DNA from: Squalus acanthias
Lineage: Eukaryota
NCBI GenBank assembly: GCA_030390025.1
Contig: CM059432.1
Coordinates: forward strand, 34,536,001 to 34,600,000
DNA length: 64,000 bases
Direction of reading: 5' to 3'
The notes under the pieces are model-generated. The model worked only from the letters and a program-made list of their open reading frames with translations, was not told the DNA's origin and did not search any database. This document shows positions 1 to 64,000 of this stretch, in pieces (position 1 is the first letter of the stretch; every line of letters begins with the position of its first letter). A program made the position numbers and the translations under genes.

Positions 1-560
1 TGCCTGTCACTTTAATTCTCTGCTCCACTCCCACTCTGATCTCTTCATTCTCGGTCTCTTACACTGTTCCAACGAAGCTCAACGTAAGCTTGAGGAACAG
101 CACCTCATCTTTCGATTAGGCACTTTACAACCTTCTAGACTCAACATCGAGCTCAACAATTTCAGACCATAACCTCGGCCCCAATGTTTTCTTTTTTCTT
201 TTTTCTCTTTTTCTCCTCTCACATGGCAGCTGTTGATGATTCTGCCATTGCCATTTACACCTCATCTAGAGTCATCTTTTGTTTTTTAACTTGTCCCATT
301 ACCATCTCCTTTTGCCTTGCACCATCATCCCTTTTGTCTCTTAATCTCTCCTGCCTTCCATCCTATCACAGACCTTCCCTTTGTTCTTTCCTCCCCTCCT
401 CCCTTTCCCTGCCCCTACACTTGTTTAAAAATCTGTTACTTCTCCAACTTTTTCCAGTTCTGTCGAAGGGTCATCGACCTGAAACATTAACTCTGTTTCT
501 CTCTCCACAATGCTGCCTGATCTGTTGAGTGTTTCCAGCATTTTCTGTTGTTATTTTATA
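1..560 (+). mobile_element. 3' end of a Penelope-like retroelement (GIY-YIG C-terminus, pyrimidine-rich spacer, terminal region with degenerate hammerhead)
   Basis: About 90-170 translates as EEQHLIFRLGTLQPSRLNIELNNFR, typical of the end of Penelope-type GIY-YIG ORFs. A hammerhead-like motif follows at 456-492. Confidence 0.75.
456..492 (+). ncRNA. Degenerate minimal hammerhead ribozyme motif
   Basis: AGTT-CTGTCGA-AGGGTC ATC GACCT-GAAA-CATT-AACT: stem I AGTT/AACT, core CTGANGA with one substitution, stem II, GAAA. Confidence 0.55.
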
Positions 561-1134
561 AAAGGTCCAATGGAATCTTTCAAAGAAGAGCTGGATAGTT
601 CAATTGTTGGGCCCTTGCTGTGCACATATTGGGTGTCACGTTTCCCCTACATTACATCAGTGACTGCACTTCAAAAGTACTTCACTGCTGTGAATTACTT
701 GGGGATGTCTTGAGATTGTGGAAGGTAGTATATAAATGCAAGTTTAGTTTACCCAGATGGAAAATTCCCGACTATAGTTATGCTATCTCTTTAACTGATA
801 CAGTGCCACCACCCCTTTAATATATTTTTAGCTGTTTGGTAATTCTCACTGCCACCAATTCCGATAGAAAATGAGTTTAATGTACCATTTTGTTTTCTTT
901 GGATCAGATATGTTTCTGATCAGTATACCCCATCTCTCACTCTTACTGTTTAATCAGGACTGACACCAGAGGATAAATTGTTTCAAAACCGCACAGTTCT
1001 AAGTAGAGCAATCGATACATCATAACACATGGGCGGTGTGAAAACCAGTTGAAAATCTATCAGGCACTCAGCCGCTAGTTGAACTTGCTCAGATCTCAGG
1101 ATCCGTCTCTTTGATCAGGAGGTGGTCAAGATTG

Positions 1135-1310
1135 CTCCATTCAGTGGTCAAATACACCGCTCAGTCTGGGTACTGAGCCATACAGACAAGGAAGATCCCA
1201 GGTAGCATGCGCTGAGTTATAGCTGATCTCAGTCAGGGCAGCAATAAGGGGCTACAATTGGCCTCATCACCCCTTGATTAGGAAGGGGCAAGAAAAAAAT
1301 AAATCAGCTT
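1135..1310 (+). mobile_element. Old tRNA-derived SINE fragment (AmnSINE2-like); related copies at about 14790-14960 (-) and 17840-18035 (-)
   Basis: Motif GCTGAGTTA..GCTGATCTCAG..CAATTGGCCTCA..CCCT..AAATCAGC recurs, reverse-complemented, at the other two sites. Family name recalled, not verified. Confidence 0.45.
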
Positions 1311-1389
1311 TCTCGCAATCGGGTGATAATCCGCCCCCCCCCCCCCGCCCCGCCAACCCCACACCCATCCAACCCCAGCAAGTGCTGTT

Positions 1390-1685
1390 CTTCCAATGAG
1401 ATGTTAAATGCCTGGTCTGCATGTTCAGGTGGATGCTAAAGATCTATGGCACAATTTAAGGAGAGCAGGGGAGTTCTTTCGGTGTCCTGGTCAACATACA
1501 GTCTCAACCAACACCACCAAAGAACAGACTAACTGGTCATTCATTCATCTCGCTGCTGTCTGTGGGCGCTTGCTGTTCACAAAATGGCTGCCTTTTTTAC
1601 CGACAGAACAACAGGGGAGTGGACGTCAAAGCAATTCGAAGCGATTTGGGAGATCCTGAGAGAGGTGATGATGGCGCTATTCAGT
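1390..1685 (+). mobile_element. Deu-domain SINE fragment (SacSINE1-like)
   Basis: CAGGTGGATG.TAAAGATC..GAGCAGGGGAGTT core, as in the full copies at 37092 and 53838. Confidence 0.65.
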
Positions 1686-1729
1686 TTTCTGAATTTTCAC
1701 TGAGAAACAAAATAGCATCAAACCAGCAG

Positions 1730-1743
1730 CCACCAGGGGGCAG
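1730..1743 (+). promoter_or_regulatory. Candidate CTCF binding site
   Basis: CCACCAGGGGGCAG matches the CTCF core consensus and lies in non-repeat sequence. Confidence 0.45.
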
Positions 1744-2019
1744 TTGTAACTCAGACCTGCACAGAGGCACTTTACAGAGCACCCAGACTGTTTGTTTACG
1801 TGGGACCTTTACCCTGGAGCCCCGAGATGGCCACATCAAATTTTACATGTAGCTACTAACATATCTATGTGTTCAGATCTACAATCCATTCACCATTCTG
1901 AACCTCTCCGCTGTCAAATTCAAACAGAGAAAGCAACAGAGCAAGAAATAAAAATGGAGACCGAGGTGCCGGGGCTTCAGGCCCCGATAAGGCCGACAGG
2001 CAGTAATTTGGGCACGACT

Positions 2020-3065
2020 GCTCTACACACAAGGAAGATGGTTGTGGTGATTGAAGGTCAATTATCACAGCCCCAGGAGTTCCTCAGGGCAGTGTCCTAG
2101 GCCCAACCATCTTCAGCTGCTTCATCAATGACCTTCCCTCCAAGGTCAGAAATGGGGATGTTCGCTGATGACTGCACAGTGTTCAGCGCCATTCACAACT
2201 CCACAGATAATGAAGCAGTCCATGCCCGCATGCAACAAGACCTGGACGACGTTCAGGCTTGGGCTGATAAGTGGCAGGTAACATTCGCGCCACAGAAGTG
2301 CCAGACAATGACTATCTCCAACAAGCGAGAGTCTAAACATCGCCCCTTGACATTCAATGGCATTACCATCACCGAATCCCCCACCATCAACATCCTGGGG
2401 GTCACCATTGAACAGAAACTTAACTGGACCAGCCACATAAATACTGTGGCAACAAGAGCAGGCCAGAGGCTAGGTATTCTGCGGCGAGTGTCTCACCTCC
2501 TGACTCCCCAAAGCCTTTCTACCATCTACAAGGCACAAGTAAGGAGTGTGATGGAATACTCTCCACTTGCCTGGATGAGTGCAGCTCCAACAACACTCAA
2601 GAAGCTCGACAACATCCAGGACAAAGCAGCCCACTTGTTTGGCACCCTCTCTACCACCTTAAACATCCACTCCCTCCATCACCGGCGTACCGTGGCTGCA
2701 GTGTGTACCATCTACAAGATGCACTGCAGCAACTCGCCAAGGCTTCTTTGGCAACTCCTTCCAAACCCGCGACCTCTACCACCTAGAAGGACAAGGGCAG
2801 CAGACGCATGGGAACACACCATCTCCAAGTTCCCCTCCAAGTCACACATCATCCTGACTTAGAAGTATATCGCCGATCCTTCATCGTCGCTGGGTCAAAA
2901 TCCTGGAACTCCCTACCTAACAGCACTGTGGGATTACCTTCACCACACAGACTGCAGCGATTCAAGAAGGCGGCTCACCACCACCTTCTCAAGGGCAATT
3001 AGGGATGGGCAATAAATGCTGGCTTTGCCAGCGACGCCCACATCCCATAAAAACGAATAAAAAAA
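2020..3065 (+). mobile_element. 5'-truncated non-LTR retrotransposon (RT C-half plus 3' tail), same family as 4461-7682
   Basis: ORF 2128-2862 has FADD and the RT C-terminus. Ends in GGGCAATAAATGCTGGC..CACATCCCAT plus an A-rich tail. Confidence 0.9.
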
Positions 3066-3601
3066 CTTCACACCCAGACTCATACTTACACTTAAAAGTG
3101 GCAAGCTGGGAACTGAATTTGATAAATCTGTGAAAGAAAACGTTACAAAAAGCCAGGGAATGGAACCTGTTACCCATACCCAGATGCGGCCTACATGTGA
3201 CTCCAGTCCTCCTGTCGAGCCACGAGGCAACCCCATCTCAGGGAAACTAGGATGGGCAGTAAATGAGGCCTTTCTAACATCAGACAGAGGTCTGTTCAAG
3301 ACAGAAGTCATTACATTTTTGGGAACAAAGGGAATCAAGGGATATGGGGATATTGCGGGAAGGTGGAGTTGAGGTAGATTAGCCATAATCTTGTTGAATG
3401 GCGGAGCAGGCTCGAAGGGCCAAATGGCCTACTTCTGTTCCTAATTCTTATGTTCTTATGTTTTTATCAGCTACTTTCCAAGAACAGATTTAAAAACACG
3501 GCATACTGGCATTTATTGCACGCACGTGCATAGACTCAAAAGACATAACCATGGGGTCACTGTGTAAGTGGGAGCTGTGTTATATGCTGGAACTCTCACA
3601 C

Positions 3602-3923
3602 TAGGGTTTCAAACCCTTCTGGATTGTCCAGGAATTAACGACTAAGCTCCCAGACATTGCTGCGAGCGACCCGGTAGAAAAATAAAGGGCCATAAAAAAT
3701 ATCGGAGATGGAGGGAGAAATGGCTGTTTGATTCACAGCCAAGAATCACCCAAACGGGCGACTAAGAGACTGTTCTCTTTCCGATTGGCATGGGAAGACG
3801 GGGCACCGCAAGGATGGATGTGTCGGGCGACCAATGGCGGGAGCGTTGGGGCGGGGTGGTTGAAGACGGGAGGTCATGTGATAAAACCTCACGAAATACG
3901 GCCAACCAAAGTTGACTACCCTA
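3602..3923 (-). mobile_element. hAT-type MITE
   Basis: Termini TAGGGT...ACCCTA, flanked by a near-perfect 8-bp TSD (TCTCACAC/CCTCACAC). Interior matches 40679-40942 in reverse orientation. Confidence 0.7.
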
Positions 3924-4054
3924 CCTCACACACACAGACATGTACAACTTTCTACACAAGAAGAGGCAATTGGCTTTGCATAGATGTCCATTTTAACCCA
4001 TTCTTCCTTGGAGAACAACAGACAGAGAGGATCAGGTTACATAGGAATTTCGGA

Positions 4055-7000
4055 ACATAGGAACAGGAGTAGGTCATTCAGCCCCTCGAGCCTGTTCCAC
4101 CATTCAATTAGATCATGGCTGATCTGTATCTCAACTCTATTTACCGGCGTTTGTTGCATATCCAATATCCTTACCTAAGAAAAATCTATCAATCTCCATT
4201 TTGAAATTTTCAATTGACCTAGCCTCAACAGCTTTTTGGGGGAGAGAATTCCAGATTTCCACTACCCTTTGTGTGAAGACATGCTTCTGACATCACCCTT
4301 GAATGGCCTAGCTCTAATTTTAAGGTTATTCCCCCTTGTTCTGAACTCCCCCACCAAAGGAAATAGTTTCTCTATCTACCCTATCAAATATTTTAACCAT
4401 CTTAAACACCTCAATTATATCACCCTTAATCTTCTATACTCAAGTGAATACAAGCCTAGTTTATTTATTTTTTATTCATTCCTGGGATGTGGGCGTCGCT
4501 GGCAAGGTCAGCATTTATTGCCCATCCCTAATTGCCCTTGAGTAGGTGGTGGTGAGCCGCCTTCTTGAACCGCTGCAGTCCTTGTGGTGAAGGTACTCCC
4601 ACAGTGCTGTTAGGGAGGGAGTTCCAGGATTTTGACCTAACGACGATGAAGGAACGGCGATATATTTCCAAGTCAGGATGATGTGTGACTTGGAGGGGAA
4701 CTTGGAGGTGGTGGTGTTCCCATGCATCTGCTGCCCTTGTCCTTCTAGGTGGTAGAGGTCGCGGGATTGGGAGGTGCTGCCGAAGACGCCTTGGTGAGTT
4801 GCTGCAGTGCAACTTGCAGATGGTACACACTGCAGCCACGGTACGCCGGTGGTGGAGGGAGTGAATGTTTAAGGTGGTGGATGGGCTGCCAATCAATTGG
4901 GCTGCTTTGTCCAGAATGGTGTTGAGCTTCTTGAGTGTTGTTGGAGCTGCACTCATCCAGGCAAGTGGAGAGTATTCCATCACACTTCTTACTGTGCCTT
5001 GTAGATGGTGGAAATGCTTTGGGGAGTCAGGAGGTGGGACACTCGCCGCAGAATACCCAGCCTCTGACCTGCTCTTGTTGCCACAGTATTTATGTGGCTG
5101 GTCCAATTCTGTTTCTGGTCAATAGTGACCCGCAGGATGTTGATAGTGGGGGATTCGGCGATGGTAATGCCGTTAAATGTCAAGGGGCGGTGGTTAGACT
5201 CTCGCTTGTTGGAGATAGTCATTGCCTGGTACTTGTGTGGTGCGAATGTTACCTGCCACTTATCAGCCCAAGCCTGAATGTCGTCCATGTCTTGCTGCAT
5301 TCGGGCATGGACTGCTTCATTATTTGAGGAGTTGCGAATGGAACTGAACACTGTGCAATCATCAGTGAACATCCCCACTTCTGACCTTATGATAGAGGGA
5401 AGGTCATTGATGAAGCAGCTGAAGATGGTTGGGCCAAGGACACTGCCCTGAGGAACTCCTGCAGCGATGTCCTGGGGCTGAGATGATTGACCTTCAACAA
5501 CTACAACCATCTTCCTTTGTGCTCGGTATGACTCCAGCCAGTGGAGAGATTTCCCCCCCGATTCCCATTGACTTCAGTTTTACTAGGGCTCCTTGATGCC
5601 CCACTCGGTCAAATGCTGCCTTGATGTCAAGGGTAGTCACTCTCACCTCACCTCTGGAATTCAGCTCTTTTATCCATGTTTGGACCAAAGCTGTAATGAG
5701 GTCTGGAGCCGAGTGGTCCTGGTGGATCCCAAACTGAGCATGTTATTGGTGAGTAAGTGCTGCTTGAAAGCACTGTCGACAACACCTTCCATCACTTTGC
5801 TGATGATTGAGAGTAGACTGATGGGGTGGTAATTGGTCGGATTGGCTTTGTCCTGCTTTTTGTGGAAGGACATATCTGGGCAGTTTTCCACATTGTCGGG
5901 TAGATGCCAGTGTTGTAGCTGTACTGGAACAGCTTGGCTAGAGACGCGGCTAGTACTGGAGCACAAGTCTTCAGCACGACAGCTAGGATGTTGTCAGGGC
6001 TCATAGCCTTTGCTGTATCCAGTGCGCTCAGCCGTTTCTTGATATCACTTGGAGTGAATCAAATTAGCTGAAGACTGGCTTCTGTGATGACCTCAGGAGG
6101 AGGCCAATATGGATCATCCACTCGGCACTTCTGGCTGAAGATGGTTGCAAACGCTTCAGCTTTGTCTTTTGCACTCGTGTGCTGGGCTCCACCATCATTG
6201 AGGATGGGGATATTCATGGAGCCTCCTCCTCCCATTAGTTGTTTAATTGTCCACCACCATTCACGACTGGATGTGGCAGGACTGCAGAGCTTTGATCTGA
6301 TCCGTTGATTGTGGGATCGCTTAGCTCTGTCTATAGCATGCTGCTTCCGCTGTTTAGCATGCATGTAGTCCTGTGTTGCAGCTTCCCCAGGTTGGCACCT
6401 CATTTTTAGGTATGCCTGGTGCTGCTCCTGGCATGCTCTTCTACACTCCTCATTGAACCAGGGTTGGTCCCCTGGCTTGATGGTAATGGTAGAGTGAGGG
6501 ATATGCTGGGCTACGAGGTTACAGATTGTGATGGAATACAATTCTGCAGCTGCTGATGCCCCACAGCGCCTCATGGATGCCCAGTTTTGAGCTGCTAGAT
6601 CTGTTCTGAATATATCCCATTTAGCACGGTGGTAATGCCACACAACAGTGTGAAGACGGGACTTCGTCTCTACAAGGACTTTGTGTTGGTCACTGCTACC
6701 AATGCATCTGCAACAGGTAGATTGGTGAGGACGAGGTCAAGTAGGTTTTTCCCTCGTGTTAGGTTCTCTCACCACCTGCCACAGTCCTAGCCTGGCAGCT
6801 ATGTCCTTCAGGACTCAGCCAGCAGCGGTGCTACTGAGCCACTCTTGGTTATGGACATTGAAGTCCCCCACCCAGAGTACATTCTGTGCCCTTGCTACCA
6901 CCAAGGTGTTCAACATGGAGGAGTACTGATTCATCAGCTGAGGGAGGGCAGTAGGTGGTAATCAGCAGGAGGTTTCCTTGCCCATGCTTCATTGGGTCCA

Positions 7001-7910
7001 GAGTCAATGTTGAGGATTCCCAGGGCCAGTCCCTCCCGACTGTATACCACTGTGCCGCCACCTCTGCTGGGTCTGTCCTGCCGGTGGGACAAGACATACC
7101 CAGGGATGGTGATGGAGGAATCTGGGACATTGGCTGAAAGGTATGATTCTGTGAGTATGACTATGTCAGGCTGTTGCTTGACTAGTCTGTGGGACAGCTC
7201 TCCCAATTTTGGCACAAGTTCCCAGATGTTGGTGAGGAGGACTTTGCAGGGTTGACTGGGCTGGGTGTGCCGTTGTCATGTCCGAAGCTGGTGCCAAGGT
7301 CGATGCCAGGTGGTCCGTCCAGTTTTATTCTTATTGTTTTCTGTAGTGGTTTCATTCTTGTTATTGTGTTTCGTAGCGGTTGTGTACAACTGAGCGGCTT
7401 GTTAGGCCATTTCAGAGGGCAGTGGGTCTGGAGTCACATGTAGGCCAGACCTAGTAAGGACGGCAGATTTCCTTCCCTGCAGGGCATTAGTGAACCAAAT
7501 GGGTTTTTACGAAAATCCGGTAGTTTCATGGTTACCATTACTGATACTAGCTTTTTATTCCAGATTTACTGAATTTAAATTCCCCAGCTGCCATGGTGGG
7601 ATTTTAACTCACGTCTCTGGGTCATTAGTCCAGGCCTCTGGATTACTAGCCCAGTAACATAACCACTATGCTACCGTTCCCGGTAACGTCCTGATAATTT
7701 AGCCCTTTAAGCCCCAGTATCATTCTGGTAAATCTACGCTGCACCCCCTCCAGAGCCAATATATCCTTCCTGAGGTGCGATACCCAAAACAAAATGCAGT
7801 ACTGCAGATGGGGTCTGGCCAAGACTCTGTACAACTGAAGCATCGTTCCTCCCCTTTGTATTCCAGGCCCCTCGAGATAAAGGAAAACATTCCAGTAGCC
7901 TTTTTCATTA
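4055..7910 (-). mobile_element. CR1 3' fragment split by the 4461-7682 insertion (host parts about 4055-4460 and 7683-7910)
   Basis: CR1 tail at 4055. Host sequence AATACAAGCCTAGTTTAT resumes as TAACGTCCTGATAATTTAG. ORF 7646-7843 encodes the CR1 RT C-terminus. Confidence 0.8.
4461..7682 (-). mobile_element. Apparently full-length, degenerate single-ORF non-LTR retrotransposon (APE endonuclease + RT) with a tRNA-like 5' head
   Basis: Minus-strand ORF pieces: APE (QQPDIVILTESYL), linker, NYHPISLLS, GVPQGSVLGP, FTDD, 3' tail. The head has an A-box TAGCATAGTGG and a B-box-like GAGTTAAAATCCC. The host CR1 rejoins across both ends. Confidence 0.85.
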
Positions 7911-8039
7911 CACGTGAGTCAGCGACTTTAGGAGGAGCTGTGGAAAGAAGAGAAATGGGGGAAAAACACATCTGTAAGCACTGGTGAGCTGTCAGCTGTC
8001 CCTGGTCTCTCACCTCAGAGTCTTGGGCTCATGGCTGTC

Positions 8040-8595
8040 TCCCTCTGGTGCGGTGCCCAGAACTGAACCCAATACTCCAGATGTGATCTAACCAGAGGTT
8101 TATACAACTGTAGCATAACTTCCACCCTTTATATTCCAGCCCTTTTGAAATAAATGCCAACATTCCAGTAGCCTTTTTAATTATTTTTTGTGACTGTCCA
8201 CTAATTTTTAGTGATTTCTGTATTGGGACCCCTAAATCTCTCTGGACCTCCACAGCTTCTCGCCATTTAGAAAATACTCTGATCTATCTTTCATAGGTTT
8301 ATAGTGGGCGACCTCACATCTCTCCATATTGGCCACAGTTTTGCCCACTCACTTGATCTATCAATGTCCCTTTGCAACTTTCTGCTCCTATCTACACTAC
8401 TTACTGTGCCACATATCAGCAAACCTGGATATACGGCTCGCTATTCCATCATCTAAGTAATTTATAAATATAGCGAAAAGCTGAAGGTCCCGGTACAGAT
8501 TGCTGGGAGACACCAATTGTCACATCCTGGCAATTTGTGTACATCCATTATCCCTACTCTCCGTCTCCTACCTCCTAACCAATTCTTTACCCAGG
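8040..8595 (-). mobile_element. CR1 RT fragment
   Basis: ORF 8029-8253 (QRDLGV..KKATGMLAFISKGLEYK). Confidence 0.8.
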
Positions 8596-8649
8596 GTTGA
8601 CAGGGTTGGGGTGTGTGTGCAGAAACACTTCCACTTGTACTGGACCCAG

Positions 8650-8955
8650 GAAAGAAAGGACTTGCATTTTTATTGCACCTTTCACAACCTCAGGACGTCA
8701 TAAAACCATTCACAGTACTGTAATGAAGTACTTTTGAAGTGTCATAATGTAGAAAATGCAGCAGCCAAATTGCACAAACCAAAGTCCCACAAACAGCAAT
8801 GGGATAATCTGTTTTAGTGATGTTGGTTGAGGGATAAATAATGGCCAGGACACCAGAAGAACTCCCCTGCTCTTCTTCCAATAGTGTCATGGGATCTTTT
8901 ACATCCACCTGAGAGAGCAGACAGGGACTCGGTTTAACATCTCATCCGAAAGATG
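8650..8955 (-). mobile_element. Deu-domain SINE (SacSINE1-like), 5'-truncated
   Basis: Deu core plus the L2-type tail. Confidence 0.75.
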
Positions 8956-9129
8956 AGATTGAGCCAAGGCTGGCGCCTGGCTGCCTGTTATTCCAAAGTC
9001 AGGATGTTTCTATTACACACTGTACTCAATATAAAAATAGTCACAGGCTGCGTTAAAATGGAACATGTTCCGTGAAGAACCCTCCAGAGATCTGCGAAAG
9101 AAGCAGGTTTTTAACATCTTTCCTTTTAG

Positions 9130-12100
9130 AAAAGCTGACCATGGCACCATGGTGCAGGAGGCCATTCAAGTGGGGGGAGTGAAAGGGAATGTAGTTGTGG
9201 TAGGGGACAGTATAGTCAGGGGGATAGAAACTGTTCTCTGCAGCTGCGACCAAGAACTCCGAAGGTTGTGTTGCCTGCCCGGTGCCAGGGCTAAAGATAT
9301 CTCCTCGCGGCTGGAGAAGAACTTGGAGTGGGAGGATCCAGTTGTCGTGGTCCACATAGGAAGCAATGTCATAGGTAGAACTAGGAATAAGGTTCTGCTG
9401 ATGGAGATTGAGGAGCTAGGATCCAAAGTAAAAAGCAGAACCTCAAAGGTAATAATCTCTGGATTGTTACCTGAGCCACGCGCAAATTGGCATAGGGACA
9501 AACAGATTAGAGGTTTAAATGCGTGGCTCAAAGAGTGGTGTAGGAGGGAGAGGTTTCAGTTCATGGGGCACAGGCATCAGTATTGGGGAAAGAGGGAGCT
9601 GTTCCGTTGGGACGGGCTCCACTTAAACCGGGCTGGGACCAGTGTCCTGGCAAACCGAATAACTAGGGCAGTAGACAGGGCTTTAAACTAATGAAGGGGA
9701 GGTGCGAGGATTCAGGAAAGAGTAAATTTAAAAGCAGTGAGGGATATGTCAAGGCTCTAGAGCAGAGTAGAGTTTTGGGTAAAAATAAGCAGAGTGGGTC
9801 AGGAAAGGACAGAGAGAATAACAAAGGTAATAAGTCATCAGTGACTAAGGGGACATCAGGGAAAAATAGAAATATGTCAAAGCTAAACCCCCTGGACCTG
9901 ATGGCCTACATCCCAGGGTTTTGAAAGAGTTGGCTATAGAGATAGTGGATGCATTGGTTGTCATTTTCCAAAATTCCACAGATTCTAGAACAGTTCCCAT
10001 GGATTGGAAGGTAACGAATGTATCCCCACTATTTAAGAAAGGAGGGAGAGAGAAAACAGGGAACTACAGACCAGTTAGCCTGACATCAGTAGTAGGCAAA
10101 ATAATAGAATCTATTATTAAGGACGTGGTAACAGGGCACTTAGAAAATAATAATCGGATTGGGAAGAGTCAACACGGATTTATGAAAGGGAAATCGTGTT
10201 TGACGAATCATAGAATCATAGAAAAATTATGACACAGAAGGAGGCCATTCGGCCCATCGTGTCCGTGCCAGTTGGAAAAGAGCTACCCAGCCTAATCCCA
10301 CCTTCCAGCACGAGGTCCGTAGCCCTGTAGGTTACGGCTCTTCAAGTGCACATTCAATTAAATCTCCCCTCTGTTCTAAGGAAAACAACCCCAGCCTATC
10401 CAATCTTTCCTCATAGCTAAAGTTTTCCAGTCCTGGCAATATCCTCGTCAATCTCCTCTGCACCCTCTCCAGTGCAATCACATCTTTCCTGCAATGTGGT
10501 GACCAGAACTGCACACAGTACTCAAGCTGTGGCCTAACCAGTGTTGTATACAGTTCTAGCATAACTTCCCTGCTCTTCTATTCTATGCATCGGCTAATAA
10601 AGGAAAGCATTCCGTATGCCTTTTTAACTACTTTATCGACCTGTCCTGCTACCTTTAAGGATCTGTGGACATACACTCCAAGGTCCCTCTGTTCCTCCAC
10701 ACCTCTCAGTATCCTCCCATTAATTGTGTATTCCCTTGCCTTGTTGCCCCTCCCCAATTGCATTACCTCACACTTTCCCGGATTGAATTCCATTTGCCAC
10801 TTTTCTGCCCAACTGACCAGTTCATCGATGTCTCCCTACAATCTGAAGCTTTCCTCCTCACTTCAACCACCCGGTTAGAGTTTTTTGAGGTTGTAACTAG
10901 CAGAATAGATAAGGGGGAACCAGTGGATGTGGTGTATTTGGATTTTCAGAAGGCATTTGATAAGGTGGTGCCACACAAGAGGTTATTAAGCAAAATTAGG
11001 GCTCATGGGATTGGTGGTAATATACTAGCATGGATTGAGGATTGGTTAACGGACAGAAAACAGAGAGTAGGAATGAACGGGTCATTTTCGGGTTGGCAGG
11101 CTGCAACTAGTGGGGTACTGCAAGGATCAGTGCTTGGGCCTCAGCTATTCACAATCTATATCAATGATTTGGATGAGGGGACCAAATGTAATATATCCAA
11201 GTTTGCTGATGATACAAAGCTGGGTGGGAATGTAAGTTGTGAGGAGGATGCAAGGAGGCTTCAAGGGGATATAGACAGGCTAAGTGAGTGGGCAAGAACA
11301 TGGCAAATGGAATATAATGTGGAGAAATATGAAGTTATCCACATTGGTAAGAAAAATAGTAAAGCAGAGTATTTTTTAAATGGTGAGAGATTGGGAAATG
11401 TTGGTATTCAGAGGGATCTGGATGTCCTTGTACACGAATCACTGAAAGTTAACGTGCAGGTACAGCAAGCAATTAGGAAAGCAAATGGTATGTTGGCCTT
11501 TATTACAAAAGGATTTGAGTATCAGAGTAAAGACGTCTTACTGCAATTATATAGGGCCCTGGTGAGACCACACCTGGAGTATTGTGTACAGTTTTGGTCT
11601 CCTTACCTAAGGAAGGATATACTTGCCATTGAGGGAGTGCAACAAAGGTTCACCAGACTGATTCCTGGGATGGGGGGATTGTCCTATGAGGAGAGATTGA
11701 GTAGGCTAGGCCTATATTCTTTAGAGTTTAGAAGAATGAGAGGTGATCTCATTGAAACATAGAAAATCCTTACAGGGCTTGACAGGGTAGATGCAGGGAG
11801 GATATTTCCCCTGGCTGGGGAGCCTAGAACCAGGGGCCACAGTCTCAGAATAAGGGGTCGGCCATTTAGGACTGAGATGAGGAGAAATTTCTTCACCCAG
11901 AGGGTGGTGAATCTTTGGAATTCTCTACCCCAGAGGGCTGTGGAGGCTCAGTCATTGAGTATATTCAAGACAGAGATCGATAGATTTTTGGGTATTAACG
12001 GAATCAAAGGATATGGGGATAGTTCAAGAAAGTGGAGTTGAGATAGAAGATCAGCCATGATCTTATTGAATGGTGGAGCAGGCTCGAAGGGCCAAATGGC

Positions 12101-12130
12101 CTACTCCTGCTCCTATTTCTTATGTTCTTA
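9130..12130 (+). mobile_element. CR1 LINE: ORF1 SGNH esterase joined to ORF2 RT, endonuclease missing; interrupted by an antisense CR1
   Basis: ORF 9065-9691 (VVVGDSIVR, CCLPGA, VVHIGSN, DGLHL) and RT ORFs 9921-10232 and 10665-11762 (FADD). Tail TTCTTATG at about 12120. Confidence 0.9.
10210..10873 (-). mobile_element. 5'-truncated CR1 inserted antisense into the 9130-12130 CR1
   Basis: Starts with the tail ATAGAATCATAGAA; ORFs 10332-10562 and 10578-10793. Host KSCLTN..LEFFE rejoins across the insert. Confidence 0.85.
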
Positions 12131-13019
12131 AGACTTGTTCCTGCAGAACTGAGCAGTCCTGGCCTTGTTACGGTGACAGAATGATGCAACGGGGAGGTTC
12201 AGCTGTGCCGGCAGTCTAATTTTAATGATCTTGCTGTCATTTGAGGCCAGTCTAACCTAGTTAAAAAGCGAGTGTAATCATTCTGCCTACTTTTCCTTCC
12301 TGAGGACTGGGGCGGTTGAGATATGACTGTGAGACATTAGTACTGAACAGGTCAATATGTCTGCATGAATTTCATTTGTTCTCCTATTTTAATGAGGACA
12401 TTAAGCTGCTATTTGAATTAGTGGACATAAAAAGCTCATACAAATGTTTTAATGTGTTCACGACTAAAACACCCAGCTGAATTTCAATCCACGTTGCCCT
12501 ATATTGCAAGGGCAAGCTTTTTTATATATAAAGGTAAATGGCTAGCAATTGCAGAGATTTTTTTTTCTGGGAATTTTCTTCCCATCTCTCCTACTGAGAT
12601 ACTGGCCCCACAGGCACCTCACCCAAGTCACCATTCTTTGTGTGTGTGCTTGACTTGTCATAGTCGGTTCGAGGGGAGAAAGAATTGAAGGGAAACAAAA
12701 TCTTGTGAAAAAGAGATAGGTCCTGTTAGGGCAGTGTGAAGGAATCGATTCTGGGCTGCAGTTGTCCAACGTGCTCCACAACCTATCACATTGCTGAGGG
12801 ACAACCATGCCCTGGCAGCCATCTTGTGAGCCTTCTAGTGGCTGGTTTCATTGGAGAAGGATCAGGAGCATGACAAACCCCCCCAACCCCACCCTGCCCC
12901 TCTGCTGTGGGATGGTGAGTGCCAGAGTGAGATGCAAATTGGGAAAAGGAAGAGCAATGGGAAACCAAAAATGTGAGTTACTGCCACAGTGCTGGTCTAG
13001 CTGTACATGGTCACAGCTG

Positions 13020-13842
13020 CTGTACTCTTTCTGTGTGTATATCTGCCTCTTTGCCTCATTGTCTGTATCTCTGTATTTCTCCCTCTATCTCTACGCTTGT
13101 GTCTCTATTTCTGTCTTGGTGTCCTATCTCAAACTATTTCTGTTTCTCTCTGCATCTGTATCTGTATCTGTATGTCTATGTCTCACTCTGTATCTCTCAG
13201 TCTCACTATCTTTGTCTCTGTCTCTGAGTCTGTCTCTCCCTCTCCATCTTACTGTTTAAATCTTTCTGTCTGTCTCTTTCAGTTATGGTCTTTCTGCATT
13301 GATTTATCTATGCCTGCCTCGCTGTATCTCTCTCTGTCTCATTCTCTACCCCCTGTCTCTGCCTCTGTCTTTCTGTCTCTATTTTTCTCTGTATTTCAAT
13401 CTCTCAATCTCTTTATATTTACCTCTATGTGTCTCTGCATCTCTGTGTGTGTCTGATTCACTATCTTGCTTGCTCTCTCTCCTGTCTCTGTATCTGTCTC
13501 ATGCTTTATCTCTGTCTCACTATCTGTTTATCTCTAATTGTTTTATCTCTATTTCCATCACACTATCTCTACCTCTATTTCTCTCTATCTCTAAATTTGT
13601 GCCCCTGTGTCTTTTTCTCTCCATCTTTGTCTGTGTCCCTTTCCCTCTGTCTCAGTTTATATGTCTCTTTCCCTCTATATCTGTCTCTTTTTCTCCCTGT
13701 TTCTGTATCTGTCTCTGTGTCTATCTGTTTCTATTTCTATCATTTTCTCTATTTCTCTCTCTGTACTGTCTCTGTCTCACTTTCTCTATCTGTATCTCTG
13801 TCTCTTTATTCTGTGTATCTCTGGCTCTCTCTCTCTCTCTCT
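13020..13842. repeat. CT/TCTG-rich low-complexity tract
   Basis: Degenerate (TC)n/(TCTG)n that generates spurious Leu/Ser/Cys ORFs. Confidence 0.9.
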
Positions 13843-15044
13843 GGAGAATGGAACTTCTTAATTATCTCACATTATTTTGAGGACACAGGTTCATTTTTAA
13901 CACACTTTAACACGTGATGCCAGTTGCCCAGAGGAAATGGTCCATTATAGTCACAATGAAAGGACAAACAAAAGGAATAAACAGAAGTCGCAAGATGATT
14001 AAATAAAAAACTATGTTGTCTGCTGATGACTGGGGCTATATTTGGAACAGAGTGGTTTGGAGGGCATTACTCATTCAATCATTAATGAAGAACAGTTTGG
14101 AACACAAGGGTTTTAGGAATAGGAAAGAGCCAGTAAACACGTTTCATTTTTCAGAGATCAACACCACCAGCCCGCTTCTCACCATATCCCTCAATCACTT
14201 CTCTCTCACGAAATGCGTTCAGTTGAACCTTGAACCCATTTATACCATCAGGCTTCAAAGATAACCCACTGCACACCTCTAGCACCCTATGGGATAGAAA
14301 TGCACGGGCATTAAACGGGTGCAACGAGAGCCAATTTTGGGAACCAACAAAGTATGCCTGAAATTTGCCTGACCCAATAAGAGGCAGGTCGTTTTTCAGG
14401 CCTGGTGGCTGTGTCAACCAACCAACAAACCTCTTACATATGTAAATGAGGGGCCTATCACTTATTTTAGGTCCCCTTGCTGAAATCGTTGCTGTGGAGC
14501 CAGGAGGAGCAGGAATCCCCTGACTCCAGTTTCCCAATTGTCCCCCCGCCCATTGCTGCTCCATCACCCCTTGCAGGATTTAACTCCTTCATCTCACAAA
14601 CCTCTATTTTGTTAGCTAAACTTGTTAGCTTTAGCTATTTATTTTTAGTGGGTTTAAACAGCTGCACTCTGCAGCTCTGTGGGTCTAAAGTGAGACATAA
14701 ACCAGACACAACAGCCATTGAGCGGATAAAAGCCTTCCAGAGTATAGTGTATGCATTTGGGGGAGAGTGGGTACTGGATGTGAATTAGGAACTTTGGCTG
14801 ATTCTTCCCCTACCTCGTCCAGATAGACCAAGACCAACTGAAACCCTGCTGCCACCACTCCAAGTGAGGTAACTCAGCACAGGCTGGGAATCGAAGCTGG
14901 CACCATCCTTGGCTGTGACTCAGTCACACCAGGCAGTGCAATTACCAACTGAACCATTAGGAAGTTTCTGTCCCAGGTTTTAAAATCACTCCCATTCCAA
15001 AGAATTCCCATGTAGCAAGTCCCTTCCTATTAATTCCCATTGTA

Positions 15045-15630
15045 CAGGGGGTGCAGTGCAGATTCACCAGAATGATTTCGAGGGTTAAATTATGAGGACA
15101 GGTTTCATAAACGTGGCTTGTATTCCCTTGAGTTTAGAAGATTGAGAGGTGATCTGATCGAGATGTTTAAATTTATTAAGGGATTCAATAGCATGGATAC
15201 AGAGAAACTATTTCCTCTGGTGGGGGAATCCAGAACAAAGAGATATATCTTCAAATTAGAGCTAGGCCATTCAGGAGTGAAATCAGGAAGCACTTTTTCC
15301 ACACAAAGGGTTGTGGAAATCTAGAATTCTCTCCCCCAAAAGGCTGTGGATGCTGGGTCAATTGGAGCTTCCAAGACTGAAATCGATACATTTTTGTTGG
15401 GTAAGGGTATCAAGGGATATGGAACAAAGACGGGTAGGTGGAGTTGAGGTACAGATCAGCCATGATCTAGAAAGAAAGAAAGACTTGCATTTATATAGCG
15501 CCTTTCATGACCACCGGACGTCTCAAAGCGCTTTACAGCCAATTAAGTACTTTTTGAAGTGGAGTTGCTGTTGTAATGTGGGAAATAACTTAATGGTGGA
15601 ACAGGCTCGAGGGGCTGAATGGCCTACTAT
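15045..15630 (+). mobile_element. CR1 3' fragment containing an antisense SINE tail (about 15468-15590)
   Basis: ORF 15118-15324 (YSLEFRRLRGDLIE). The inserted segment starts AGAAAGACTTGCATTTATATAGCGCC. Confidence 0.8.
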
Positions 15631-15914
15631 GCCTATACTTCAAACCGCTTCTCATTCGCTCCCATTGCATAGAATTCCCATGGCCCAACTCCTTCGCATT
15701 CACTCCCATTGCATAGAATTCCCATGAATACAATCAATTCACTGCTTAATTGCACCTACAAACCTTCAAGCTCAGAAGTTTTTGAATATCGGGAACTGAC
15801 TGCTTGGGGAGGCAGTGCCACCGAACAGTGCTGGCAAATTCAGGAGGAAACTAGATAGATATTTGGCAGAGAAAGTGACTGAGGGATATGAGGGTGTAGT
15901 GTATGGGACTCTTT

Positions 15915-16809
15915 GGGGGGAAAATTCAGTTGGTTTGCGCCTCCCGTTAGCGCCTTAAGAGGGCGTTAATGGGGCGCAAAGCAACTAGCGTCCAGGCGGG
16001 GCGATATCTGCACCTCTCGCGAAATTGACCAGACATTTTGCGGTGGCGCTAAACACTACCGCCACGATCTCCTGTGCTGGTAGATCGTGACGTCAGTCGA
16101 GTGCGCAACGCCCCGGTAGCACCCCAGAGCGTATATTGAGTGGCGCCCCCTGCCTTACCGCCTGCCGCTAGCAACGACAGGTTGAGGGGAGCGTTTTGCA
16201 GTCAGGAAGGGACTGGGGGAGCGCTATTTAAAGGTGAACGCTTCCTGCCTTTTTTTGTTGGTGACATTTTTGCACCACGCATTCTGAGAGAGAGAGAGAG
16301 AGAGACTTCTGGAGAGATTCAACGCTGTGTGAAGGAGTTTTGGGTACTGAGCAACACTTTGCAGGTTCATTTTGATTTGCCCTTCCTTGCATCTATTTAG
16401 AAGAGACTGTGGGGGCTGCACTCTGAGCTCTTTCCCTGGTTCTCTCCATTGTTCTTTCCAGCAGATTTGATGTACAGGTCTCTCCAGGCCGAGATTCAAG
16501 GCTGCAATGAGCAGGATGTGGATGGAGAGCAAGATCAACCCTCCCCTTTAAGAATTGGCCGGCGCCATTGTGTCTCTGTTCCATTGCTGACTGACATCAC
16601 ATGAGCTTCGCCAGCGCTCTGAGGTAGCGCCTCGCTCCTTGGCCTTTGCGCCTTAAGACAGGTGTGAAGCGACTGATTTAGCGCTCCAATCACCTCCAGG
16701 GGCGATAAAAGCCAAGTTTACAGTTGGAGGCGATAATTAGCACCAGGCGCTAATCTTTGCGCCTGGCCGATAATTGCGCCCAAATGGGGCGATACTGAAT
16801 TTTTCCCCC
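15915..16809. mobile_element. Non-autonomous DNA transposon (PIF/Harbinger-like MITE)
   Basis: 16-bp TIRs GGGGGGAAAATTCAGT / ACTGAATTTTTCCCCC (1 mismatch), TTT on both flanks (3-bp TSD), GCGCC-rich subterminal motifs. Confidence 0.7.
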
Positions 16810-16984
16810 TTTGAACTTTGCAACTGGCCAGATATCATCCTTTGCTTTTATGGTCCTAATATTCTGGTATGTCTACCCTATCATCTATTCTAGTCCACCC
16901 ATTTAATCCCTTGAGAGAAGGTTCTGCATAAATATTCCTTGTTATCTAAAGATAATCAAGCCAAACTCCAGAATGCTGCCATTC

Positions 16985-17365
16985 TCATTGAAACATATAA
17001 GATTCTAAGAGGGCTTGACAGCATAGATGCTGAGAAGCTGTTTCCCCTGTCTGGAGAGCCTAGAACTAGGGGGCATAGTCTCAGGATAAGAGGTCGGCCA
17101 TTTAGGACTGAGATGAGGAGAAATTTCTTCATTCAGATGGTTGTGAATCTTTGGAATTCTCTACCCAGAAGGCTGTGAATGCCCAGTTGTTGAGTATATT
17201 CAAAGCTAAGATCGCTAGACTTTTGGAAAGGGAATCAAGGGATATGGGGATCGGGCAGGGAAGTGGAGTTGAGGTCGAAGATCAGCCATGATATTACTGA
17301 ATTGCATAGCAGGCTTGAGGGGGCGTATGGCCTACACCCGCTCCTATTTCTTATGTTTTTATGCT
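16985..17365 (+). mobile_element. CR1 3' fragment
   Basis: LIETYKILRGLD..FRTEMRRNFF followed by the CR1 tail. Confidence 0.85.
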
Positions 17366-18444
17366 CTTATCTCTACTCCAACAACTTGTGCTCTTTCCAG
17401 TGTCAGTATCATCACCCTATTCAAATACAATCCCTATCATGGACTCAACCCCACCATTTCATCTTAAAAATTCTTCAAAATTTCTCCTAGCATCCTCCAA
17501 CATTAGGCAGTGCTGCGGAAAATCAATCTAGCCTTACATCTTATCAAACGAAGTCCAGTTGCCTTCCGCGGCCTAGTCCCAGCAAAACTCGGGATCCATC
17601 ATGACACACACAGCATGTGATTTTCTCTATAGCACAATCATGATTCAGTCATTGAAATTAATGGCGAATGATTTTAATTCCCCCCTCAATCCTCTCCCAA
17701 ATTTACCTGAGTGTTCTGACTCAGGCAGGAGTATGGTTTCACAACTGGCGGGCACCCTCCCGTACCTCATTCAAATGTTCATTCTTTGTGTGTGAGTCTA
17801 GACTTCAGTTCTACACATAAGCATTCTCCAGCAGGGCTCAACAGGTAATAAGCACGCTGATTTGTCTCCTTTCCTTAGCCCAGGGGCACTGTGCCCAATT
17901 GTAACCCTGTTACCTCCAGCCTTGTTGAATCTAGCAGACGAAGACGGAGTAGAAGGGTTGAGGACGAACCAGGGCCCTGCCCCATCTACCTGGATCAGTT
18001 CCACACATTTCAATGCATGTACCATCTCAGCCATTGGGAGACGCAGGATGCAGCTCCATCGGGCAACTTTAAAACCTATTAAAATCACGACCTTTAGATT
18101 TTCTTTCTTTAAGTCATATTTGATTTGTAAGGCAAGTTCAGATTAGGTAGCAGCAGAAGGTGGTATTCATAGAAGATGTAACTTGTTTGTGAGTCATTTG
18201 TCATTTCGGATATGGAAATTCCCTGGAATTGATTGCAGTGCAATTCTATGGCTTGGACCTCTCTTATGTGGAGTTACAGAGCACTGAATATATTTCTGTT
18301 ATTTAATTTTGTGTCATTTGTATGGTTCAGACATAGACTCATCTCAGAGTCAGTTCCAGAAGCAATTACTCTAAAAAAAAAAATTCTTTCAATCATCTTT
18401 TTTCACAATGCTAATGTAAATTTCTATTCCTGTCCGACTCATTG

Positions 18445-18847
18445 AAAGAAAAAGGAAGCTTTGCATTTATGTAGCATCTTTCATGACATCTGAAAGCGGT
18501 TCACAGCCACTTTTGAAGTGTCGTCACTGTTGTAATGTAGGAAACGCTGCAGCCAATTTTCACACAGCAAGGTCTCACAAACAGCAATGAGATAATGACC
18601 AGAAAATCTGTTTTAGTACTGGTGTTTGAAGGATAAATATTGGCCAGGACATCGGGATAATTCCTCTGTTCTGTGAGGGTAGATGATTTATTGTCTCATC
18701 CGAAAGACAGCATATCTGACAGTGCAGCACTCCCTCAGTACTGGAGTGTCAGTCTAGATTTTGTGCTCAAGTCTCTGGAATGGGACTTGAACCCACAACC
18801 TTCTGACGCAGAGGCAAGAGTACTACCACTGAGCCAAGGCTGACACA
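18445..18847 (-). mobile_element. Deu-domain tRNA SINE (SacSINE1-like)
   Basis: Minus-strand head TGGCTCAGTGG..GGGTTCAAGTCCC, Deu core, L2 tail. Confidence 0.8.
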
Positions 18848-20138
18848 TCAGCATGATAACGTATTTTAAAATTGGCAGTTAGTCCCACTCCCCTGCTCTT
18901 TCCTCATAGCCCTGTAATTTCTTCCCTTCAAGTGATTAACCAATTCCCTTTTGAATGTTACTATTGAATCTGCTTCCACCACCCTTTCAGGTCGTGCATT
19001 CCAGATCACAACAACTCGCTGTGTAAAAAAATGTTTCCTCATGTCACCTCTATTTTTTTGCCAATTACTTTAAATCTATGTCCTCTGTTTACTGACCCAT
19101 CTGCCATTGGAAACAATTTCCTTTATTTACTCTATCAAAACCGTTCAGGATTTTGAACACCTCTATCAAATCTTCTCTTAACTTTCTCTGCTCTAACGAG
19201 AACAACCCTAGCTTCTCCAGTCTCTCCACATAACTGAAGTCCCTCATCCCTAATACCATTCCTGTAAATCTCTTCTGCACCCTCTCGAAGGCCTTGACAT
19301 TCTTCCCAAAGTGTGGTGCCCAGAATTGGCCACAATACTCCAGCTGAGACCTAACAGCGTTTTATAAAGGTTTAGCATAACTTCCTTACTTTTGTACTCT
19401 ATTCCTCTATTAATAAAGCCAAGTATCCGATGTGCTTTTTTAACAGCCTTTGCAACTTGTCCTGCCACCTTCAAAGATTTGTTTACATATACTCCAGCTC
19501 TCTCTGTTCCTGCATCCCCTTTAAGATTGTACCATTTAGCTCATATTGCCTTTCCTCATTCTTCCCACATAAATGTATCACTTCACACTCCTTGGTGTGA
19601 AATGTCATCAGCCATGTGTCTGCCCATTTCACTAGTCTGTCTATGACCTCCTGAAGTCTGTTACTATCCTCCTCATTGTTGACTACATTTCCGAGTTTCG
19701 TGTCATCTGCAAATTGAAATTATGTCCTCTATATCCAAGTCCAGGTCATTAACGTTTATATAAAAGAAAAGAGCAGTGATCCTAATTCTGACCCCTGGGT
19801 GACACCACTCTATACCTCCCTCCAGTCTGAAAAACAACCGTTCACCACTACTCTCTGCTTTCTGTCCCTTAGTCAATTTTGTATCCATGCTGCCACTGTC
19901 CCTTTAATCCCATGGGCTTTAATTTTGCTAACTAGTCTATTATGTTATCAAACGCCTTTTGAAAGTCCATAAACATAACATCAATTGCATTAACCTCATC
20001 AACCCTCTTCATTACTTCATCAAAGAACTTGATCAAGTTAGTGCTGACTTTCATTTATTAGCCCATACTTTCCAAAATGCCAATTATATTTGTCCCGGAT
20101 TATTGACTCTATAAGTTTCCCCACCACCAACGTTAGGT

Positions 20139-20463
20139 TGACTGGCCTGTAGTTGCCAGGGTCCCCTCTCCCCCTGACTGACCTGTAGTTGCCAGGGTCC
20201 CCTCTCCCCCTGACTGACCTGTAGTTGCCAGGGTCCCCTCTCCCCCTGACTGACCTGTAGTTGCCAGGGTCCCCTCTCCCCCTGACTGACCTGTAGTTGC
20301 CAGGGTCCCCTCTCCCCCTGACTGACCTGTAGTTGCCAGGGTCCCCTCTCCCCCTGACTGACCTGTAGTTGCCAGGGTCCCCTCTCCTTGTGACTGGCCT
20401 GTAGTTGCCAGGGTCCCCTCTCCCTCTGACTGGCCTGTAGTTGCCGGGGTTCCCCTCTCCCCT
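20139..20463. repeat. 36-bp minisatellite, 9 copies, derived from CR1 ORF2
   Basis: Unit CTGACTGACCTGTAGTTGCCAGGGTCCCCTCTCCCC; visible as 12-aa repeats in ORFs 20084-20533 and 20133-20495. Confidence 0.95.
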
Positions 20464-20479
20464 TTTTTAAACAGGGGTG

Positions 20480-20725
20480 TGTGGCGGATCGCCACCTAAA
20501 ACGGGCATAATCCACTCTTCCGTCTGTGGACAAATTTCCAGCCCCTTCCCTTTAAGGCAGAAGGGGGCGGGGCCTCAGGTTTTACCCAGAGAATTCTGGG
20601 AGTTTACCCAGAGAATTCTGGGAGCAGCTTGCTCAGACATTTTGTTTTGCCATGCAGTGAATAAAAGCTTCTTGTTTTCCACATATGGATTCAGCCTCCA
20701 TTCGTGTTTCGCGGCAGCCTCAACA
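20480..20725 (+). repeat. 5' LTR
   Basis: TGTGG...CAACA; GC box GGGGCGGGGC, internal 22-bp duplication, AATAAA. Confidence 0.95.
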
Positions 20726-20726
20726 T

Positions 20727-20740
20727 TGGTGACCCCGACG
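20727..20740 (+). promoter_or_regulatory. Primer binding site, tRNA-Trp
   Basis: TGGTGACCCCGACG is complementary to the 3' end of tRNA-Trp and starts 1 nt after the LTR. Confidence 0.9.
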
Positions 20741-20765
20741 CTCAGAACGTATTCCAAGCACTGCA

Positions 20766-21662
20766 ATGGTGGACACGAACGCAGTTTCCGTGAAACTGCC
20801 GGAGTTTTGGGAAAACCAGCCCGAAGCCTGGTTTCTCCAAGCTGAATCTTGCTTCCGGCTGCGAAATATCACCACAGATGGGACGAAGTATGACTATCTC
20901 GTCACATCACTCAGTAGCGTCGCAGTTTCCAAGGTTTGGACAACGCTGCAGAACCCACCAGAGGAAGGCAAGTACGCACATCTCAGAACAGCGCTCCTTA
21001 AAAAATTTACGGCCTCGGCATATCAGCGAAACTGCCACCTCCTCGACCTTCCAGGCCTCGGTGATGCCTCACCGTCAGACCTCCTCTCCCACATGCTCTC
21101 CCTCACCGACGAGAGCCCACCCGGATCCCTCTTCTGCACGCTGTTCATCCGCCAGCTCCCTCTCAGCATCCGCCCAGCGATCGTGGCGTCCGGCCTCACG
21201 AACCTGGAAGCCCTGGCCGATGAGGCCGACAAGCTGCTGTCCGCTCACTCCAGCCGCAACGTCACTCCGGACCTGGCAGCCAATGCCTGGGCGTGTCCCT
21301 CACCATCCAGCCCGCGGCCACAATGGCCTGTCACCAGGCCCACGGGGCCTTCACGCCCCACTAACCCGGGCCACTGTTACTACCACGCACGGTTCGGCGC
21401 CAGGGCACAACGGTGCACACCTCCTTGCTCTTTCAAGTCCGCCCCGTTCCAGCCCCCGCGATGGCCATGGGCCACGCGGGCTCCCTGCTGTTCGTCACGG
21501 ATGACAAAACCGGCCGCCGGTTCCTGTGCGACACTGGGGCTCAGCACAGCATCATCCCGGCCGCCGGTTCCTGTGCAACACTGGGGCTCAGCACAGCATC
21601 ATCCCGGCCTCCTCCCTCGACATCCAAAAGGGCGCACGAGGACCGGCGCTGACTGCTGCTAA
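20766..21662 (+). CDS. gag: Gag-like protein of the Gypsy element (C-terminal part past the zinc knuckle likely out of frame)
   Basis: NAVSVKLPEFW..PEAWFLQAE..F N-terminal domain; CYYH..FG..A..C..PC (CHCC) knuckle. Confidence 0.9.
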   Translation: MVDTNAVSVKLPEFWENQPEAWFLQAESCFRLRNITTDGTKYDYLVTSLSSVAVSKVWTTLQNPPEEGKYAHLRTALLKKFTASAYQRNCHLLDLPGLGDASPSDLLSHMLSLTDESPPGSLFCTLFIRQLPLSIRPAIVASGLTNLEALADEADKLLSAHSSRNVTPDLAANAWACPSPSSPRPQWPVTRPTGPSRPTNPGHCYYHARFGARAQRCTPPCSFKSAPFQPPRWPWATRAPCCSSRMTKPAAGSCATLGLSTASSRPPVPVQHWGSAQHHPGLLPRHPKGRTRTGADCC

Positions 21663-24624
21663 CGGCTCGGAAATCCGGACGTATGGCACCCGGACAGTCA
21701 CCCTCGACCTCGCTGGTCACCGCTACCGATGGGAGTTCATCACTGCCAAGGTGCTCTCCCCCCTCATCGGCGCAGATTTCCTGTGTGCCCACGGCTTACT
21801 GGTAGACATCCCTCATCACCGCCTCGTGGACATGAACACCATGTCCCCCATCCTGGGCGCCATGGCCCCCCGTCAACCCGCCGACATGGCGTCACAGTGC
21901 CACGCCCGGGCCACGGATGACTACTCGGCACTCCTGGCTGAATTCCCGGCCCTTACCAATCCGACCTTCTCCGTGGAGGCCGCCAAACACGGGGTGGAAC
22001 ACTTCATCCCCACCACAGGCCCCCCAGTGTACGCCCACGCCCGCAGGCTGGACCCGGCCAAACTGGAGATCGCGCGGACCGAGTTTGCCACCATGGAACA
22101 GCTCGGCATCATCCGCCGCTCCAACAGTCCCTGGGCCTCCCCACTCCACATCGCCCCCAAACCAGGCGGGGGTTGGCGCCCCTGCGGGGATTACCGCCGC
22201 CTCAATGACGCCACCACCCCTGATCGGTACCCCGTGCCGCACATTCAGGACTTCTCGGCTAGACTGGCCGGCCGCTCAGTCTTTTCCAAGGTCGACCTGG
22301 TGCGCGGCTACCACCAAGTCCCCGTCCACCCCGCGGACGTCCCCAAGACGGCCGTAATCACCCCCTTCGGCCTGTTCGAGTTCCTGCAGATGCCCTTCGG
22401 CCTCAAAAACGCGGCCCAGGCATTCCAACGGCTCATGGACTCGGTCCTTCAGGACCTGAAGTTCCTGTTCGTCTACCTGGACGACATCCTGGTAGCCAGT
22501 TCCTCCAAGCAGGAACACCTCGAACACCTTCGCATCCTGTTCGGGCGCCTCAGCGACCACGGGCTCATCCTCAGCCCAGCCAAATGCCAGTTCGGCCTGG
22601 ACAAGATCGACTTCCTCGGCCACCACATCACCCATGCTGGGGCCATTCCCCTGCCCACCAAGGTGCAGGCCGTCCAACAATTTCCCCGCCCCACCACCAT
22701 CAAAGGCCTCCAGGAGTTCCTCGGGATGGTGAATTTCTATAACCGCTTCATCCCCAAAGCGGCGTCCCTCATGAGGCCCCTGTATGAAGCCCTCCGGGGC
22801 AGGAGCGGCAAGATGGCGGTCGAATGGACGGCAGATGCGTCCGCCGCCTTCGATTCCACCAAGACCGCGCTCGCCAACGCCACCCTGCTCGCGCACCCAC
22901 GGCCCAATGCCAGGGTAGCGCTCACCACGGACGCCTCCGACCACGCGGTCGGCGCCGTGTATGAGCAGTGGGTCGACGGCGCCTGGCAACCACTTGCCTT
23001 CTTCAGCCGCCAACTACGCCCCCCGGAGGTCAAGTACAGCACCTTCGACCGCGAGCTCCTCACGCTGTTCCTGGCGGTCCGCCATTTCCGGTTTTTGCTT
23101 GAGGGCCACCCCTTCACTGCTTTTGTCGACCACAAGCCCCTGACATTTGCAATGGCAGAGACAACCGACCCCTGGTCCGCCAGGCAGCAGCGCCAGCTCG
23201 CGGCAGTGTCCGAGTTCACCACGGACATCCAACACGTCTCCGGCCGAGACAATGTGGTAGCCGACTGCCTCTCCCGCCCCGCCATCCACGCCGCACACCT
23301 AGCAGTCGACTACGCTCAACTTGCAGCAGACCAGATCACCGACCCGGATCTGCTTTCCGCACCCACCAACCTACCAGGGCTACGCCTGGCCGACGTCGCC
23401 TGTGGCCCGACCACAGTCACGATCAAGTGCGACATATCCCTATGTCAACCTCGGCCCGTCGTCCCAGCGTCCTGGCGCCGCCGGATATTTGACATTCTCC
23501 ACAACCTCTCCCACCCCGGCGCCCGCGCATCCATCAAATTGGTAGCCAACCGCTTCGTCTGGCGCGGCCTTCGCAAGGATGTGCGTACTTGGGCCAACTC
23601 CTGCCTATCCTGCCAACGTGCCAAGGTACAGCAACCCACGAAAGCACCCCTCGAGGAGTTTACCGTCCCCTCGCGGAGATTCGACCACATCCACGTGGAC
23701 ATCGTCGGGCCCCTGCCGCCGTCGCAAGGCCACACGCACTTGCTGACCATCGTTGACTGCACCACACGCTGGCCTGAGGCAATTCCACTGACCTCTACCA
23801 CCACCGCCGACATCGCCAGAGCCTTCGTCAGCACCTGGGTCGCACGGTTCGGCGTCCCCTCCGACATGACGTCGGACAGAGGTCCGCAATTTACCTCTGA
23901 ACTCTGGACCGCCGTCGCACGCAATCTCGGGGTGACCATTCACCGCACCACAGCGTACCACCCCCAAGCCAACGGACTGTGTGAGCGGTTCCACAGATCC
24001 TTGAAGGCATCTCTTCGAGCCAGCCTCCAAGATGGCGCCTGGACTGACCGACTTCCGTGGGTCCTCCTTGACCTGCGCACCGCGGTTAAAGAAGACCTCC
24101 ACGCATCGGCAGCAGAGCTCATGTACGGTCAGCCGCTGCGCATACCCGGCGAGTTCCTGCCCACCGCCACGACACCCTGGTCAGCCGACCAGCAACGCCA
24201 CAACTTCGCCTCACCGGCGCTGCAGTTCGCCCCGGTGCCCATTGCCCGACACGGCGAATCCACCTCACACGTCCCACTAAGCCTGCACCAGGCACGGTTT
24301 GTTTTCGTCCGGCATGACGCCCACCGCGGACCCCTTCAACCCCCGTACGACGGGCCCTACAAGGTGCTACAGGCTGGGGACAAATTTTTCACCCTGCAAG
24401 TGGGCGACAGGACCGAAAAAGTGTCGGTGGACCGACTCAAGCCAGCACACTCGGAGCCCGGGGAGCAGGTCCCTGTAGCTCGTCCACCTCCACGCGGCCG
24501 ACCTGCCCTCAAGCCGGTTCACCCGGCTGCTCCACGCCCGGCCGTCCCACGTCCACCGGCGTCCTACAAGAGCCGCTCCGGCCGGCCCATCAGACCGCCG
24601 CACCGTCTCGTCCACACCTCCTAA
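21526..24624 (+). CDS. pol: Pol polyprotein (protease with D>N, RT, RNase H, integrase)
   Basis: FLCNTGA, SPWASP, MPFGLKNA, YLDD, TDAS, HHCC (H..SH..CLSC), DDE core, GPY motif. Uninterrupted 1032 aa. Confidence 0.95.
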   Translation: MRHWGSAQHHPGRRFLCNTGAQHSIIPASSLDIQKGARGPALTAANGSEIRTYGTRTVTLDLAGHRYRWEFITAKVLSPLIGADFLCAHGLLVDIPHHRLVDMNTMSPILGAMAPRQPADMASQCHARATDDYSALLAEFPALTNPTFSVEAAKHGVEHFIPTTGPPVYAHARRLDPAKLEIARTEFATMEQLGIIRRSNSPWASPLHIAPKPGGGWRPCGDYRRLNDATTPDRYPVPHIQDFSARLAGRSVFSKVDLVRGYHQVPVHPADVPKTAVITPFGLFEFLQMPFGLKNAAQAFQRLMDSVLQDLKFLFVYLDDILVASSSKQEHLEHLRILFGRLSDHGLILSPAKCQFGLDKIDFLGHHITHAGAIPLPTKVQAVQQFPRPTTIKGLQEFLGMVNFYNRFIPKAASLMRPLYEALRGRSGKMAVEWTADASAAFDSTKTALANATLLAHPRPNARVALTTDASDHAVGAVYEQWVDGAWQPLAFFSRQLRPPEVKYSTFDRELLTLFLAVRHFRFLLEGHPFTAFVDHKPLTFAMAETTDPWSARQQRQLAAVSEFTTDIQHVSGRDNVVADCLSRPAIHAAHLAVDYAQLAADQITDPDLLSAPTNLPGLRLADVACGPTTVTIKCDISLCQPRPVVPASWRRRIFDILHNLSHPGARASIKLVANRFVWRGLRKDVRTWANSCLSCQRAKVQQPTKAPLEEFTVPSRRFDHIHVDIVGPLPPSQGHTHLLTIVDCTTRWPEAIPLTSTTTADIARAFVSTWVARFGVPSDMTSDRGPQFTSELWTAVARNLGVTIHRTTAYHPQANGLCERFHRSLKASLRASLQDGAWTDRLPWVLLDLRTAVKEDLHASAAELMYGQPLRIPGEFLPTATTPWSADQQRHNFASPALQFAPVPIARHGESTSHVPLSLHQARFVFVRHDAHRGPLQPPYDGPYKVLQAGDKFFTLQVGDRTEKVSVDRLKPAHSEPGEQVPVARPPPRGRPALKPVHPAAPRPAVPRPPASYKSRSGRPIRPPHRLVHTS

Positions 24625-24644
24625 GCGGAATCTGGGGGGAGCTG

Positions 24645-24890
24645 TGTGGCGGATCGCCACCTAAAACGGGCATAATCCACTCTTCCGTCTGTGGACAAAT
24701 TTCCAGCCCCTTCCCTTTAAGGCAGAAGGGGGCGGGGCCTCAGGTTTTACCCAGAGAATTCTGGGAGTTTACCCAGAGAATTCTGGGAGCAGCTTGCTCA
24801 AACATTTTGTTTTGCCATGCAGTGAATAAAAGCTTCTTGTTTTCCACATATGGATTCAGCCTCCATTCGTGTTTCGCGGCAGCCTCAACA
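24645..24890 (+). repeat. 3' LTR, preceded by the polypurine tract GGGGGGAG
   Basis: Identical to the 5' LTR except G20636 versus A24801. Confidence 0.95.
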
Positions 24891-25162
24891 GGTGTAACAT
24901 TTGCAATCCTCCAATCCTCTGGCACCACCCCCATATACAAGGAGGATTGGAAGATTGTGGCCAGAGCCTCCACAATTTCCACTCTTACTTCCATCAGTAA
25001 CCTAGGATGCATCCCATCCGGACCGTGTGACTTTTCTACTTTGCGGACTGCCAACCTATTCTTTATCTATTTTTATCCTATCCGATATAGCTACTGCATT
25101 CTCTTTAACTGCTACATTGGCAGCATCCTCTTCTCTAGTGAAGACAGATGCAAAGTACCAAT

Positions 25163-28100
25163 TTTGTAGGATACATTCAGTGAAACCAAGAAACAACAAA
25201 AAAAAATCAAGGAGTGACGTCACGGGACAGCGGATAGGTGATTGGTTGGTGAGTATTACCTTTGTCTTTTTCTCTCTACGTTAGATCAGTGGGTTAGCTA
25301 AGAATTTTAGTTATTAGTCTAGTAAATAGAGGCATGGCAGGGCACCTCAGTCCCGTCGAATGCACATCCTGTGCCATGTGGAAAATCCAGGACGCTTCCC
25401 GTGTCCTGGACAACTACATATGCAGGAAGTGTCGTCAGCGGGAGGAGCTCGAGCAGCAGCTGGTGTCACTGCAGTGCATCCGTGAGGCTGAGAGCTACGT
25501 GGATAGCATGTTTCAGGAGGTGGTCGCCCCGCAGCTTAAGAGTGTGCAGGCAGATAAGGAATGGGTGACCATCAGACAGAAGATGAGAACCAGGCAGGTA
25601 GTGCAGGAGTCTCCTGAGTGCATCTCGCTCTCTAACCGGTAAATACTGGTGAGGGCTATGGTTCCTCTAGGGAGTGCAGCCAGAGCCAAGACCACAGCAT
25701 CATGGGTGGCTCAGCTATACAACAGGGGGAGGAGGAAAGTCAATAATGCAATAGTGATAGGGGTTCAATAGTTAGGGGAACAGACAGGCGTTTCTGCGGC
25801 CGCAGACGTGACTCCAGGATGGTATGTTGCCTCCCTGGTGCCAGGGCCAAGGACGTCACTGAGCGGCTACACGACATTCTGAGGGGGGAGGGTGAACAGC
25901 CAGAGGGCGTAGTTCATATTGGTACCAATGACATAGGTAGAAAGAGGGATGAGGTACTGCAGGCAGAATTTAGGGAGCTAGGAAAAAGATTAGTAAGTAG
26001 GACCTCAAAAGGTAGTAATCTCCGGATTACTCCGGTGCCACATGCAAGTGAGTACAGAAATAGGAGGATAGAGCAGATGAATGCGTGGCTGGAGAGATGG
26101 TGCAGGAGGGAGGGCTTTAGATTCCTGAGGCATTGGGACCTGTTCTGGGGGAGGTGGGACTTATACAAGCCGGACGGTTGCACTGAAACAGGGCCGGAAC
26201 CAATATCTTCGTGGGGAGGTTTGCTAGAGCTGTTGGGAGGGTTTAAACTAGCTTGGCAGGGGGATGGGAATCGGAGCGTAGATTTAGTAAGGAGAGAAGC
26301 AAAGCTGGAAATGGAAGGCAGTAAATTAGTAAGTGAGTTTGGAAGGCAGAGGAAGCAAAGGCTAGAAAATAGACAACGAAGGAGTTTGGCAGTGCTAGGA
26401 TGGTATATACCTCAATGCAAGGAGTCTAGTGAACAGGGCAGATGAGCTGAAGGCACAGATAGACACTTGGAAGCATGATATCATAACAATTACTGAAACA
26501 TGGCTTAAAGAGCAGGCATGGCAGCTCAACATTCCTGGTTACAGGATTTTCAAACGAGATAGAGAGGGGGATAAAAAGGGAAGGGGTCGCAATATTGGTT
26601 AAGGAAACAATTACAGCAGTAAAGAGGAATGATATGTTGGAAGGATCATCAAATGAGGCCATATGGGTTGAACTGAAGAACAAAAAAGGGGCAATCACAA
26701 TGCTGGGAGTGTACTATAGACCCCCAAACAGTTAGAGGGAGATAGAAGAGCAAATATGCAGGCAAATTTCTGAGAAGTGCAAAAACAATAGGGCAGTAAT
26801 ATTAGGGGATTTCAATTACCCTAACATTAACTGGGATAGAATCAGTGTAAAAGGAATAGAGGGCGCAGAATTCTTAAAATACATTCAGGAGAACTTTTTT
26901 AGCCAGTACGTAGCAAGCCCAACAAGAGAGGGGCAGTTCTGGACTTAGTTTTAGGGAATGAAGCTGGGCAGGTGGAAGGGGTATCAGTGGGAGAGCATTT
27001 TGGTGGTAGTGATCACAATTCAGTTAGATTTAGCATAGTTTTGGAAAAGGACAAAGATAGAACAGGTGTAAAAGTTCTCGATTGGGGAAAGGCCAGTTTT
27101 ACTAAGCTGAGATGGGATTTAGCAAAAGTGGACTGGAAACGGCTACTTGAAGGTAAATCAGTGTCAGAGCAGTGCAAAGGAGGAGATAGTGAGGGTCCAG
27201 AGCAAATATGTTCCCACAAAGAAAAAGGGTGGGACTTCCAAATCTAGCGCCCCCTGGATGTCAAGGAGCATACAGGGTAGGATAAAGAAAAGGGAAACTT
27301 TATTCAGATACTGAGAGCTCAATACTGCAGAAAGCTGAGAGGAGTATAGAAAGTGCAGGGGTGAAATTAAAAAGGAAATTAGGAAAGCAACAAAAGGGTA
27401 TGAAAAAATATTGGCAAGTAAAATCAAGGAAAACCCAAAGATGTTTTATAAATACATAAAGAGCAAGAGAATAACTAAGGAAAGAGTAGGGCCTATTAGA
27501 GACCAAAAAGATAACCTATGTGTGGAGGCGAAAGCCGTGGGTATGTTTCTGAATGATTACTTTGCGGCTGTCTTCACAGAAGAGAGGGACAATGCAGACA
27601 TTGTAGTTAAGGAGTAGAAGTGTGAAATATTAGATGGGATAAACATAGAGAGAGAGGAAGTATTAAGAGGTTTAGCATCTTTGAAAGTAGATAAATCACC
27701 AGGCCCAGATGAAATGTGCCCCAGGCTTTTAGGAGAGACAAGGGAGGAAATAGCGGAAGCTCTGACCATCATTTTTCAATCCTCTCTGGCTACAGGTGTG
27801 GTGCCAGAGGACTGGAGGACTGCTAACATTGTGCCATTGTTTAAAAAAGGAGAAAGGGATAGACTGAGTAATTACAGGCCAGTCAGCCTAACCTCGGTGG
27901 TGGGAAAATTATTGGAAAAAATTCTGAGGGACAGTATAAATAATCATTTATAAAGTCACGGATTAATCAAGGACAGTCAGCATGGATTTGTTAAGGGAAG
28001 GTCATGTCTGACTAACTTGATTGAATTTTTTGTGGCGGTAACGAGGAGGGTCGATGAGGGTAGTGCATTTGATGTGTTCCACATAGATTTTAGCAAGGCC

Positions 28101-29262
28101 TTTGACAAGGTCCCATATGGCAGGTTGGTCAAAAAAGTAAAAGCCCATGGGATCCAGGGCAAAGTGGCAAGTTGGATCCAAAATTGGCTCAGTGGCAGGA
28201 AGCAAAGGGTAATGGTCGACGGGTGTTTTTGTGACTGGAAAGCTGTTTCCAATGGGGTTCCACAGAGCTCAGTACTAGGTCCCTTGCTTTTTGTGGTATA
28301 TATCAATGTTTAGACTTCAATGTAGGGGCATGATTAAGAAGTTTGCAGATGATACAAAAATTGACCCTGTGGTTGATAGTGAGGAAGATAGCTGTAGACT
28401 GCAGGAAGGTATCAATGGACTGGTAAGGTGGGCAGAAAAGTGGCAAATGGAATTCAATCCGGAGAAGTGTGAGGTAATGCATTTGGGGAGGGCTAACAAG
28501 GCAAGGGAATACACAATAAATGGTAGGATACTGAGAAATGTAGAGAAACAGAGGGACCTTGGAGTGCATGTCCACAGATCCCTGAAGGTAGCAGGACGGG
28601 TAGATAAGGTGGTTAAGAGGGCATACGGGATACTTTCCTTTATTAGCCGAGGCATAGAATATAAGAGCAGAGAGGTTACGCTTGAACTGTACAAAACGCT
28701 AGTTAGGCCACAGCTAGAGTACTGCGTACAGTTCTGGTCACCACATTACAGGATGGATGTGATTGCACTCGAGAGGGTACAGAGGAGATTTACGAGGATG
28801 TTGCCAGGACTGGAGAATATTAGCTATGAGAAAAGATTGGATAGGCTGGGGTTGTTCTCTTTGGAACAGAGGAGGCTGAGGGGAGGCTTAATTGAGGTGT
28901 ATAAAATTATAAGGGGCCTAGATAGAGTGGATAGGAAGGATCTATTTCCCCTTAGCAGAGAGGTCAATAATCAGGGGACATAGATTTAAAGTAATTGGTA
29001 GAAGGATTAGAGGGGAGTTAAGGAGAACTTTTTTCACCCAGAGGGTGGTGGGAGTCTGGAACTCACTGCCTGAAAGGGTGGTAGAGGCAGAAACCCTTGT
29101 CACATTCAAAAAGTACTTGGATATGCACTTGAGGTGCCGTAACCTACAGGACTACGGACCAAGAGCTGGAAAGTGGGATTAGACTGGATAGCTCTTTGTC
29201 GACCATGCAGACATGATTGGCCGAATGGCCTCCTTCTGTGCCATAAACTTCTATGATTCTAT
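25163..29262 (+). mobile_element. Near full-length, degenerate CR1 LINE (ORF1 zinc finger + SGNH esterase; ORF2 APE + RT)
   Basis: ORF1 from 25334 (CTSC..W..YICRKC; VCCLPGA; VHIGTND) and ORF2 pieces about 26400-29160 (SDHN, DFSKAFDKV, FADD). Tail TTCTATGATTCTA. Contains stops and frameshifts. Confidence 0.93.
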
Positions 29263-29659
29263 AATACCTCTGCCTCCACAAGAAGATCTCCTTTTTGGTC
29301 CTTAATCAGTCCCACCCTTCCTTTGACTACCCTTTTACTATTTGTGTGTTTGTAAAAGACTTTTAGGTTCCCTTTTTATGTTAGCCGCTAATCTATTCTC
29401 ATACTCTCTCTTTGCCCCTCTTATTCCCTTTTTTAGATCTCCACTGTACTTTCTCTATTTAGCTTGATTCTCCAATATATTATGAACTTTACATTTGTCA
29501 TAAGTAGCCTTTTCTGTCTCATTTTAACCTCTATATCTTTAGTCATTCAGAGAGCCCTAGCTTTAGATGCCCTTCTCCTCATGGGAATGTGTCCACTCTG
29601 TACACGAACCATCTCCTCTTTTAAGGCCTCCCAATTACTGATTGTTTAAACTTGGCTTG

Positions 29660-30022
29660 TATTGCCTTGACTTTAGAAGGTAGAGGGGTGATCTAATCGA
29701 GGTATTTAAAATGATTAAGGGATTCGATAGGGTAGATACAAAGAAATTATTTCCTTTGCTGGAGGTCATTCAGGAGTGAAATCAAGAAGCACTTTTTCAC
29801 ATAAGCGGCAGTGGAAATCTGGAACTCACTCCCTCAAAAAGTTGTGGTTGCTGGATCAATTGAAATTTTCAAGACTGACATTGATAGATATATTTTAGGT
29901 TAAGGGTATCAAGGGATATGGAACCAAGGCGGGTAAATGGAATTGAGATGCAGATCAGACATGATCTAATTGAATGGCAAAACAGGCTTGAGGGGCTGAA
30001 TAGCCAACTCCTGTTCCTATGT
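29660..30022 (+). mobile_element. CR1 3' fragment
   Basis: GDLIEVFKM-coding segment plus the CR1 tail. Confidence 0.8.
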
Positions 30023-30164
30023 TGAAAAGCATGGGAGGAGAATGAGCTAAGTTACAACCATTTGTCAGATAGTGTCATTCTTCAGTTTTACGTCTCAGAT
30101 TGTAGGAGGAAGAAAGGACTGAGGGAGGTGAGGAGTTCCACAGTTCTGAGGAAATGGAAAAGGG

Positions 30165-30495
30165 TACAGTAGATTAGTGGTTATGGTACTACACTAGCAA
30201 CCCTGAGGTTGTGGGTTCAAAGTGAACCAAGGTAAGTTGTGAAATTTAATTCAATAAATCTGGTAATTTGTGGACTGGCATCAGAAAAAGACCATTGAAA
30301 AACCTGCACAATTGTTGTACAAAACCAATTGGTCCACTAATGATGTCCTTCAGAAAACAGAACCTGCCACCTTTACCTGGTCTGGGCCTATATGTGACTC
30401 CAGTTCCACACTATGTGGTTGATTCGTAATGGCTTCAAGGGATGGGCAATAAATACTGCCTTGCCAGTCTCATCGCATCCCAAGAACAAGTAAAA
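30165..30495 (+). mobile_element. tRNA-headed SINE related to both ends of the 4461-7682 LINE
   Basis: TAGTGG..GGGTTCAAA head, central TGGCCTATATGTGACTCCAG-type block, tail GGGATGGGCAATAAAT..CCTTGCCAG. Confidence 0.75.
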
Positions 30496-31486
30496 AAGAT
30501 GTTGTGGTGTTATGGGTCTTGATCTCAACAGTGAGGGTGAAAGAGAGAGGGAAAGGATGAAATTGGAGGCTAGAGGTGAGAAAGGGATCATCAGATACAA
30601 GCTTTTTCTTGTATCCTGTTCATTTAAACCAAATTCAAAAGCAAATGATTAAGCATAAAGTTCTCAGGCTATAGCCGCCTATAACTTCTAACTTTTAATC
30701 CCTGCTAACAAAACTTTCAAGATAGTGTACTGAAAGTTTATGGAATGGGGTGAAATCCAAAATGTGGGCAGTTTACTTTCAATACTACTTTGAAGGTTCG
30801 GAGAAAACTGATGAGGAAAATCCTAGCATTAAGAAGCTAAGTCGTGAGGATAGAGTGAGAGAATTGAACTTTTTCTCTGGAAAAAGATTGATAAGAGAAA
30901 TGATCCAGACTTTTTCAATCTTGAAAGTTATTGATAATGTGATTGTAATCATGTAATTTATTTAACTGGAGGAACCTAGGACAAAACTGTTAAATCTTGA
31001 CCTAGATAAGCGATCACAAGATATTTTTTCCCCTCGGGGATGTAGTTACATGGGATAGAATGCCACCAACAAACGCTGTGTTGACTGACTCTATGAAGTA
31101 AAAATTATTGTCAGCAATATTATTAGATGCTTAATGCATTTGTATCAAATTTCTCTCTGCCTCCAGGTTAATGCCTACACGAAAGTAGGGGAAGTGAGGA
31201 TCTGATACATGTACAATAACATCTCCCATGTAATATTGATCAACATCTTCCAAAAGGAGCTGGATATATATTAGGTTCTGAAAGTTAGTCATCAATAATA
31301 GAATGCTCTATGGGACATTCTGGTTCTATGTTGTTCAGCACCATGGGAATATCAGTTGTGAAATACAGTCAGAATCCAATAATTGACATTAAATGTGAGA
31401 TCAGTATTCTGGGATTCCTCTACTTATTATGTATAACAACACCGCATATGTCAAGATCTCCATTGAGAACCCATTTCAAAGAGAAT

Positions 31487-31810
31487 ATCTTTCTTCGACA
31501 GCACCTCCCAAACCCGTGACCTCTACCACCTAGAAGGACAAGGGCAGCAAATACATGGGAACACCACCACCTCCAAGTTCCCCTCCAAGTCACTCACCAT
31601 CCTGACTTGGAAATATATCGCCGTTCCTTCATCATCGCTGGGTCAAAATCCTGGGACTCCCTATCTAACAGCACTGAGGGAGTACCTTCACCACACGGAC
31701 TGCAGCATTTCAAGAAAGCGGCTCACCACCAATTTCTCGAGGGCAATTAGGGATGGGCAATAAATGCTGGCCTTGCCAGCGATGACCACATCCCATGAAT
31801 GAATTTTAAA
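31487..31810 (+). mobile_element. 3' fragment of the 4461-7682 LINE family; others at about 44097-44425 (+) and 55890-56195 (-)
   Basis: Close match to 2745-3060. Confidence 0.9.
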
Positions 31811-31864
31811 AAAGGGTCTTTCCATCGAGAGCCCCTTTAAAGAGGAAGTCACGATCAGGAACCA

Positions 31865-32270
31865 TAAATCAAACCCCCTCCAATTCACTTCCACTGTATA
31901 GAATACCAATGGATCAAACCTCCACCAGTCCCTTCCAATAGATAGAATATCAATTAATCAAACTCCTTCTCATTCAATCCCATTGCAGAAAAATCCAATT
32001 AATCAAACCAGGGATTTCATGTGTCTTGACTAAGCTCTCCCATTTTATGGAGTCACCAGTGAACAACTAAATCCCTTAATTTGCATTTTAGGAATTTGAA
32101 TGAACATCTTTCCCATTGACTCCCACTGCATACAATTCCAATTTATCAAACCCCTTCCCATTCATTCCATCTGTATAGAATTCCAATTGATCAAACCCCT
32201 TGCCATTCACTCTCACTGTATAAAATTCTATTTGACCAAATCCCTTCCCATTCACTCCCACTGTATAGAA
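31865..32270. repeat. Degenerate 45-bp minisatellite; more units at about 34060-34135, 36920-37080, 14985-15045 and 15640-15730
   Basis: Unit like ATCAAACCCCTTCCCATTCACTCCCACTGTATAGAATTCCAATTG (period 45 between 32145 and 32190). Confidence 0.8.
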
Positions 32271-34040
32271 TCAGAGAATCTTACAGCACAGAAGGAGGCC
32301 ATTTGGCCCATTGTGCCTATGTCAGCTCTTTGAAAGAGCTATCCAATTAGGCCCATTCCCTTGCTCTTTCCCCATAGCCTGCAGAATATTTCCTTTTCAA
32401 ATATATATCCAATTCCCTTTTGAAAGTTACTATTGAATCTGCTTCCATTACCCTTTCAGACAGTGCATTCCCGATCATAATAACTTGCTGCATGAAAAAT
32501 ATTCGCTTCATCTCCCCCTGCTTCTTTTGCCAATTATCTTAAATTTGTGTCCTCTGATTATCAACCCTCCTGCCAGTGGAAACAGTTTCTCCATATCTAC
32601 TCTATTAAAACACTTCATAATTTTGAGCATCACCATTAAATCTCCCCTTAACCTTAAGGAGAACAACCCTAGCTTCTCCAGTCTCTCCACATAACTGAAG
32701 TGCTTCATCCCTAATATCATTCCTGTAAATCTCTTCTGTACCCTCTCCAAGGCCTTGACTTCCTTCCTAAAGTGTGGTTCCCAGAATTGAACACAATACT
32801 TCAGCTGAGGCCTAACCAGTATTTTATAAAGGTTTAGCATAACTTCCTTGCTTTTGTACTCTATTCCTCTATTAATAAAGCTAAAGATACCATATGTTTT
32901 TGAACAGCCTTCTCAACTTGTCCCGTCATCTTCAAAGATTTGTGTACATGCACCCCCAGGTCGCTCTGTACCTGCATCCCCTTTAAAATTTAGTTTATAT
33001 TGCCTCTCCTCATTTTTCCTACCAAAATGTATCATTTCATACTTCTCTATGTTAAATTTCATCTGCCATGTGTCTGCCCATTTCACCAGTCTATCTATAC
33101 CGTCCTGAAGTCTGTTACTATCCTCTCACTGTTTACTACATTTCTGGGTTTCGTTTCATCTGCAAACTTTAAAATTATGCCCTGTATACCCAAGTCCAGG
33201 TCATTAATATAGATCAAAAAGAGGAGTGGTCCTAATACCAAACCCTGGGGAACACTACTGTATACTTCCCTCCAGCCTGAAAAACAACCATTCACCACTA
33301 CTCTCTGCTTTCTGTCCCTTAGCCAATTTTGTATCCATGCTGCCACTGTCCCTTTAATTCCATGGGCTTTAATTCTGCTAACAAGTCTATTATGTGGTAC
33401 TTTGTTAAACGCTTTTTGAAAGTCCATATACATAACATCAACCACATTACCCTCATCAACCCTCTCCATTACTTCATCAAATAACTCATTCAAGTTAGTC
33501 AAACATGGTTTGCCTTTAACAAATCCAGGTTGATTTTCATTTATTGGCCCATACTTTTCCAAATGCCAATTAATTTTGTCCCAAATTATTGTCTCTAAAA
33601 GATTCACCACCACTGACATTAGGCTGACTTGCCTGTAGTTGCTGGGTTTATCCCTCTCCCCTTGTATGTAACATTTGCAATCCTCCAGTCCTCTGGCACC
33701 ACCCTCATATCCAAGAAGGATTGGAAGATTGTGCCAAAGCCTCTGCAATTTCCACCCTTACTTCCCTCAGTAACCGAGGATGCATCTCATCTGTACAGGG
33801 TGACATTTCTACTTTGAGGTTAGCTAACCTTTTAAGTACCTCTATCCAATATTACTACTGCTTCCTCCTTTACTGCTACATTGGCAGCATCCTCTTCTCT
33901 GTTGAAGTCAGATGCGAAGTACTCACTTAGTACCTCAGCCATACCCTCAGCCTCCACAAGAAGATCTCCTTTTTGGTCCCTAATCGGCCCCACCCTTCCT
34001 TTGACTACCCTTTTACTATTTATGTGTTTACAGAAGAAAT
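32270..34040 (-). mobile_element. 5'-truncated CR1 LINE
   Basis: RT ORFs 33095-33748 and 32508-32840; tail at about 32270. Confidence 0.92.
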
Positions 34041-34134
34041 TTGAAAGGTGACAATACAAGTTGATAATAGTTCCAATTAATCAAACCCTTTCGCATTCAC
34101 CCTACTGTATAGAAATCCAATTGCATGGAGTCGT

Positions 34135-36920
34135 CCATAGAAACATAGAAGATAGGAGCAGGAGTAGGCCATTCGGCCCCTCGAGCCTGCTCCGCCATTT
34201 AATGAGATCATGGCTGATCATCCAAATACAGTACCCTGTCCCTGCTTTCTCCCCATATCCCTTGATACCTTTAGCCTTAAGAAATATATCTAACTCCTTC
34301 TTGAATATATTTAATGAATTGGCCTCAACTGTCTTCTGTGGTAGAGAATTCCACACGTTCACCACTCTCTGGGTGAAGAAATTCCTCCTCATCTCAGTCC
34401 TAAATGGCTTACCCCTTATACTTAGACTGTGACCCCTGGTTCTGGACTCCCCCGCCATCGGGAACATCCTTCCTGCATCTAGTATGTCTAGTCCTGTTAG
34501 AATTTTATAAGTTTCAATGAGATCCCCTCTCATTCTTCTAAACTCTAGCGAATATAAGCCTAATCGACCCAATCTCTCTTCATACGTCATTCTTGCCATC
34601 CCAGGTATCAGTCTGATGAATCTTCGCTGCACTCCCTCCATGGCAAGAACATCCTTCCTCAGATAAGGCGACCAAAACTGCACACAATACTCAAGGTGTG
34701 GTCTCACCAAGGCCCTGTACAACTGCAGCAAGACATCCTTGCTCCTGTACTCGAATCCTCTCACTATGAAGGCCAACATACCATTTGCCTTCTTAACCGT
34801 CTGCTGCATCTGCATGCTTACCTTCAGCAACTAGTGCACAAAGGCACCCAGGTCTTGTTGCACTTCCCCTTTTCCCAATCTATTGCCGTTCAGATAATAA
34901 TCTGTCTTCCTGTTTTTGCCACCAAAGTGGATAACCTCGCATTTATCCACATTATACTGCATCTGCCATATCACCCAACCTGTCCAAATCATACTGGAGT
35001 TTCTCTGCATCCTCCTCACAGCACACACGCCCACCCAGCTTTGTGTCGTCTGCAAACTTGGAGATATTACATCTAGTTCCCTCGTCTAGATCATTAATAT
35101 ATATTGTGAATAGCTGGGGTCCTAGCACCGATCCCTCCGGTACCCCACTAGTCACTGCCTGCCACTCGGAAAAAGACCCATTTATTCCAACTCTTTGCTT
35201 CCTGTCTGCCAACCAGTTCTCTATCCAAGTCAGTACCTTACCCCCAATCCCATGTGCTTTAACTTTGCACGCTAATCTCTTATGCGGGACTTTATTGAAA
35301 GCCTTCTGAAAGTCCAAATACACCACATCCACTGGTTCTCCCTTATCTATTCTACCAGTTACATCCTCAAAAAATTCCAGTAGATTAGTCAAGCATGATT
35401 TACCTTTTGTAAATTCATGTTGACTTTGTCTGATCCTGTCACTGTTTTCCAAGTGCTCTGCTATTACATCTTTTATAATGGACTCTAGCATTTTCCCCAC
35501 TACCGATGTCAGGCTTACCGGTCTATAATTTCCCGTTTTCTCTCTACCACCTTTTTTAAATAGTGGGGTTACATTAGCTACCCTCCAATCCATGGGAACT
35601 GTTCCAGAGTCTATAGAATTTTGGAAGATGACCAGCAATGCATCTATTATTTCTAGGGCCACTTCCTTAAGTACCCTAGGATGTAGATTATCAGGCCCTG
35701 GGGATTTATCGGCCTTCAATCCCGTCAATTTCCCTAACACCATTTCCCTACAAATACTGATTTCATTCAATTCCTCCCTCTCATTAGACCCTATGTTCCC
35801 CGACATCTCTGGGAGGTTATTTGTGTCCTCCTTTGTGAAGACAAAACCAAAGTATGTATTTAATTGTTATGCCATTTCTTTGTTCCCCGTTATAAATTCC
35901 CCTGATTCTGACTGCAAGGGACCTACGCTTGACTTCACCAATCTTGTGCTCTTCACATATCTATAAAAGCTTTTACAGTCAGTTTTTATGTTCCCTGAAA
36001 GCTTACTCTCATATTCTATTTTCCCCCTCTTAATTAATCCCTTTGTCCTTCTTTGCTGAATCCTAAACTGCTCCCAATCCTCAGGTTTGCTGCTTTTTCT
36101 GGCCAATTTATATGTCCTCTCCTTGGATCTTATGCTATCCCTAATTTCCCTTGTTAGCCACAGTTGAGTCACCTTTTTTGTTTTATTTTTATGCCAAACA
36201 GGGATGAACAAATTATGTAGTTCATCCATGCGATCTTTAAATGTTTGCCATTGCCTATCCACCATCAACCCTTTACGTAATGCTCCCCAATCCATCCTAG
36301 CCAACTCACGCCTCATACCATCGTAGTTTCCTTTATTTAAATTCAGGACCCTAGTTTCTGAGTCAACTACTTCACTCTCCATCTTAATGAAGAATTCTAT
36401 CATATTATGATCGCTCCTCCCCAAGGGGCCTCGCACAAGATTGCTAATTAATCCTTTCTCATTACATAATACCCAGTCTAAGATGGCCTGATCTCTAGTT
36501 GGTTCTCGACATATTGGTCCAGGAAACCATCCCGTATACACTCTAGGAATTCCTCCTTCACAGTATTGTTACTAATTTGGTTAGCCCAATCTATATGTAG
36601 ATTAAAGTCACCCATGATAACTGCTGTGCCCTTATTGCACGCATCTCTAATTTCCCATTTAATGCCATCCCCAACCTCAGCATTACTGTTTGGGGGTCTG
36701 TATACAACTCCCACTAATGTTTTCTGCCCCTTGGTTTTTCTCAGCTCTACCCATACAGATTCCACATCATCAGAGCTAATATCCTTCCTTACTATTGTGT
36801 TAATCTCCTCTTTAACCAGCAATTCTACCCCACCTCCTTTTCCTTTTTGCCTGTCCTTCCTGAATATTGAATACCCCTGGATGTTGAATTCCCAGCCTTG
36901 GTCACCCTGGAGCCATGGAC
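34135..36920 (-). mobile_element. CR1 LINE ORF2 (partial APE + RT), degenerate
   Basis: ORFs 36478-37065 (GDFN), 35867-36541 (SDHN), 34952-35806 (FADD) and 34102-34830; tail CATAGAAACATAGAA. Confidence 0.95.
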
Positions 36921-37091
36921 TATTTTTTTCACATTCACTCCTATTATATACAATCTGAATAGATGAACCCTTCCCATTCATTCTTGTTGTATAGAATTCA
37001 AGGTGGCTTAACTCATTCCCATTTATTACTACTGTATATAATTCCAATTGACCATCTCTTACCATTCACTTCCATGGACCAAATTCTAGGT

Positions 37092-37552
37092 GTCAACCTT
37101 GGCTCAGTGGTAGATTCTCACCTGAGTCAGAAGGTTGTGGGTTTGAGTCCCACTCCAAAGACTTGAGCAGAAAATCCAGGCCAATACACCAGTGCATAGT
37201 ACTGAAGGACTGCTGCACTGACATAGGTGCCTCTTTCAGATGAGATGTTAAACTGTCGCCTCGTCTGCCGTTTCAGGTGGATGTAAAAGATCCCATGACA
37301 CTATTCAAAGAAGATCAGGGGATTTCTCCTGGTGTCCTGCCCAACATTTATCCCTTAACCAACATCACTAATACAGATTATCTGGTGATTATCTTAGTGC
37401 AGTTTGTGGGACCTTGCTGTGAGCAAATTGGCTGCTGTATTTCCCTACATTACAAAGTGACTTCACTTCAAAAGTACTTGATTGGCTGTGAAGCGCTTTG
37501 GGACGTCCTGAGGTCGTGAAAATGGGCTATATAAATGCCAGCCCTTTCTTTC
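37092..37552 (+). mobile_element. Full-length Deu-domain tRNA SINE (SacSINE1-like)
   Basis: A box TGGCTCAGTGG, B-box-like GGGTTTGAGTCCC, Deu core, tail GCTATATAAATGC. Confidence 0.85.
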
Positions 37553-37859
37553 ACCTTCTGACATTAAATGGAGGAATCATATTTGAATTAAAATCCAAGC
37601 ACATCCTACAGACAAGGAATGGAGATGGCGGAGAAACGAGGAGATTAGATATTCATCCTGATGGCAAAGAGACCGGTTTCCCCGAGAGAATTAATTTCAT
37701 TTTCTGCCCATGAACTGGGAGGAGAAGGGAGGCGTGTGCCGTCTGCCGATTCCTTGTCACTTTCACTCCGCCCAGAGTCTGACTCGGTCGGTTTCACTGA
37801 AACAACTAGAGAGAGGATGCAGAAGAATTGGGGTTTGTTTCTCTAACGAGAAGCTTTCA

Positions 37860-38181
37860 AAAAAAGTGGGGGCGAGAGAGCGAGCGCGAGGGGGGGATGA
37901 AAAATAAACTGAGCGGAAAGATGGACTGCCTCTACCTATTGCATATAACGTTCTGAAGACTAAAATTGAAAGGGATTCTGAATGATTGGTTTCAGACACA
38001 CAGCCGCAGCTGGAGCCAGACGGAGCGTTAGAAGAAATCTCTTTAGATTGTCAACTTGATACACAGCCTCCTCCAAAAAAAAAGGCGATTTGCAGCCTCT
38101 TCTTTTGAACACTGAAGATATTTATTATTTATTAATAAATAGCCCGTTGCCGGGAGGAGGAGAGGAATCCCCCAGACGCAG
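37860..38181 (+). promoter_or_regulatory. Probable promoter and non-coding exon 1 of the CDK5R gene; predicted intron 38182-38716
   Basis: TE-free and CpG-containing; inverted CCAAT near 37984; donor CAG|GTGAGA at 38181; polypyrimidine tract + AAG acceptor at 38716. Confidence 0.55.
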
Positions 38182-38786
38182 GTGAGATGCATGAATTTAT
38201 TACAATTATTTTTTTTTTAACCGGCCAGCTCTTGGTGCAAACAATTGTGTGTGGGTTTTTCTTTTGTGTGTAAAGGAGTTTGCATTTATTAAGTGGAGCA
38301 AGGTCGATCATGTACCGGGGCTCAGAACCGAAGATATATTTAAAAGATACCCATCTAGTGGGGCTATCGAATTGCATTGCATGTGTGTAATTTTTGCTAG
38401 ACTTTTAACCAATTTCGCCATGTAGGCGGGCAGATGCTGGAGACGCAAATTGATGCTAATCCAGAAATCGTTCAGCTATCGGTGGATTTGTATTGCCTTT
38501 CTCTCAAATGAGCGGCTGATTGCTATTTATATGTACATGCTTTCTGACCAGACAGTGCCGGTTGGGTTTCTGGCGGAGGGTAATTTGCAAGTTCCCTAGG
38601 ATTTGCATGGGTGATGATTCTGCTAATTTGTTTTTTTGGAATGCATTAAAATCGTGAGCAGCTGAACGGCAGAGATTTGCACGAATTAATCGAGCTATTT
38701 TTGCCTCCCCTTAAAGGAGCCGTTTCCCCCTCCTCGAGTGTTGGATTTATAATCCCTAGACATTGGTTGCAAACGATCGGGGTAGA

Positions 38787-39695
38787 ATGGGTACTGTCTT
38801 GTCTCTGTCTCCCGGCTCTCGGAGATCTAGTATATTTGAGGATGGTGCCGACTCCAAGTCTTTGGGTCACTACCACGCTATTCAAAGTGCCAAGAGCAAC
38901 GGCCCGAAGGAGAAGAGCCTGAAGCGCCACTCCATCTTTATCCCAGCCTTGACTTGGAAGCGGCTGGTAGCTTCAACCAAGAAGAAAAGCTCCAGAAAGT
39001 CCAACCCGAGTAACTATCATCACCAGAATGACGTGGTCCACCTCAACAGTGAAAATGTGAAAAAGTCTCTCTCCTGTGCCAACCTTTCCAGCTATGAACT
39101 CCAGGTGCCCGGTGACCCCTTGAGCACCAAGCAGCTCTCTTCCATCAAGAAGGCCTCGTCCCACAACAGTGGAGCAGGATCTCCCAAACGTGTCGTCGTC
39201 CAGGCGTCTACCAGTGAATTATTGAAGTGTCTGGGAGAATTCCTTTGCCGGCGGTGTTACAGGCTGAAGCACTTGGCTCCGACAGATCCGGTCCTTTGGT
39301 TGCGCAGTGTTGACCGCTCCTTGTTGCTCCAAGGTTGGCAGGACCAGGCATTCGTCACCCCGGCCAACGTGGTCTTTGTCTACTTGCTTTGTAGAGATGT
39401 CATCGACGGGGACCAGGTGGCCACAGAGCATGACTTGCAAGCCACCCTCTTGACCTGCCTCTATCTGTCCTACTCCTACATGGGCAACGAGATCTCCTAC
39501 CCGCTGAAGCCTTTTTTGGTGGAGAGCGCCAAGGATGCTTTTTGGGACCGGTGCCTTCGCATCATTGACACCATGAGTACCAAGATGCTCCAGATCAACG
39601 CGGATCCTCATTATTTCACGCAGGTCTTTGCGGATCTGAAAAACGAAGGAAGTCGAGATGACTTTAGCAGGATCTCCGTTACTTTAGATCGGTGA
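38787..39695 (+). CDS. CDK5R1: Cyclin-dependent kinase 5 activator 1-like (p35 family), 302 aa, uninterrupted CDS
   Basis: MGTVLSLSP myristoylation N-terminus, [49 protein letters not shown]-terminal LDR. The real ATG is at 38787; the ORF track starts 8 codons early. Exact paralog identity uncertain. Confidence 0.95.
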
Positions 39696-42110
39696 CTGAT
39701 GGCGAAAAAAGCTTCAATCTGATCTCTCCCAGTGGGTAACTCGTTAGAAAGAGTTGCTGCCGGTATCTTTAAATAAACGAAGTTGAATTTAAAGAGTGTT
39801 CCTCCTTTTGGCTTTCACAGGAAGCTTCTGCGATCATTTAACACTGAAAATGTTGGCCCCCTTTTTTTGCTTAAAGGGGTATCATCTTTGGACGGAAAAA
39901 TGATAATTACGATTTTCCTCTTGAGGCCGGGTGCAATGACCTAAATGGGTATCTGTACAATGCTTTTTCCAACTGTGTTTTTGCATGGGAACCTCTCTAA
40001 ATGTTAATCTAGGCACTCCTGAGGATCTGCCCCTTTCAAATATTGATACCTTGCTGGGGCTTTCCTTCCCCCTTCCATTTTCTAAAACCGTGCCAGTTAC
40101 TCAAAGGGAAACAGTGCCATGATTGCAGAAAGAAATGCAATTAATAGATAGATAGAAGCAACAAGGCAACCTGTACAGAAAACTGATAACTTTACAGACC
40201 ACCTGGTTCACCATAGGATCAGGGAACTATGGAAAAATTATGGTGTTTTGGTGATGGAAATCTCTCTCTCTAAACGGTCCCACTCAGTATTTATATTTAA
40301 AAAAAGTGTCCCGTTTTTCTAAATATTTTTTTTATATAAATGAGAAAGCTGCTATCTATTGTGAAGATAATCTCTCAACACTTAATGAGGCCATAGGCAG
40401 GCAGGTACAATGTGTTTTTTTTACCCTGCCCTTTGCCCCTCAACTCACTTCCTGTTGTGGTGTTGGGTAACTCCCCTGCCTTTTCCCTTTTCACCTCACC
40501 CCCTCCCAAATTAATGTCGTGGAAAATGAGGCTGGCAGCAGGGGAATCTGAACTAGGCCTCTGTGAAAACCTCTGTCCTATAACTTGCAACACTAGGAGG
40601 GGAAGCTATATGGTTTCTTATCAAATGTCTGCAGGGTGGAGTGTCTTTTGTATTATGGTGATCATCATTTGCAAAGTCTAGGGTTGCCAACTCCAGTTGG
40701 ATATATTCCTGGAGGTTTCATCACATGACTCCCGCTTCCAGCAGCCCCGTCCAGTCAAATAGCCTCTTTTCCCCATCTCTGGTATTCTTGCAACTAACTA
40801 AATCAGTGTTCAAAGAAAATGGGGAGGGGCGAAACGCTTTGCCCTAATGATTTTTCTGGGGGGTTGCTCACAGCAGTCAGGAGATTAATCTTTAATGTCG
40901 TCTGGAGAGTCCAGGACAAACCCTGGAGGTTTGGCAACCCTGAATGCTAACTATGTTTTGGCAGAGGAAGAAGAGGGAAAGGGAACTCACCAGAGCCATA
41001 AGCTGGGCGCTTGTAAATAGCTTGATTATCCATTCTGAACGTGGTGGAAAATTACCTTTTTTTAAAAAAAAAAAGGGTCTGAGCCACAAGCACCTGACCC
41101 GATGACTGGTACGCTTTGGTGATGTCGCTCACATAGTTTACAAAAAATATATAAATCTGTATGAAACTTTCTATGGGTTTTTTAAATTAAAAAAAAAAAA
41201 AATCAATGGGTCAAAAATATTCAAAACTAGCAGAGCTTCTGTGGAATTGCTCATGGGGTCTCTGATGTTTAGCTGGTAAAATGGAGCTGTGTATAACAGG
41301 GCTAGTCCCTTTTAAAACCAATGCTTGAGTATTCCCTGTGGAGAAATAGGCACCTTCTAGTCATTGTAGCTGCTTGTAAAATTTTTGACTCCGAGTCAGG
41401 AGAACCCAGCATCAATCTTTGAGGTGGACTGCTTTCCTTTCTCTATTTGCCTTGCATCTGCAGCCAAATGAGAGATGCATGCTGGACATGAGCCTCTTCT
41501 GATTTACAGGTAGCGAGATCCTCCCTCAGGCTTGTTGCTGGGCAGAGATTTACAGGTTTTTTTTTTGGTGGGGGCGGGGCGCAACAGGAACATCTTGGGA
41601 CCACCGTTTTCCCAGTAAGATGTTCACTCATGAAATAGAAAAGGGAAGCTACCTATGAAAGTGAATAAAATCGGAGGAAACCTTTTGTGGCCCTACGACT
41701 TTCCAAGAGGAGTCGGCTAGGCCAATGCTGCTAATAAATTCTGGAATATTCTATGTAAATATAATGCTACTGTGATGGTGAGCATGCGAGCATTTATATT
41801 GGAGAGCTTTTTTATTTAAATTATGTTGTAAATGTAAACTAACTTATAACCATCTCTCTCAAACCTCTTTGCCAGTATTGGGGAGTAGGTTATGTTTGTC
41901 AGTGTTATTTAATTTTTTTTTCTTCTCTTCTGTGAGCTGGTGGCGTATGGAATAATTTTGAAGTTTGAGCCCCTCCTTGCACCTTCCACCTTTTGTGGGT
42001 TCAGACTGACTGAGGGTGTATTTAAAAAAGAACCTTGCTTGTTTAAACTACTGCTTCATTTCTGAGATGTTATGTATAGAATACAAAAGTGTTCAAGACG
42101 GTTGGACCTT
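39696..42110 (+). other. Probable long AU-rich 3' UTR of the CDK5R gene
   Basis: TE-poor with U-rich blocks. AATAAA at 41733; AATACA at 42080 is followed by GT/T-rich sequence. Confidence 0.55.
40679..40942 (+). mobile_element. hAT-type MITE in the putative 3' UTR
   Basis: TIRs AGGGTTGCCAA / TTGGCAACCCT; homologous to 3602-3923. Confidence 0.75.
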
Positions 42111-42648
42111 GTAACCCAAAAAAGTGTGCATGTCTCAACTTATTTTGTTTTTGCTGTTTACTTTCCACTTCTTTAATCAACCAGGAAGGCTGAAATTAGC
42201 AGGAAAAATTCAAACGCTGGGACTCTGGAATATAAACCGGAAATTTGGAGAAAGTCTGTGAACATCTGAATGAGAATATTCTCGGAGATTTGCTGGAATG
42301 ATTTCTACCAGCCCCCTTATGTTTTCAGATGTGTTGCAGCTCCAGAGTTGTGCTGTTTCTTTTAATGGGGGGGGGGTGAAAAATATTTGCCAAATCTGTG
42401 TTTACATGTGACCCATCATGCCTGTGCTAGGCTTTTGCTACAGCAATCCCAAACTAATCCCGCTGCCCTGCTTGCCTGCCAGCCCTGCACCATCTTCTCT
42501 TCAAATATTTATTAGCACACTTATCTGTTCCCCTTTTTCCTTCAATCCCTTTTCCATCATCTACCTATCCAATCTAACTTTAAATGTTGACACAGTTTCT
42601 GCCTCAACTATTAACCCTGAAAGTGAATTCCACAGCCCCACAACTCTA

Positions 42649-43098
42649 AAGAAAAGAAAGACTTGCATTTATATAGCACCTTTCACAACCACCGGACGTC
42701 CCAAAGCACTTTACAGTCAATGAAGTACTTTTGAAGTGTAGTCACTGTTGTAATGTAGGAAACGCAGCCAATTTGCGCACAGCAAGCTCCCACAAAAAGC
42801 AATGTGATTATGACCAAATACACTCTCTCTTTGTTATGCTGATTGAGGGATAAATACTGGCCAGAACACCAGGGATAACTCCCCTGCTCTTCTTAGAAAT
42901 AGTGCCATAGGATCTTTTACATCCACCTGAGAGGCCAGGTGGATGTAAACATGTTTAACATGTTTAACATCTCATCCGAAAGACCACACCTCTGATAGTG
43001 CAGTACTGCACTGGCGTGTCAGCCTAGATTTTTGTGCTCAAGTCTCTGGAGTGGGACAAGAACCCACAACCTTCTGACTCCGAGGCGAGAGTGCTACC
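42649..43098 (-). mobile_element. Deu-domain tRNA SINE inserted in an old CR1 fragment (about 42410-43215)
   Basis: Head, Deu core and tail are all on the minus strand; CR1 sequence flanks both sides. Confidence 0.85.
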
Positions 43099-44499
43099 AA
43101 CTGAGCCACGGCTGACACTGTTGCTCCTGTTCTCTGTTCTAAATCTCTTCCATTTAATCTTGTATCTATGGCCACTCATTCTGAACCCCTCACCTATTGG
43201 AAATATTCTGCTACCATCTTGGTGAGACATGCAGCTCTTACGTCATTGATCAAGATGATGTTTGTCGGACTTCTCTCAACTCCCCCTCTTAACGGAGATG
43301 GCGTTCCTTTTAAACTGTTCAAAGAAAAGCAAGGAGTCCCCCAGTGCTCTGGTCAACCTTCTTCCCTCAACCAATGCCCACCAACAAAAAAAAGTGAAGT
43401 AGTTATTCATTTTGTTGCTGTTTTGTATTGCGGTCTGACAAAGATTTCATTGCTTCACTAAAATCTTTGGAGGCATCTTGACAATATGATGAAGCTTATT
43501 TTTTTGATCTTCTCGGGCTGTGTTTTTAATATTGACTTCTTGCCGTGCTAGAACAGTAGCTCCCGAGGGGTGATCCTAGAACGATCCCAAATTAAAATTG
43601 CAGGATTTGTTAATTGGAGCCAATTGAAGAACTGACTTTTTTTTTTATTTAAAAAAAAAAGTTGGGAGTTTCCTTGGAACTTCTCCCGATCCGACGACTT
43701 AATTTTGTTGGAAACTCCACTTGTGCGCATAAATGGGGTTTCGCCAAACTTCAGCTAAAGTTACGGCAGCAGAGGGGGAGGGGGTCTAAGGAATTTCACC
43801 CATACTGGGTCCACTTGGCCGTTGGCCTTGGGGAATATGGACATAGGAACAGGAGTCGGCCATCCAGCCCCTCGAGCCTGCTCCGGCGTTCAATTAGACC
43901 ACGGCTGATCTGTACATCAACCTCATTTACCTGCCTTTGCTCCCTATCCCTTGATACCCTTACCCAACAAAAATCTATCCATCTCAGTTTTGAAAATTTC
44001 AATTGACTCAGCATCCTGAATCTGGTAGGTTTACTGGTTGCTAGTGGCATAAAACCAATAGAACAATAGCTTAAAATAGGCAACTTGATGCCATTTACTC
44101 TACAAGATGCCAAGGCTTCTTCAACAGCACCTCCCAAACCCACGACCTCTACCACCTAGAAGGACAAGGGCAGCAGGTGCTTGGGAACACCACCACCTCC
44201 AAGTTACACACCATTCTGACTTGGAAATATATCGCCGTTCCTTCATCGTGGCTAGTCAAAATTCTGGCACTCTCCCTAACAGCACTATGGGAGTACCGTC
44301 ACCACACAGACTGCAGCGGTTCAAGAAGGCAGCTCACCACCACTTTCTCGGGCAATTAGGGATGGGCAATAAATGCTGGCCTTGTCAGCGACGTCAATAT
44401 CCAGGAACAAATTTTTAAAAAAAAAAACTAGAGTATGGTTGGAAATATGTGGTTAGAGGGCATATCAACTGGAAGAATATAGATGGCTAGATAATGGGC

Positions 44500-44840
44500 T
44501 AAGGTAGTGTAGTGGTTATGTTACTAGGTTAGTAATCCAGAGGCCTGGACTAATAATCCAAAGAACATAAGTTTATAATCTCACCATGGCAGTTTGAGAA
44601 TTTAATCTGGAAAATAAAAAGCTGATATCAGTAAAAGTGACCATGAAACTGATGGATTGTCGTAAAAACTCAACTAATGTCCTTTTTAAGGATGGACAAC
44701 CTGATGTCCTCACCCAGTCTGGCTTGTATGTGACTCCAGTCCCACACCAATGTGGTTGACCCTTACAGCTGGGTGGCTTGCCAGGTATTTATCAAACTGC
44801 TCAGGGCAAGTAGGGATGGGCAATAAATGCTGGCTTTGCA
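44500..44840 (+). mobile_element. tRNA-headed SINE matching the 5' head and 3' tail of the 4461-7682 LINE
   Basis: GGTAGTGTAGTGGTTATGTTACT..AGTAATCCAGAGGCCTGGACTAAT head and CAGGGCAAGTAGGGATGGGCAATAAATGCTGGC tail. Confidence 0.85.
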
Positions 44841-46363
44841 ATTAAAGTGTAGTTTTGAACATTCCACTTAAAGACTTGAATACAGTGTGGGTTCCAGTTG
44901 GGGGAGAAATGGAGGCTTCCTCTCACCTGAGTAATGTTAGCAGGTCTGAATGAACTGATTCTAGTTACCAGTGTGCACGTGTCTGCTGTTCAAAGATAAC
45001 CTCAGAATAGTACTGCACTGATTCAAAATGCTCCCAAAGGTCTAAAATGTGCAAGACAGAGAGTGGTGATTCTGATCTGAACGCTTAATGCATTTGTCCT
45101 GTTTCCTGTGCACCCCCATGGGTTGATGTTTGTGTAACATAGCACAGATGGAAATCTAGTGTGACTGCATTCAAGGTTCAGATGTGAAGTTTGCTGATTG
45201 TAACTTCTACCCTCCAATGTTAAGTGAGTTTTGCAATTTTTCTTTACTTGATTGGTTAAACACAAAGGTCGGTCTTGAAGCCCACAGCAGAATAGGTGGA
45301 TAAAGTATAAAACCCAGCTTTTATTTTCAATGGATGGAAAAAGTGTTCTAATGTCGCTGCCTGTGATAGAGAAATAAATAGTGGGATTCCATCCCAGACT
45401 GTGACACATTTGACTCTCCTTCCTCTTCCCACTCCTTGGCTTCAATTCTCTCTCCTCCTCCTGTCCAAAAGGTGCTGACGTGCCTGGCTACAGTGTCACA
45501 TATGCTGGCTGATCCTTCAGTAGCTTGTCCAAGTGGCTATTCTTTGTCTGCATCCTTGGAGATTGAGCGGTGATTGGCTGTTCCATTGCAGCCGACATTG
45601 CAGTGGAGTTCATGCAAGATCCAAAGTTCAGAAATGTACACGTTTATTGGAACAGGAGTAGGCCATTCAGCCCCTTGAGCCTGTTCTGCCATTGAATTAA
45701 ATCATGACTAATCTGTACCTCGACTCCATTTACCTGCCTTCGCTCCCTATCCCTTGATACCCTGACCCAACAAAAAGCTATTGATCTTGGTCTTGGAAGC
45801 TCCAATTTTCCCAGCATCAGTTCCAGATTTCTACTACCCGAGCAGAGTGTCACTGGATAGCAATTGGGAGCAGAGATTCTGGTTGACATATTCCCTGGAC
45901 AAAACCAGCAGCCTAGCCAAGATCGGCCAACTTGACACGGATTGTTGCTCATCTGAATACCTGTCTGCTGAGGCTCCTTCTGAATTATTTCTTGATTGAA
46001 GCCAGTCAATCCTGTTACTGTTTTAAATTGCTCCTTCACATACTGACTATGACAAAAGGAGTTATAGAATCACCAGCAATGAAGGAGACTATTCGGCTCA
46101 TCGTGCCTGTGCCAGCTCTTTGAAAGACCTGTCCAATTAGTCCCACTCCCCTGCTTTTTCCAACTCCCTTTTGAAAATTACTGTTGAATCTGCTGACACC
46201 ACCTTTTCAGACAGTGCATTCCAGATCATCATAACAAATTTCTCCTCTTTCTCCCTTCTAGTTCTTTTATCAATTATTTTAAATCTGTGTCCTTTGGTTA
46301 CTGACCCACCTGCCAATGGAAACAGTTTCTCATTTGATCAAAACCCCTTAATTTTCATATATG

Positions 46364-46560
46364 GGGTACATTAGCATAGTGGACTAGCACATTGTCATTT
46401 TGACCTCTGGCACCTGAGTCTGCATCCACTCTATCAGTGGGGTCAAGATCTCTCCTCTCTGCTGGTCGTAAGATCCTGCATGAGATGCATTTGAGGTCAT
46501 CTTAACTCAGTTGCTAATGAAGCAACACACAATGCCCCTATTGTCACTAAATTGATCATA
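46364..46560 (+). mobile_element. Old SINE fragment resembling LF-SINE
   Basis: TAGCATAGTGG head, GACCTCTGG..CCTG, CAGTTGCTAATG and ATTGTCACTAAATTG blocks resemble the recalled consensus. Confidence 0.4.
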
Positions 46561-48659
46561 TCTTCTCTACTAGGATGGTTAGTGTGGGGAATAGAATAAA
46601 TGTAACACTGGTGCAATAGGGTGTGCTCTTCTGTGATTGGGGTTGAGATACATTTTTTTTTGGAGCAGTGTAGAGGAAGCTTTATTCTGCATCCAACCTA
46701 TGCTGGACCTGAACTGAGAGTGCTTGACACTGGATAATCCAATTGGGAAAATCACAACTGGTTCACTATTATCCTTCAGGGAAGGGAACCGGCCACCCAA
46801 TCCCACACTACAAGAAAATAGTTGCCTTCTAAAGCGGCCTAGCAAACCACTCTTGTTTTCAACAATCATTAGAAAGTGACCCAGGTTCACCTTCTCTGGG
46901 CAAATAGAGATGGGCAATAAATCCACAACCTGACAACAAATGAAGGAAAAAAGTAGCTTTGTTCCCAGCAATAGTATCGGTCATTAATTTGCAGCTGTAC
47001 TTTAATGCTTCCTCTTGTTGAAATGAAGTTTCCTATAACTCTGATGTATGAACCCCATATGATTAGAAGCCATGAACACCCAAGGTACAATTATTTCCTG
47101 AAATCCAGAGCAATTCAACACTACAGAATGGGAAATGGGTGGGCTGAGGGCTGGAGAAGCTTCCCCTAGCTTTGATTTCCCTCCAACTGAGTCTCACTGC
47201 CCAGGTGATGCCCCCTGTTGGAGGGCAAGGAAAATTGGAAGCGGAGTTATTGCTAGTTTGCTCTGCTCCTTGTAACTGGTGATTGTTAGGAAACCTAGAT
47301 TTAGAAAAATGGGTATTCCCAGCAGGTTTACTTTCAGATTGCAGCCAATGATCTTGCAAATATTGCACACATTCATTGAATTCAATTTCACAATCTGTGA
47401 TTGGTGGCTGTGCCCTACACTCTGGAAAGTATTTCCCTAAACCCTTCTGCTTCTCCACCTCTTCCTTTAAGACCCTATTTAAAACCCACCACTTTGACCA
47501 ACCCCCTCCTAATATCTCTTTCTTTGGTTCTGCGTCCATTTTTGTCGGATTACACCTCTGTGAAGCGCCTTGGGACATTTTGTTCTCTATGTTAAAGGGG
47601 CTATATAGATGCAAGTTGTTGTGTCAAATTTGAAGAGTTGCCATTGTCTTCACGATCTTCATCTTCATCCCTAATCCCTGCCCAAACCCATTGGTATTTA
47701 GAACTGAAATGTGGTCAGGACAGGCATGCATTGATCAAGAGGTGGAAGCAAAATGCTCCTCAATTGTATATTTTCCTTGCATGAGATTGCTATTGGAAAG
47801 AGAAAGACTAGATAAACTGCAGCTCTGATTTCTCCCCTTTCCAAAGCTACGTGAGAAGCAGAAGTGAACCTGTTATTTTTTGTGATATGTGTGACTTATA
47901 CCAGTCCCAGTAGAACTGGACAACAGGCTGTCTAGGCCTGAAGGGCTTTCCTGCTCCCATATCAGCTGGCTGAATTGATCCTTTGACATTCAGGAGTGTC
48001 TCCCAGAAGGCTGAAGAGGTTTCTCTTGGTCCTATGCTGCTTTGACAGTATTGTCTACCCTTCTGCTATAACTTCAGGCTTTCTAGGAGCTTGTGGTGTT
48101 GAGTATTGAAGCTAGTTTTCAATTTTTCAATTTAAATAAATAAATGTAAGTAACTGACATGTGGAGCACTGCGCTGTGACTTTCTATGATGTGGAGTTGT
48201 AATCGTTCATGCAATACTCTCTGCTGAAGCAGAGGGGCTGTGTTAATTGTGTCAGTGTGAAGTCTGATTGCTCTGTGGCTGTATGTGGTGACAAATGGTA
48301 TGTGGGCCATGAGCTAAGTTTTAATAACTGTCATTTAAATATTTTTGTACTGTAGGAATAAAATAAAAAATGCACAATTTATTTTCCTTGCCTTTGTTTT
48401 CCCCCACCCCTTTATTCCCACTCTGCCACTCCTGGACTGGATCCAAGAAATATCTGGTGATCTGATGGGAAATTCTGCTTGCACAGTTAAGAGTACAACC
48501 TTTTTGACTTTTTTTCTCTCTCTCCCTTCCTTCCTCCCTTCCTTCCTCCCTCCCCCACTCCCTCCCTCTCCCTCCCTCCCCCTCTCTCTCTCTCTCTCTC
48601 TCTCTCGTCCTGTCAAACACTCGCAGGGCGTCGGTTAGATACAAAGTGAAGCACACTGC

Positions 48660-49034
48660 CTCTTTCTATTCATAAAGATGCCAGATGATGTAAATGTTCC
48701 TCCTGGTGTAGAGTGCCTCGGCGACGTCCCGGATACAGTGGTGCACAGTAAACTGGGTGCTGTTGCTGATGGTACCTGCTGCAGCCTGGAAGGAGCCTGT
48801 TGAATGAGTTTATCACGGGGCGAATCAGTTGCTGGGACAGACCAATTTCATGGAACAGTCCTACAACTACCCTTTCTTAATACTTCAGGATGCCTTTGGA
48901 GAATCCCGCTCCAATATGGCAGGTGGTACTCTTCCAACGTGGAATGACCATGCACACACCACCTGCCATATTGGACCCTTAGGTGCCAGTTTTACGCCTG
49001 TAAAGTGGGTGTGGTGCAATTGAATTTCTAGCCT
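48660..49034 (-). mobile_element. Harbinger DNA transposon remnant with a transposase fragment
   Basis: Minus strand about 48690-48800 reads TGSFQAAAGTISNSTQFTVHHCIRDVAEALYTRRNIYI, similar to the HARBI1/Harbinger GSFQ..SQ..C..V.EAL block. Terminus-like GAATTTCTAGCC at about 49022. Confidence 0.65.
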
Positions 49035-49064
49035 AAATTCTGTCTTTGGGGGAGAATAAATGAG

Positions 49065-49610
49065 AATTCATATTAAAGATCAGCACCCTCCTGGGTGTGG
49101 ATTGGGGAAGTTATATTAAAGGGACAATATCTTCCCACAGACAGTGAAGTGAGTATTTTAAAGTGATAGCGTCCTCTTTTGAGGGAGAGTGGGGTTGAGG
49201 ACATTAAAGGGATAATGTCCTGAAAGGAGGGTTAAGGTGACGCTATTAAAAGGACAATGTACTGTGTAGATAATGAAGATGAGGACATTAAAGGGACATC
49301 ATCCTGCGAGGAGTATGAAGGTGAATATATTAAAGGGACATTGTCCTGCGAGGATCACAAAGGTGTTAGCCTATTAAAGGGACAGTGTCCTGTGAGGAGG
49401 ATGAAGGTGTGTATATTAAAGGGACAGTGTACTGCAAGAGTGTGAAGGTGACTATATTAAAGGGACAGTGTACTGCAAGGAGTGTGAAGGTGACTATTAA
49501 AGGGACAGTGTACTGCAAGGAGTGTGAAGGTGACTATTAAAGGGACAGTGTCCTATGAGGGAGCGGGAGGGTGAGGACATTAAAGGGATAATGTCCTGTG
49601 AGGAGGGTAA
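49065..49610. repeat. 40-42-bp minisatellite; further units at about 50745-50805 and 51100-51190
   Basis: Unit ATTAAAGGGACAGTGTACTGCAAGGAGTGTGAAGGTGACT, about 13 copies. Confidence 0.9.
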
Positions 49611-49611
49611 A

Positions 49612-50712
49612 CATAACATAAATAGGAGCAGGAGTAAACCATACGGCTCCTTGAGCTTGCTCCGCCATTCAATAAGATCATGGCTGAATTGCTACTTCCA
49701 GTTTCCCACCCTATCCCTTGATTCCCGTAGTGCCCAAAAATATATCGATTTCAGTCTTGAATATAATCAACGACTGAGCCTCCACAGCCCTCTGAGGTAG
49801 AGAATTCCAAAGATTCACAACCCTCTGAGTGAAAAAATCTTTCCTCATCTCAGTCCTAAATGGCCGACTCCTTATCCTGAGACGATGACCCCTAGTTCTA
49901 GACTCTTCAGTCAGGAGAACCAGCTTCTCCGCATCTACCCTATCAAGCCCTCTTAGAATTTTATGTTTCAATGAGATCACCTCTCATAATTCTAAACTCC
50001 AGAGAATATAAGTCAGTTCTACTCAATCTCTCCTCATAGGACAGCTCTCTAATCCCAGGAATCAATCTAGTGAACCATTGTTGCACCCCCTCCAAGGCAA
50101 GTATATTCTTAGGTAAGGAGACAAACTGTACACAGTACTCTAGGTAAGGTCTCACCAAAGCCCTATATAATTGCAACAAGATTTATTTACTCTTATACTC
50201 TATCCCTCTTGCTATAAAGGCTAACATAACACTTGCCTTCCTAATTTCTTGCTGTATCTGCACATTAACTTTCTGTGGTTTGTGTAAAAACACCCAAATC
50301 CCTTTGAATACCAACATTTGCTAGTCATTTTATAAAAAAAAAAAAAATTCTGCTTTTGTATTCTTCCGTACATAATTTCACATTTCCCCACATTATGCTC
50401 CATCTGTCACCGGCCACCACCTTGCCCAGTCACTTAACCGATCTATATCCCTTTTGCGTCTTCCTCACAGTTTACTTTCCCACATAGCTTTGTATTGTCA
50501 GCAAACTTGGATACATTCACTCGGTCCCTTCATCTAAGTCATTGATCTAGATTGTGAATAGTTGAGGCCCAAGCACTGATCTTTGCGGCACCCCACTAGT
50601 TACAGCCTACCAACCTGAAAATGACCCATTTATTCCTACTCTTTGTTTTCTGTCTGTTAACCAATCTTCAGTCCATGCTATTATATTACCTCCAATCCCA
50701 TGAGCCATAATT
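49612..50712 (-). mobile_element. 5'-truncated CR1 LINE
   Basis: ORFs 49711-49980 and 49961-50179; tail at about 49612. Confidence 0.9.
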
Positions 50713-50809
50713 AGGAAGGCAAATGGTATATTAGCCTTTATTGCAAGAGGGTGAAGATGAGTATAGTAAAGAGACAGTGTTCTGTGAGGAGGCTGGTGAG
50801 TATAGACAG

Positions 50810-51100
50810 AAGAAAGAAAGAAGAAAGACTAGCGCCTTTCGTGACCAACAGACATCCCAAAGTCTTTTGAAGTGTAGTCACTGTTGTAATGTGGGAAATG
50901 CGGCAGCCAATTTGCACACAGCAAGCTCCCACAAACAGCAATGTGATAATGACCAGATAATCTGTTTATGTTGATTGAGGGATAAATATTTGCCAGGACA
51001 CCGGGGATAACTCCCCTGCTCTTCTACAAAATAGTGCAATGGGATCTTTTACGTCCACCTGGGAGAGCAGACGGGGACTCTGTTTAACGTCTCATTCAAA
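50810..51100 (-). mobile_element. Deu-domain SINE, truncated; similar fragments at about 600-745, 51770-52070 and 58730-58922
   Basis: Deu core plus tail. Confidence 0.8.
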
Positions 51101-53069
51101 GGTGACTGCGTCCTGCGAGGTGGGTGCAGGAGATTACATTAAAGGGAAAGTATCCTGCAAGGATGCAGAAGGTGAGTACATTAAAGGGATAGCATAATCT
51201 CTATTCGAAGCACAACTCCTCCGAGCTCAGAATGTTATCAGATAAAGAATCTTAGGAATGGTGTAGTTTTGAGAAACAAATATTTAACAGAGAAAGCTGA
51301 AATCATCATATATTGAGATGAAGGCAAAACAATCCCACACACCTAGTGTCTCTGGTAAGTGCTAATTACTTGGCGCTGGCTGTCTCCAGTGTAGTGGGAG
51401 GAGTACTGGTTGGGAAGAGAAGGGGAGGCGAGAGGGAGAGAGCTGGCGCTGGGATGATCTGACTCTGCTCTGTTCCTGCATCAGGCAAGATCTAATTATA
51501 GGTCTGGGCTGCAGCACCAGTCATAAATATTTTGAGTAACTGAAACCAATTGTGTGCATTCTTTAATTGTAAACACTGTCCTCGCTATGTGAAGTATCTC
51601 TAGAGGAATAGCAAAACACGGGAAGAGCCTCTCAGACATTTCCTTATGCTTTCTTCTCCTGTCCTTTCACTTCCCCCTCTCATCCCTTCTTCTTTTCTGT
51701 CTCTCCTCTTCCCACCTCTAAATCTTTCTCCTTCCCCCCCCTTTACTGTTTCTCCCTTTCCTTCTCTCTTCCCTTGAGTGCAGTAGTGAGGGATTGCAAG
51801 CGGTGTCTCATTAAATGGTGGCCCTGGCCACCGCACGGGTGGAAAGATCCCACAGCACTATTCGAAGAGGAGCAGGGAGTTCTCCCAGTGTCCTGCCTAT
51901 ATTTATCCCTCACCAGCACCACTAGAAACCGATTGACTGGCCATTCATCTCACTTGCTGTTTGTGTGATCTTGCTGTGGAAATTGGCTGCCATATTTGCC
52001 AACATAATAACAATAACTACACTTCAAAAGTACTCGGTCATGTGATAAGATGCTATATTAAAGGCAAGTTTTTTACTACTTTCTCTTCTCTCCCTCTCTC
52101 CTCTTTCATCTCCCCTCTGTTCTTTCTCCTTTCTCTTTCCCATCCTTCCTCCCTCATTCTCTTTTTTCCTCTGGTTTTTCTTCCTCTACCATAGAATGGT
52201 TACAGCATAGAAGGAGGCCATTCGGCCCATGCCAGCTCTCTGCAAGAGCACTTCAGCTAGTCCCACTCCCCTGCCCTTTACCCATAGCCCAGCAATTTTT
52301 TTTCCTTCAGGTACTTATGCAACTCCCTTTTGGAAGCCACAATTGAATCTGCCTCCACCCTTTTCAGGTAGTGCATTCCAGATCATAACCACACGCTGCA
52401 TAAAAAAAGTTTTTCCTCCTGTCACCTTTGTACCCTCTCTGCCTTCTTTCCTGATCCTCTCTTGTCTTTACCCTCTTGTCCCCTTTCTCTCCCTCCTTTA
52501 CCTCCTCTCTCTTCCCCTTCTCCCTCTCTTTTCTTTGTGCATTCTCTTCTTTGTCTCTTCCCTCCTTCCTCTGTCTCACTCACTCTCCTCTATTCCCTTC
52601 TCTCCTTCCTCAATCTCTTGACCCCCTGCTCTTCTTCCCGGTAAGCCCTTCTCTCCTCTCCCACTCTGTGTCTCTTTCCTCTGCTCTTTTTCTCTGTGCC
52701 ACAGTACAGCTCTTGATCAGTTAGTAGAGCACTCACTATTCAAACGAACAATCCTCTACAATTAGAGTGAGCTGCACAATTTGCTGCACGGCCATCTCAA
52801 TTTTGAATAAAAAGTCCTGGAAACCGTGACAACTCGATTGTGATAATTTGTAATAACAAATCATCAGCCGCACTTAACAGCACTTACGATGTGCAGGTCC
52901 CTACAGTTCACTTCTGGTATAATTGGTGTTTGTTTCCATTCCAACTGTTAATGATACTATATTATAAGTTACTTGGGGTGAAGTAAGAGCATCAGGTGTA
53001 ATTTCACACATCAGTAACAACATGTATTAAATGGATGTGAAGCACTTTGGAATGTCCAAGAATGTCATT

Positions 53070-53400
53070 TGTGAATTTGTATTCAGTTTTAAATATCTAG
53101 AAATAAAAAGCTGGTAACAGTAACAGTGACCATGAAGTTGTCGGATTATTGCAGAAACCCAATTGGTTCACTAATGTACTTTAGGGAAAGGAACCTGCCA
53201 TCCTTACCCGATCTGGCCTATTTGACTCCATTCCCACACCAGTGTGGTTGATTCTTAACTGCCCTCTGAAGTGACCTAGCAAGCCACTCCGTTGTATCAA
53301 ACCACTTCGGTTCAAGAAGGCCCACCACCTTCTCAGGGCAACTAGGGAAGGATAATAAATGCTGGCCTTGCCAGCGATACCTGCATCCTGAAATAGATTT
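53070..53400 (+). mobile_element. SINE of the LINE-head/LINE-tail family, 5'-truncated
   Basis: Central block matches 7370-7560; the tail matches the LINE 3' end from CGGTTCAAGAAGG onward. Confidence 0.8.
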
Positions 53401-53837
53401 TAATTTTTTTAAATAATTTTCTATTGATTTATAACAATGACACCAACTTGGATTTATATAATGGCCCTCATGGCGAAAGAACAAGGGGGAAGAGGTTGCT
53501 GCCAAGCAACAAGGCCTGCAGCTGTACCTCTAGATCCCAGCGTAAGGCTCTGCTATGGGGTGGCCTTGTGCCAGGATTGCCCCTTTGGCTAATGCTATTG
53601 ACTCAAGTCAGGAAACTTGTGTGCACCTTTCCTCTTAAAGACACAGTGCACCACAGGTATATTATACTCATTGGGCATTAAAAGAGGAAATTCTGCCTGA
53701 CACTTGTGCACGGCAGGTTAACAGTTTTAAATGAGTTATTAGCAGATCTCTGGGTGCTGCGCATGGTGAGTCAGAGGTTAACCTGTTGTCAGTGTATGAA
53801 AGTGGGGGAGGGGGCAAACTTCGCCAGTGACAGCTGT

Positions 53838-54274
53838 CTCAGCCTTGGCTCAGTGGTAGCACTCTCAGTCTGAGCCAGATGGTTGTGGGTTCAAGTCCCA
53901 CTTCAGAGACTTGAGCACAGAATCAAGGCTGACACTGGCTGCACTGTCGGAGGTGCCGTCTTTCAGATGAGACATTAAACCAAAGCCCCATCTGCCCCCT
54001 CAAGTGAGTGTAAAAGATCCCATGGCACTATTCGAAGAAGAGCAGGGGAGTTCGCCCTGGAGTGCTGGCCAATATATATCCCTCAACCAACATCACTAAA
54101 ACAGATTATCTGGTCATTTATCTCCTTGCTGTTTGCGGGAGCTTGCTGTGCACAATGTCTGCCGCGTTTCCTACATTACAACAGTGACTATGCTTCAAAA
54201 GTACTTCATTGGCTGTAAAGGCCTTTGGGACATCCTGAGATCGTGAAAGACACTATATAAATGCTAGTTCTTTC
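53838..54274 (+). mobile_element. Full-length Deu-domain tRNA SINE (SacSINE1-like)
   Basis: A box TGGCTCAGTGG, B box GGTTCAAGTCC, Deu core, L2-type tail. Confidence 0.88.
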
Positions 54275-55082
54275 AGTGAAAGAATTTGCAGGGAAGTGTC
54301 TTAAAGGTTTAGCTGCCCAGAGACAGGGGGGTAAATTTAGGTCTTCACTTCCCAGGCAGTAATCTGGCAGAGTGGGTCACCAGCCCTGTGTAGAACCCGG
54401 CTGATTTTCATCCCATTCGGAATGAGCATCAGACGGTTTCTCCGATGGGTGCTGACCTGCTCTGTTAGATTACTGTCCATGCATGAAGACGGACGTTTAC
54501 CCCTGGAGAACAAATATCGAATGTTTCCCTTATCATTCAGCCCCAGATGGTATTTCTTTCAACAACAACAATTTGTATTTATATAGCACCTTAATCTCTT
54601 TCCCAGTCTATTGAAGGACGTTGGGGAGGAGATGGTGTCGGCACTAAACAGAATTTTCTTAAATCTTCGGAGAGGAATTGCAGCAAAGTTCTAGAGCATT
54701 AGCAAATAATGCACCCCTGTTCAGAAAAGGGAAAAGATAAGCCAGAAAATTATAGGCCGGGTTAGCATCACCTCAGCTGTGGGCTTATTGCTTGGCCCTG
54801 GATTTCTGCTCCAGGGCCCAGGTAGAGAGCGGACCCATTGTCCGCCAGGATTTGGGGTAGAAGCTGGTTCTGCCAGGATTCTGTTTATTCTGCCTAGTCA
54901 TACTCTGGTGGGGAGGGACATCTTCTGTCTTCTACCCCTTCTCCCTCCCCCCAGCCCATCCCTTTCACATCAAGGGGGTCCAGGGGAGGTATTGGCCTAC
55001 CGTGGGAGTTCAAGCTATTTTTTCCTTTAAGGCCTCTGAGAATTTGCTGATACCTGGTGTGAGTCATGCTGACGGAATTTAC

Positions 55083-55680
55083 AAACAACAACTTGCATTT
55101 ATATAGTGCCTTTTACATAGTAAAGCGTCCCAAGGTGCTTCACAGGAGTATTCTAAGACGCACAATTTGACATCAGGAGCTATTAGGACAGATGACCAAA
55201 AGCTTGGTCAAAGAGGTAGGTTTTAAGGAACGTCTTAAAGGAGGTAGCGAGGCGGAGAGGTTTAGGGAGGGAATTCCAGAGCTTACGGCCAAGGCAGCTG
55301 AAGGCAGGCCACCAATGGTTGAGTGATTAAAATCAGGGATGCTCAAGAGGGCAGAATTAGAGGAGCGCAGATATCTCGGGAGGGGGGTTTGTGGGGCTGG
55401 AGGAGATTAGAGATAGGGAGGGGTGAGGCCATGGAGGGATTTGAAAACAAGGATGAGAATTTTAAAATTGAGGTGTTACTTAACTGGGAGCCAATGTAGG
55501 TCAGCGAGCACAGGGATGATGGGTGATGAGACTTGTTGCGAGTTAGGATACGGGCAGCCGAGTTTTGGATGACCAAGTTTACGTAGGATAGACGTGGGAG
55601 GCCAGCCAGAAGTGCATTGGAATAGTCAAGTCGGGAGGTAACAAAGGCATGGATGAGGGTTTCAGCAGCAGATGAGCTAA
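55083..55680 (-). mobile_element. L2-clade LINE 3' end; another tail at about 47400-47620 (+)
   Basis: IQNSAARILTR motif in ORF 55343-55576; 3' end GGCACTATATAAATGCAAGTTGTTG. Confidence 0.85.
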
Positions 55681-56589
55681 GCCCTAAACCTTTACTAGGA
55701 ACAGTAATCAGCCTCTCACTACCTCAAGAGGCCCACTTGGTCCATTAGGAGCAGATTTCAAAACAAAGATTTTCAATGGGTCCTTCTGGTGCCTCCTCTC
55801 CACCAGTAGACTGGCATGGCATTCCTCTAGCATTCAGCTGGTGTGTTGGGGTGGCTTCCAGGAAATGCCCTTACTGGCACAATGTGCCTTTTTTATTCAT
55901 TCTCAGGATATGGCTTCACTGGCAATGCCAGCATTTATTGCTCATCCCTTGAGAAGGTGGTGGTGACCCTTCTTGAACCGCTGCAGTCCTTGTGAAGGTA
56001 CTCCCACAGTGCTGTTAGGTAGGGAGTTCCAGGATTTTGGCCCAGCGACGATGAAGGAACAGTGATATATGTCCAAGTCGGGATGGTGTGTGACTTGGAG
56101 GGAATCTTGGGAGTGATTGTGTTCCCATGCACCTGCTGCCCTTGTCCTTCTAGGTGGCGGAAGTTGCGGGTTTGGGAGGTGTTGCCGAAGAAGCTTAAGC
56201 GAGTTGCCTGCCCCACATACTCTGAGAACCTTGTCCCTGTAATTCAGGGTGGGGTTTGAGCCTAACTGCTTGGGGTGATTTAAGCCCTGATTTTAACTGA
56301 ACACACCTGGCAATAATGGGGTGGGTTTGGGTAGGAAGCCAGATTTACAACCTCGTCTGATTTTACTTTCCATTGATTTCAAGTCTGGTCTCTGGAGTGC
56401 ATATTATGGGATGTACTTAGTCAACACTTAGTAAAGCATAGGCCAATCTTGGGGAGTCGGTGTGGATCTGTAGAGGGCAACTTGTTCTTGACTGACTGAA
56501 TTGATTTTACCTTTTTGAGAAATTAGAGTGTGCAGCTAAAGAGAATATGGATTTTCAGAAGGCGTTTGAGAAGATACACAGAGGTTACA

Positions 56590-56960
56590 ATTTCAAATCC
56601 CAACTATTTATTGCAATTGAATTCAATAAATCTGGTCATTTGTGGGCTGGCACCAGAAAAAATGACCATGAAAACTGCCAGATTGTCATAAAAACCCAAC
56701 TAGTTCACTAGTGTCCTTCAGGGAAGGGAGCCAATCGGCAGGTTTCCTTCCCTAAAGAACATTAGTGAACTAGTTGTCTTTTTACAACAATCTGATAGGT
56801 TCATGGTCACTTTTACTGATACCAGCTTTTTATTTTCAGATTTTTTTAAAGCTGATTTCAAATTCTCACTGCCATGGTGGGATATGAACTCACGTTCTCT
56901 GGATTATTAATCTAGGCCTCTGGATTATTAGTTCAGTAAACATATCCAGTATACTACCAT
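56590..56960. mobile_element. Two opposed fragments of the tRNA-headed SINE family
   Basis: A plus-strand piece (56590-56730) faces a minus-strand piece (56735-56960) that includes the head. Confidence 0.7.
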
Positions 56961-59082
56961 ACACTTTGTTTATTCGACCCTGGCCCATTGCAGATCTACA
57001 AAGGATGTTTCCCTGTCCTGCACAGTAGAACCATCCTGTCTTATGAAGTATTTGACTATCTTGATCTATGCTCATCTGTAAACCTTTAATCATTAACTAA
57101 ATCCTCACTAAAAGGAGATAGCACTGTAAGCATTACACACATATGGCATGTACTTGTCATGTAATCTGAAAAACAAAACCCAAAATGATTTTTTCTTTGA
57201 TCTCAACCTCATCTACCCACCTTCTCATTATATCGCCTAATTCCTTCTTGCCCCACAATGAGGCCCCGATTTTAAAAGGGGCGGCTGTCCCCGGCAGTCA
57301 GTGGAATCAGAGACTGGAAGCAATCGAGTGGGGGGTTTCCATGGCGATCGGGGCGGGGGGGGGGGGGGGGGCTGGGGAGGCTCATGAACTCCTTGCGGGG
57401 CCTGGGGGCAGCACTCCTGCTCCTCCTGGCCCAAAAGCAGCTCTGAGAAACGTAATTAAAAAAAAACTTACCTTGACCTCTCTGCCTAGTCGATTCCTCC
57501 TGCTGTGGTTTTACTTCCGTGCTGCAGACCATGCAGGACTCCCCCTGAGGTGAAGTTAATGTTATGTTGCGACACCGTTGAAAAATTGGACCGCGACTTT
57601 TGAACGCTAAGTAGGCCCCTGCCTGCCTTTAGCGGGAGCCTTGTCCATGGCATGAGTCGCCATAATAAAAATCACGGCAGTCAGGAACATGGCTGGTTGG
57701 AGCTGGAAGCTAACATTTTTAGCTTTTAATCTCTCCCACGCATCATTCTCGCTGGGGAGGGGGGTTAACATCCCAGCCTGATTGACTCTTGAACCCATTT
57801 CTTCCCTGTTTACTTATTTCACTACTTTATTGTTGAAAAAGTCCTTCTTGCCGTTTCTTCTTCACTTGCTCATTTTTATTTGGTGTCCTCTGGGATTTGA
57901 ACCATTCACCACAGGGAACAACTTGTATGGATCATTTTTGTCAACTCCCTTCATAATCTGTCAATGCCCTTTAGGTCACCTCAAAGCCTCCTCTTTTCCC
58001 AAGAAAACACGACCAACTTCCTTAATCTTTCCTTATTAGTTAGATTCCCAATACCTGCCATTATCTTGGTAGCCCTTACAGAGCCATGATATTGGGTGCT
58101 ATTAAGCATATTTCGTGTTGGGTCAGATCAGGTTCAACCAAACCAAATTGGGCCTAGTTCACCAATATCTCATCCCAGGTTGTCATGGAGACTCATCCTC
58201 TCAAATGTAAACAGAGGAATTATTCACAGATCATCTACTTCAGCTTGAGCTGCAGAATCTGTAGAGAGAGAAAGACAGCGCAGAATGGAGTTCTATTTAC
58301 CATTGCTGATTACTGATGAGATTTCCACGGACACAGTTACAGGCACAAGTACGCAAAGTCTTTAAATCGCTGCATATTTAGTGCATCAGCATTTACAGCT
58401 CTTTTCAGCTCAATCCACCTCTGATTTCACAGTCAGAACTCAACGAGATTCCAACTTCTCTCCCGAAGGTATTACTTCATGCCCTGTTACTCCAGCACCT
58501 GGGCTGGCAGCACTCTGGGCCCTCGACCCGTTGGTCATCCTTCTATTCTGAGCTTCGACAGTGAATGTCTGCAGTTTACTCGGCAGTTAATAAGGAGGGC
58601 CAATGGATGCAACACTACTCCTAGAAGCAAAAGCCTCTGCCAGACTTTCTGGTCTGTGGCATAAGGTAGGCACCGAGATGCCCTCCCTCGCGGCTCGGGC
58701 ACCCGCCAGTGGTACTACACTAATGAACAAACAAACTTGCATTTATATAGCACCTTTCATGACCTCAGAACAGCCCAAAACGCTTTACAACCAATGAAGT
58801 ACTTTTGACTGTAGTCACTGTTGTAATGTAGGAAATGCGGCATCCAATTTGCACACAGCAAGCTCCCACAAACAGCAATGTGATAATGATCAGATAATCT
58901 GTTTTTAGTGATGTTGGTTGTGACAATTGCCCTGTTCATCTTGCGGCCTAATCTCAGCTGATTCTGGACATGACTTTGGGGCAAAATGAGCCAGTTAGGA
59001 GGGAACAGGAACTTTTTATTAAAAAACACATTTTTAAAAACAACTCGGTGCGCTCCTACTGAAAGCCCTCGTTCCACGAGCG

Positions 59083-59239
59083 CTATATTTCCGGCCAGTA
59101 CAGCGTGAAGCCCGTGCGATTTTTCTTGAAGTCGGGCTGTGTTTGCTCGATTCTTAGCTCCACCATCACTGTGCGTTTTTTGCCGTGCATGTTGCACTGG
59201 ATCGGGTTGCTGACGTTGACCTGCAGAGGTATCTTATTC
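59083..59239 (-). CDS. MYO1G: Last coding exon of an unconventional class I myosin (end of the TH1 domain), MYO1G/MYO1D-like
   Basis: Acceptor CTCTTTTATCTTTCCAG, then 1 nt + NKIPLQVNVSNPIQCNMHGKKRTVMVELRIEQTQPDFKKNRTGFTLYWPEI*. Same length as, and strongly similar to, the recalled MYO1D C-terminus; the FTLxWP ending is MYO1G-like. Minus-strand AATAAA at 59015-59020. D versus G unresolved. Confidence 0.8.
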
Positions 59240-59349
59240 CTGGAAAGATAAAAGAGTGAATAGTGACTCGATAGAAAGAAAATCCCTGGTTATACTTTTT
59301 GGGAGGGAAAGTTATGGTAAATTTTTTAGCTCGCAGTGCCATTACCTAC

Positions 59350-59503
59350 CTCTACACTGTCCAATTAAATACTCCCAGGACAGGTACAACACTGGTTAGA
59401 TACAGAGTAAAGCGCCCTCTACAGTGTCCCATTTAAAAACTCCCAGAGCAAGTACAGCACGGGTTAGATACAGAGTAAAGCTCCTTCTATGCTGTCCCAT
59501 CAA
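59350..59503. repeat. About 68-bp tandem repeat (2+ copies); dispersed units at about 46640-46730 (-) and 48610-48665
   Basis: GGTTAGATACAGAGTAAAGC.CC.TCTA..GTCCCAT occurs twice, 68 bp apart. Confidence 0.75.
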
Positions 59504-60423
59504 GGTATTACCATTCTGGACTGGAAAGGATCTGAAATCAGCATTTTTAAAGTAGTAATATCCGGGTTAATTCTGCGATCCTGCACTGTTGGTAGGAAGC
59601 TGTACTCACGTGAGTGTGGCTCAGGACTACTATATTGCAGTCCCAACTCTATGACCTGCACTCATTACGAGCCAAGCCCCATTGGGAGTGCGGGATCACA
59701 GTTATTTCTAACCTTTTCCAGATCTTGTAGGAATCGTGTGTTGGAACACGTTTTGCTGTTCTGTAAGACTCCAATGTTTCTCATGGGTTTTCCCTCGCTG
59801 GGTTGTCCTGCTGCGGTCTATTTTCTCTGCTGCTCCGCATCATCTCCCTGATGCAGGGTGAAGCAGCGGGCAGCGGCCGTTGTCTTGGTGCTTTTGTTTT
59901 TTGGTAGAAAGCCTCTGCCCTAAACTTTAACCTGCCTTTTCTCTTTCAGGTGCTGACTGGCCTGCTGGGTATTTCCAGTGTTTTCTGAATTTTATTTCGG
60001 ATTGCCGGTATTTACAGTTTACCTCCTGTGTTCCCAGAACTATTGCTTTTTTCTAGGCCTGAGGTCATCGAGCTGTATGATGCTCTGGTCATGAAATTTG
60101 AGGTGTTATCACAAGAGGTATAGGTTATAAAAGTCAAAATGTAATAATGAGCCGATATAAAACCTCAGTTAGAAAATTGTGTGCAGTATTGGGCTCCATG
60201 CTATTGAAGGATAGTGAGGTTTTGGAGAGGGTACAGCACAGATTCACTCAGATGCTGCCTGATATGAGGAAATATAAATATGAAGAAAGACTTGAAAATT
60301 TGGGGCTTTTTTTGTCAGAACAACGCAGATTACGGAGCAATATAATAGAATTGTTTAAAATTATGAAAGGATGACACAGGATAGTTAGAAGCAGACTGTT
60401 TCCAGTAGAATGAGGGGCCACAA

Positions 60424-62080
60424 ATCATAGAATGATACAGCACAGAAGGAGGCCATTCAGCCCATCATGCCTGTGCTGGCTCTTTGCTAGAGCTATCCAA
60501 TAACTCCCACTCACCTGTCCTATCTCCCTAGCCCTGTAAATTGTTTCCATCCAAGTATTTATCCAATTGCCTTTTGAAAGATACTATTGAATCTGCTTCC
60601 ACCACCCTTTCATACTGTGCATTCAGATCACAACTTGCTGTGTAAAAAAAAAAAAAAAAGTTGGCTCTGTTCTTTTGCCAATCACTTTTTAAATCTGTGT
60701 CCTCTGGTTACCGACCCTTCTGCCACTGGAAACAGTTTCTTCTTATTTACTCTATCAAAACCGTTCATGATTTTGAACACCTATTAAATCTCCTCCTAAG
60801 GAGAACAACCCCAGCTTCTCCAGTCTCTCCACATAACTGAAGTCCCTCAGCCCTTGTACCATTCTAGTAAATCACTTCTGCACCCTCTCCAAGGCCTTGA
60901 CTTCCTTCCTAAAGTGTGGTTCCCAGAATTGGACACAGTACTCCAGCTGAGGGCAAACCAGTGTTTTATAAAGGTTTAGCATAACTTCCTTGCTTTTGTA
61001 CTCTATATGCCTCTATTAATAAAGGTCATGATGCGGAGATGCCGGTGTTGGACTGGGGTGGACAAAATAGAGAGGTCGCACAACACCAGGTTATAGTCCA
61101 ACAGTTTTATTTTAACTCACAAGCTTTCGGAGTTACAACTCCTTCGTCGGGTGAAGTGACTTCGTCACTTCACCCGACGAAGGAGTTGTAACTCCGAAAG
61201 CTTGTGATTTAAAATAAAACTGTTGGACTATAACCTGGTGTTGTGCGACCTCTCTATTAATAAAGCCAAGGATGCCATATGCTTTTTTAACAACTTTCTC
61301 AACTTGCCCTGTCACATTCAAAGATTTGTGTACATACACTCCCAGATCTCTCTCTTCCTGCATCCCCTTTAAAATTGTATAATTTAGTTCATATTGCCTC
61401 TCCTCATTCTTCCTACATAAAGGTATCACTTTATACTTCCTCCTCACTGTTTACTACATTTGAGTTTCGTGTCATCTGCAAACTTTTAAATTATGCCCTA
61501 TTAAACCCAAGTCCACGTCATTAATATATATCAAAAAGAACAGTGGTACTAATAACGACCCCTGGGTGACACCACTGCACACTTCCCTCCAGTCTGAAAA
61601 ACAACCATTCACCACTACTCTCTGCTTTCTGTCCCTTAGCCAATTACGTATCCGCACTGTCACTGTCCCTTTAATCCCGTGGGCTTTAATTTTGCTAACA
61701 AGTCTATTATGTGGTACTTTGTCAAATGCCTTTTGAAAGTCCATAAACACAACATCAACCGCACTACCCTCATCAACCCCCTCCGTTGCTTCATCAAAGA
61801 ACTTGATCAAGTTAGTCAAACACGATTTGGCTTTAACAAATCCATGCTGACTTTCATTTATTAGCCCATACTTTTCCAAATGCCAATTAATTTGGTCCCG
61901 AATGATTGTGTCTCAAAGTTTCCCCACCACCGACTTTAGGCTGACTGGCCTATAATTGCCGGGTTTACTCCTCTCCCCTTTTTTAAGCAGGGGTGTAACA
62001 TTTGCAATCCTCCAGTCCCCTGGCAGCGCCCCCATATCTAAGTAGGATTGGAAGATTGTGACCAGACCCTCCGCAGTTTC
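60424..62080 (-). mobile_element. 5'-truncated CR1 nested in an older plus-strand CR1 (about 60115-62500)
   Basis: ORF 61472-61879 (QHGF..DFQKAFDKV); tail at 60424; the host CR1 resumes at about 62081. Confidence 0.9.
61025..61258. mobile_element. Short palindromic Penelope-type element with hammerhead motifs
   Basis: Arms 61066-61160 and 61164-61258 (94/95 complementary), about 40-bp unpaired extension, flanking duplication CTCTATTAATAAAG. Confidence 0.8.
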
Positions 62081-62805
62081 AAGATACAAGATTCAATGCA
62101 AGAGATTTAGAACAGAGGGCAAGCGAAACATAGAAACATAGAAAAATAGGAGCAGGAGTAGGCCATTCGGCCCTTCAAGTCTGCTCTGCCATTCACTATG
62201 ATCATGGCTGATCCTCTATCTCAATACCATATTCCCGTGCTCTCTCCATACCCCCTGACACCTTTTGCGTCTAGAAACCTCTTCAGAGTTGTGAGGCTGT
62301 GGATTTCATTTCCAGGGTTCGTGATTGAGGCAGAAATTATGCCAACATTCAAAATAAGATTGGATAGATTGATGAAGGGAAAGGGGATGAAGGGATATGG
62401 GAACAGGGTGGGTAAATATGATTAGAACTATTTGCTCACATGGAGCGTAAACATCGACACTGACTGGGCCGAATGGCCTGTTACCGTGTTGTAACTTTTA
62501 TGTATTTCTGTGTTCAGTTCTGGTCACCAAGAAACAAGGGAAATATCCAAGTCTGGGGATCAGCGTACAGAAGGGTCATTAGGCAGATCCCAAATCTCGA
62601 AGGACTGAGCAATGAAGAATGGTTAGAAAAACTCTCCAGCCTTGAAAGGAGACAAAAGGGAGGGGGCTTTAGAGAGGATGTAAGAAACTAAGTGGAATAG
62701 AAAAGGTTAATACAAAACACTACTTCAAGTCAGACCATGAATGCAGGACAGAGGGACATGGGTATAAACTGGTAAAAGGAAATTTCAGCACTTCACACAC
62801 ACAAA

Positions 62806-63286
62806 GGGGTCGATTTTCACTGACTTCGCCTGATGTTAATAGGGCCATAATGGCCTCAAAATGGGGTCGGTAGACTTACCACCCTGTTAACACTGGCGAT
62901 GTAGCCGGCTCCATTTTGAAAGGGGCCTACTGTGGATTTTCAAAGAGACTGCATTTTTCAGCAGATAGACCCCTTTTAATATGGAAATCAGGGTCTTATG
63001 AGTGCTCCTCTGGGGCTCAGAAAAATAATCTGGCCCACTGCCATTCCGGGAGCTCTACCCTTCGCGATGACAACCGCTCCCTGCAACTTCCGTTGCTGGT
63101 GGTCACGGCCCTGGCTTCAATCCGGCGAGCCACACGGGAGACACCTGTTTGGCACCCCGCAGCTCGTCTGCCCGATTTAAAGGAGGCCGGGGCCTCAAAT
63201 TCGCTAAAACTCTTCGCTGCCGGAACGGGCGGCCGGTCTTGCGAGTAAGCCAGGCAGTTGGTCGCCCAAAAGTCAAAACCGACCCC
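62806..63286. mobile_element. Harbinger-like MITE inside an old CR1
   Basis: TIRs GGGGTCGATTTT / AAAACCGACCCC; the host CR1 rejoins across it. Confidence 0.7.
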
Positions 63287-64000
63287 AGAGTGACTAATAG
63301 CTGGAATGCGCTCCAGGTAGGGGAGTGGGGCCAAAAGCTCAAGTCATTCAAGAGGCTGCTGAATGCCATTTTGGAGGGGGATCGTAGGTGTCTATGGAAG
63401 GATGAACTAGATGGACTGAATGATCTTCCTCATCTCTACATATCTCTAAGAAATCTGAATTTAAAACAATCAGCAGCTGACGGGGGCAGAAACAGTCAAA
63501 GACCTGACTCTTTTTTCTATAATGTGTTCAGAGAATGGGCTCATTCAGACATTCGCAGGGCCTCTTGATAAAATTATCCACTGGGTTCACCCAAGGCCGC
63601 CTTCACACAAAAGGAGTGCTTGTGGCACTCTGACTTTTCCACCACGGTGCACCAAGCTTCTCCTCCTGTTGGTCTCAAAAGACTTTTCTCCTGTGTGTTC
63701 GTACTCACACGATAGGATCCTACTGCCACAGACAATTCTTGAATTCAACAAGACTCTGGTCTCTGAAGGAGTTTTGGTTAATGCATCATTACAGAATGTG
63801 TCCCAAGGTTCATAGCCTGGCTGGGTCTTTGTCTGGCTACAGGAGCAAAATTCAACATTAAAGACATTGGATAGAGAATGGGCCCCCGTGACAGTTTTAG
63901 TCGCTATTTATTGAGTTCTAAATTGTAAGTATTACCTTGCAAGAGAAACTCCCCAAGTTTCTCTCCTCCTCTTGAAGGTATCGAGTCTTTCCGGGATATA

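Follow-up and report, generated by a model that had tools for sequence, protein, structure and literature searches.

The locus studied here raises the question of whether a tRNA-like head of the RNA polymerase III (Pol III) type can be a regular part of an autonomous LINE, and whether SINEs can arise from such a LINE by losing its coding middle. Textbook SINEs take only the 3' end of a LINE, the Pol III head being obtained from elsewhere, and LINEs are regarded as Pol II units. In the window, i.e. the whole stretch of 64,000 nucleotides of Squalus acanthias DNA that was analysed, an earlier note had described a minus-strand LINE with a tRNA-like head and no ORF1, the two ends of which reappear joined in short elements. 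The best explanation overall would be that the locus holds a decayed Zenon LINE with a tRNA head, that the SINE is this LINE minus its coding middle and that the head likely launches the LINE RNA, a combination which as a whole falls just short of being probable and the parts of which differ in strength.

The element at the locus and its family

The LINE, placed at 4461..7682 in the earlier note, is real, and its limits are now 7687..4465, as set by comparison with the empty site in the host repeat and with the 5' and 3' ends of other copies. On the minus strand it starts at 7687-7663 with GTTACC-GGGAAC-GGTAGCATAGTGG; a tRNA-like head is followed by a leader that lacks ORF1, then by a single decayed APE+RT frame and lastly by an A-rich tail. 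The following features were assigned to the element and to a second copy in the window:

4465..7687, minus: decayed full-length Zenon LINE copy, ~3.2 kb, sitting in a CR1-like element
7682..7687, minus: six-base 5' extension (GTTACC) ahead of the tRNA-like +1, present in some LINE copies, absent from SINE copies
7590..7681, minus: tRNA-derived head with an A box, two CTGG..CCAG hairpins and a B box that is mutated in the window copy
7373..7589, minus: leader body common to the SINE, ending ...ACCGCTAC (SINE/LINE consensus alignment)
7326..7372, minus: end of the leader that only the LINE has, including the start-codon site (alignment of 31 copies)
4528..7328, minus: single APE+RT frame with frameshifts and stops, ending with TAG at 4530-4528 (ORF pieces, Pfam, tblastn)
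4465..4575, minus: 3' tail common to the SINE (SINE/LINE tail consensuses; ends of 12 copies)
2026..3064, plus: second member of the LINE family, 5'-truncated to its last ~1 kb, with 90% identity to the 4465..7687 copy

Where the host CR1-like element is uninterrupted, its copies read ...GAGGAC AGGTTGCATAAACTTGG... over the insertion site. Compared with these, ~7-9 host bases were lost in the window and no target duplication was seen; target-site duplications were likewise not seen at 13 copy ends. Since the host element closes across both ends, as had been claimed, head and body entered it as one unit.

An A box, TAGCATAGTGG, is found at 7673-7663 on the minus strand of the window copy and a B-box-like sequence, GAGTTAAAATCCC, at 7610-7598. 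The LINE consensus has the A box TAGCATAGTGG and the B box GAGTTCAAATCCC ~55 nt apart, which is a tRNA-like spacing. The Rfam tRNA model matched the window copy at 7674-7595 with 21.6 bits (E 0.063 in a 601-nt search), under the gathering score of 29, and ARAGORN found no tRNA in this copy. Less decayed copies support the tRNA-like head with its two boxes that the earlier note had reported: Rfam scores of 28.2 and 27.5 bits were obtained for two of the 16 loci scanned (L040 and L068, respectively), and ARAGORN called a tRNA in 5 of 38 loci (four tRNA-Thr and one tRNA-Ile), in all five exactly at the head and nowhere else in the 38 loci. Apart from the tRNA match, Rfam searches of the leader at E up to 10 gave only chance-level matches to ribozymes or other RNA families. 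Some LINE copies begin up to 6 nt upstream of the first base of the SINE. The same six bases, GTTACC, were present in the window copy and at one other locus (L008, re-fetched as L035), and at least the last C was kept in ~10 of 28 anchored LINE copies, while 0 of 23 full-length SINE copies had the extension.

In the 3,316-nt majority sequence of the family, one frame stays open for 973 codons and neither of the other two for more than 120, so that a single APE+RT frame and no ORF1 are present, as proposed. The non-coding leader runs directly into this frame, which agrees with the earlier description, although it is 342 nt long in the majority sequence rather than about 400. ORF pieces of the window copy gave a weak Pfam match to Exo_endo_phos (E 0.00068) and a match to RVT_1 (E 6.8e-16), and tblastn of P0002 covered 6889-4531. 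Among individual copies, L052 could be read for 883 codons with one stop, from ..RMKPDGPP.., and the 5'-truncated L061 for 815 open codons. Stops were present inside the match in 63 of the 65 places scored among 571,835 candidates, the two stop-free matches being L061 and the 682-codon piece of L046 itself, and no intact copy was found among these 65.

In the alignment of 31 copies the start-codon site reads AATGAAACC in 18 and AATAAAAC in ~11; about a third of copies have ATA where the start ATG would be. The window copy has ATA at this site (7328-7326) and, in the leader end, a private 27-nt duplication with an ATG at 7355-7353. It lacks a 15-nt segment of the leader body, GCAATGTGGTTGACT, carried by 14 of the 31 LINE copies and by 47 of the 58 SINE loci; an older LINE subfamily retains this segment found in the SINE. 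The 3' tail takes in the final ~45 nt of the ORF with its stop codon and continues through GGGCAATAAATGCTGxCCTTGCCAGC to an A-rich end, with AATAAA ~40 nt ahead of the A run; such a run was present at 12 of the 13 copy ends listed.

By its likeness, judged by eye, over the first ~400 nt of a published consensus, the window copy is an elasmobranch Zenon LINE (CR1 group). Consensuses SquAca_Zenon-1 to -3 were published by Stuart et al. 2026 (PMC13343379, Supplementary Table 2). Over the first ~400 nt, as compared by eye, SquAca_Zenon-1 and the 31-copy LINE leader consensus differ by ~3 bases and the 15-nt segment, and the LINE start also matches the first 400 characters of SquAca_Zenon-2 and -3. 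All seven elasmobranch Zenon consensuses in that table (CarCar_Zenon-1, HypSab_Zenon-1, RhiTyp_Zenon-1, ScyCan_Zenon-1 and SquAca_Zenon-1/-2/-3, from five shark and ray species) open with the head, in which, by eye, a B box comes after an A box fitting TRGCNNAGTGG; in hagfish and coelacanth the Zenon consensuses have a different start (by eye). The LINE family is hence not new, its consensuses having been published, head included, in the 2026 supplement, and the element itself is no different from the published elasmobranch Zenon, of which the window copy is a member. In its account of Zenon, the same paper gives no ORF1, a poly-A tail, said to be unique among CR1-group elements, and grouping with crustacean elements. 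For HypSab_Zenon-1, its Supplementary Table 3 counts 3 of 612 ORF2 as intact. The single ORF and A-rich tail found here correspond to this, and the nearest proteins, 37-40% identical and unnamed or from amphioxus, crabs (crustaceans) and a butterfly (Lepidoptera), are consistent with the Zenon clade. The words 'tRNA', 'promoter' and 'polymerase' and the whole word 'SINE' are absent from the main text of PMC13343379, so the tRNA head and the relation to a SINE are undescribed there, and a literature phrase search for SINE-LINE hybrid, chimera, fusion or tRNA-LINE returned nothing relevant. Two other identities were dropped once the Zenon supplement matched, namely an L2-type LINE and HE1/HER1, HE1 being a V-SINE.

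The junction between head and coding body is common to the family. When the junction was searched for genome-wide, 40 of 9,704 first-look candidates were scored, and the leader-ORF boundary was spanned at 36 of the 39 non-self genomic places among them. The head ran on into the coding body in 29 of 29 fetched loci, and among re-fetched copies 9 of 20 were contiguous from head to tail, at 3.1-3.26 kb, with 5 more getting to the tail in pieces. The 5' ends of LINE copies stack at (GTTACC)GGGAACGGTAGC with unrelated flanks, and the tRNA-derived head and a ~240-nt body stand at the start of every full-length copy examined. A further 18 loci were found with the RT protein and are therefore a sample unbiased for the 5' end: two extended to the head and 16 were 5'-truncated at scattered points, and neither an alternative conserved 5' end nor an ORF1 was found in the 18. 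A longer alternative 5' end was rejected, as the upstream flanks of these loci have only unrelated repeats in common. The family, and joined forms of the SINE type, also occur in contigs from several other organisms. It is almost certain that head, leader, single APE+RT ORF and A-rich tail, without ORF1, are the architecture of the whole family. The alternative of a one-off event at the locus, either a SINE lying beside a 5'-truncated LINE or a single template switch, has in its favour that nested repeats are frequent in general and nothing more; it is refuted by the junction counts, on many contigs and with unrelated flanks, by the contiguous copies and by the closing of the host element across both ends, and would be exceedingly improbable.

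The partner SINE

The short elements which the earlier note had seen at 44500, 53070 and 30165 are real, the last of them in degenerate form, and the head and centre fragments noted at 56590 proved to be two fragments in opposite orientation:

44503..44839, plus: 3'-truncated SINE copy in which head and body are followed by part of the tail, with a private 37-nt deletion
53068..53391, plus: SINE copy, 5'-truncated (consensus 91-426), body-tail junction visible
30193..30467, plus: degenerate SINE copy (consensus 48-283 + 379-409)
56736-56958, minus: head-body fragment (SINE or LINE)
56646-56727, plus: head-body fragment (SINE or LINE), opposite in orientation to its neighbour
46748-46922: further fragment

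A SINE consensus of 434 nt was built from 29 copies. The ~434-nt SINE corresponds to ~335 nt from the 5' end of the LINE plus ~120 nt from its 3' end and is collinear with the LINE throughout; comparison of the two consensuses revealed no SINE-only segment. The homology in the leader ends exactly at ..ACCGCTAC and the tail resumes from CAGCGGTTCAAG, inside the last codons of the LINE, the tail consensuses being identical at 87 of 92 positions. Both the A and B boxes are present in the SINE consensus, and in the SINE copies L100 and L105 the head was called as tRNA-Thr by ARAGORN. The short elements thus have the boxed head and the 3' tail common to a partner LINE that characterise tRNA-derived SINEs (SINE2), and are at the same time composed of 5' and 3' LINE parts only, as are bipartite LINE derivatives.

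In the relevant passages of Kojima 2018 (PMC5786205), Bov-B/Bov-A/Bov-tA and the RTE- and Vingi-derived SINEs are SINEs built on bipartite non-autonomous LINEs, which like the SINE here consist of the 5' and 3' parts of a LINE after internal deletion. In those cases the tRNA head is on the SINE only and is thought to have been added later, whereas here the LINE itself bears it. The same passages list RTE, Ingi, Vingi and R2 as the only known makers of bipartite derivatives, and RTE and Vingi as the only LINEs with 5' parts known in SINE bodies; the LINE here is a CR1-group Zenon. Chimeric U6/L1 and tRNA/L1 insertions arising through template switching, in which a Pol III small RNA is fused 5' of a LINE as here, have been described (bioRxiv 10.1101/2025.02.02.635956), and the same process offers a plausible route of head gain; in the present case, by contrast, a whole large family has the chimeric structure as its canonical form. 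SacSINE1 (Luchetti et al. 2017, PMC5499810; PMC2746220), a shark tRNA-SINE of 463 bp with a LINE-derived tail and one of the DeuSINEs with a tRNA head in cartilaginous fish, is close in length to the SINE here (~434-450 nt); by description, on which the comparison is based, its tail is L2-2_CM-like and its body the Deu domain. No motif matches bearing on a Deu/SacSINE1 identity were found in the supplements of PMC4824008 (one file excepted) and PMC11481361 or in the full texts. HE1 and HER1 are likewise an elasmobranch tRNA-SINE and LINE with a common 3' tail, like the pair here. This SINE and LINE of sharks and rays were reportedly described by Ogiwara et al. in 1999. HE1 is listed as a V-SINE with HER1 as its partner (table in PMC3747384), by which description it is set apart from the SINE here.

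Direction of descent and the transcribing polymerase

As the SINE is collinear with the LINE and has no segment of its own, an internal deletion fits, and the earlier proposal that the SINEs are internal-deletion derivatives is supported: judging from the consensus comparison, the SINE is probably a deletion derivative of the LINE. The head being absent, by eye, from the coelacanth and hagfish Zenon consensuses, the LINE must have gained it at some time. We envisage that, in a single event in an ancestor of the elasmobranchs, a Zenon LINE received its 5' end from a tRNA or tRNA-SINE, template switching by its reverse transcriptase being the simplest route, and that the chimera then became the master lineage; the SINE would have come from it through a single ~2.8 kb deletion which spared the promoter as well as the tail that the reverse transcriptase recognises. 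The reverse order, in which the tRNA-derived SINE is the older of the two and the LINE took over head and body from it by capture, so that today's SINE is not a deletion product, appears unlikely. It would agree with the headless coelacanth and hagfish consensuses (by eye) and with the age of the sampled copies, SINE copies having a median K2P distance of 0.102 to their own consensus, about twice the 0.056 of LINE copies; the lower LINE value is, however, partly a sampling effect, because LINE copies were chosen by likeness to a young copy. Against capture, the SINE has no segment missing from the LINE, the last codons of the LINE lie within the SINE tail, and joining would have had to occur exactly at the body-tail boundary of the SINE, 12-25 nt ahead of the ORF start. 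LINE and SINE leaders in the genome form two separate clades (SH-aLRT 100, K2P 0.139), so the LINE lineage kept its boxes independently; the tree is unrooted, with SINE and LINE each on one side of a single branch, and hence does not give the direction.

The head is a predicted internal Pol III promoter of the SINE and, as predicted, likely also starts the full-length LINE RNA: TFIIIC would bind the A and B boxes and Pol III would read through 3.3 kb in which there is no T4 terminator. Since the LINE carries a SINE-type head and the SINE is the LINE minus its coding middle, the LINE may be copied by Pol III. In the search for internal terminators, the coding strand of the majority sequence contained 0 T4+ runs and 7 T3 runs, and 17 copies had 15 T4+ runs in ~54 kb, all private and none common to copies. 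A young control LINE family had T4, T5 and T6 runs and 28 T3 runs in 3.4 kb, and in the window the density of T4+ runs was 2.3-6.3 per kb in seven fragments from other LINE families. Shuffles gave an expectation of 1.5-4.0 T4+ runs vs the 0 observed, with P(0) ranging from 0.02 to 0.20 (mononucleotide 0.02, dinucleotide 0.20, synonymous-codon 0.15, the last for the 3' 687 codons only). The absence of T4 is largely due to T-poor composition (19.6% T) and TTC-biased Phe codons; it is compatible with Pol III read-through and is statistically weak. Pol III products are uncapped and normally shorter than ~0.5 kb, and a 920-codon ORF on such an RNA would need unusual translation. That Pol III makes functional LINE RNA seems quite possible from these sequence features, though short of probable. 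The fuller proposal, of an autonomous elasmobranch LINE transcribed by Pol III over 3.3 kb, purged of T-run terminators and shedding SINEs by internal deletion, is put forward more tentatively still. It is possible, with a similar degree of doubt, that Pol II transcribes the LINE as it does other LINEs, with head and body as a 5' UTR, kept for factor binding or for an RNA fold needed for retrotransposition, and with the Pol III boxes used by the SINE only. Pol II cleavage and polyadenylation fit the AATAAA in the tail and the poly-A of Zenon (PMC13343379, in its account of the clade) at least as well, an ORF of ~920 codons requires translation, some LINE copies begin 1-6 nt upstream of the SINE start, the depletion of T runs is not significant when dinucleotide or codon usage is kept, and bipartite LINE derivatives and their parents are expected to be Pol II units in the passages on them in Kojima 2018 (PMC5786205). 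Pol II transcription accounts less well for A and B boxes that have not departed from consensus in the LINEs of five species (consensuses in PMC13343379, Supplementary Table 2) nor, within this genome, in the LINE clade, which is separate from that of the SINE. With seven ATGs upstream in its leader and a start ATG often replaced by ATA, the LINE would also make a poor scanned mRNA, which argues against ordinary cap-scanning translation.

Implications

In contrast to the textbook arrangement, the autonomous partner here itself carries the Pol III-type head, which has been kept in both sharks and rays. If the head works on the LINE, Pol III would be producing an mRNA in nature, and a LINE could give rise to a SINE in a single step. 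The idea that SINE bodies come from LINE 5' parts, as put forward in the passages of Kojima 2018 referred to above, would in that case be extended to the CR1 group. If the head is inactive on the LINE, a tRNA-derived sequence is still shown to be able to serve as a long-lived LINE leader, and even then the SINE/LINE pair would offer a clean test of what SINE bodies do.

A Zenon LINE with a tRNA-like head

The window contains a decayed LINE of the Zenon family, the 5' end of which reads GTTACC-GGGAAC-GGTAGCATAGTGG on the minus strand.

Features of the window copy, read from the sequence
7687..4465, minus strand: whole LINE copy, 3.2 kb, one element
7673-7663, minus strand: A box of the LINE head
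7610-7598, minus strand: B-box-like GAGTTAAAATCCC of the LINE head
4530-4528, minus strand: stop codon TAG of the LINE frame

The window element is one insertion. The host CR1-like element breaks off at ...CAGGAC and restarts past the LINE at ATAAACTAGG, rejoining across both ends as the earlier note had described, and 11 uninterrupted host copies read across the site as ...GAGGAC AGGTTGCATAAACTTGG... About 7-9 host bases are missing, and comparison with these 11 empty-site copies revealed no target duplication.

Two CTGG..CCAG hairpins lie between the A box and the B-box-like motif of the window copy. The Rfam tRNA model matched this copy at 7674-7595 (21.6 bits, 22-nt insert, E 0.063), under the gathering score of 29, and ARAGORN called no tRNA on the decayed copy. 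Whole-model Rfam tRNA scores of 28.2 and 27.5 bits were obtained in two of 16 other copies. ARAGORN called tRNAs at the head in 5 of 38 loci, in both LINE and SINE copies and nowhere else in those loci, as tRNA-Thr (92-97 nt, AGT or TGT, with a long extra arm) or tRNA-Ile. Since these matches and calls sit at the head, the head is, judged from its sequence, tRNA-derived.

In the window copy the head is followed by approximately 240 nt of non-coding body and then by broken pieces of a single frame that match RVT_1 and, weakly, Exo_endo_phos; downstream of the TAG come GGGCAATAAATGCTGACCTTGCCAGC... and an A-rich end. The earlier note had described a non-coding leader of about 400 bp running into an APE and RT frame, an arrangement which held, with the leader shortened to 342 nt up to the likely start, including seven upstream ATGs. 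Among 31 aligned LINE copies the start site is AATGAAACC in 18 and AATAAAAC in about 11. ATA replaces the presumed ATG in about a third of the 31, together with an adjacent CTGG instead of CCGG, and these copies may form a subfamily that lacks a normal start codon. The window copy has ATA at the homologous position, and its private duplication of about 27 nt just ahead of the start site (7340-7366, minus strand, ..CAATAACAAGAATGAAACCACTACAGAAAA..) brings an ATG.

Every LINE copy seen is decayed. The 5'-truncated locus L061 retains 815 open codons and L046 682, and L052 can be read for 883 codons, interrupted by a single stop, from ..RMKPDGPPGIDLG.. through the natural end. The majority sequence computed from 17 near-full copies has the one intact ORF for which the earlier note had proposed looking, an open stretch of 973 codons, and the remaining two frames are open for at most 120 codons. 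The LINE has no ORF1, and its leader is too short to hold one.

The head-ORF join across the genome

The join of head and ORF is the normal form of this LINE family. With a 541-nt query spanning head, leader and ORF start, 40 of 9,704 first-look candidates were scored, and 36 of the 39 non-self places matched it from within the first 50 bases to past base 440; two reached as far with an internal gap and one ended at base 336. The match started at element position 14-58 and ran on into the coding body in all 29 fetched loci. When 20 copies were retrieved at full length, nine held the whole element unbroken, head through tail (3.1-3.26 kb). Another five attained the tail, split into two or three pieces, and six ended earlier or were cut off with the retrieved sequence. 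The 5' ends of the copies pile up at (GTTACC)GGGAACGG with unrelated flanks, and the tails finish in A-rich runs.

The 18 loci found by RT protein are a sample unbiased for the 5' end; two extend as far as the head, and the other 16 break off short of it at scattered positions, with nothing in common upstream except unrelated repeats. The earlier note had allowed for a junction unique to the locus, which the 36 scored places and 29 fetched loci contradict, or for another 5' end with an ORF1, of which the flanks of the 18 RT-protein loci gave no example.

The LINE copies L059 and L064 are both interrupted at element position 365-366 and have about 600 nt of other upstream sequence in common, in inverted orientation; this could be a variant of the leader, or one foreign repeat that entered the leader in both. 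Flanks of two LINE copies (L038 5-126 and L031 4102-4187) contain perfect palindromes matching microRNA precursor models on both strands under threshold (52 bits vs 76 and 93); these are probably hairpin-forming repeats.

The SINE and published Zenon elements

Searches with two window SINEs gave 8,100 and 6,101 first-look candidates. The SINE consensus (434 nt, 29 copies) has GGGTAY in front and can be aligned to the LINE leader consensus for 333 nt, ending exactly at ..AAACCGCTAC, after which CAGCGGTTCAAGAAG... corresponds to the final ~45 coding bases of the LINE together with its stop codon and 3' end; the tail consensuses are identical at 87 of 92 positions. A 15-nt SINE segment, GCAATGTGGTTGACT, is missing in the window copy; 14 of 31 LINE copies and 47 of 58 SINE loci have it. 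As it occurs in LINE copies too, every part of the SINE is found in the older LINE form. A single deletion (approximately 2.8 kb) would account for the SINE, and its collinearity with the LINE ends, without any SINE-only part, agrees with the earlier suggestion of internal-deletion derivatives.

A quick, unrooted maximum-likelihood tree was made of the shared 5' part (39 SINE and 31 LINE rows), omitting four segmental duplicates and SINE-query loci with a match starting after consensus 46 or ending before 420; the omissions include L110, L113 and L123, three SINE-query loci that turned out to be LINE copies. One branch separates the SINE and LINE groups (SH-aLRT 100). K2P between the consensuses is 0.139. 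SINE copies lie at a median K2P of 0.102 from their own consensus, against 0.056 for the LINE copies, which had been selected for their resemblance to a young copy. Because of this choice and the lack of a root, the tree and K2P ages do not settle direction. SINE copies L100, L104 and L109 (contig C1) and L126 and L127 (contig C8) have flanks identical within each contig, and are segmental or tandem duplications carrying the SINE, not separate insertions. A possible counterpart of the SINE is SacSINE1, a 463-bp tRNA-headed Deu SINE of dogfish reported with an L2-2_CM-like tail (PMC5499810).

Zenon elements have been reported from elasmobranchs, coelacanth and hagfish, with crustacean elements grouping with them, as lacking ORF1, as the sole CR1-group elements with a poly-A tail and as not yet contained in repeat databases (Stuart et al. 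2026, PMC13343379). In Supplementary Table 2 of that paper, SquAca_Zenon-1, -2 and -3 have the same head and leader start as the LINE consensus and, judged by eye, are almost identical to it across the 400 characters compared. The CarCar, ScyCan, RhiTyp and HypSab Zenon-1 consensuses open, by eye, with a related head (A box TGGCGTAGTGG, TGGCATAGTGG or TGGCCTAGTGG; B box GGTTCGAATCC or a variant) and continue with a shared, highly conserved body that leads into AATGAAAC; those of hagfish and coelacanth start differently by eye. The words 'tRNA', 'promoter', 'polymerase' and whole-word 'SINE' are absent from the main text, and literature phrase searches found no paper describing a LINE with a SINE-type head. 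According to Kojima (2018, PMC5786205), LINE 5' parts in SINE bodies are known only from RTE and Vingi, and bipartite derivatives only from RTE, Ingi, Vingi and R2. Protein neighbours of the LINE ORF were 37-40 % identical, from contigs of 3-4 kb, amphioxus, crabs and a butterfly. A gene model of another shark named aldo-keto reductase-like (P0084) matched at 89 % identity across 26 % of the query, the matching stretch being probably a repeat fragment annotated as a coding exon.

Transcription and gain of the head

A LINE that spreads full-length copies must have a promoter inside its own 5' end. The head is tentatively predicted to work as a Pol III promoter, the single most likely mechanism, with a probability a little short of even. 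In favour of Pol III, A and B boxes stand at consensus in the LINE consensuses of five species, and are also retained in the LINE clade of this genome, apart from the SINE clade. The coding strand of the 3,316-nt majority sequence is free of the internal Pol III terminators that the earlier note had wished excluded, with 0 T4+ runs, seven T3 and 19.6 % T, and with runs of at least four A (14), C (11) and G (9); the 15 T4+ runs in 17 LINE copies (about 54 kb) are all private. T4+ runs number 2.3-6.3 per kb in seven window fragments from other LINE families, and a control young LINE family has T4, T5 and T6 runs plus 28 T3 in 3.4 kb. Against Pol III, zero T4+ runs are expected in 2 % of mononucleotide, 20 % of dinucleotide and 15 % of synonymous-codon shuffles (the last covering the 3' 687 codons only), and the absence may follow simply from composition. 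The control (window 34297-36514, minus strand; loci L129-L148) is a different family, probably active now or recently, with 40 scored copies 93-97 % identical to its window copy and a majority sequence in which one frame is open for 757 codons and the 3' boundary is sharp.

The RNA made by Pol III lacks a cap, which counts against Pol III on a LINE, as does the start of part of the LINE copies up to 6 nt ahead of the first SINE base. The LINE tail has AATAAA and an A run, like a Pol II message, and Kojima (2018, PMC5786205) presumes Pol II transcription for bipartite LINEs. Transcription by Pol II is given roughly one chance in three; mixed or other routes take up the rest.

The head would have been acquired by template switching, on the model of U6/L1 and tRNA/L1 chimeras, which do not propagate (bioRxiv 10.1101/2025.02.02.635956); the Zenon LINE family does.

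What the first reader, a model, noticed from the sequence alone, without database searches (positions are those of the whole stretch)
38787..59239. Possible third CDK5 activator ohnolog, tail-to-tail with a MYO1G-like gene
Seen: the protein mixes p35-like features ([10 protein letters not shown], [16 protein letters not shown]) with p39-like ones ([28 protein letters not shown]). A MYO1D/G terminal exon converges on it about 19 kb downstream. Known: human CDK5R1 lies tail-to-tail with MYO1D, and MYO1G is its paralog with no adjacent CDK5R as far as I recall. Inference: given the FTLxWP ending, this may be the MYO1G-linked duplicate block, holding a CDK5R paralog lost in mammals rather than the true CDK5R1.
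Basis: partly seen in the sequence, partly recalled or inferred. Interest (0 to 1): 0.75.

Follow-up and report, generated by a model that had tools for sequence, protein, structure and literature searches.

The report
Third vertebrate CDK5 activator gene
This shark gene belongs to an overlooked third lineage of the activator proteins that switch on the kinase CDK5, kept next to the myosin gene MYO1G from sharks to lizards while mammals are known to have only two, so some fish and frog genes treated as stand-ins for human p35 are really its sister gene.

Summary
Confirmed. Window 38787-39695 (+) is an intact 302-aa CDK5 activator in one reading frame; the last exon of a class I myosin (59083-59239, -) converges on it 19,387 bp away. 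The nearest relative is from the shark Heptranchias (96%). The protein is not CDK5R1 (p35): 21 species from sharks to lizards carry both this type and a true CDK5R1, and a shark-only duplication is rejected (AU p=1.7e-6). It lacks the CDK5R2 (p39) residues (0 of 11). The full-length shark orthologue of the myosin is MYO1G-like, despite its database name 'myosin-Id-like'. This CDK5R type shares a contig length with MYO1G in 17 of 18 species, true CDK5R1 in 1 of 12; in a turtle the two accessions are consecutive. So it is a third jawed-vertebrate paralogue, present in databases as 'activator 1-like' or si:dkeyp-92c9.2, and probably the frog protein Xp35.1 (link recalled). Limits: trees alone do not exclude a slow shark CDK5R2 (p=0.055), no shark CDK5R2 was in hand, and loss in mammals was not tested directly. 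I found no paper describing it as a separate lineage.

The parts
38787..39695 (+). Coding sequence of the third-type CDK5 activator (302 aa, one uninterrupted reading frame)
38787..38813 (+). N-terminus MGTVLSLSP: Gly2 (myristoylation site by analogy with p35; position recalled) and Ser8-Pro (CDK5 site in p35 and p39)
   Evidence: Ser8 and N-terminal myristoylation from passages of PMC7795262 and PMC4607440
39093..39098 (+). Tyr103-Glu104, aligned with the calpain cut Phe98/Ala99 of p35; acidic after the cut in this lineage
39180..39191 (+). Ser132 in SPKR, equivalent to p35 Thr138 (TPKR)
39201..39653 (+). CDK5-activation domain (about residues 139-289), p25 fold
   Evidence: 84% identity to p35 over 147 residues; model superposes on p25 chains, TM 0.92 by target length, rmsd 1.7
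37501..40000 (.). CpG-rich stretch over the presumed promoter and the coding sequence (CpG observed/expected 0.55-0.83 against 0.00-0.41 in most flanking bins)
39696..59082 (.). Spacer between the two converging stop codons, 19,387 bp, with no further host gene detected
59083..59239 (-). Last coding exon of the MYO1G orthologue (end of the TH1 domain), with stop codon; splice acceptor at 59241-59240
59015..59020 (-). AATAAA, candidate polyadenylation signal of the myosin gene

Best explanation
The gene is the shark member of a third jawed-vertebrate CDK5-activator lineage (informally CDK5R3). An ancestral block of a CDK5 activator lying tail-to-tail with a MYO1D/G myosin was duplicated before sharks and bony vertebrates split, most likely in the early vertebrate genome duplications. 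One copy is CDK5R1 with MYO1D, the other is this gene with MYO1G; CDK5R2 is the third surviving activator. The myosin survived in birds and mammals; the activator beside it is apparently gone from at least human and mouse. The protein most likely works as p35 does: anchored to membranes by its myristoylated N-terminus, it binds CDK5 through its C-terminal p25-like fold and activates it, with CDK5 feedback sites at Ser8 and Ser132. Shown here: sequence, fold, grouping, linkage. Inferred: origin by whole-genome duplication, loss in mammals, CDK5 binding, membrane anchoring.
For: (1) The 120 listed hits of 1793 split into 67 of the window's type and 53 CDK5R1-type; 21 named species from chimaera to snake hold both types, e.g. 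Heptranchias 96% and 70% identical to the window protein. (2) Trees: CDK5R1 clade 100/98 including shark CDK5R1, CDK5R2 clade 97/93, third group with the window protein 73/85 (31 rows); in a 60-row quick tree the third group without the chimaera row has SH-aLRT 95. (3) A clade of the three elasmobranch third-type rows with the two elasmobranch CDK5R1 rows is rejected, p-AU 1.7e-6. (4) At 28 columns that separate bony-vertebrate third-type from CDK5R1 the window has 18 third-type, 4 CDK5R1, 6 other states; at 11 columns that separate third-type from CDK5R2 it has 11 third-type states; all 3 columns unique to the third type are matched. (5) The full-length Heptranchias myosin (94% to the exon) is 77% identical to coelacanth MYO1G and 69-71% to four MYO1D proteins, and has 23 MYO1G, 5 MYO1D, 4 other states at 32 diagnostic columns; the MYO1D branch is 0.26 long against 0.03 between shark and bony MYO1G. 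(6) Linkage: same longest-contig length for third-type CDK5R and MYO1G in 17 of 18 species, for CDK5R1 and MYO1G in 1 of 12; consecutive accessions EMP29590.1/EMP29591.1 on a 1.6-Mb turtle scaffold and MBN3317549.1/MBN3317552.1 on a 0.74-Mb alligator-gar scaffold. (7) MYO1D with CDK5R1 is reported as a conserved pair in eel, caecilian, anole, chicken and human (passage of PMC9355259). (8) p25 fold and 84% core identity to p35.
Against: Monophyly of the third group is only moderately supported (73/85), and AU tests reject neither elasmobranch third-type plus all CDK5R2 (p=0.055) nor plus all CDK5R1 (p=0.20). No shark CDK5R2 and no single species with all three types was among the sequences retrieved. 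The myosin exon in the window alone is closer to MYO1D (71% turtle MYO1D) than to bony MYO1G (64% coelacanth), databases name the shark protein 'myosin-Id-like', and the myosin tree has no outgroup. The order of the duplications is unresolved. No bird CDK5R1 is in the 120 listed hits either, so the absence of bird or mammal third-type rows is weak evidence of loss.
Confidence: 0.85

Rival explanations
1. A third paralogue linked to MYO1G, but made by a local (segmental) duplication of the CDK5R1-MYO1D block in early jawed vertebrates rather than by whole-genome duplication.
For: Only two genes of the block are visible in the window. The third type is closer to CDK5R1 (84-89% in the core) than to CDK5R2 (66-76%). 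The tree does not resolve the order of duplications.
Against: Both copies are present from chimaera to snakes and sit on contigs of different length in 16 of 17 species with both lengths. From recall, not tested: human MYO1G, CDK5R1/MYO1D and CDK5R2 lie on the HOXA, HOXB and HOXD chromosomes, a set made by the two genome duplications.
Confidence: 0.07
2. The gene is the shark CDK5R2 (p39) in a slowly evolving, ancestral-looking form; sharks have just two activators.
For: It shares [22 protein letters not shown] and the extra residue in the DGD loop with p39. The AU test does not reject it (p=0.055). No separate shark CDK5R2 was retrieved.
Against: 0 of 11 CDK5R2 states; core identity 92-95% to coelacanth, frog and gar third-type proteins against 66-76% to CDK5R2 proteins; same MYO1G linkage as the bony-vertebrate third type; frogs and teleosts supplied both third-type and CDK5R2-type proteins, though from different species.
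Confidence: 0.05
3. It is simply the shark CDK5R1 next to MYO1D, or a shark-specific copy of that block, as the database names 'activator 1-like' and 'myosin-Id-like' suggest.
For: Database names; the exon alone scores best against MYO1D among non-shark rows; 4 of 28 columns carry the CDK5R1 state; elasmobranch third-type as sister to all CDK5R1 is not rejected (p=0.20).
Against: Sharks and rays have a separate protein inside the CDK5R1 clade (100/98); shark-only duplication rejected at p=1.7e-6; in Heptranchias, Pristis, Stegostoma and Scyliorhinus canicula CDK5R1 lies on a contig of other length than this myosin.
Confidence: 0.02

Closest known systems
CDK5R1 (p35/p25), Pfam PF03261
   Same: N-terminus [19 protein letters not shown] linker, S/T-P-K-R site, p25 fold (84% core identity to primate p35, TM 0.92), coding sequence in one frame, tail-to-tail with a MYO1D/G myosin.
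   Different: Separate clade; neighbour is MYO1G, not MYO1D; ALTWKRL instead of VLPWKRI, QDQAF instead of QDQGF, VIDGD loop one residue longer than VISSE; acidic residue after the calpain cut (63 of 67 third-type rows, 0 of 53 CDK5R1 rows); C-terminus DFSR..LDR instead of RLLIGLDR.
CDK5R2 (p39/p29)
   Same: [22 protein letters not shown], extra loop residue, DLKNEG.
   Different: Core identity only 66-76%; none of 11 CDK5R2 states (STGE, KEL, WFR, NLV, AFL, LAY, FQD types); no long low-complexity insertions or WT-LDR tail.
si:dkeyp-92c9.2 / Xenopus 'cdk5r1-like' (NP_001079141.1, AAB58715.1)
   Same: Same lineage: coelacanth protein named Si:dkeyp-92c9.2 in UniRef is 83% identical, the Xenopus laevis 'p35 like' protein 80%; core 94-95%.
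   Different: These are database labels without a stated paralogue status in the papers searched. That AAB58715.1 is the Xp35.1 of Philpott et al. 1997 is recalled and not confirmed; a review calls Xp35.1 'the Xenopus orthologue of p35' (PMC7014686).
Cryptic vertebrate paralogues absent from mammals (Bmp16, Kazald quartet)
   Same: Same pattern: an ancient paralogue hidden by its absence from the best-studied genomes (search listings of PMC6395752 and PMC12955574).
   Different: Different gene family; here the gene is slowly evolving and may already have been assayed under another identity.

Membership tests
CDK5 activator family (PF03261) | Match to the family profile above its cut-off | tested here: met
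   351 bits against cut-off 25
CDK5 activator family (PF03261) | p25-type helical fold in the C-terminal half | tested here: met
   Predicted helices 142-289; best five Foldseek matches are p25 chains, E 5e-16 to 2e-11
CDK5 activator family (PF03261) | N-terminal Gly2 and Ser8-Pro, Thr138-equivalent site | tested here: met
   MGTVLSLSP and Ser132 in SPKR
CDK5 activator family (PF03261) | Binds and activates CDK5 | not testable with these tools
   Needs a kinase assay; inferred from 84% core identity to p35
CDK5R1 (p35) orthologues | Groups inside the CDK5R1 clade with shark CDK5R1 | tested here: not met
   p-AU 1.7e-6
CDK5R1 (p35) orthologues | Neighbour is MYO1D | tested here: not met
   Full-length shark orthologue is MYO1G-like; no outgroup, and the exon alone is ambiguous
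CDK5R2 (p39) orthologues | Carries CDK5R2 residues in the core | tested here: not met
   0 of 11 columns
CDK5R2 (p39) orthologues | Groups with CDK5R2 in a tree | tested here: inconclusive
   Best trees place it outside but the constraint is not rejected, p=0.055; no shark CDK5R2 available
Third, MYO1G-linked paralogue | Groups with coelacanth, frog, gar and reptile third-type proteins | tested here: met
   One clade in the careful tree at 73/85, 95 SH-aLRT without the chimaera row; 18 of 28, 11 of 11 and 3 of 3 diagnostic columns. Support is moderate.
Third, MYO1G-linked paralogue | Linked to MYO1G across jawed vertebrates | tested here: met
Third, MYO1G-linked paralogue | CDK5R1 and CDK5R2 exist separately in the same genome | tested here: inconclusive
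   No genome held; CDK5R1 separate in 21 species; no species with all three types retrieved
Third, MYO1G-linked paralogue | Absent from mammals | tested here: inconclusive
   0 mammal, bird or crocodilian among 61 named third-type rows, but only 120 of 1793 hits were listed; review names p35 and p39 only
Ohnologue of the two vertebrate genome duplications | Lies on a paralogous segment with many further ohnologue pairs | not testable with these tools
   Only the CDK5R-myosin pair is visible; Hox-chromosome positions are recalled

The most novel reading that the evidence does not exclude
Jawed vertebrates began with three CDK5 activators. The MYO1G-linked one is the frog protein Xp35.1, the activator tied to somite and muscle development rather than to neurons alone; its acidic residue at the calpain site makes it a poor source of a p25-like hyperactive fragment; mammals lost it and p35 took over its non-neuronal work. 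Fish, frog and reptile data filed under 'p35' would then partly describe a gene that humans lack.
Probability: 0.25. Interest if true: 0.7.

Novelty: new member of a known kind. Interest (0 to 1): 0.48.

Why it matters
CDK5 is described as having two dedicated activators, p35 and p39. A third, conserved for over 400 million years in sharks, fishes, amphibians and reptiles, changes the orthology map: NCBI names several third-type proteins plain 'activator 1' (coelacanth, gar, Xenopus, fathead minnow), and a review treats Xp35.1 as the p35 orthologue. Zebrafish or Xenopus p35/p39 knock-outs would leave this activator intact, which could hide phenotypes. It also offers a natural variant for asking how the calpain cut that yields p25 evolved. 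The biochemistry is expected to be ordinary, and hidden paralogues of this kind are a familiar class, hence a middle score.

Tried and rejected
Expression is left open: no RNA holder listed (12 runs, one guessed-RNA run holds 0.79 of the words, none on record as RNA) and no reads were laid. Rooting the myosin tree with a non-reversible model did not finish in time and is not used. The careful 60-row CDK5R tree did not finish; the quick tree is quoted as such. A metagenome scan for further vertebrate activators gave 80 loci, of which one (L006) was vertebrate-like, CDK5R1-type; none was a shark CDK5R2 or a bird or mammal third type. The 150 representatives at 50% identity gave CDK5R2 proteins from shrew, alligator, frog and teleosts, and two lamprey proteins, but no shark CDK5R2 among the 10 that I named. 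The Atlas searches gave only family-level labels. Two look-ups of earlier scan findings returned nothing. A test that third-type genes lie on larger chromosomes than CDK5R1 was weak (11 of 17) and is not used. Philpott et al. 1997 is not held; the supplement of PMC3296468, which lists 147 chicken genes lost in mammals and may bear on novelty, could not be read; its main text has no 'cdk5', 'cyclin' or 'p35'. The hagfish preprint passage on Hox-cluster pairing is not self-consistent and was not used to order the duplications. No complex prediction was run: no CDK5 sequence was in hand and the pair would pass by likeness to solved structures.
Full report
The window encodes a 302-aa CDK5 activator at 38787-39695 on the plus strand in one open frame (Pfam PF03261, E=1e-104), inside a CpG-rich stretch. 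On the minus strand a splice acceptor at 59241-59240 opens a 51-codon terminal exon ending FTLYWPEI, followed by a stop and an AATAAA. It matches the C-terminus of 1007-aa shark class I myosins at 88-94%. The stops are 19,387 bp apart. No other myosin exon is in the window, and 138 further frames gave no host gene. The nearest proteins come from Heptranchias perlo (96% for the activator), so the window is from a shark; no whole genome is held.

The activator is not CDK5R1. The 120 listed hits (of 1793) fall into two motif-defined sets, 67 of the window's type and 53 CDK5R1-type. Twenty-one named species, from chimaera and sharks through coelacanth, lungfish, gar, teleosts and caecilians to turtle, tuatara and squamates, have one of each. 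In a 31-row tree CDK5R1 forms a clade at 100/98 that holds the shark CDK5R1 proteins, CDK5R2 a clade at 97/93, and the window protein lies in a third group at 73/85; in a 60-row quick tree that group, without the chimaera row, has SH-aLRT 95. Forcing the elasmobranch third-type and elasmobranch CDK5R1 rows together is rejected (p-AU 1.7e-6). The trees are weaker on the deep placement: elasmobranch third-type as sister to all CDK5R2 (p=0.055) or to all CDK5R1 (p=0.20) is not rejected. Column counts favour the third group: 18 third-type, 4 CDK5R1 and 6 other states at 28 columns; 11 of 11 against CDK5R2; 3 of 3 columns unique to the third type (sets of 58, 53 and 12 rows). Core identity is 92-95% to coelacanth, frog and gar third-type proteins, 84-89% to CDK5R1 and 66-76% to CDK5R2 proteins. 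The mix of p35-like and p39-like motifs is what a slowly evolving third paralogue that kept ancestral states would show (inference).

The myosin is MYO1G by the weight of evidence. The exon alone is ambiguous and scores a little better against MYO1D (71% to a turtle MYO1D, 64% to coelacanth MYO1G), in line with the database name 'myosin-Id-like'. The full-length Heptranchias orthologue is 77% identical to coelacanth MYO1G and 69-71% to four MYO1D proteins, about the distance that coelacanth MYO1G itself has from MYO1D, and shows 23 MYO1G, 5 MYO1D and 4 other states at 32 columns. In an unrooted 22-row tree the shark proteins are 0.03 from bony MYO1G and separated from MYO1D by a branch of 0.26. 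There was no outgroup or shark MYO1D, and non-reversible rooting did not finish.

Linkage ties the two together across jawed vertebrates. Using the longest-contig lengths printed with each hit, third-type CDK5R and MYO1G share a length in 17 of 18 species with both values (paddlefish differs; lungfish is a capped value and the Paroedura protein is assigned by motifs only, leaving 15 of 16), whereas CDK5R1 and MYO1G share one in 1 of 12 (garter snake). This shows the same chromosome only. Two short scaffolds show closeness: Chelonia EMP29590.1 and EMP29591.1 (1.6 Mb) and Atractosteus MBN3317549.1 and MBN3317552.1 (0.74 Mb). The sister pair MYO1D-CDK5R1 is reported as conserved in eel, caecilian, anole, chicken and human (passage of PMC9355259). 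A two-gene block duplicated before the shark-bony split fits the early vertebrate genome duplications; that the three activators sit on the HOXA, HOXB and HOXD chromosomes is recalled and was not tested.

Loss in mammals is likely but not shown here. None of the 61 named third-type rows is a mammal, bird or crocodilian, while MYO1G rows include all three groups. But the list is cut at 120 and holds no bird CDK5R1 either. A review names p35 and p39 as the activators (passages of PMC7014686). No shark CDK5R2, and no species with all three types, was retrieved.

How it probably works. The C-terminal half folds like p25 (helices 142-289; TM 0.92 and rmsd 1.7 to 1ung_D), so it should bind and activate CDK5 as p35 does (inference). 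Gly2, Ser8-Pro and the Thr138-equivalent (Ser132 in SPKR) are kept; in p35, N-terminal myristoylation anchors it to membranes, Ser8 affects localisation and Thr138 phosphorylation hinders calpain cleavage (passages of PMC7795262 and PMC4607440). One lineage-wide difference stands out: p35 is cut at Phe98/Ala99, and the residue after the cut is Ala, Thr or Gly in 53 of 53 CDK5R1 rows but Asp or Glu in 63 of 67 third-type rows. Whether this lowers cleavage is untested; PMC4607440 notes that residues N-terminal to the cut matter more, which argues for caution.

What is known. The lineage is in databases under non-committal names: Si:dkeyp-92c9.2 (coelacanth; stickleback group X in a table of PMC8549617), 'activator 1-like', and Xenopus laevis 'regulatory subunit 1 (p35) like', NP_001079141.1/AAB58715.1, which lies inside the third group. 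I recall that this 1997 entry is Xp35.1, described then as a new p35-family member active in somites; the paper is not held, and a review passage calls Xp35.1 the p35 orthologue acting with Cdk5 in myogenesis. Nine full-text searches found no paper that treats it as a third paralogue; the library lacks most subscription papers, and the supplement of PMC3296468 on genes lost in mammals could not be read. Of the papers cited I saw passages (PMC7014686, PMC9355259, PMC8549617, PMC3296468, PMC2954124, PMC4607440, PMC7795262, PMC10153176, PMC10115646) or search listings only (PMC6395752, PMC12955574).

Verdict. It is a new member of a known kind, visible in databases but apparently not described as a lineage. 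Interest 0.48; up to 0.7 if it proves to be the muscle-linked, calpain-resistant activator that mammals lost (probability 0.25).

Noticed in passing
window:20478-24890 (+): A Gypsy-type LTR retrotransposon with two identical 248-nt LTRs (TG...CA ends), a gag-like ORF (20766-21662, DUF7041) and a 930-aa ORF with reverse transcriptase, RNase H and integrase (21832-24624); GC about 60% against 44% around it. Identical LTRs point to a recent insertion. A 47-nt tandem duplication lies at 21510-21603; no clean target-site duplication was seen.
   Followed up: partly
window:20103-20498: A tandem array with a 36-nt period runs up to and into the start of the left LTR.
   Followed up: no
window:1-37100 and 42500-62400: Dense LINE fragments (reverse transcriptase, endonuclease and GDSL-esterase-like ORF1 pieces); 42% of the window matches itself elsewhere, while 37553-42524 around the activator gene is free of such repeats.
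   Followed up: partly
Proteins P0129-P0142: Shark, ray and lungfish proteins named 'unconventional myosin-Id-like' in NCBI group with MYO1G, so the label is probably misleading.
   Followed up: yes
Proteins P0097, P0116, P0198: In Thamnophis elegans CDK5R1, the third-type gene and MYO1G all show the same 145-Mb contig length, the only such case; possibly a fused chromosome (recalled: the snake Z joins these two segments).
   Followed up: no
Proteins P0254 and P0303: Two divergent lamprey activators; they fall near CDK5R2 on long branches without reliable support, so their relation to the three jawed-vertebrate genes is open.
   Followed up: partly
Proteins P0011-P0027: Frog third-type proteins are very uniform (293-294 aa, 78-80% to the shark protein), and no frog CDK5R1-type protein appears among the 120 listed hits.
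   Followed up: no
window:39696-41740 (+): Candidate polyadenylation signals at 39772, 41186, 41664 and 41733 and four ATTTA elements between 39787 and 40299 in the presumed 3' UTR.
   Followed up: no
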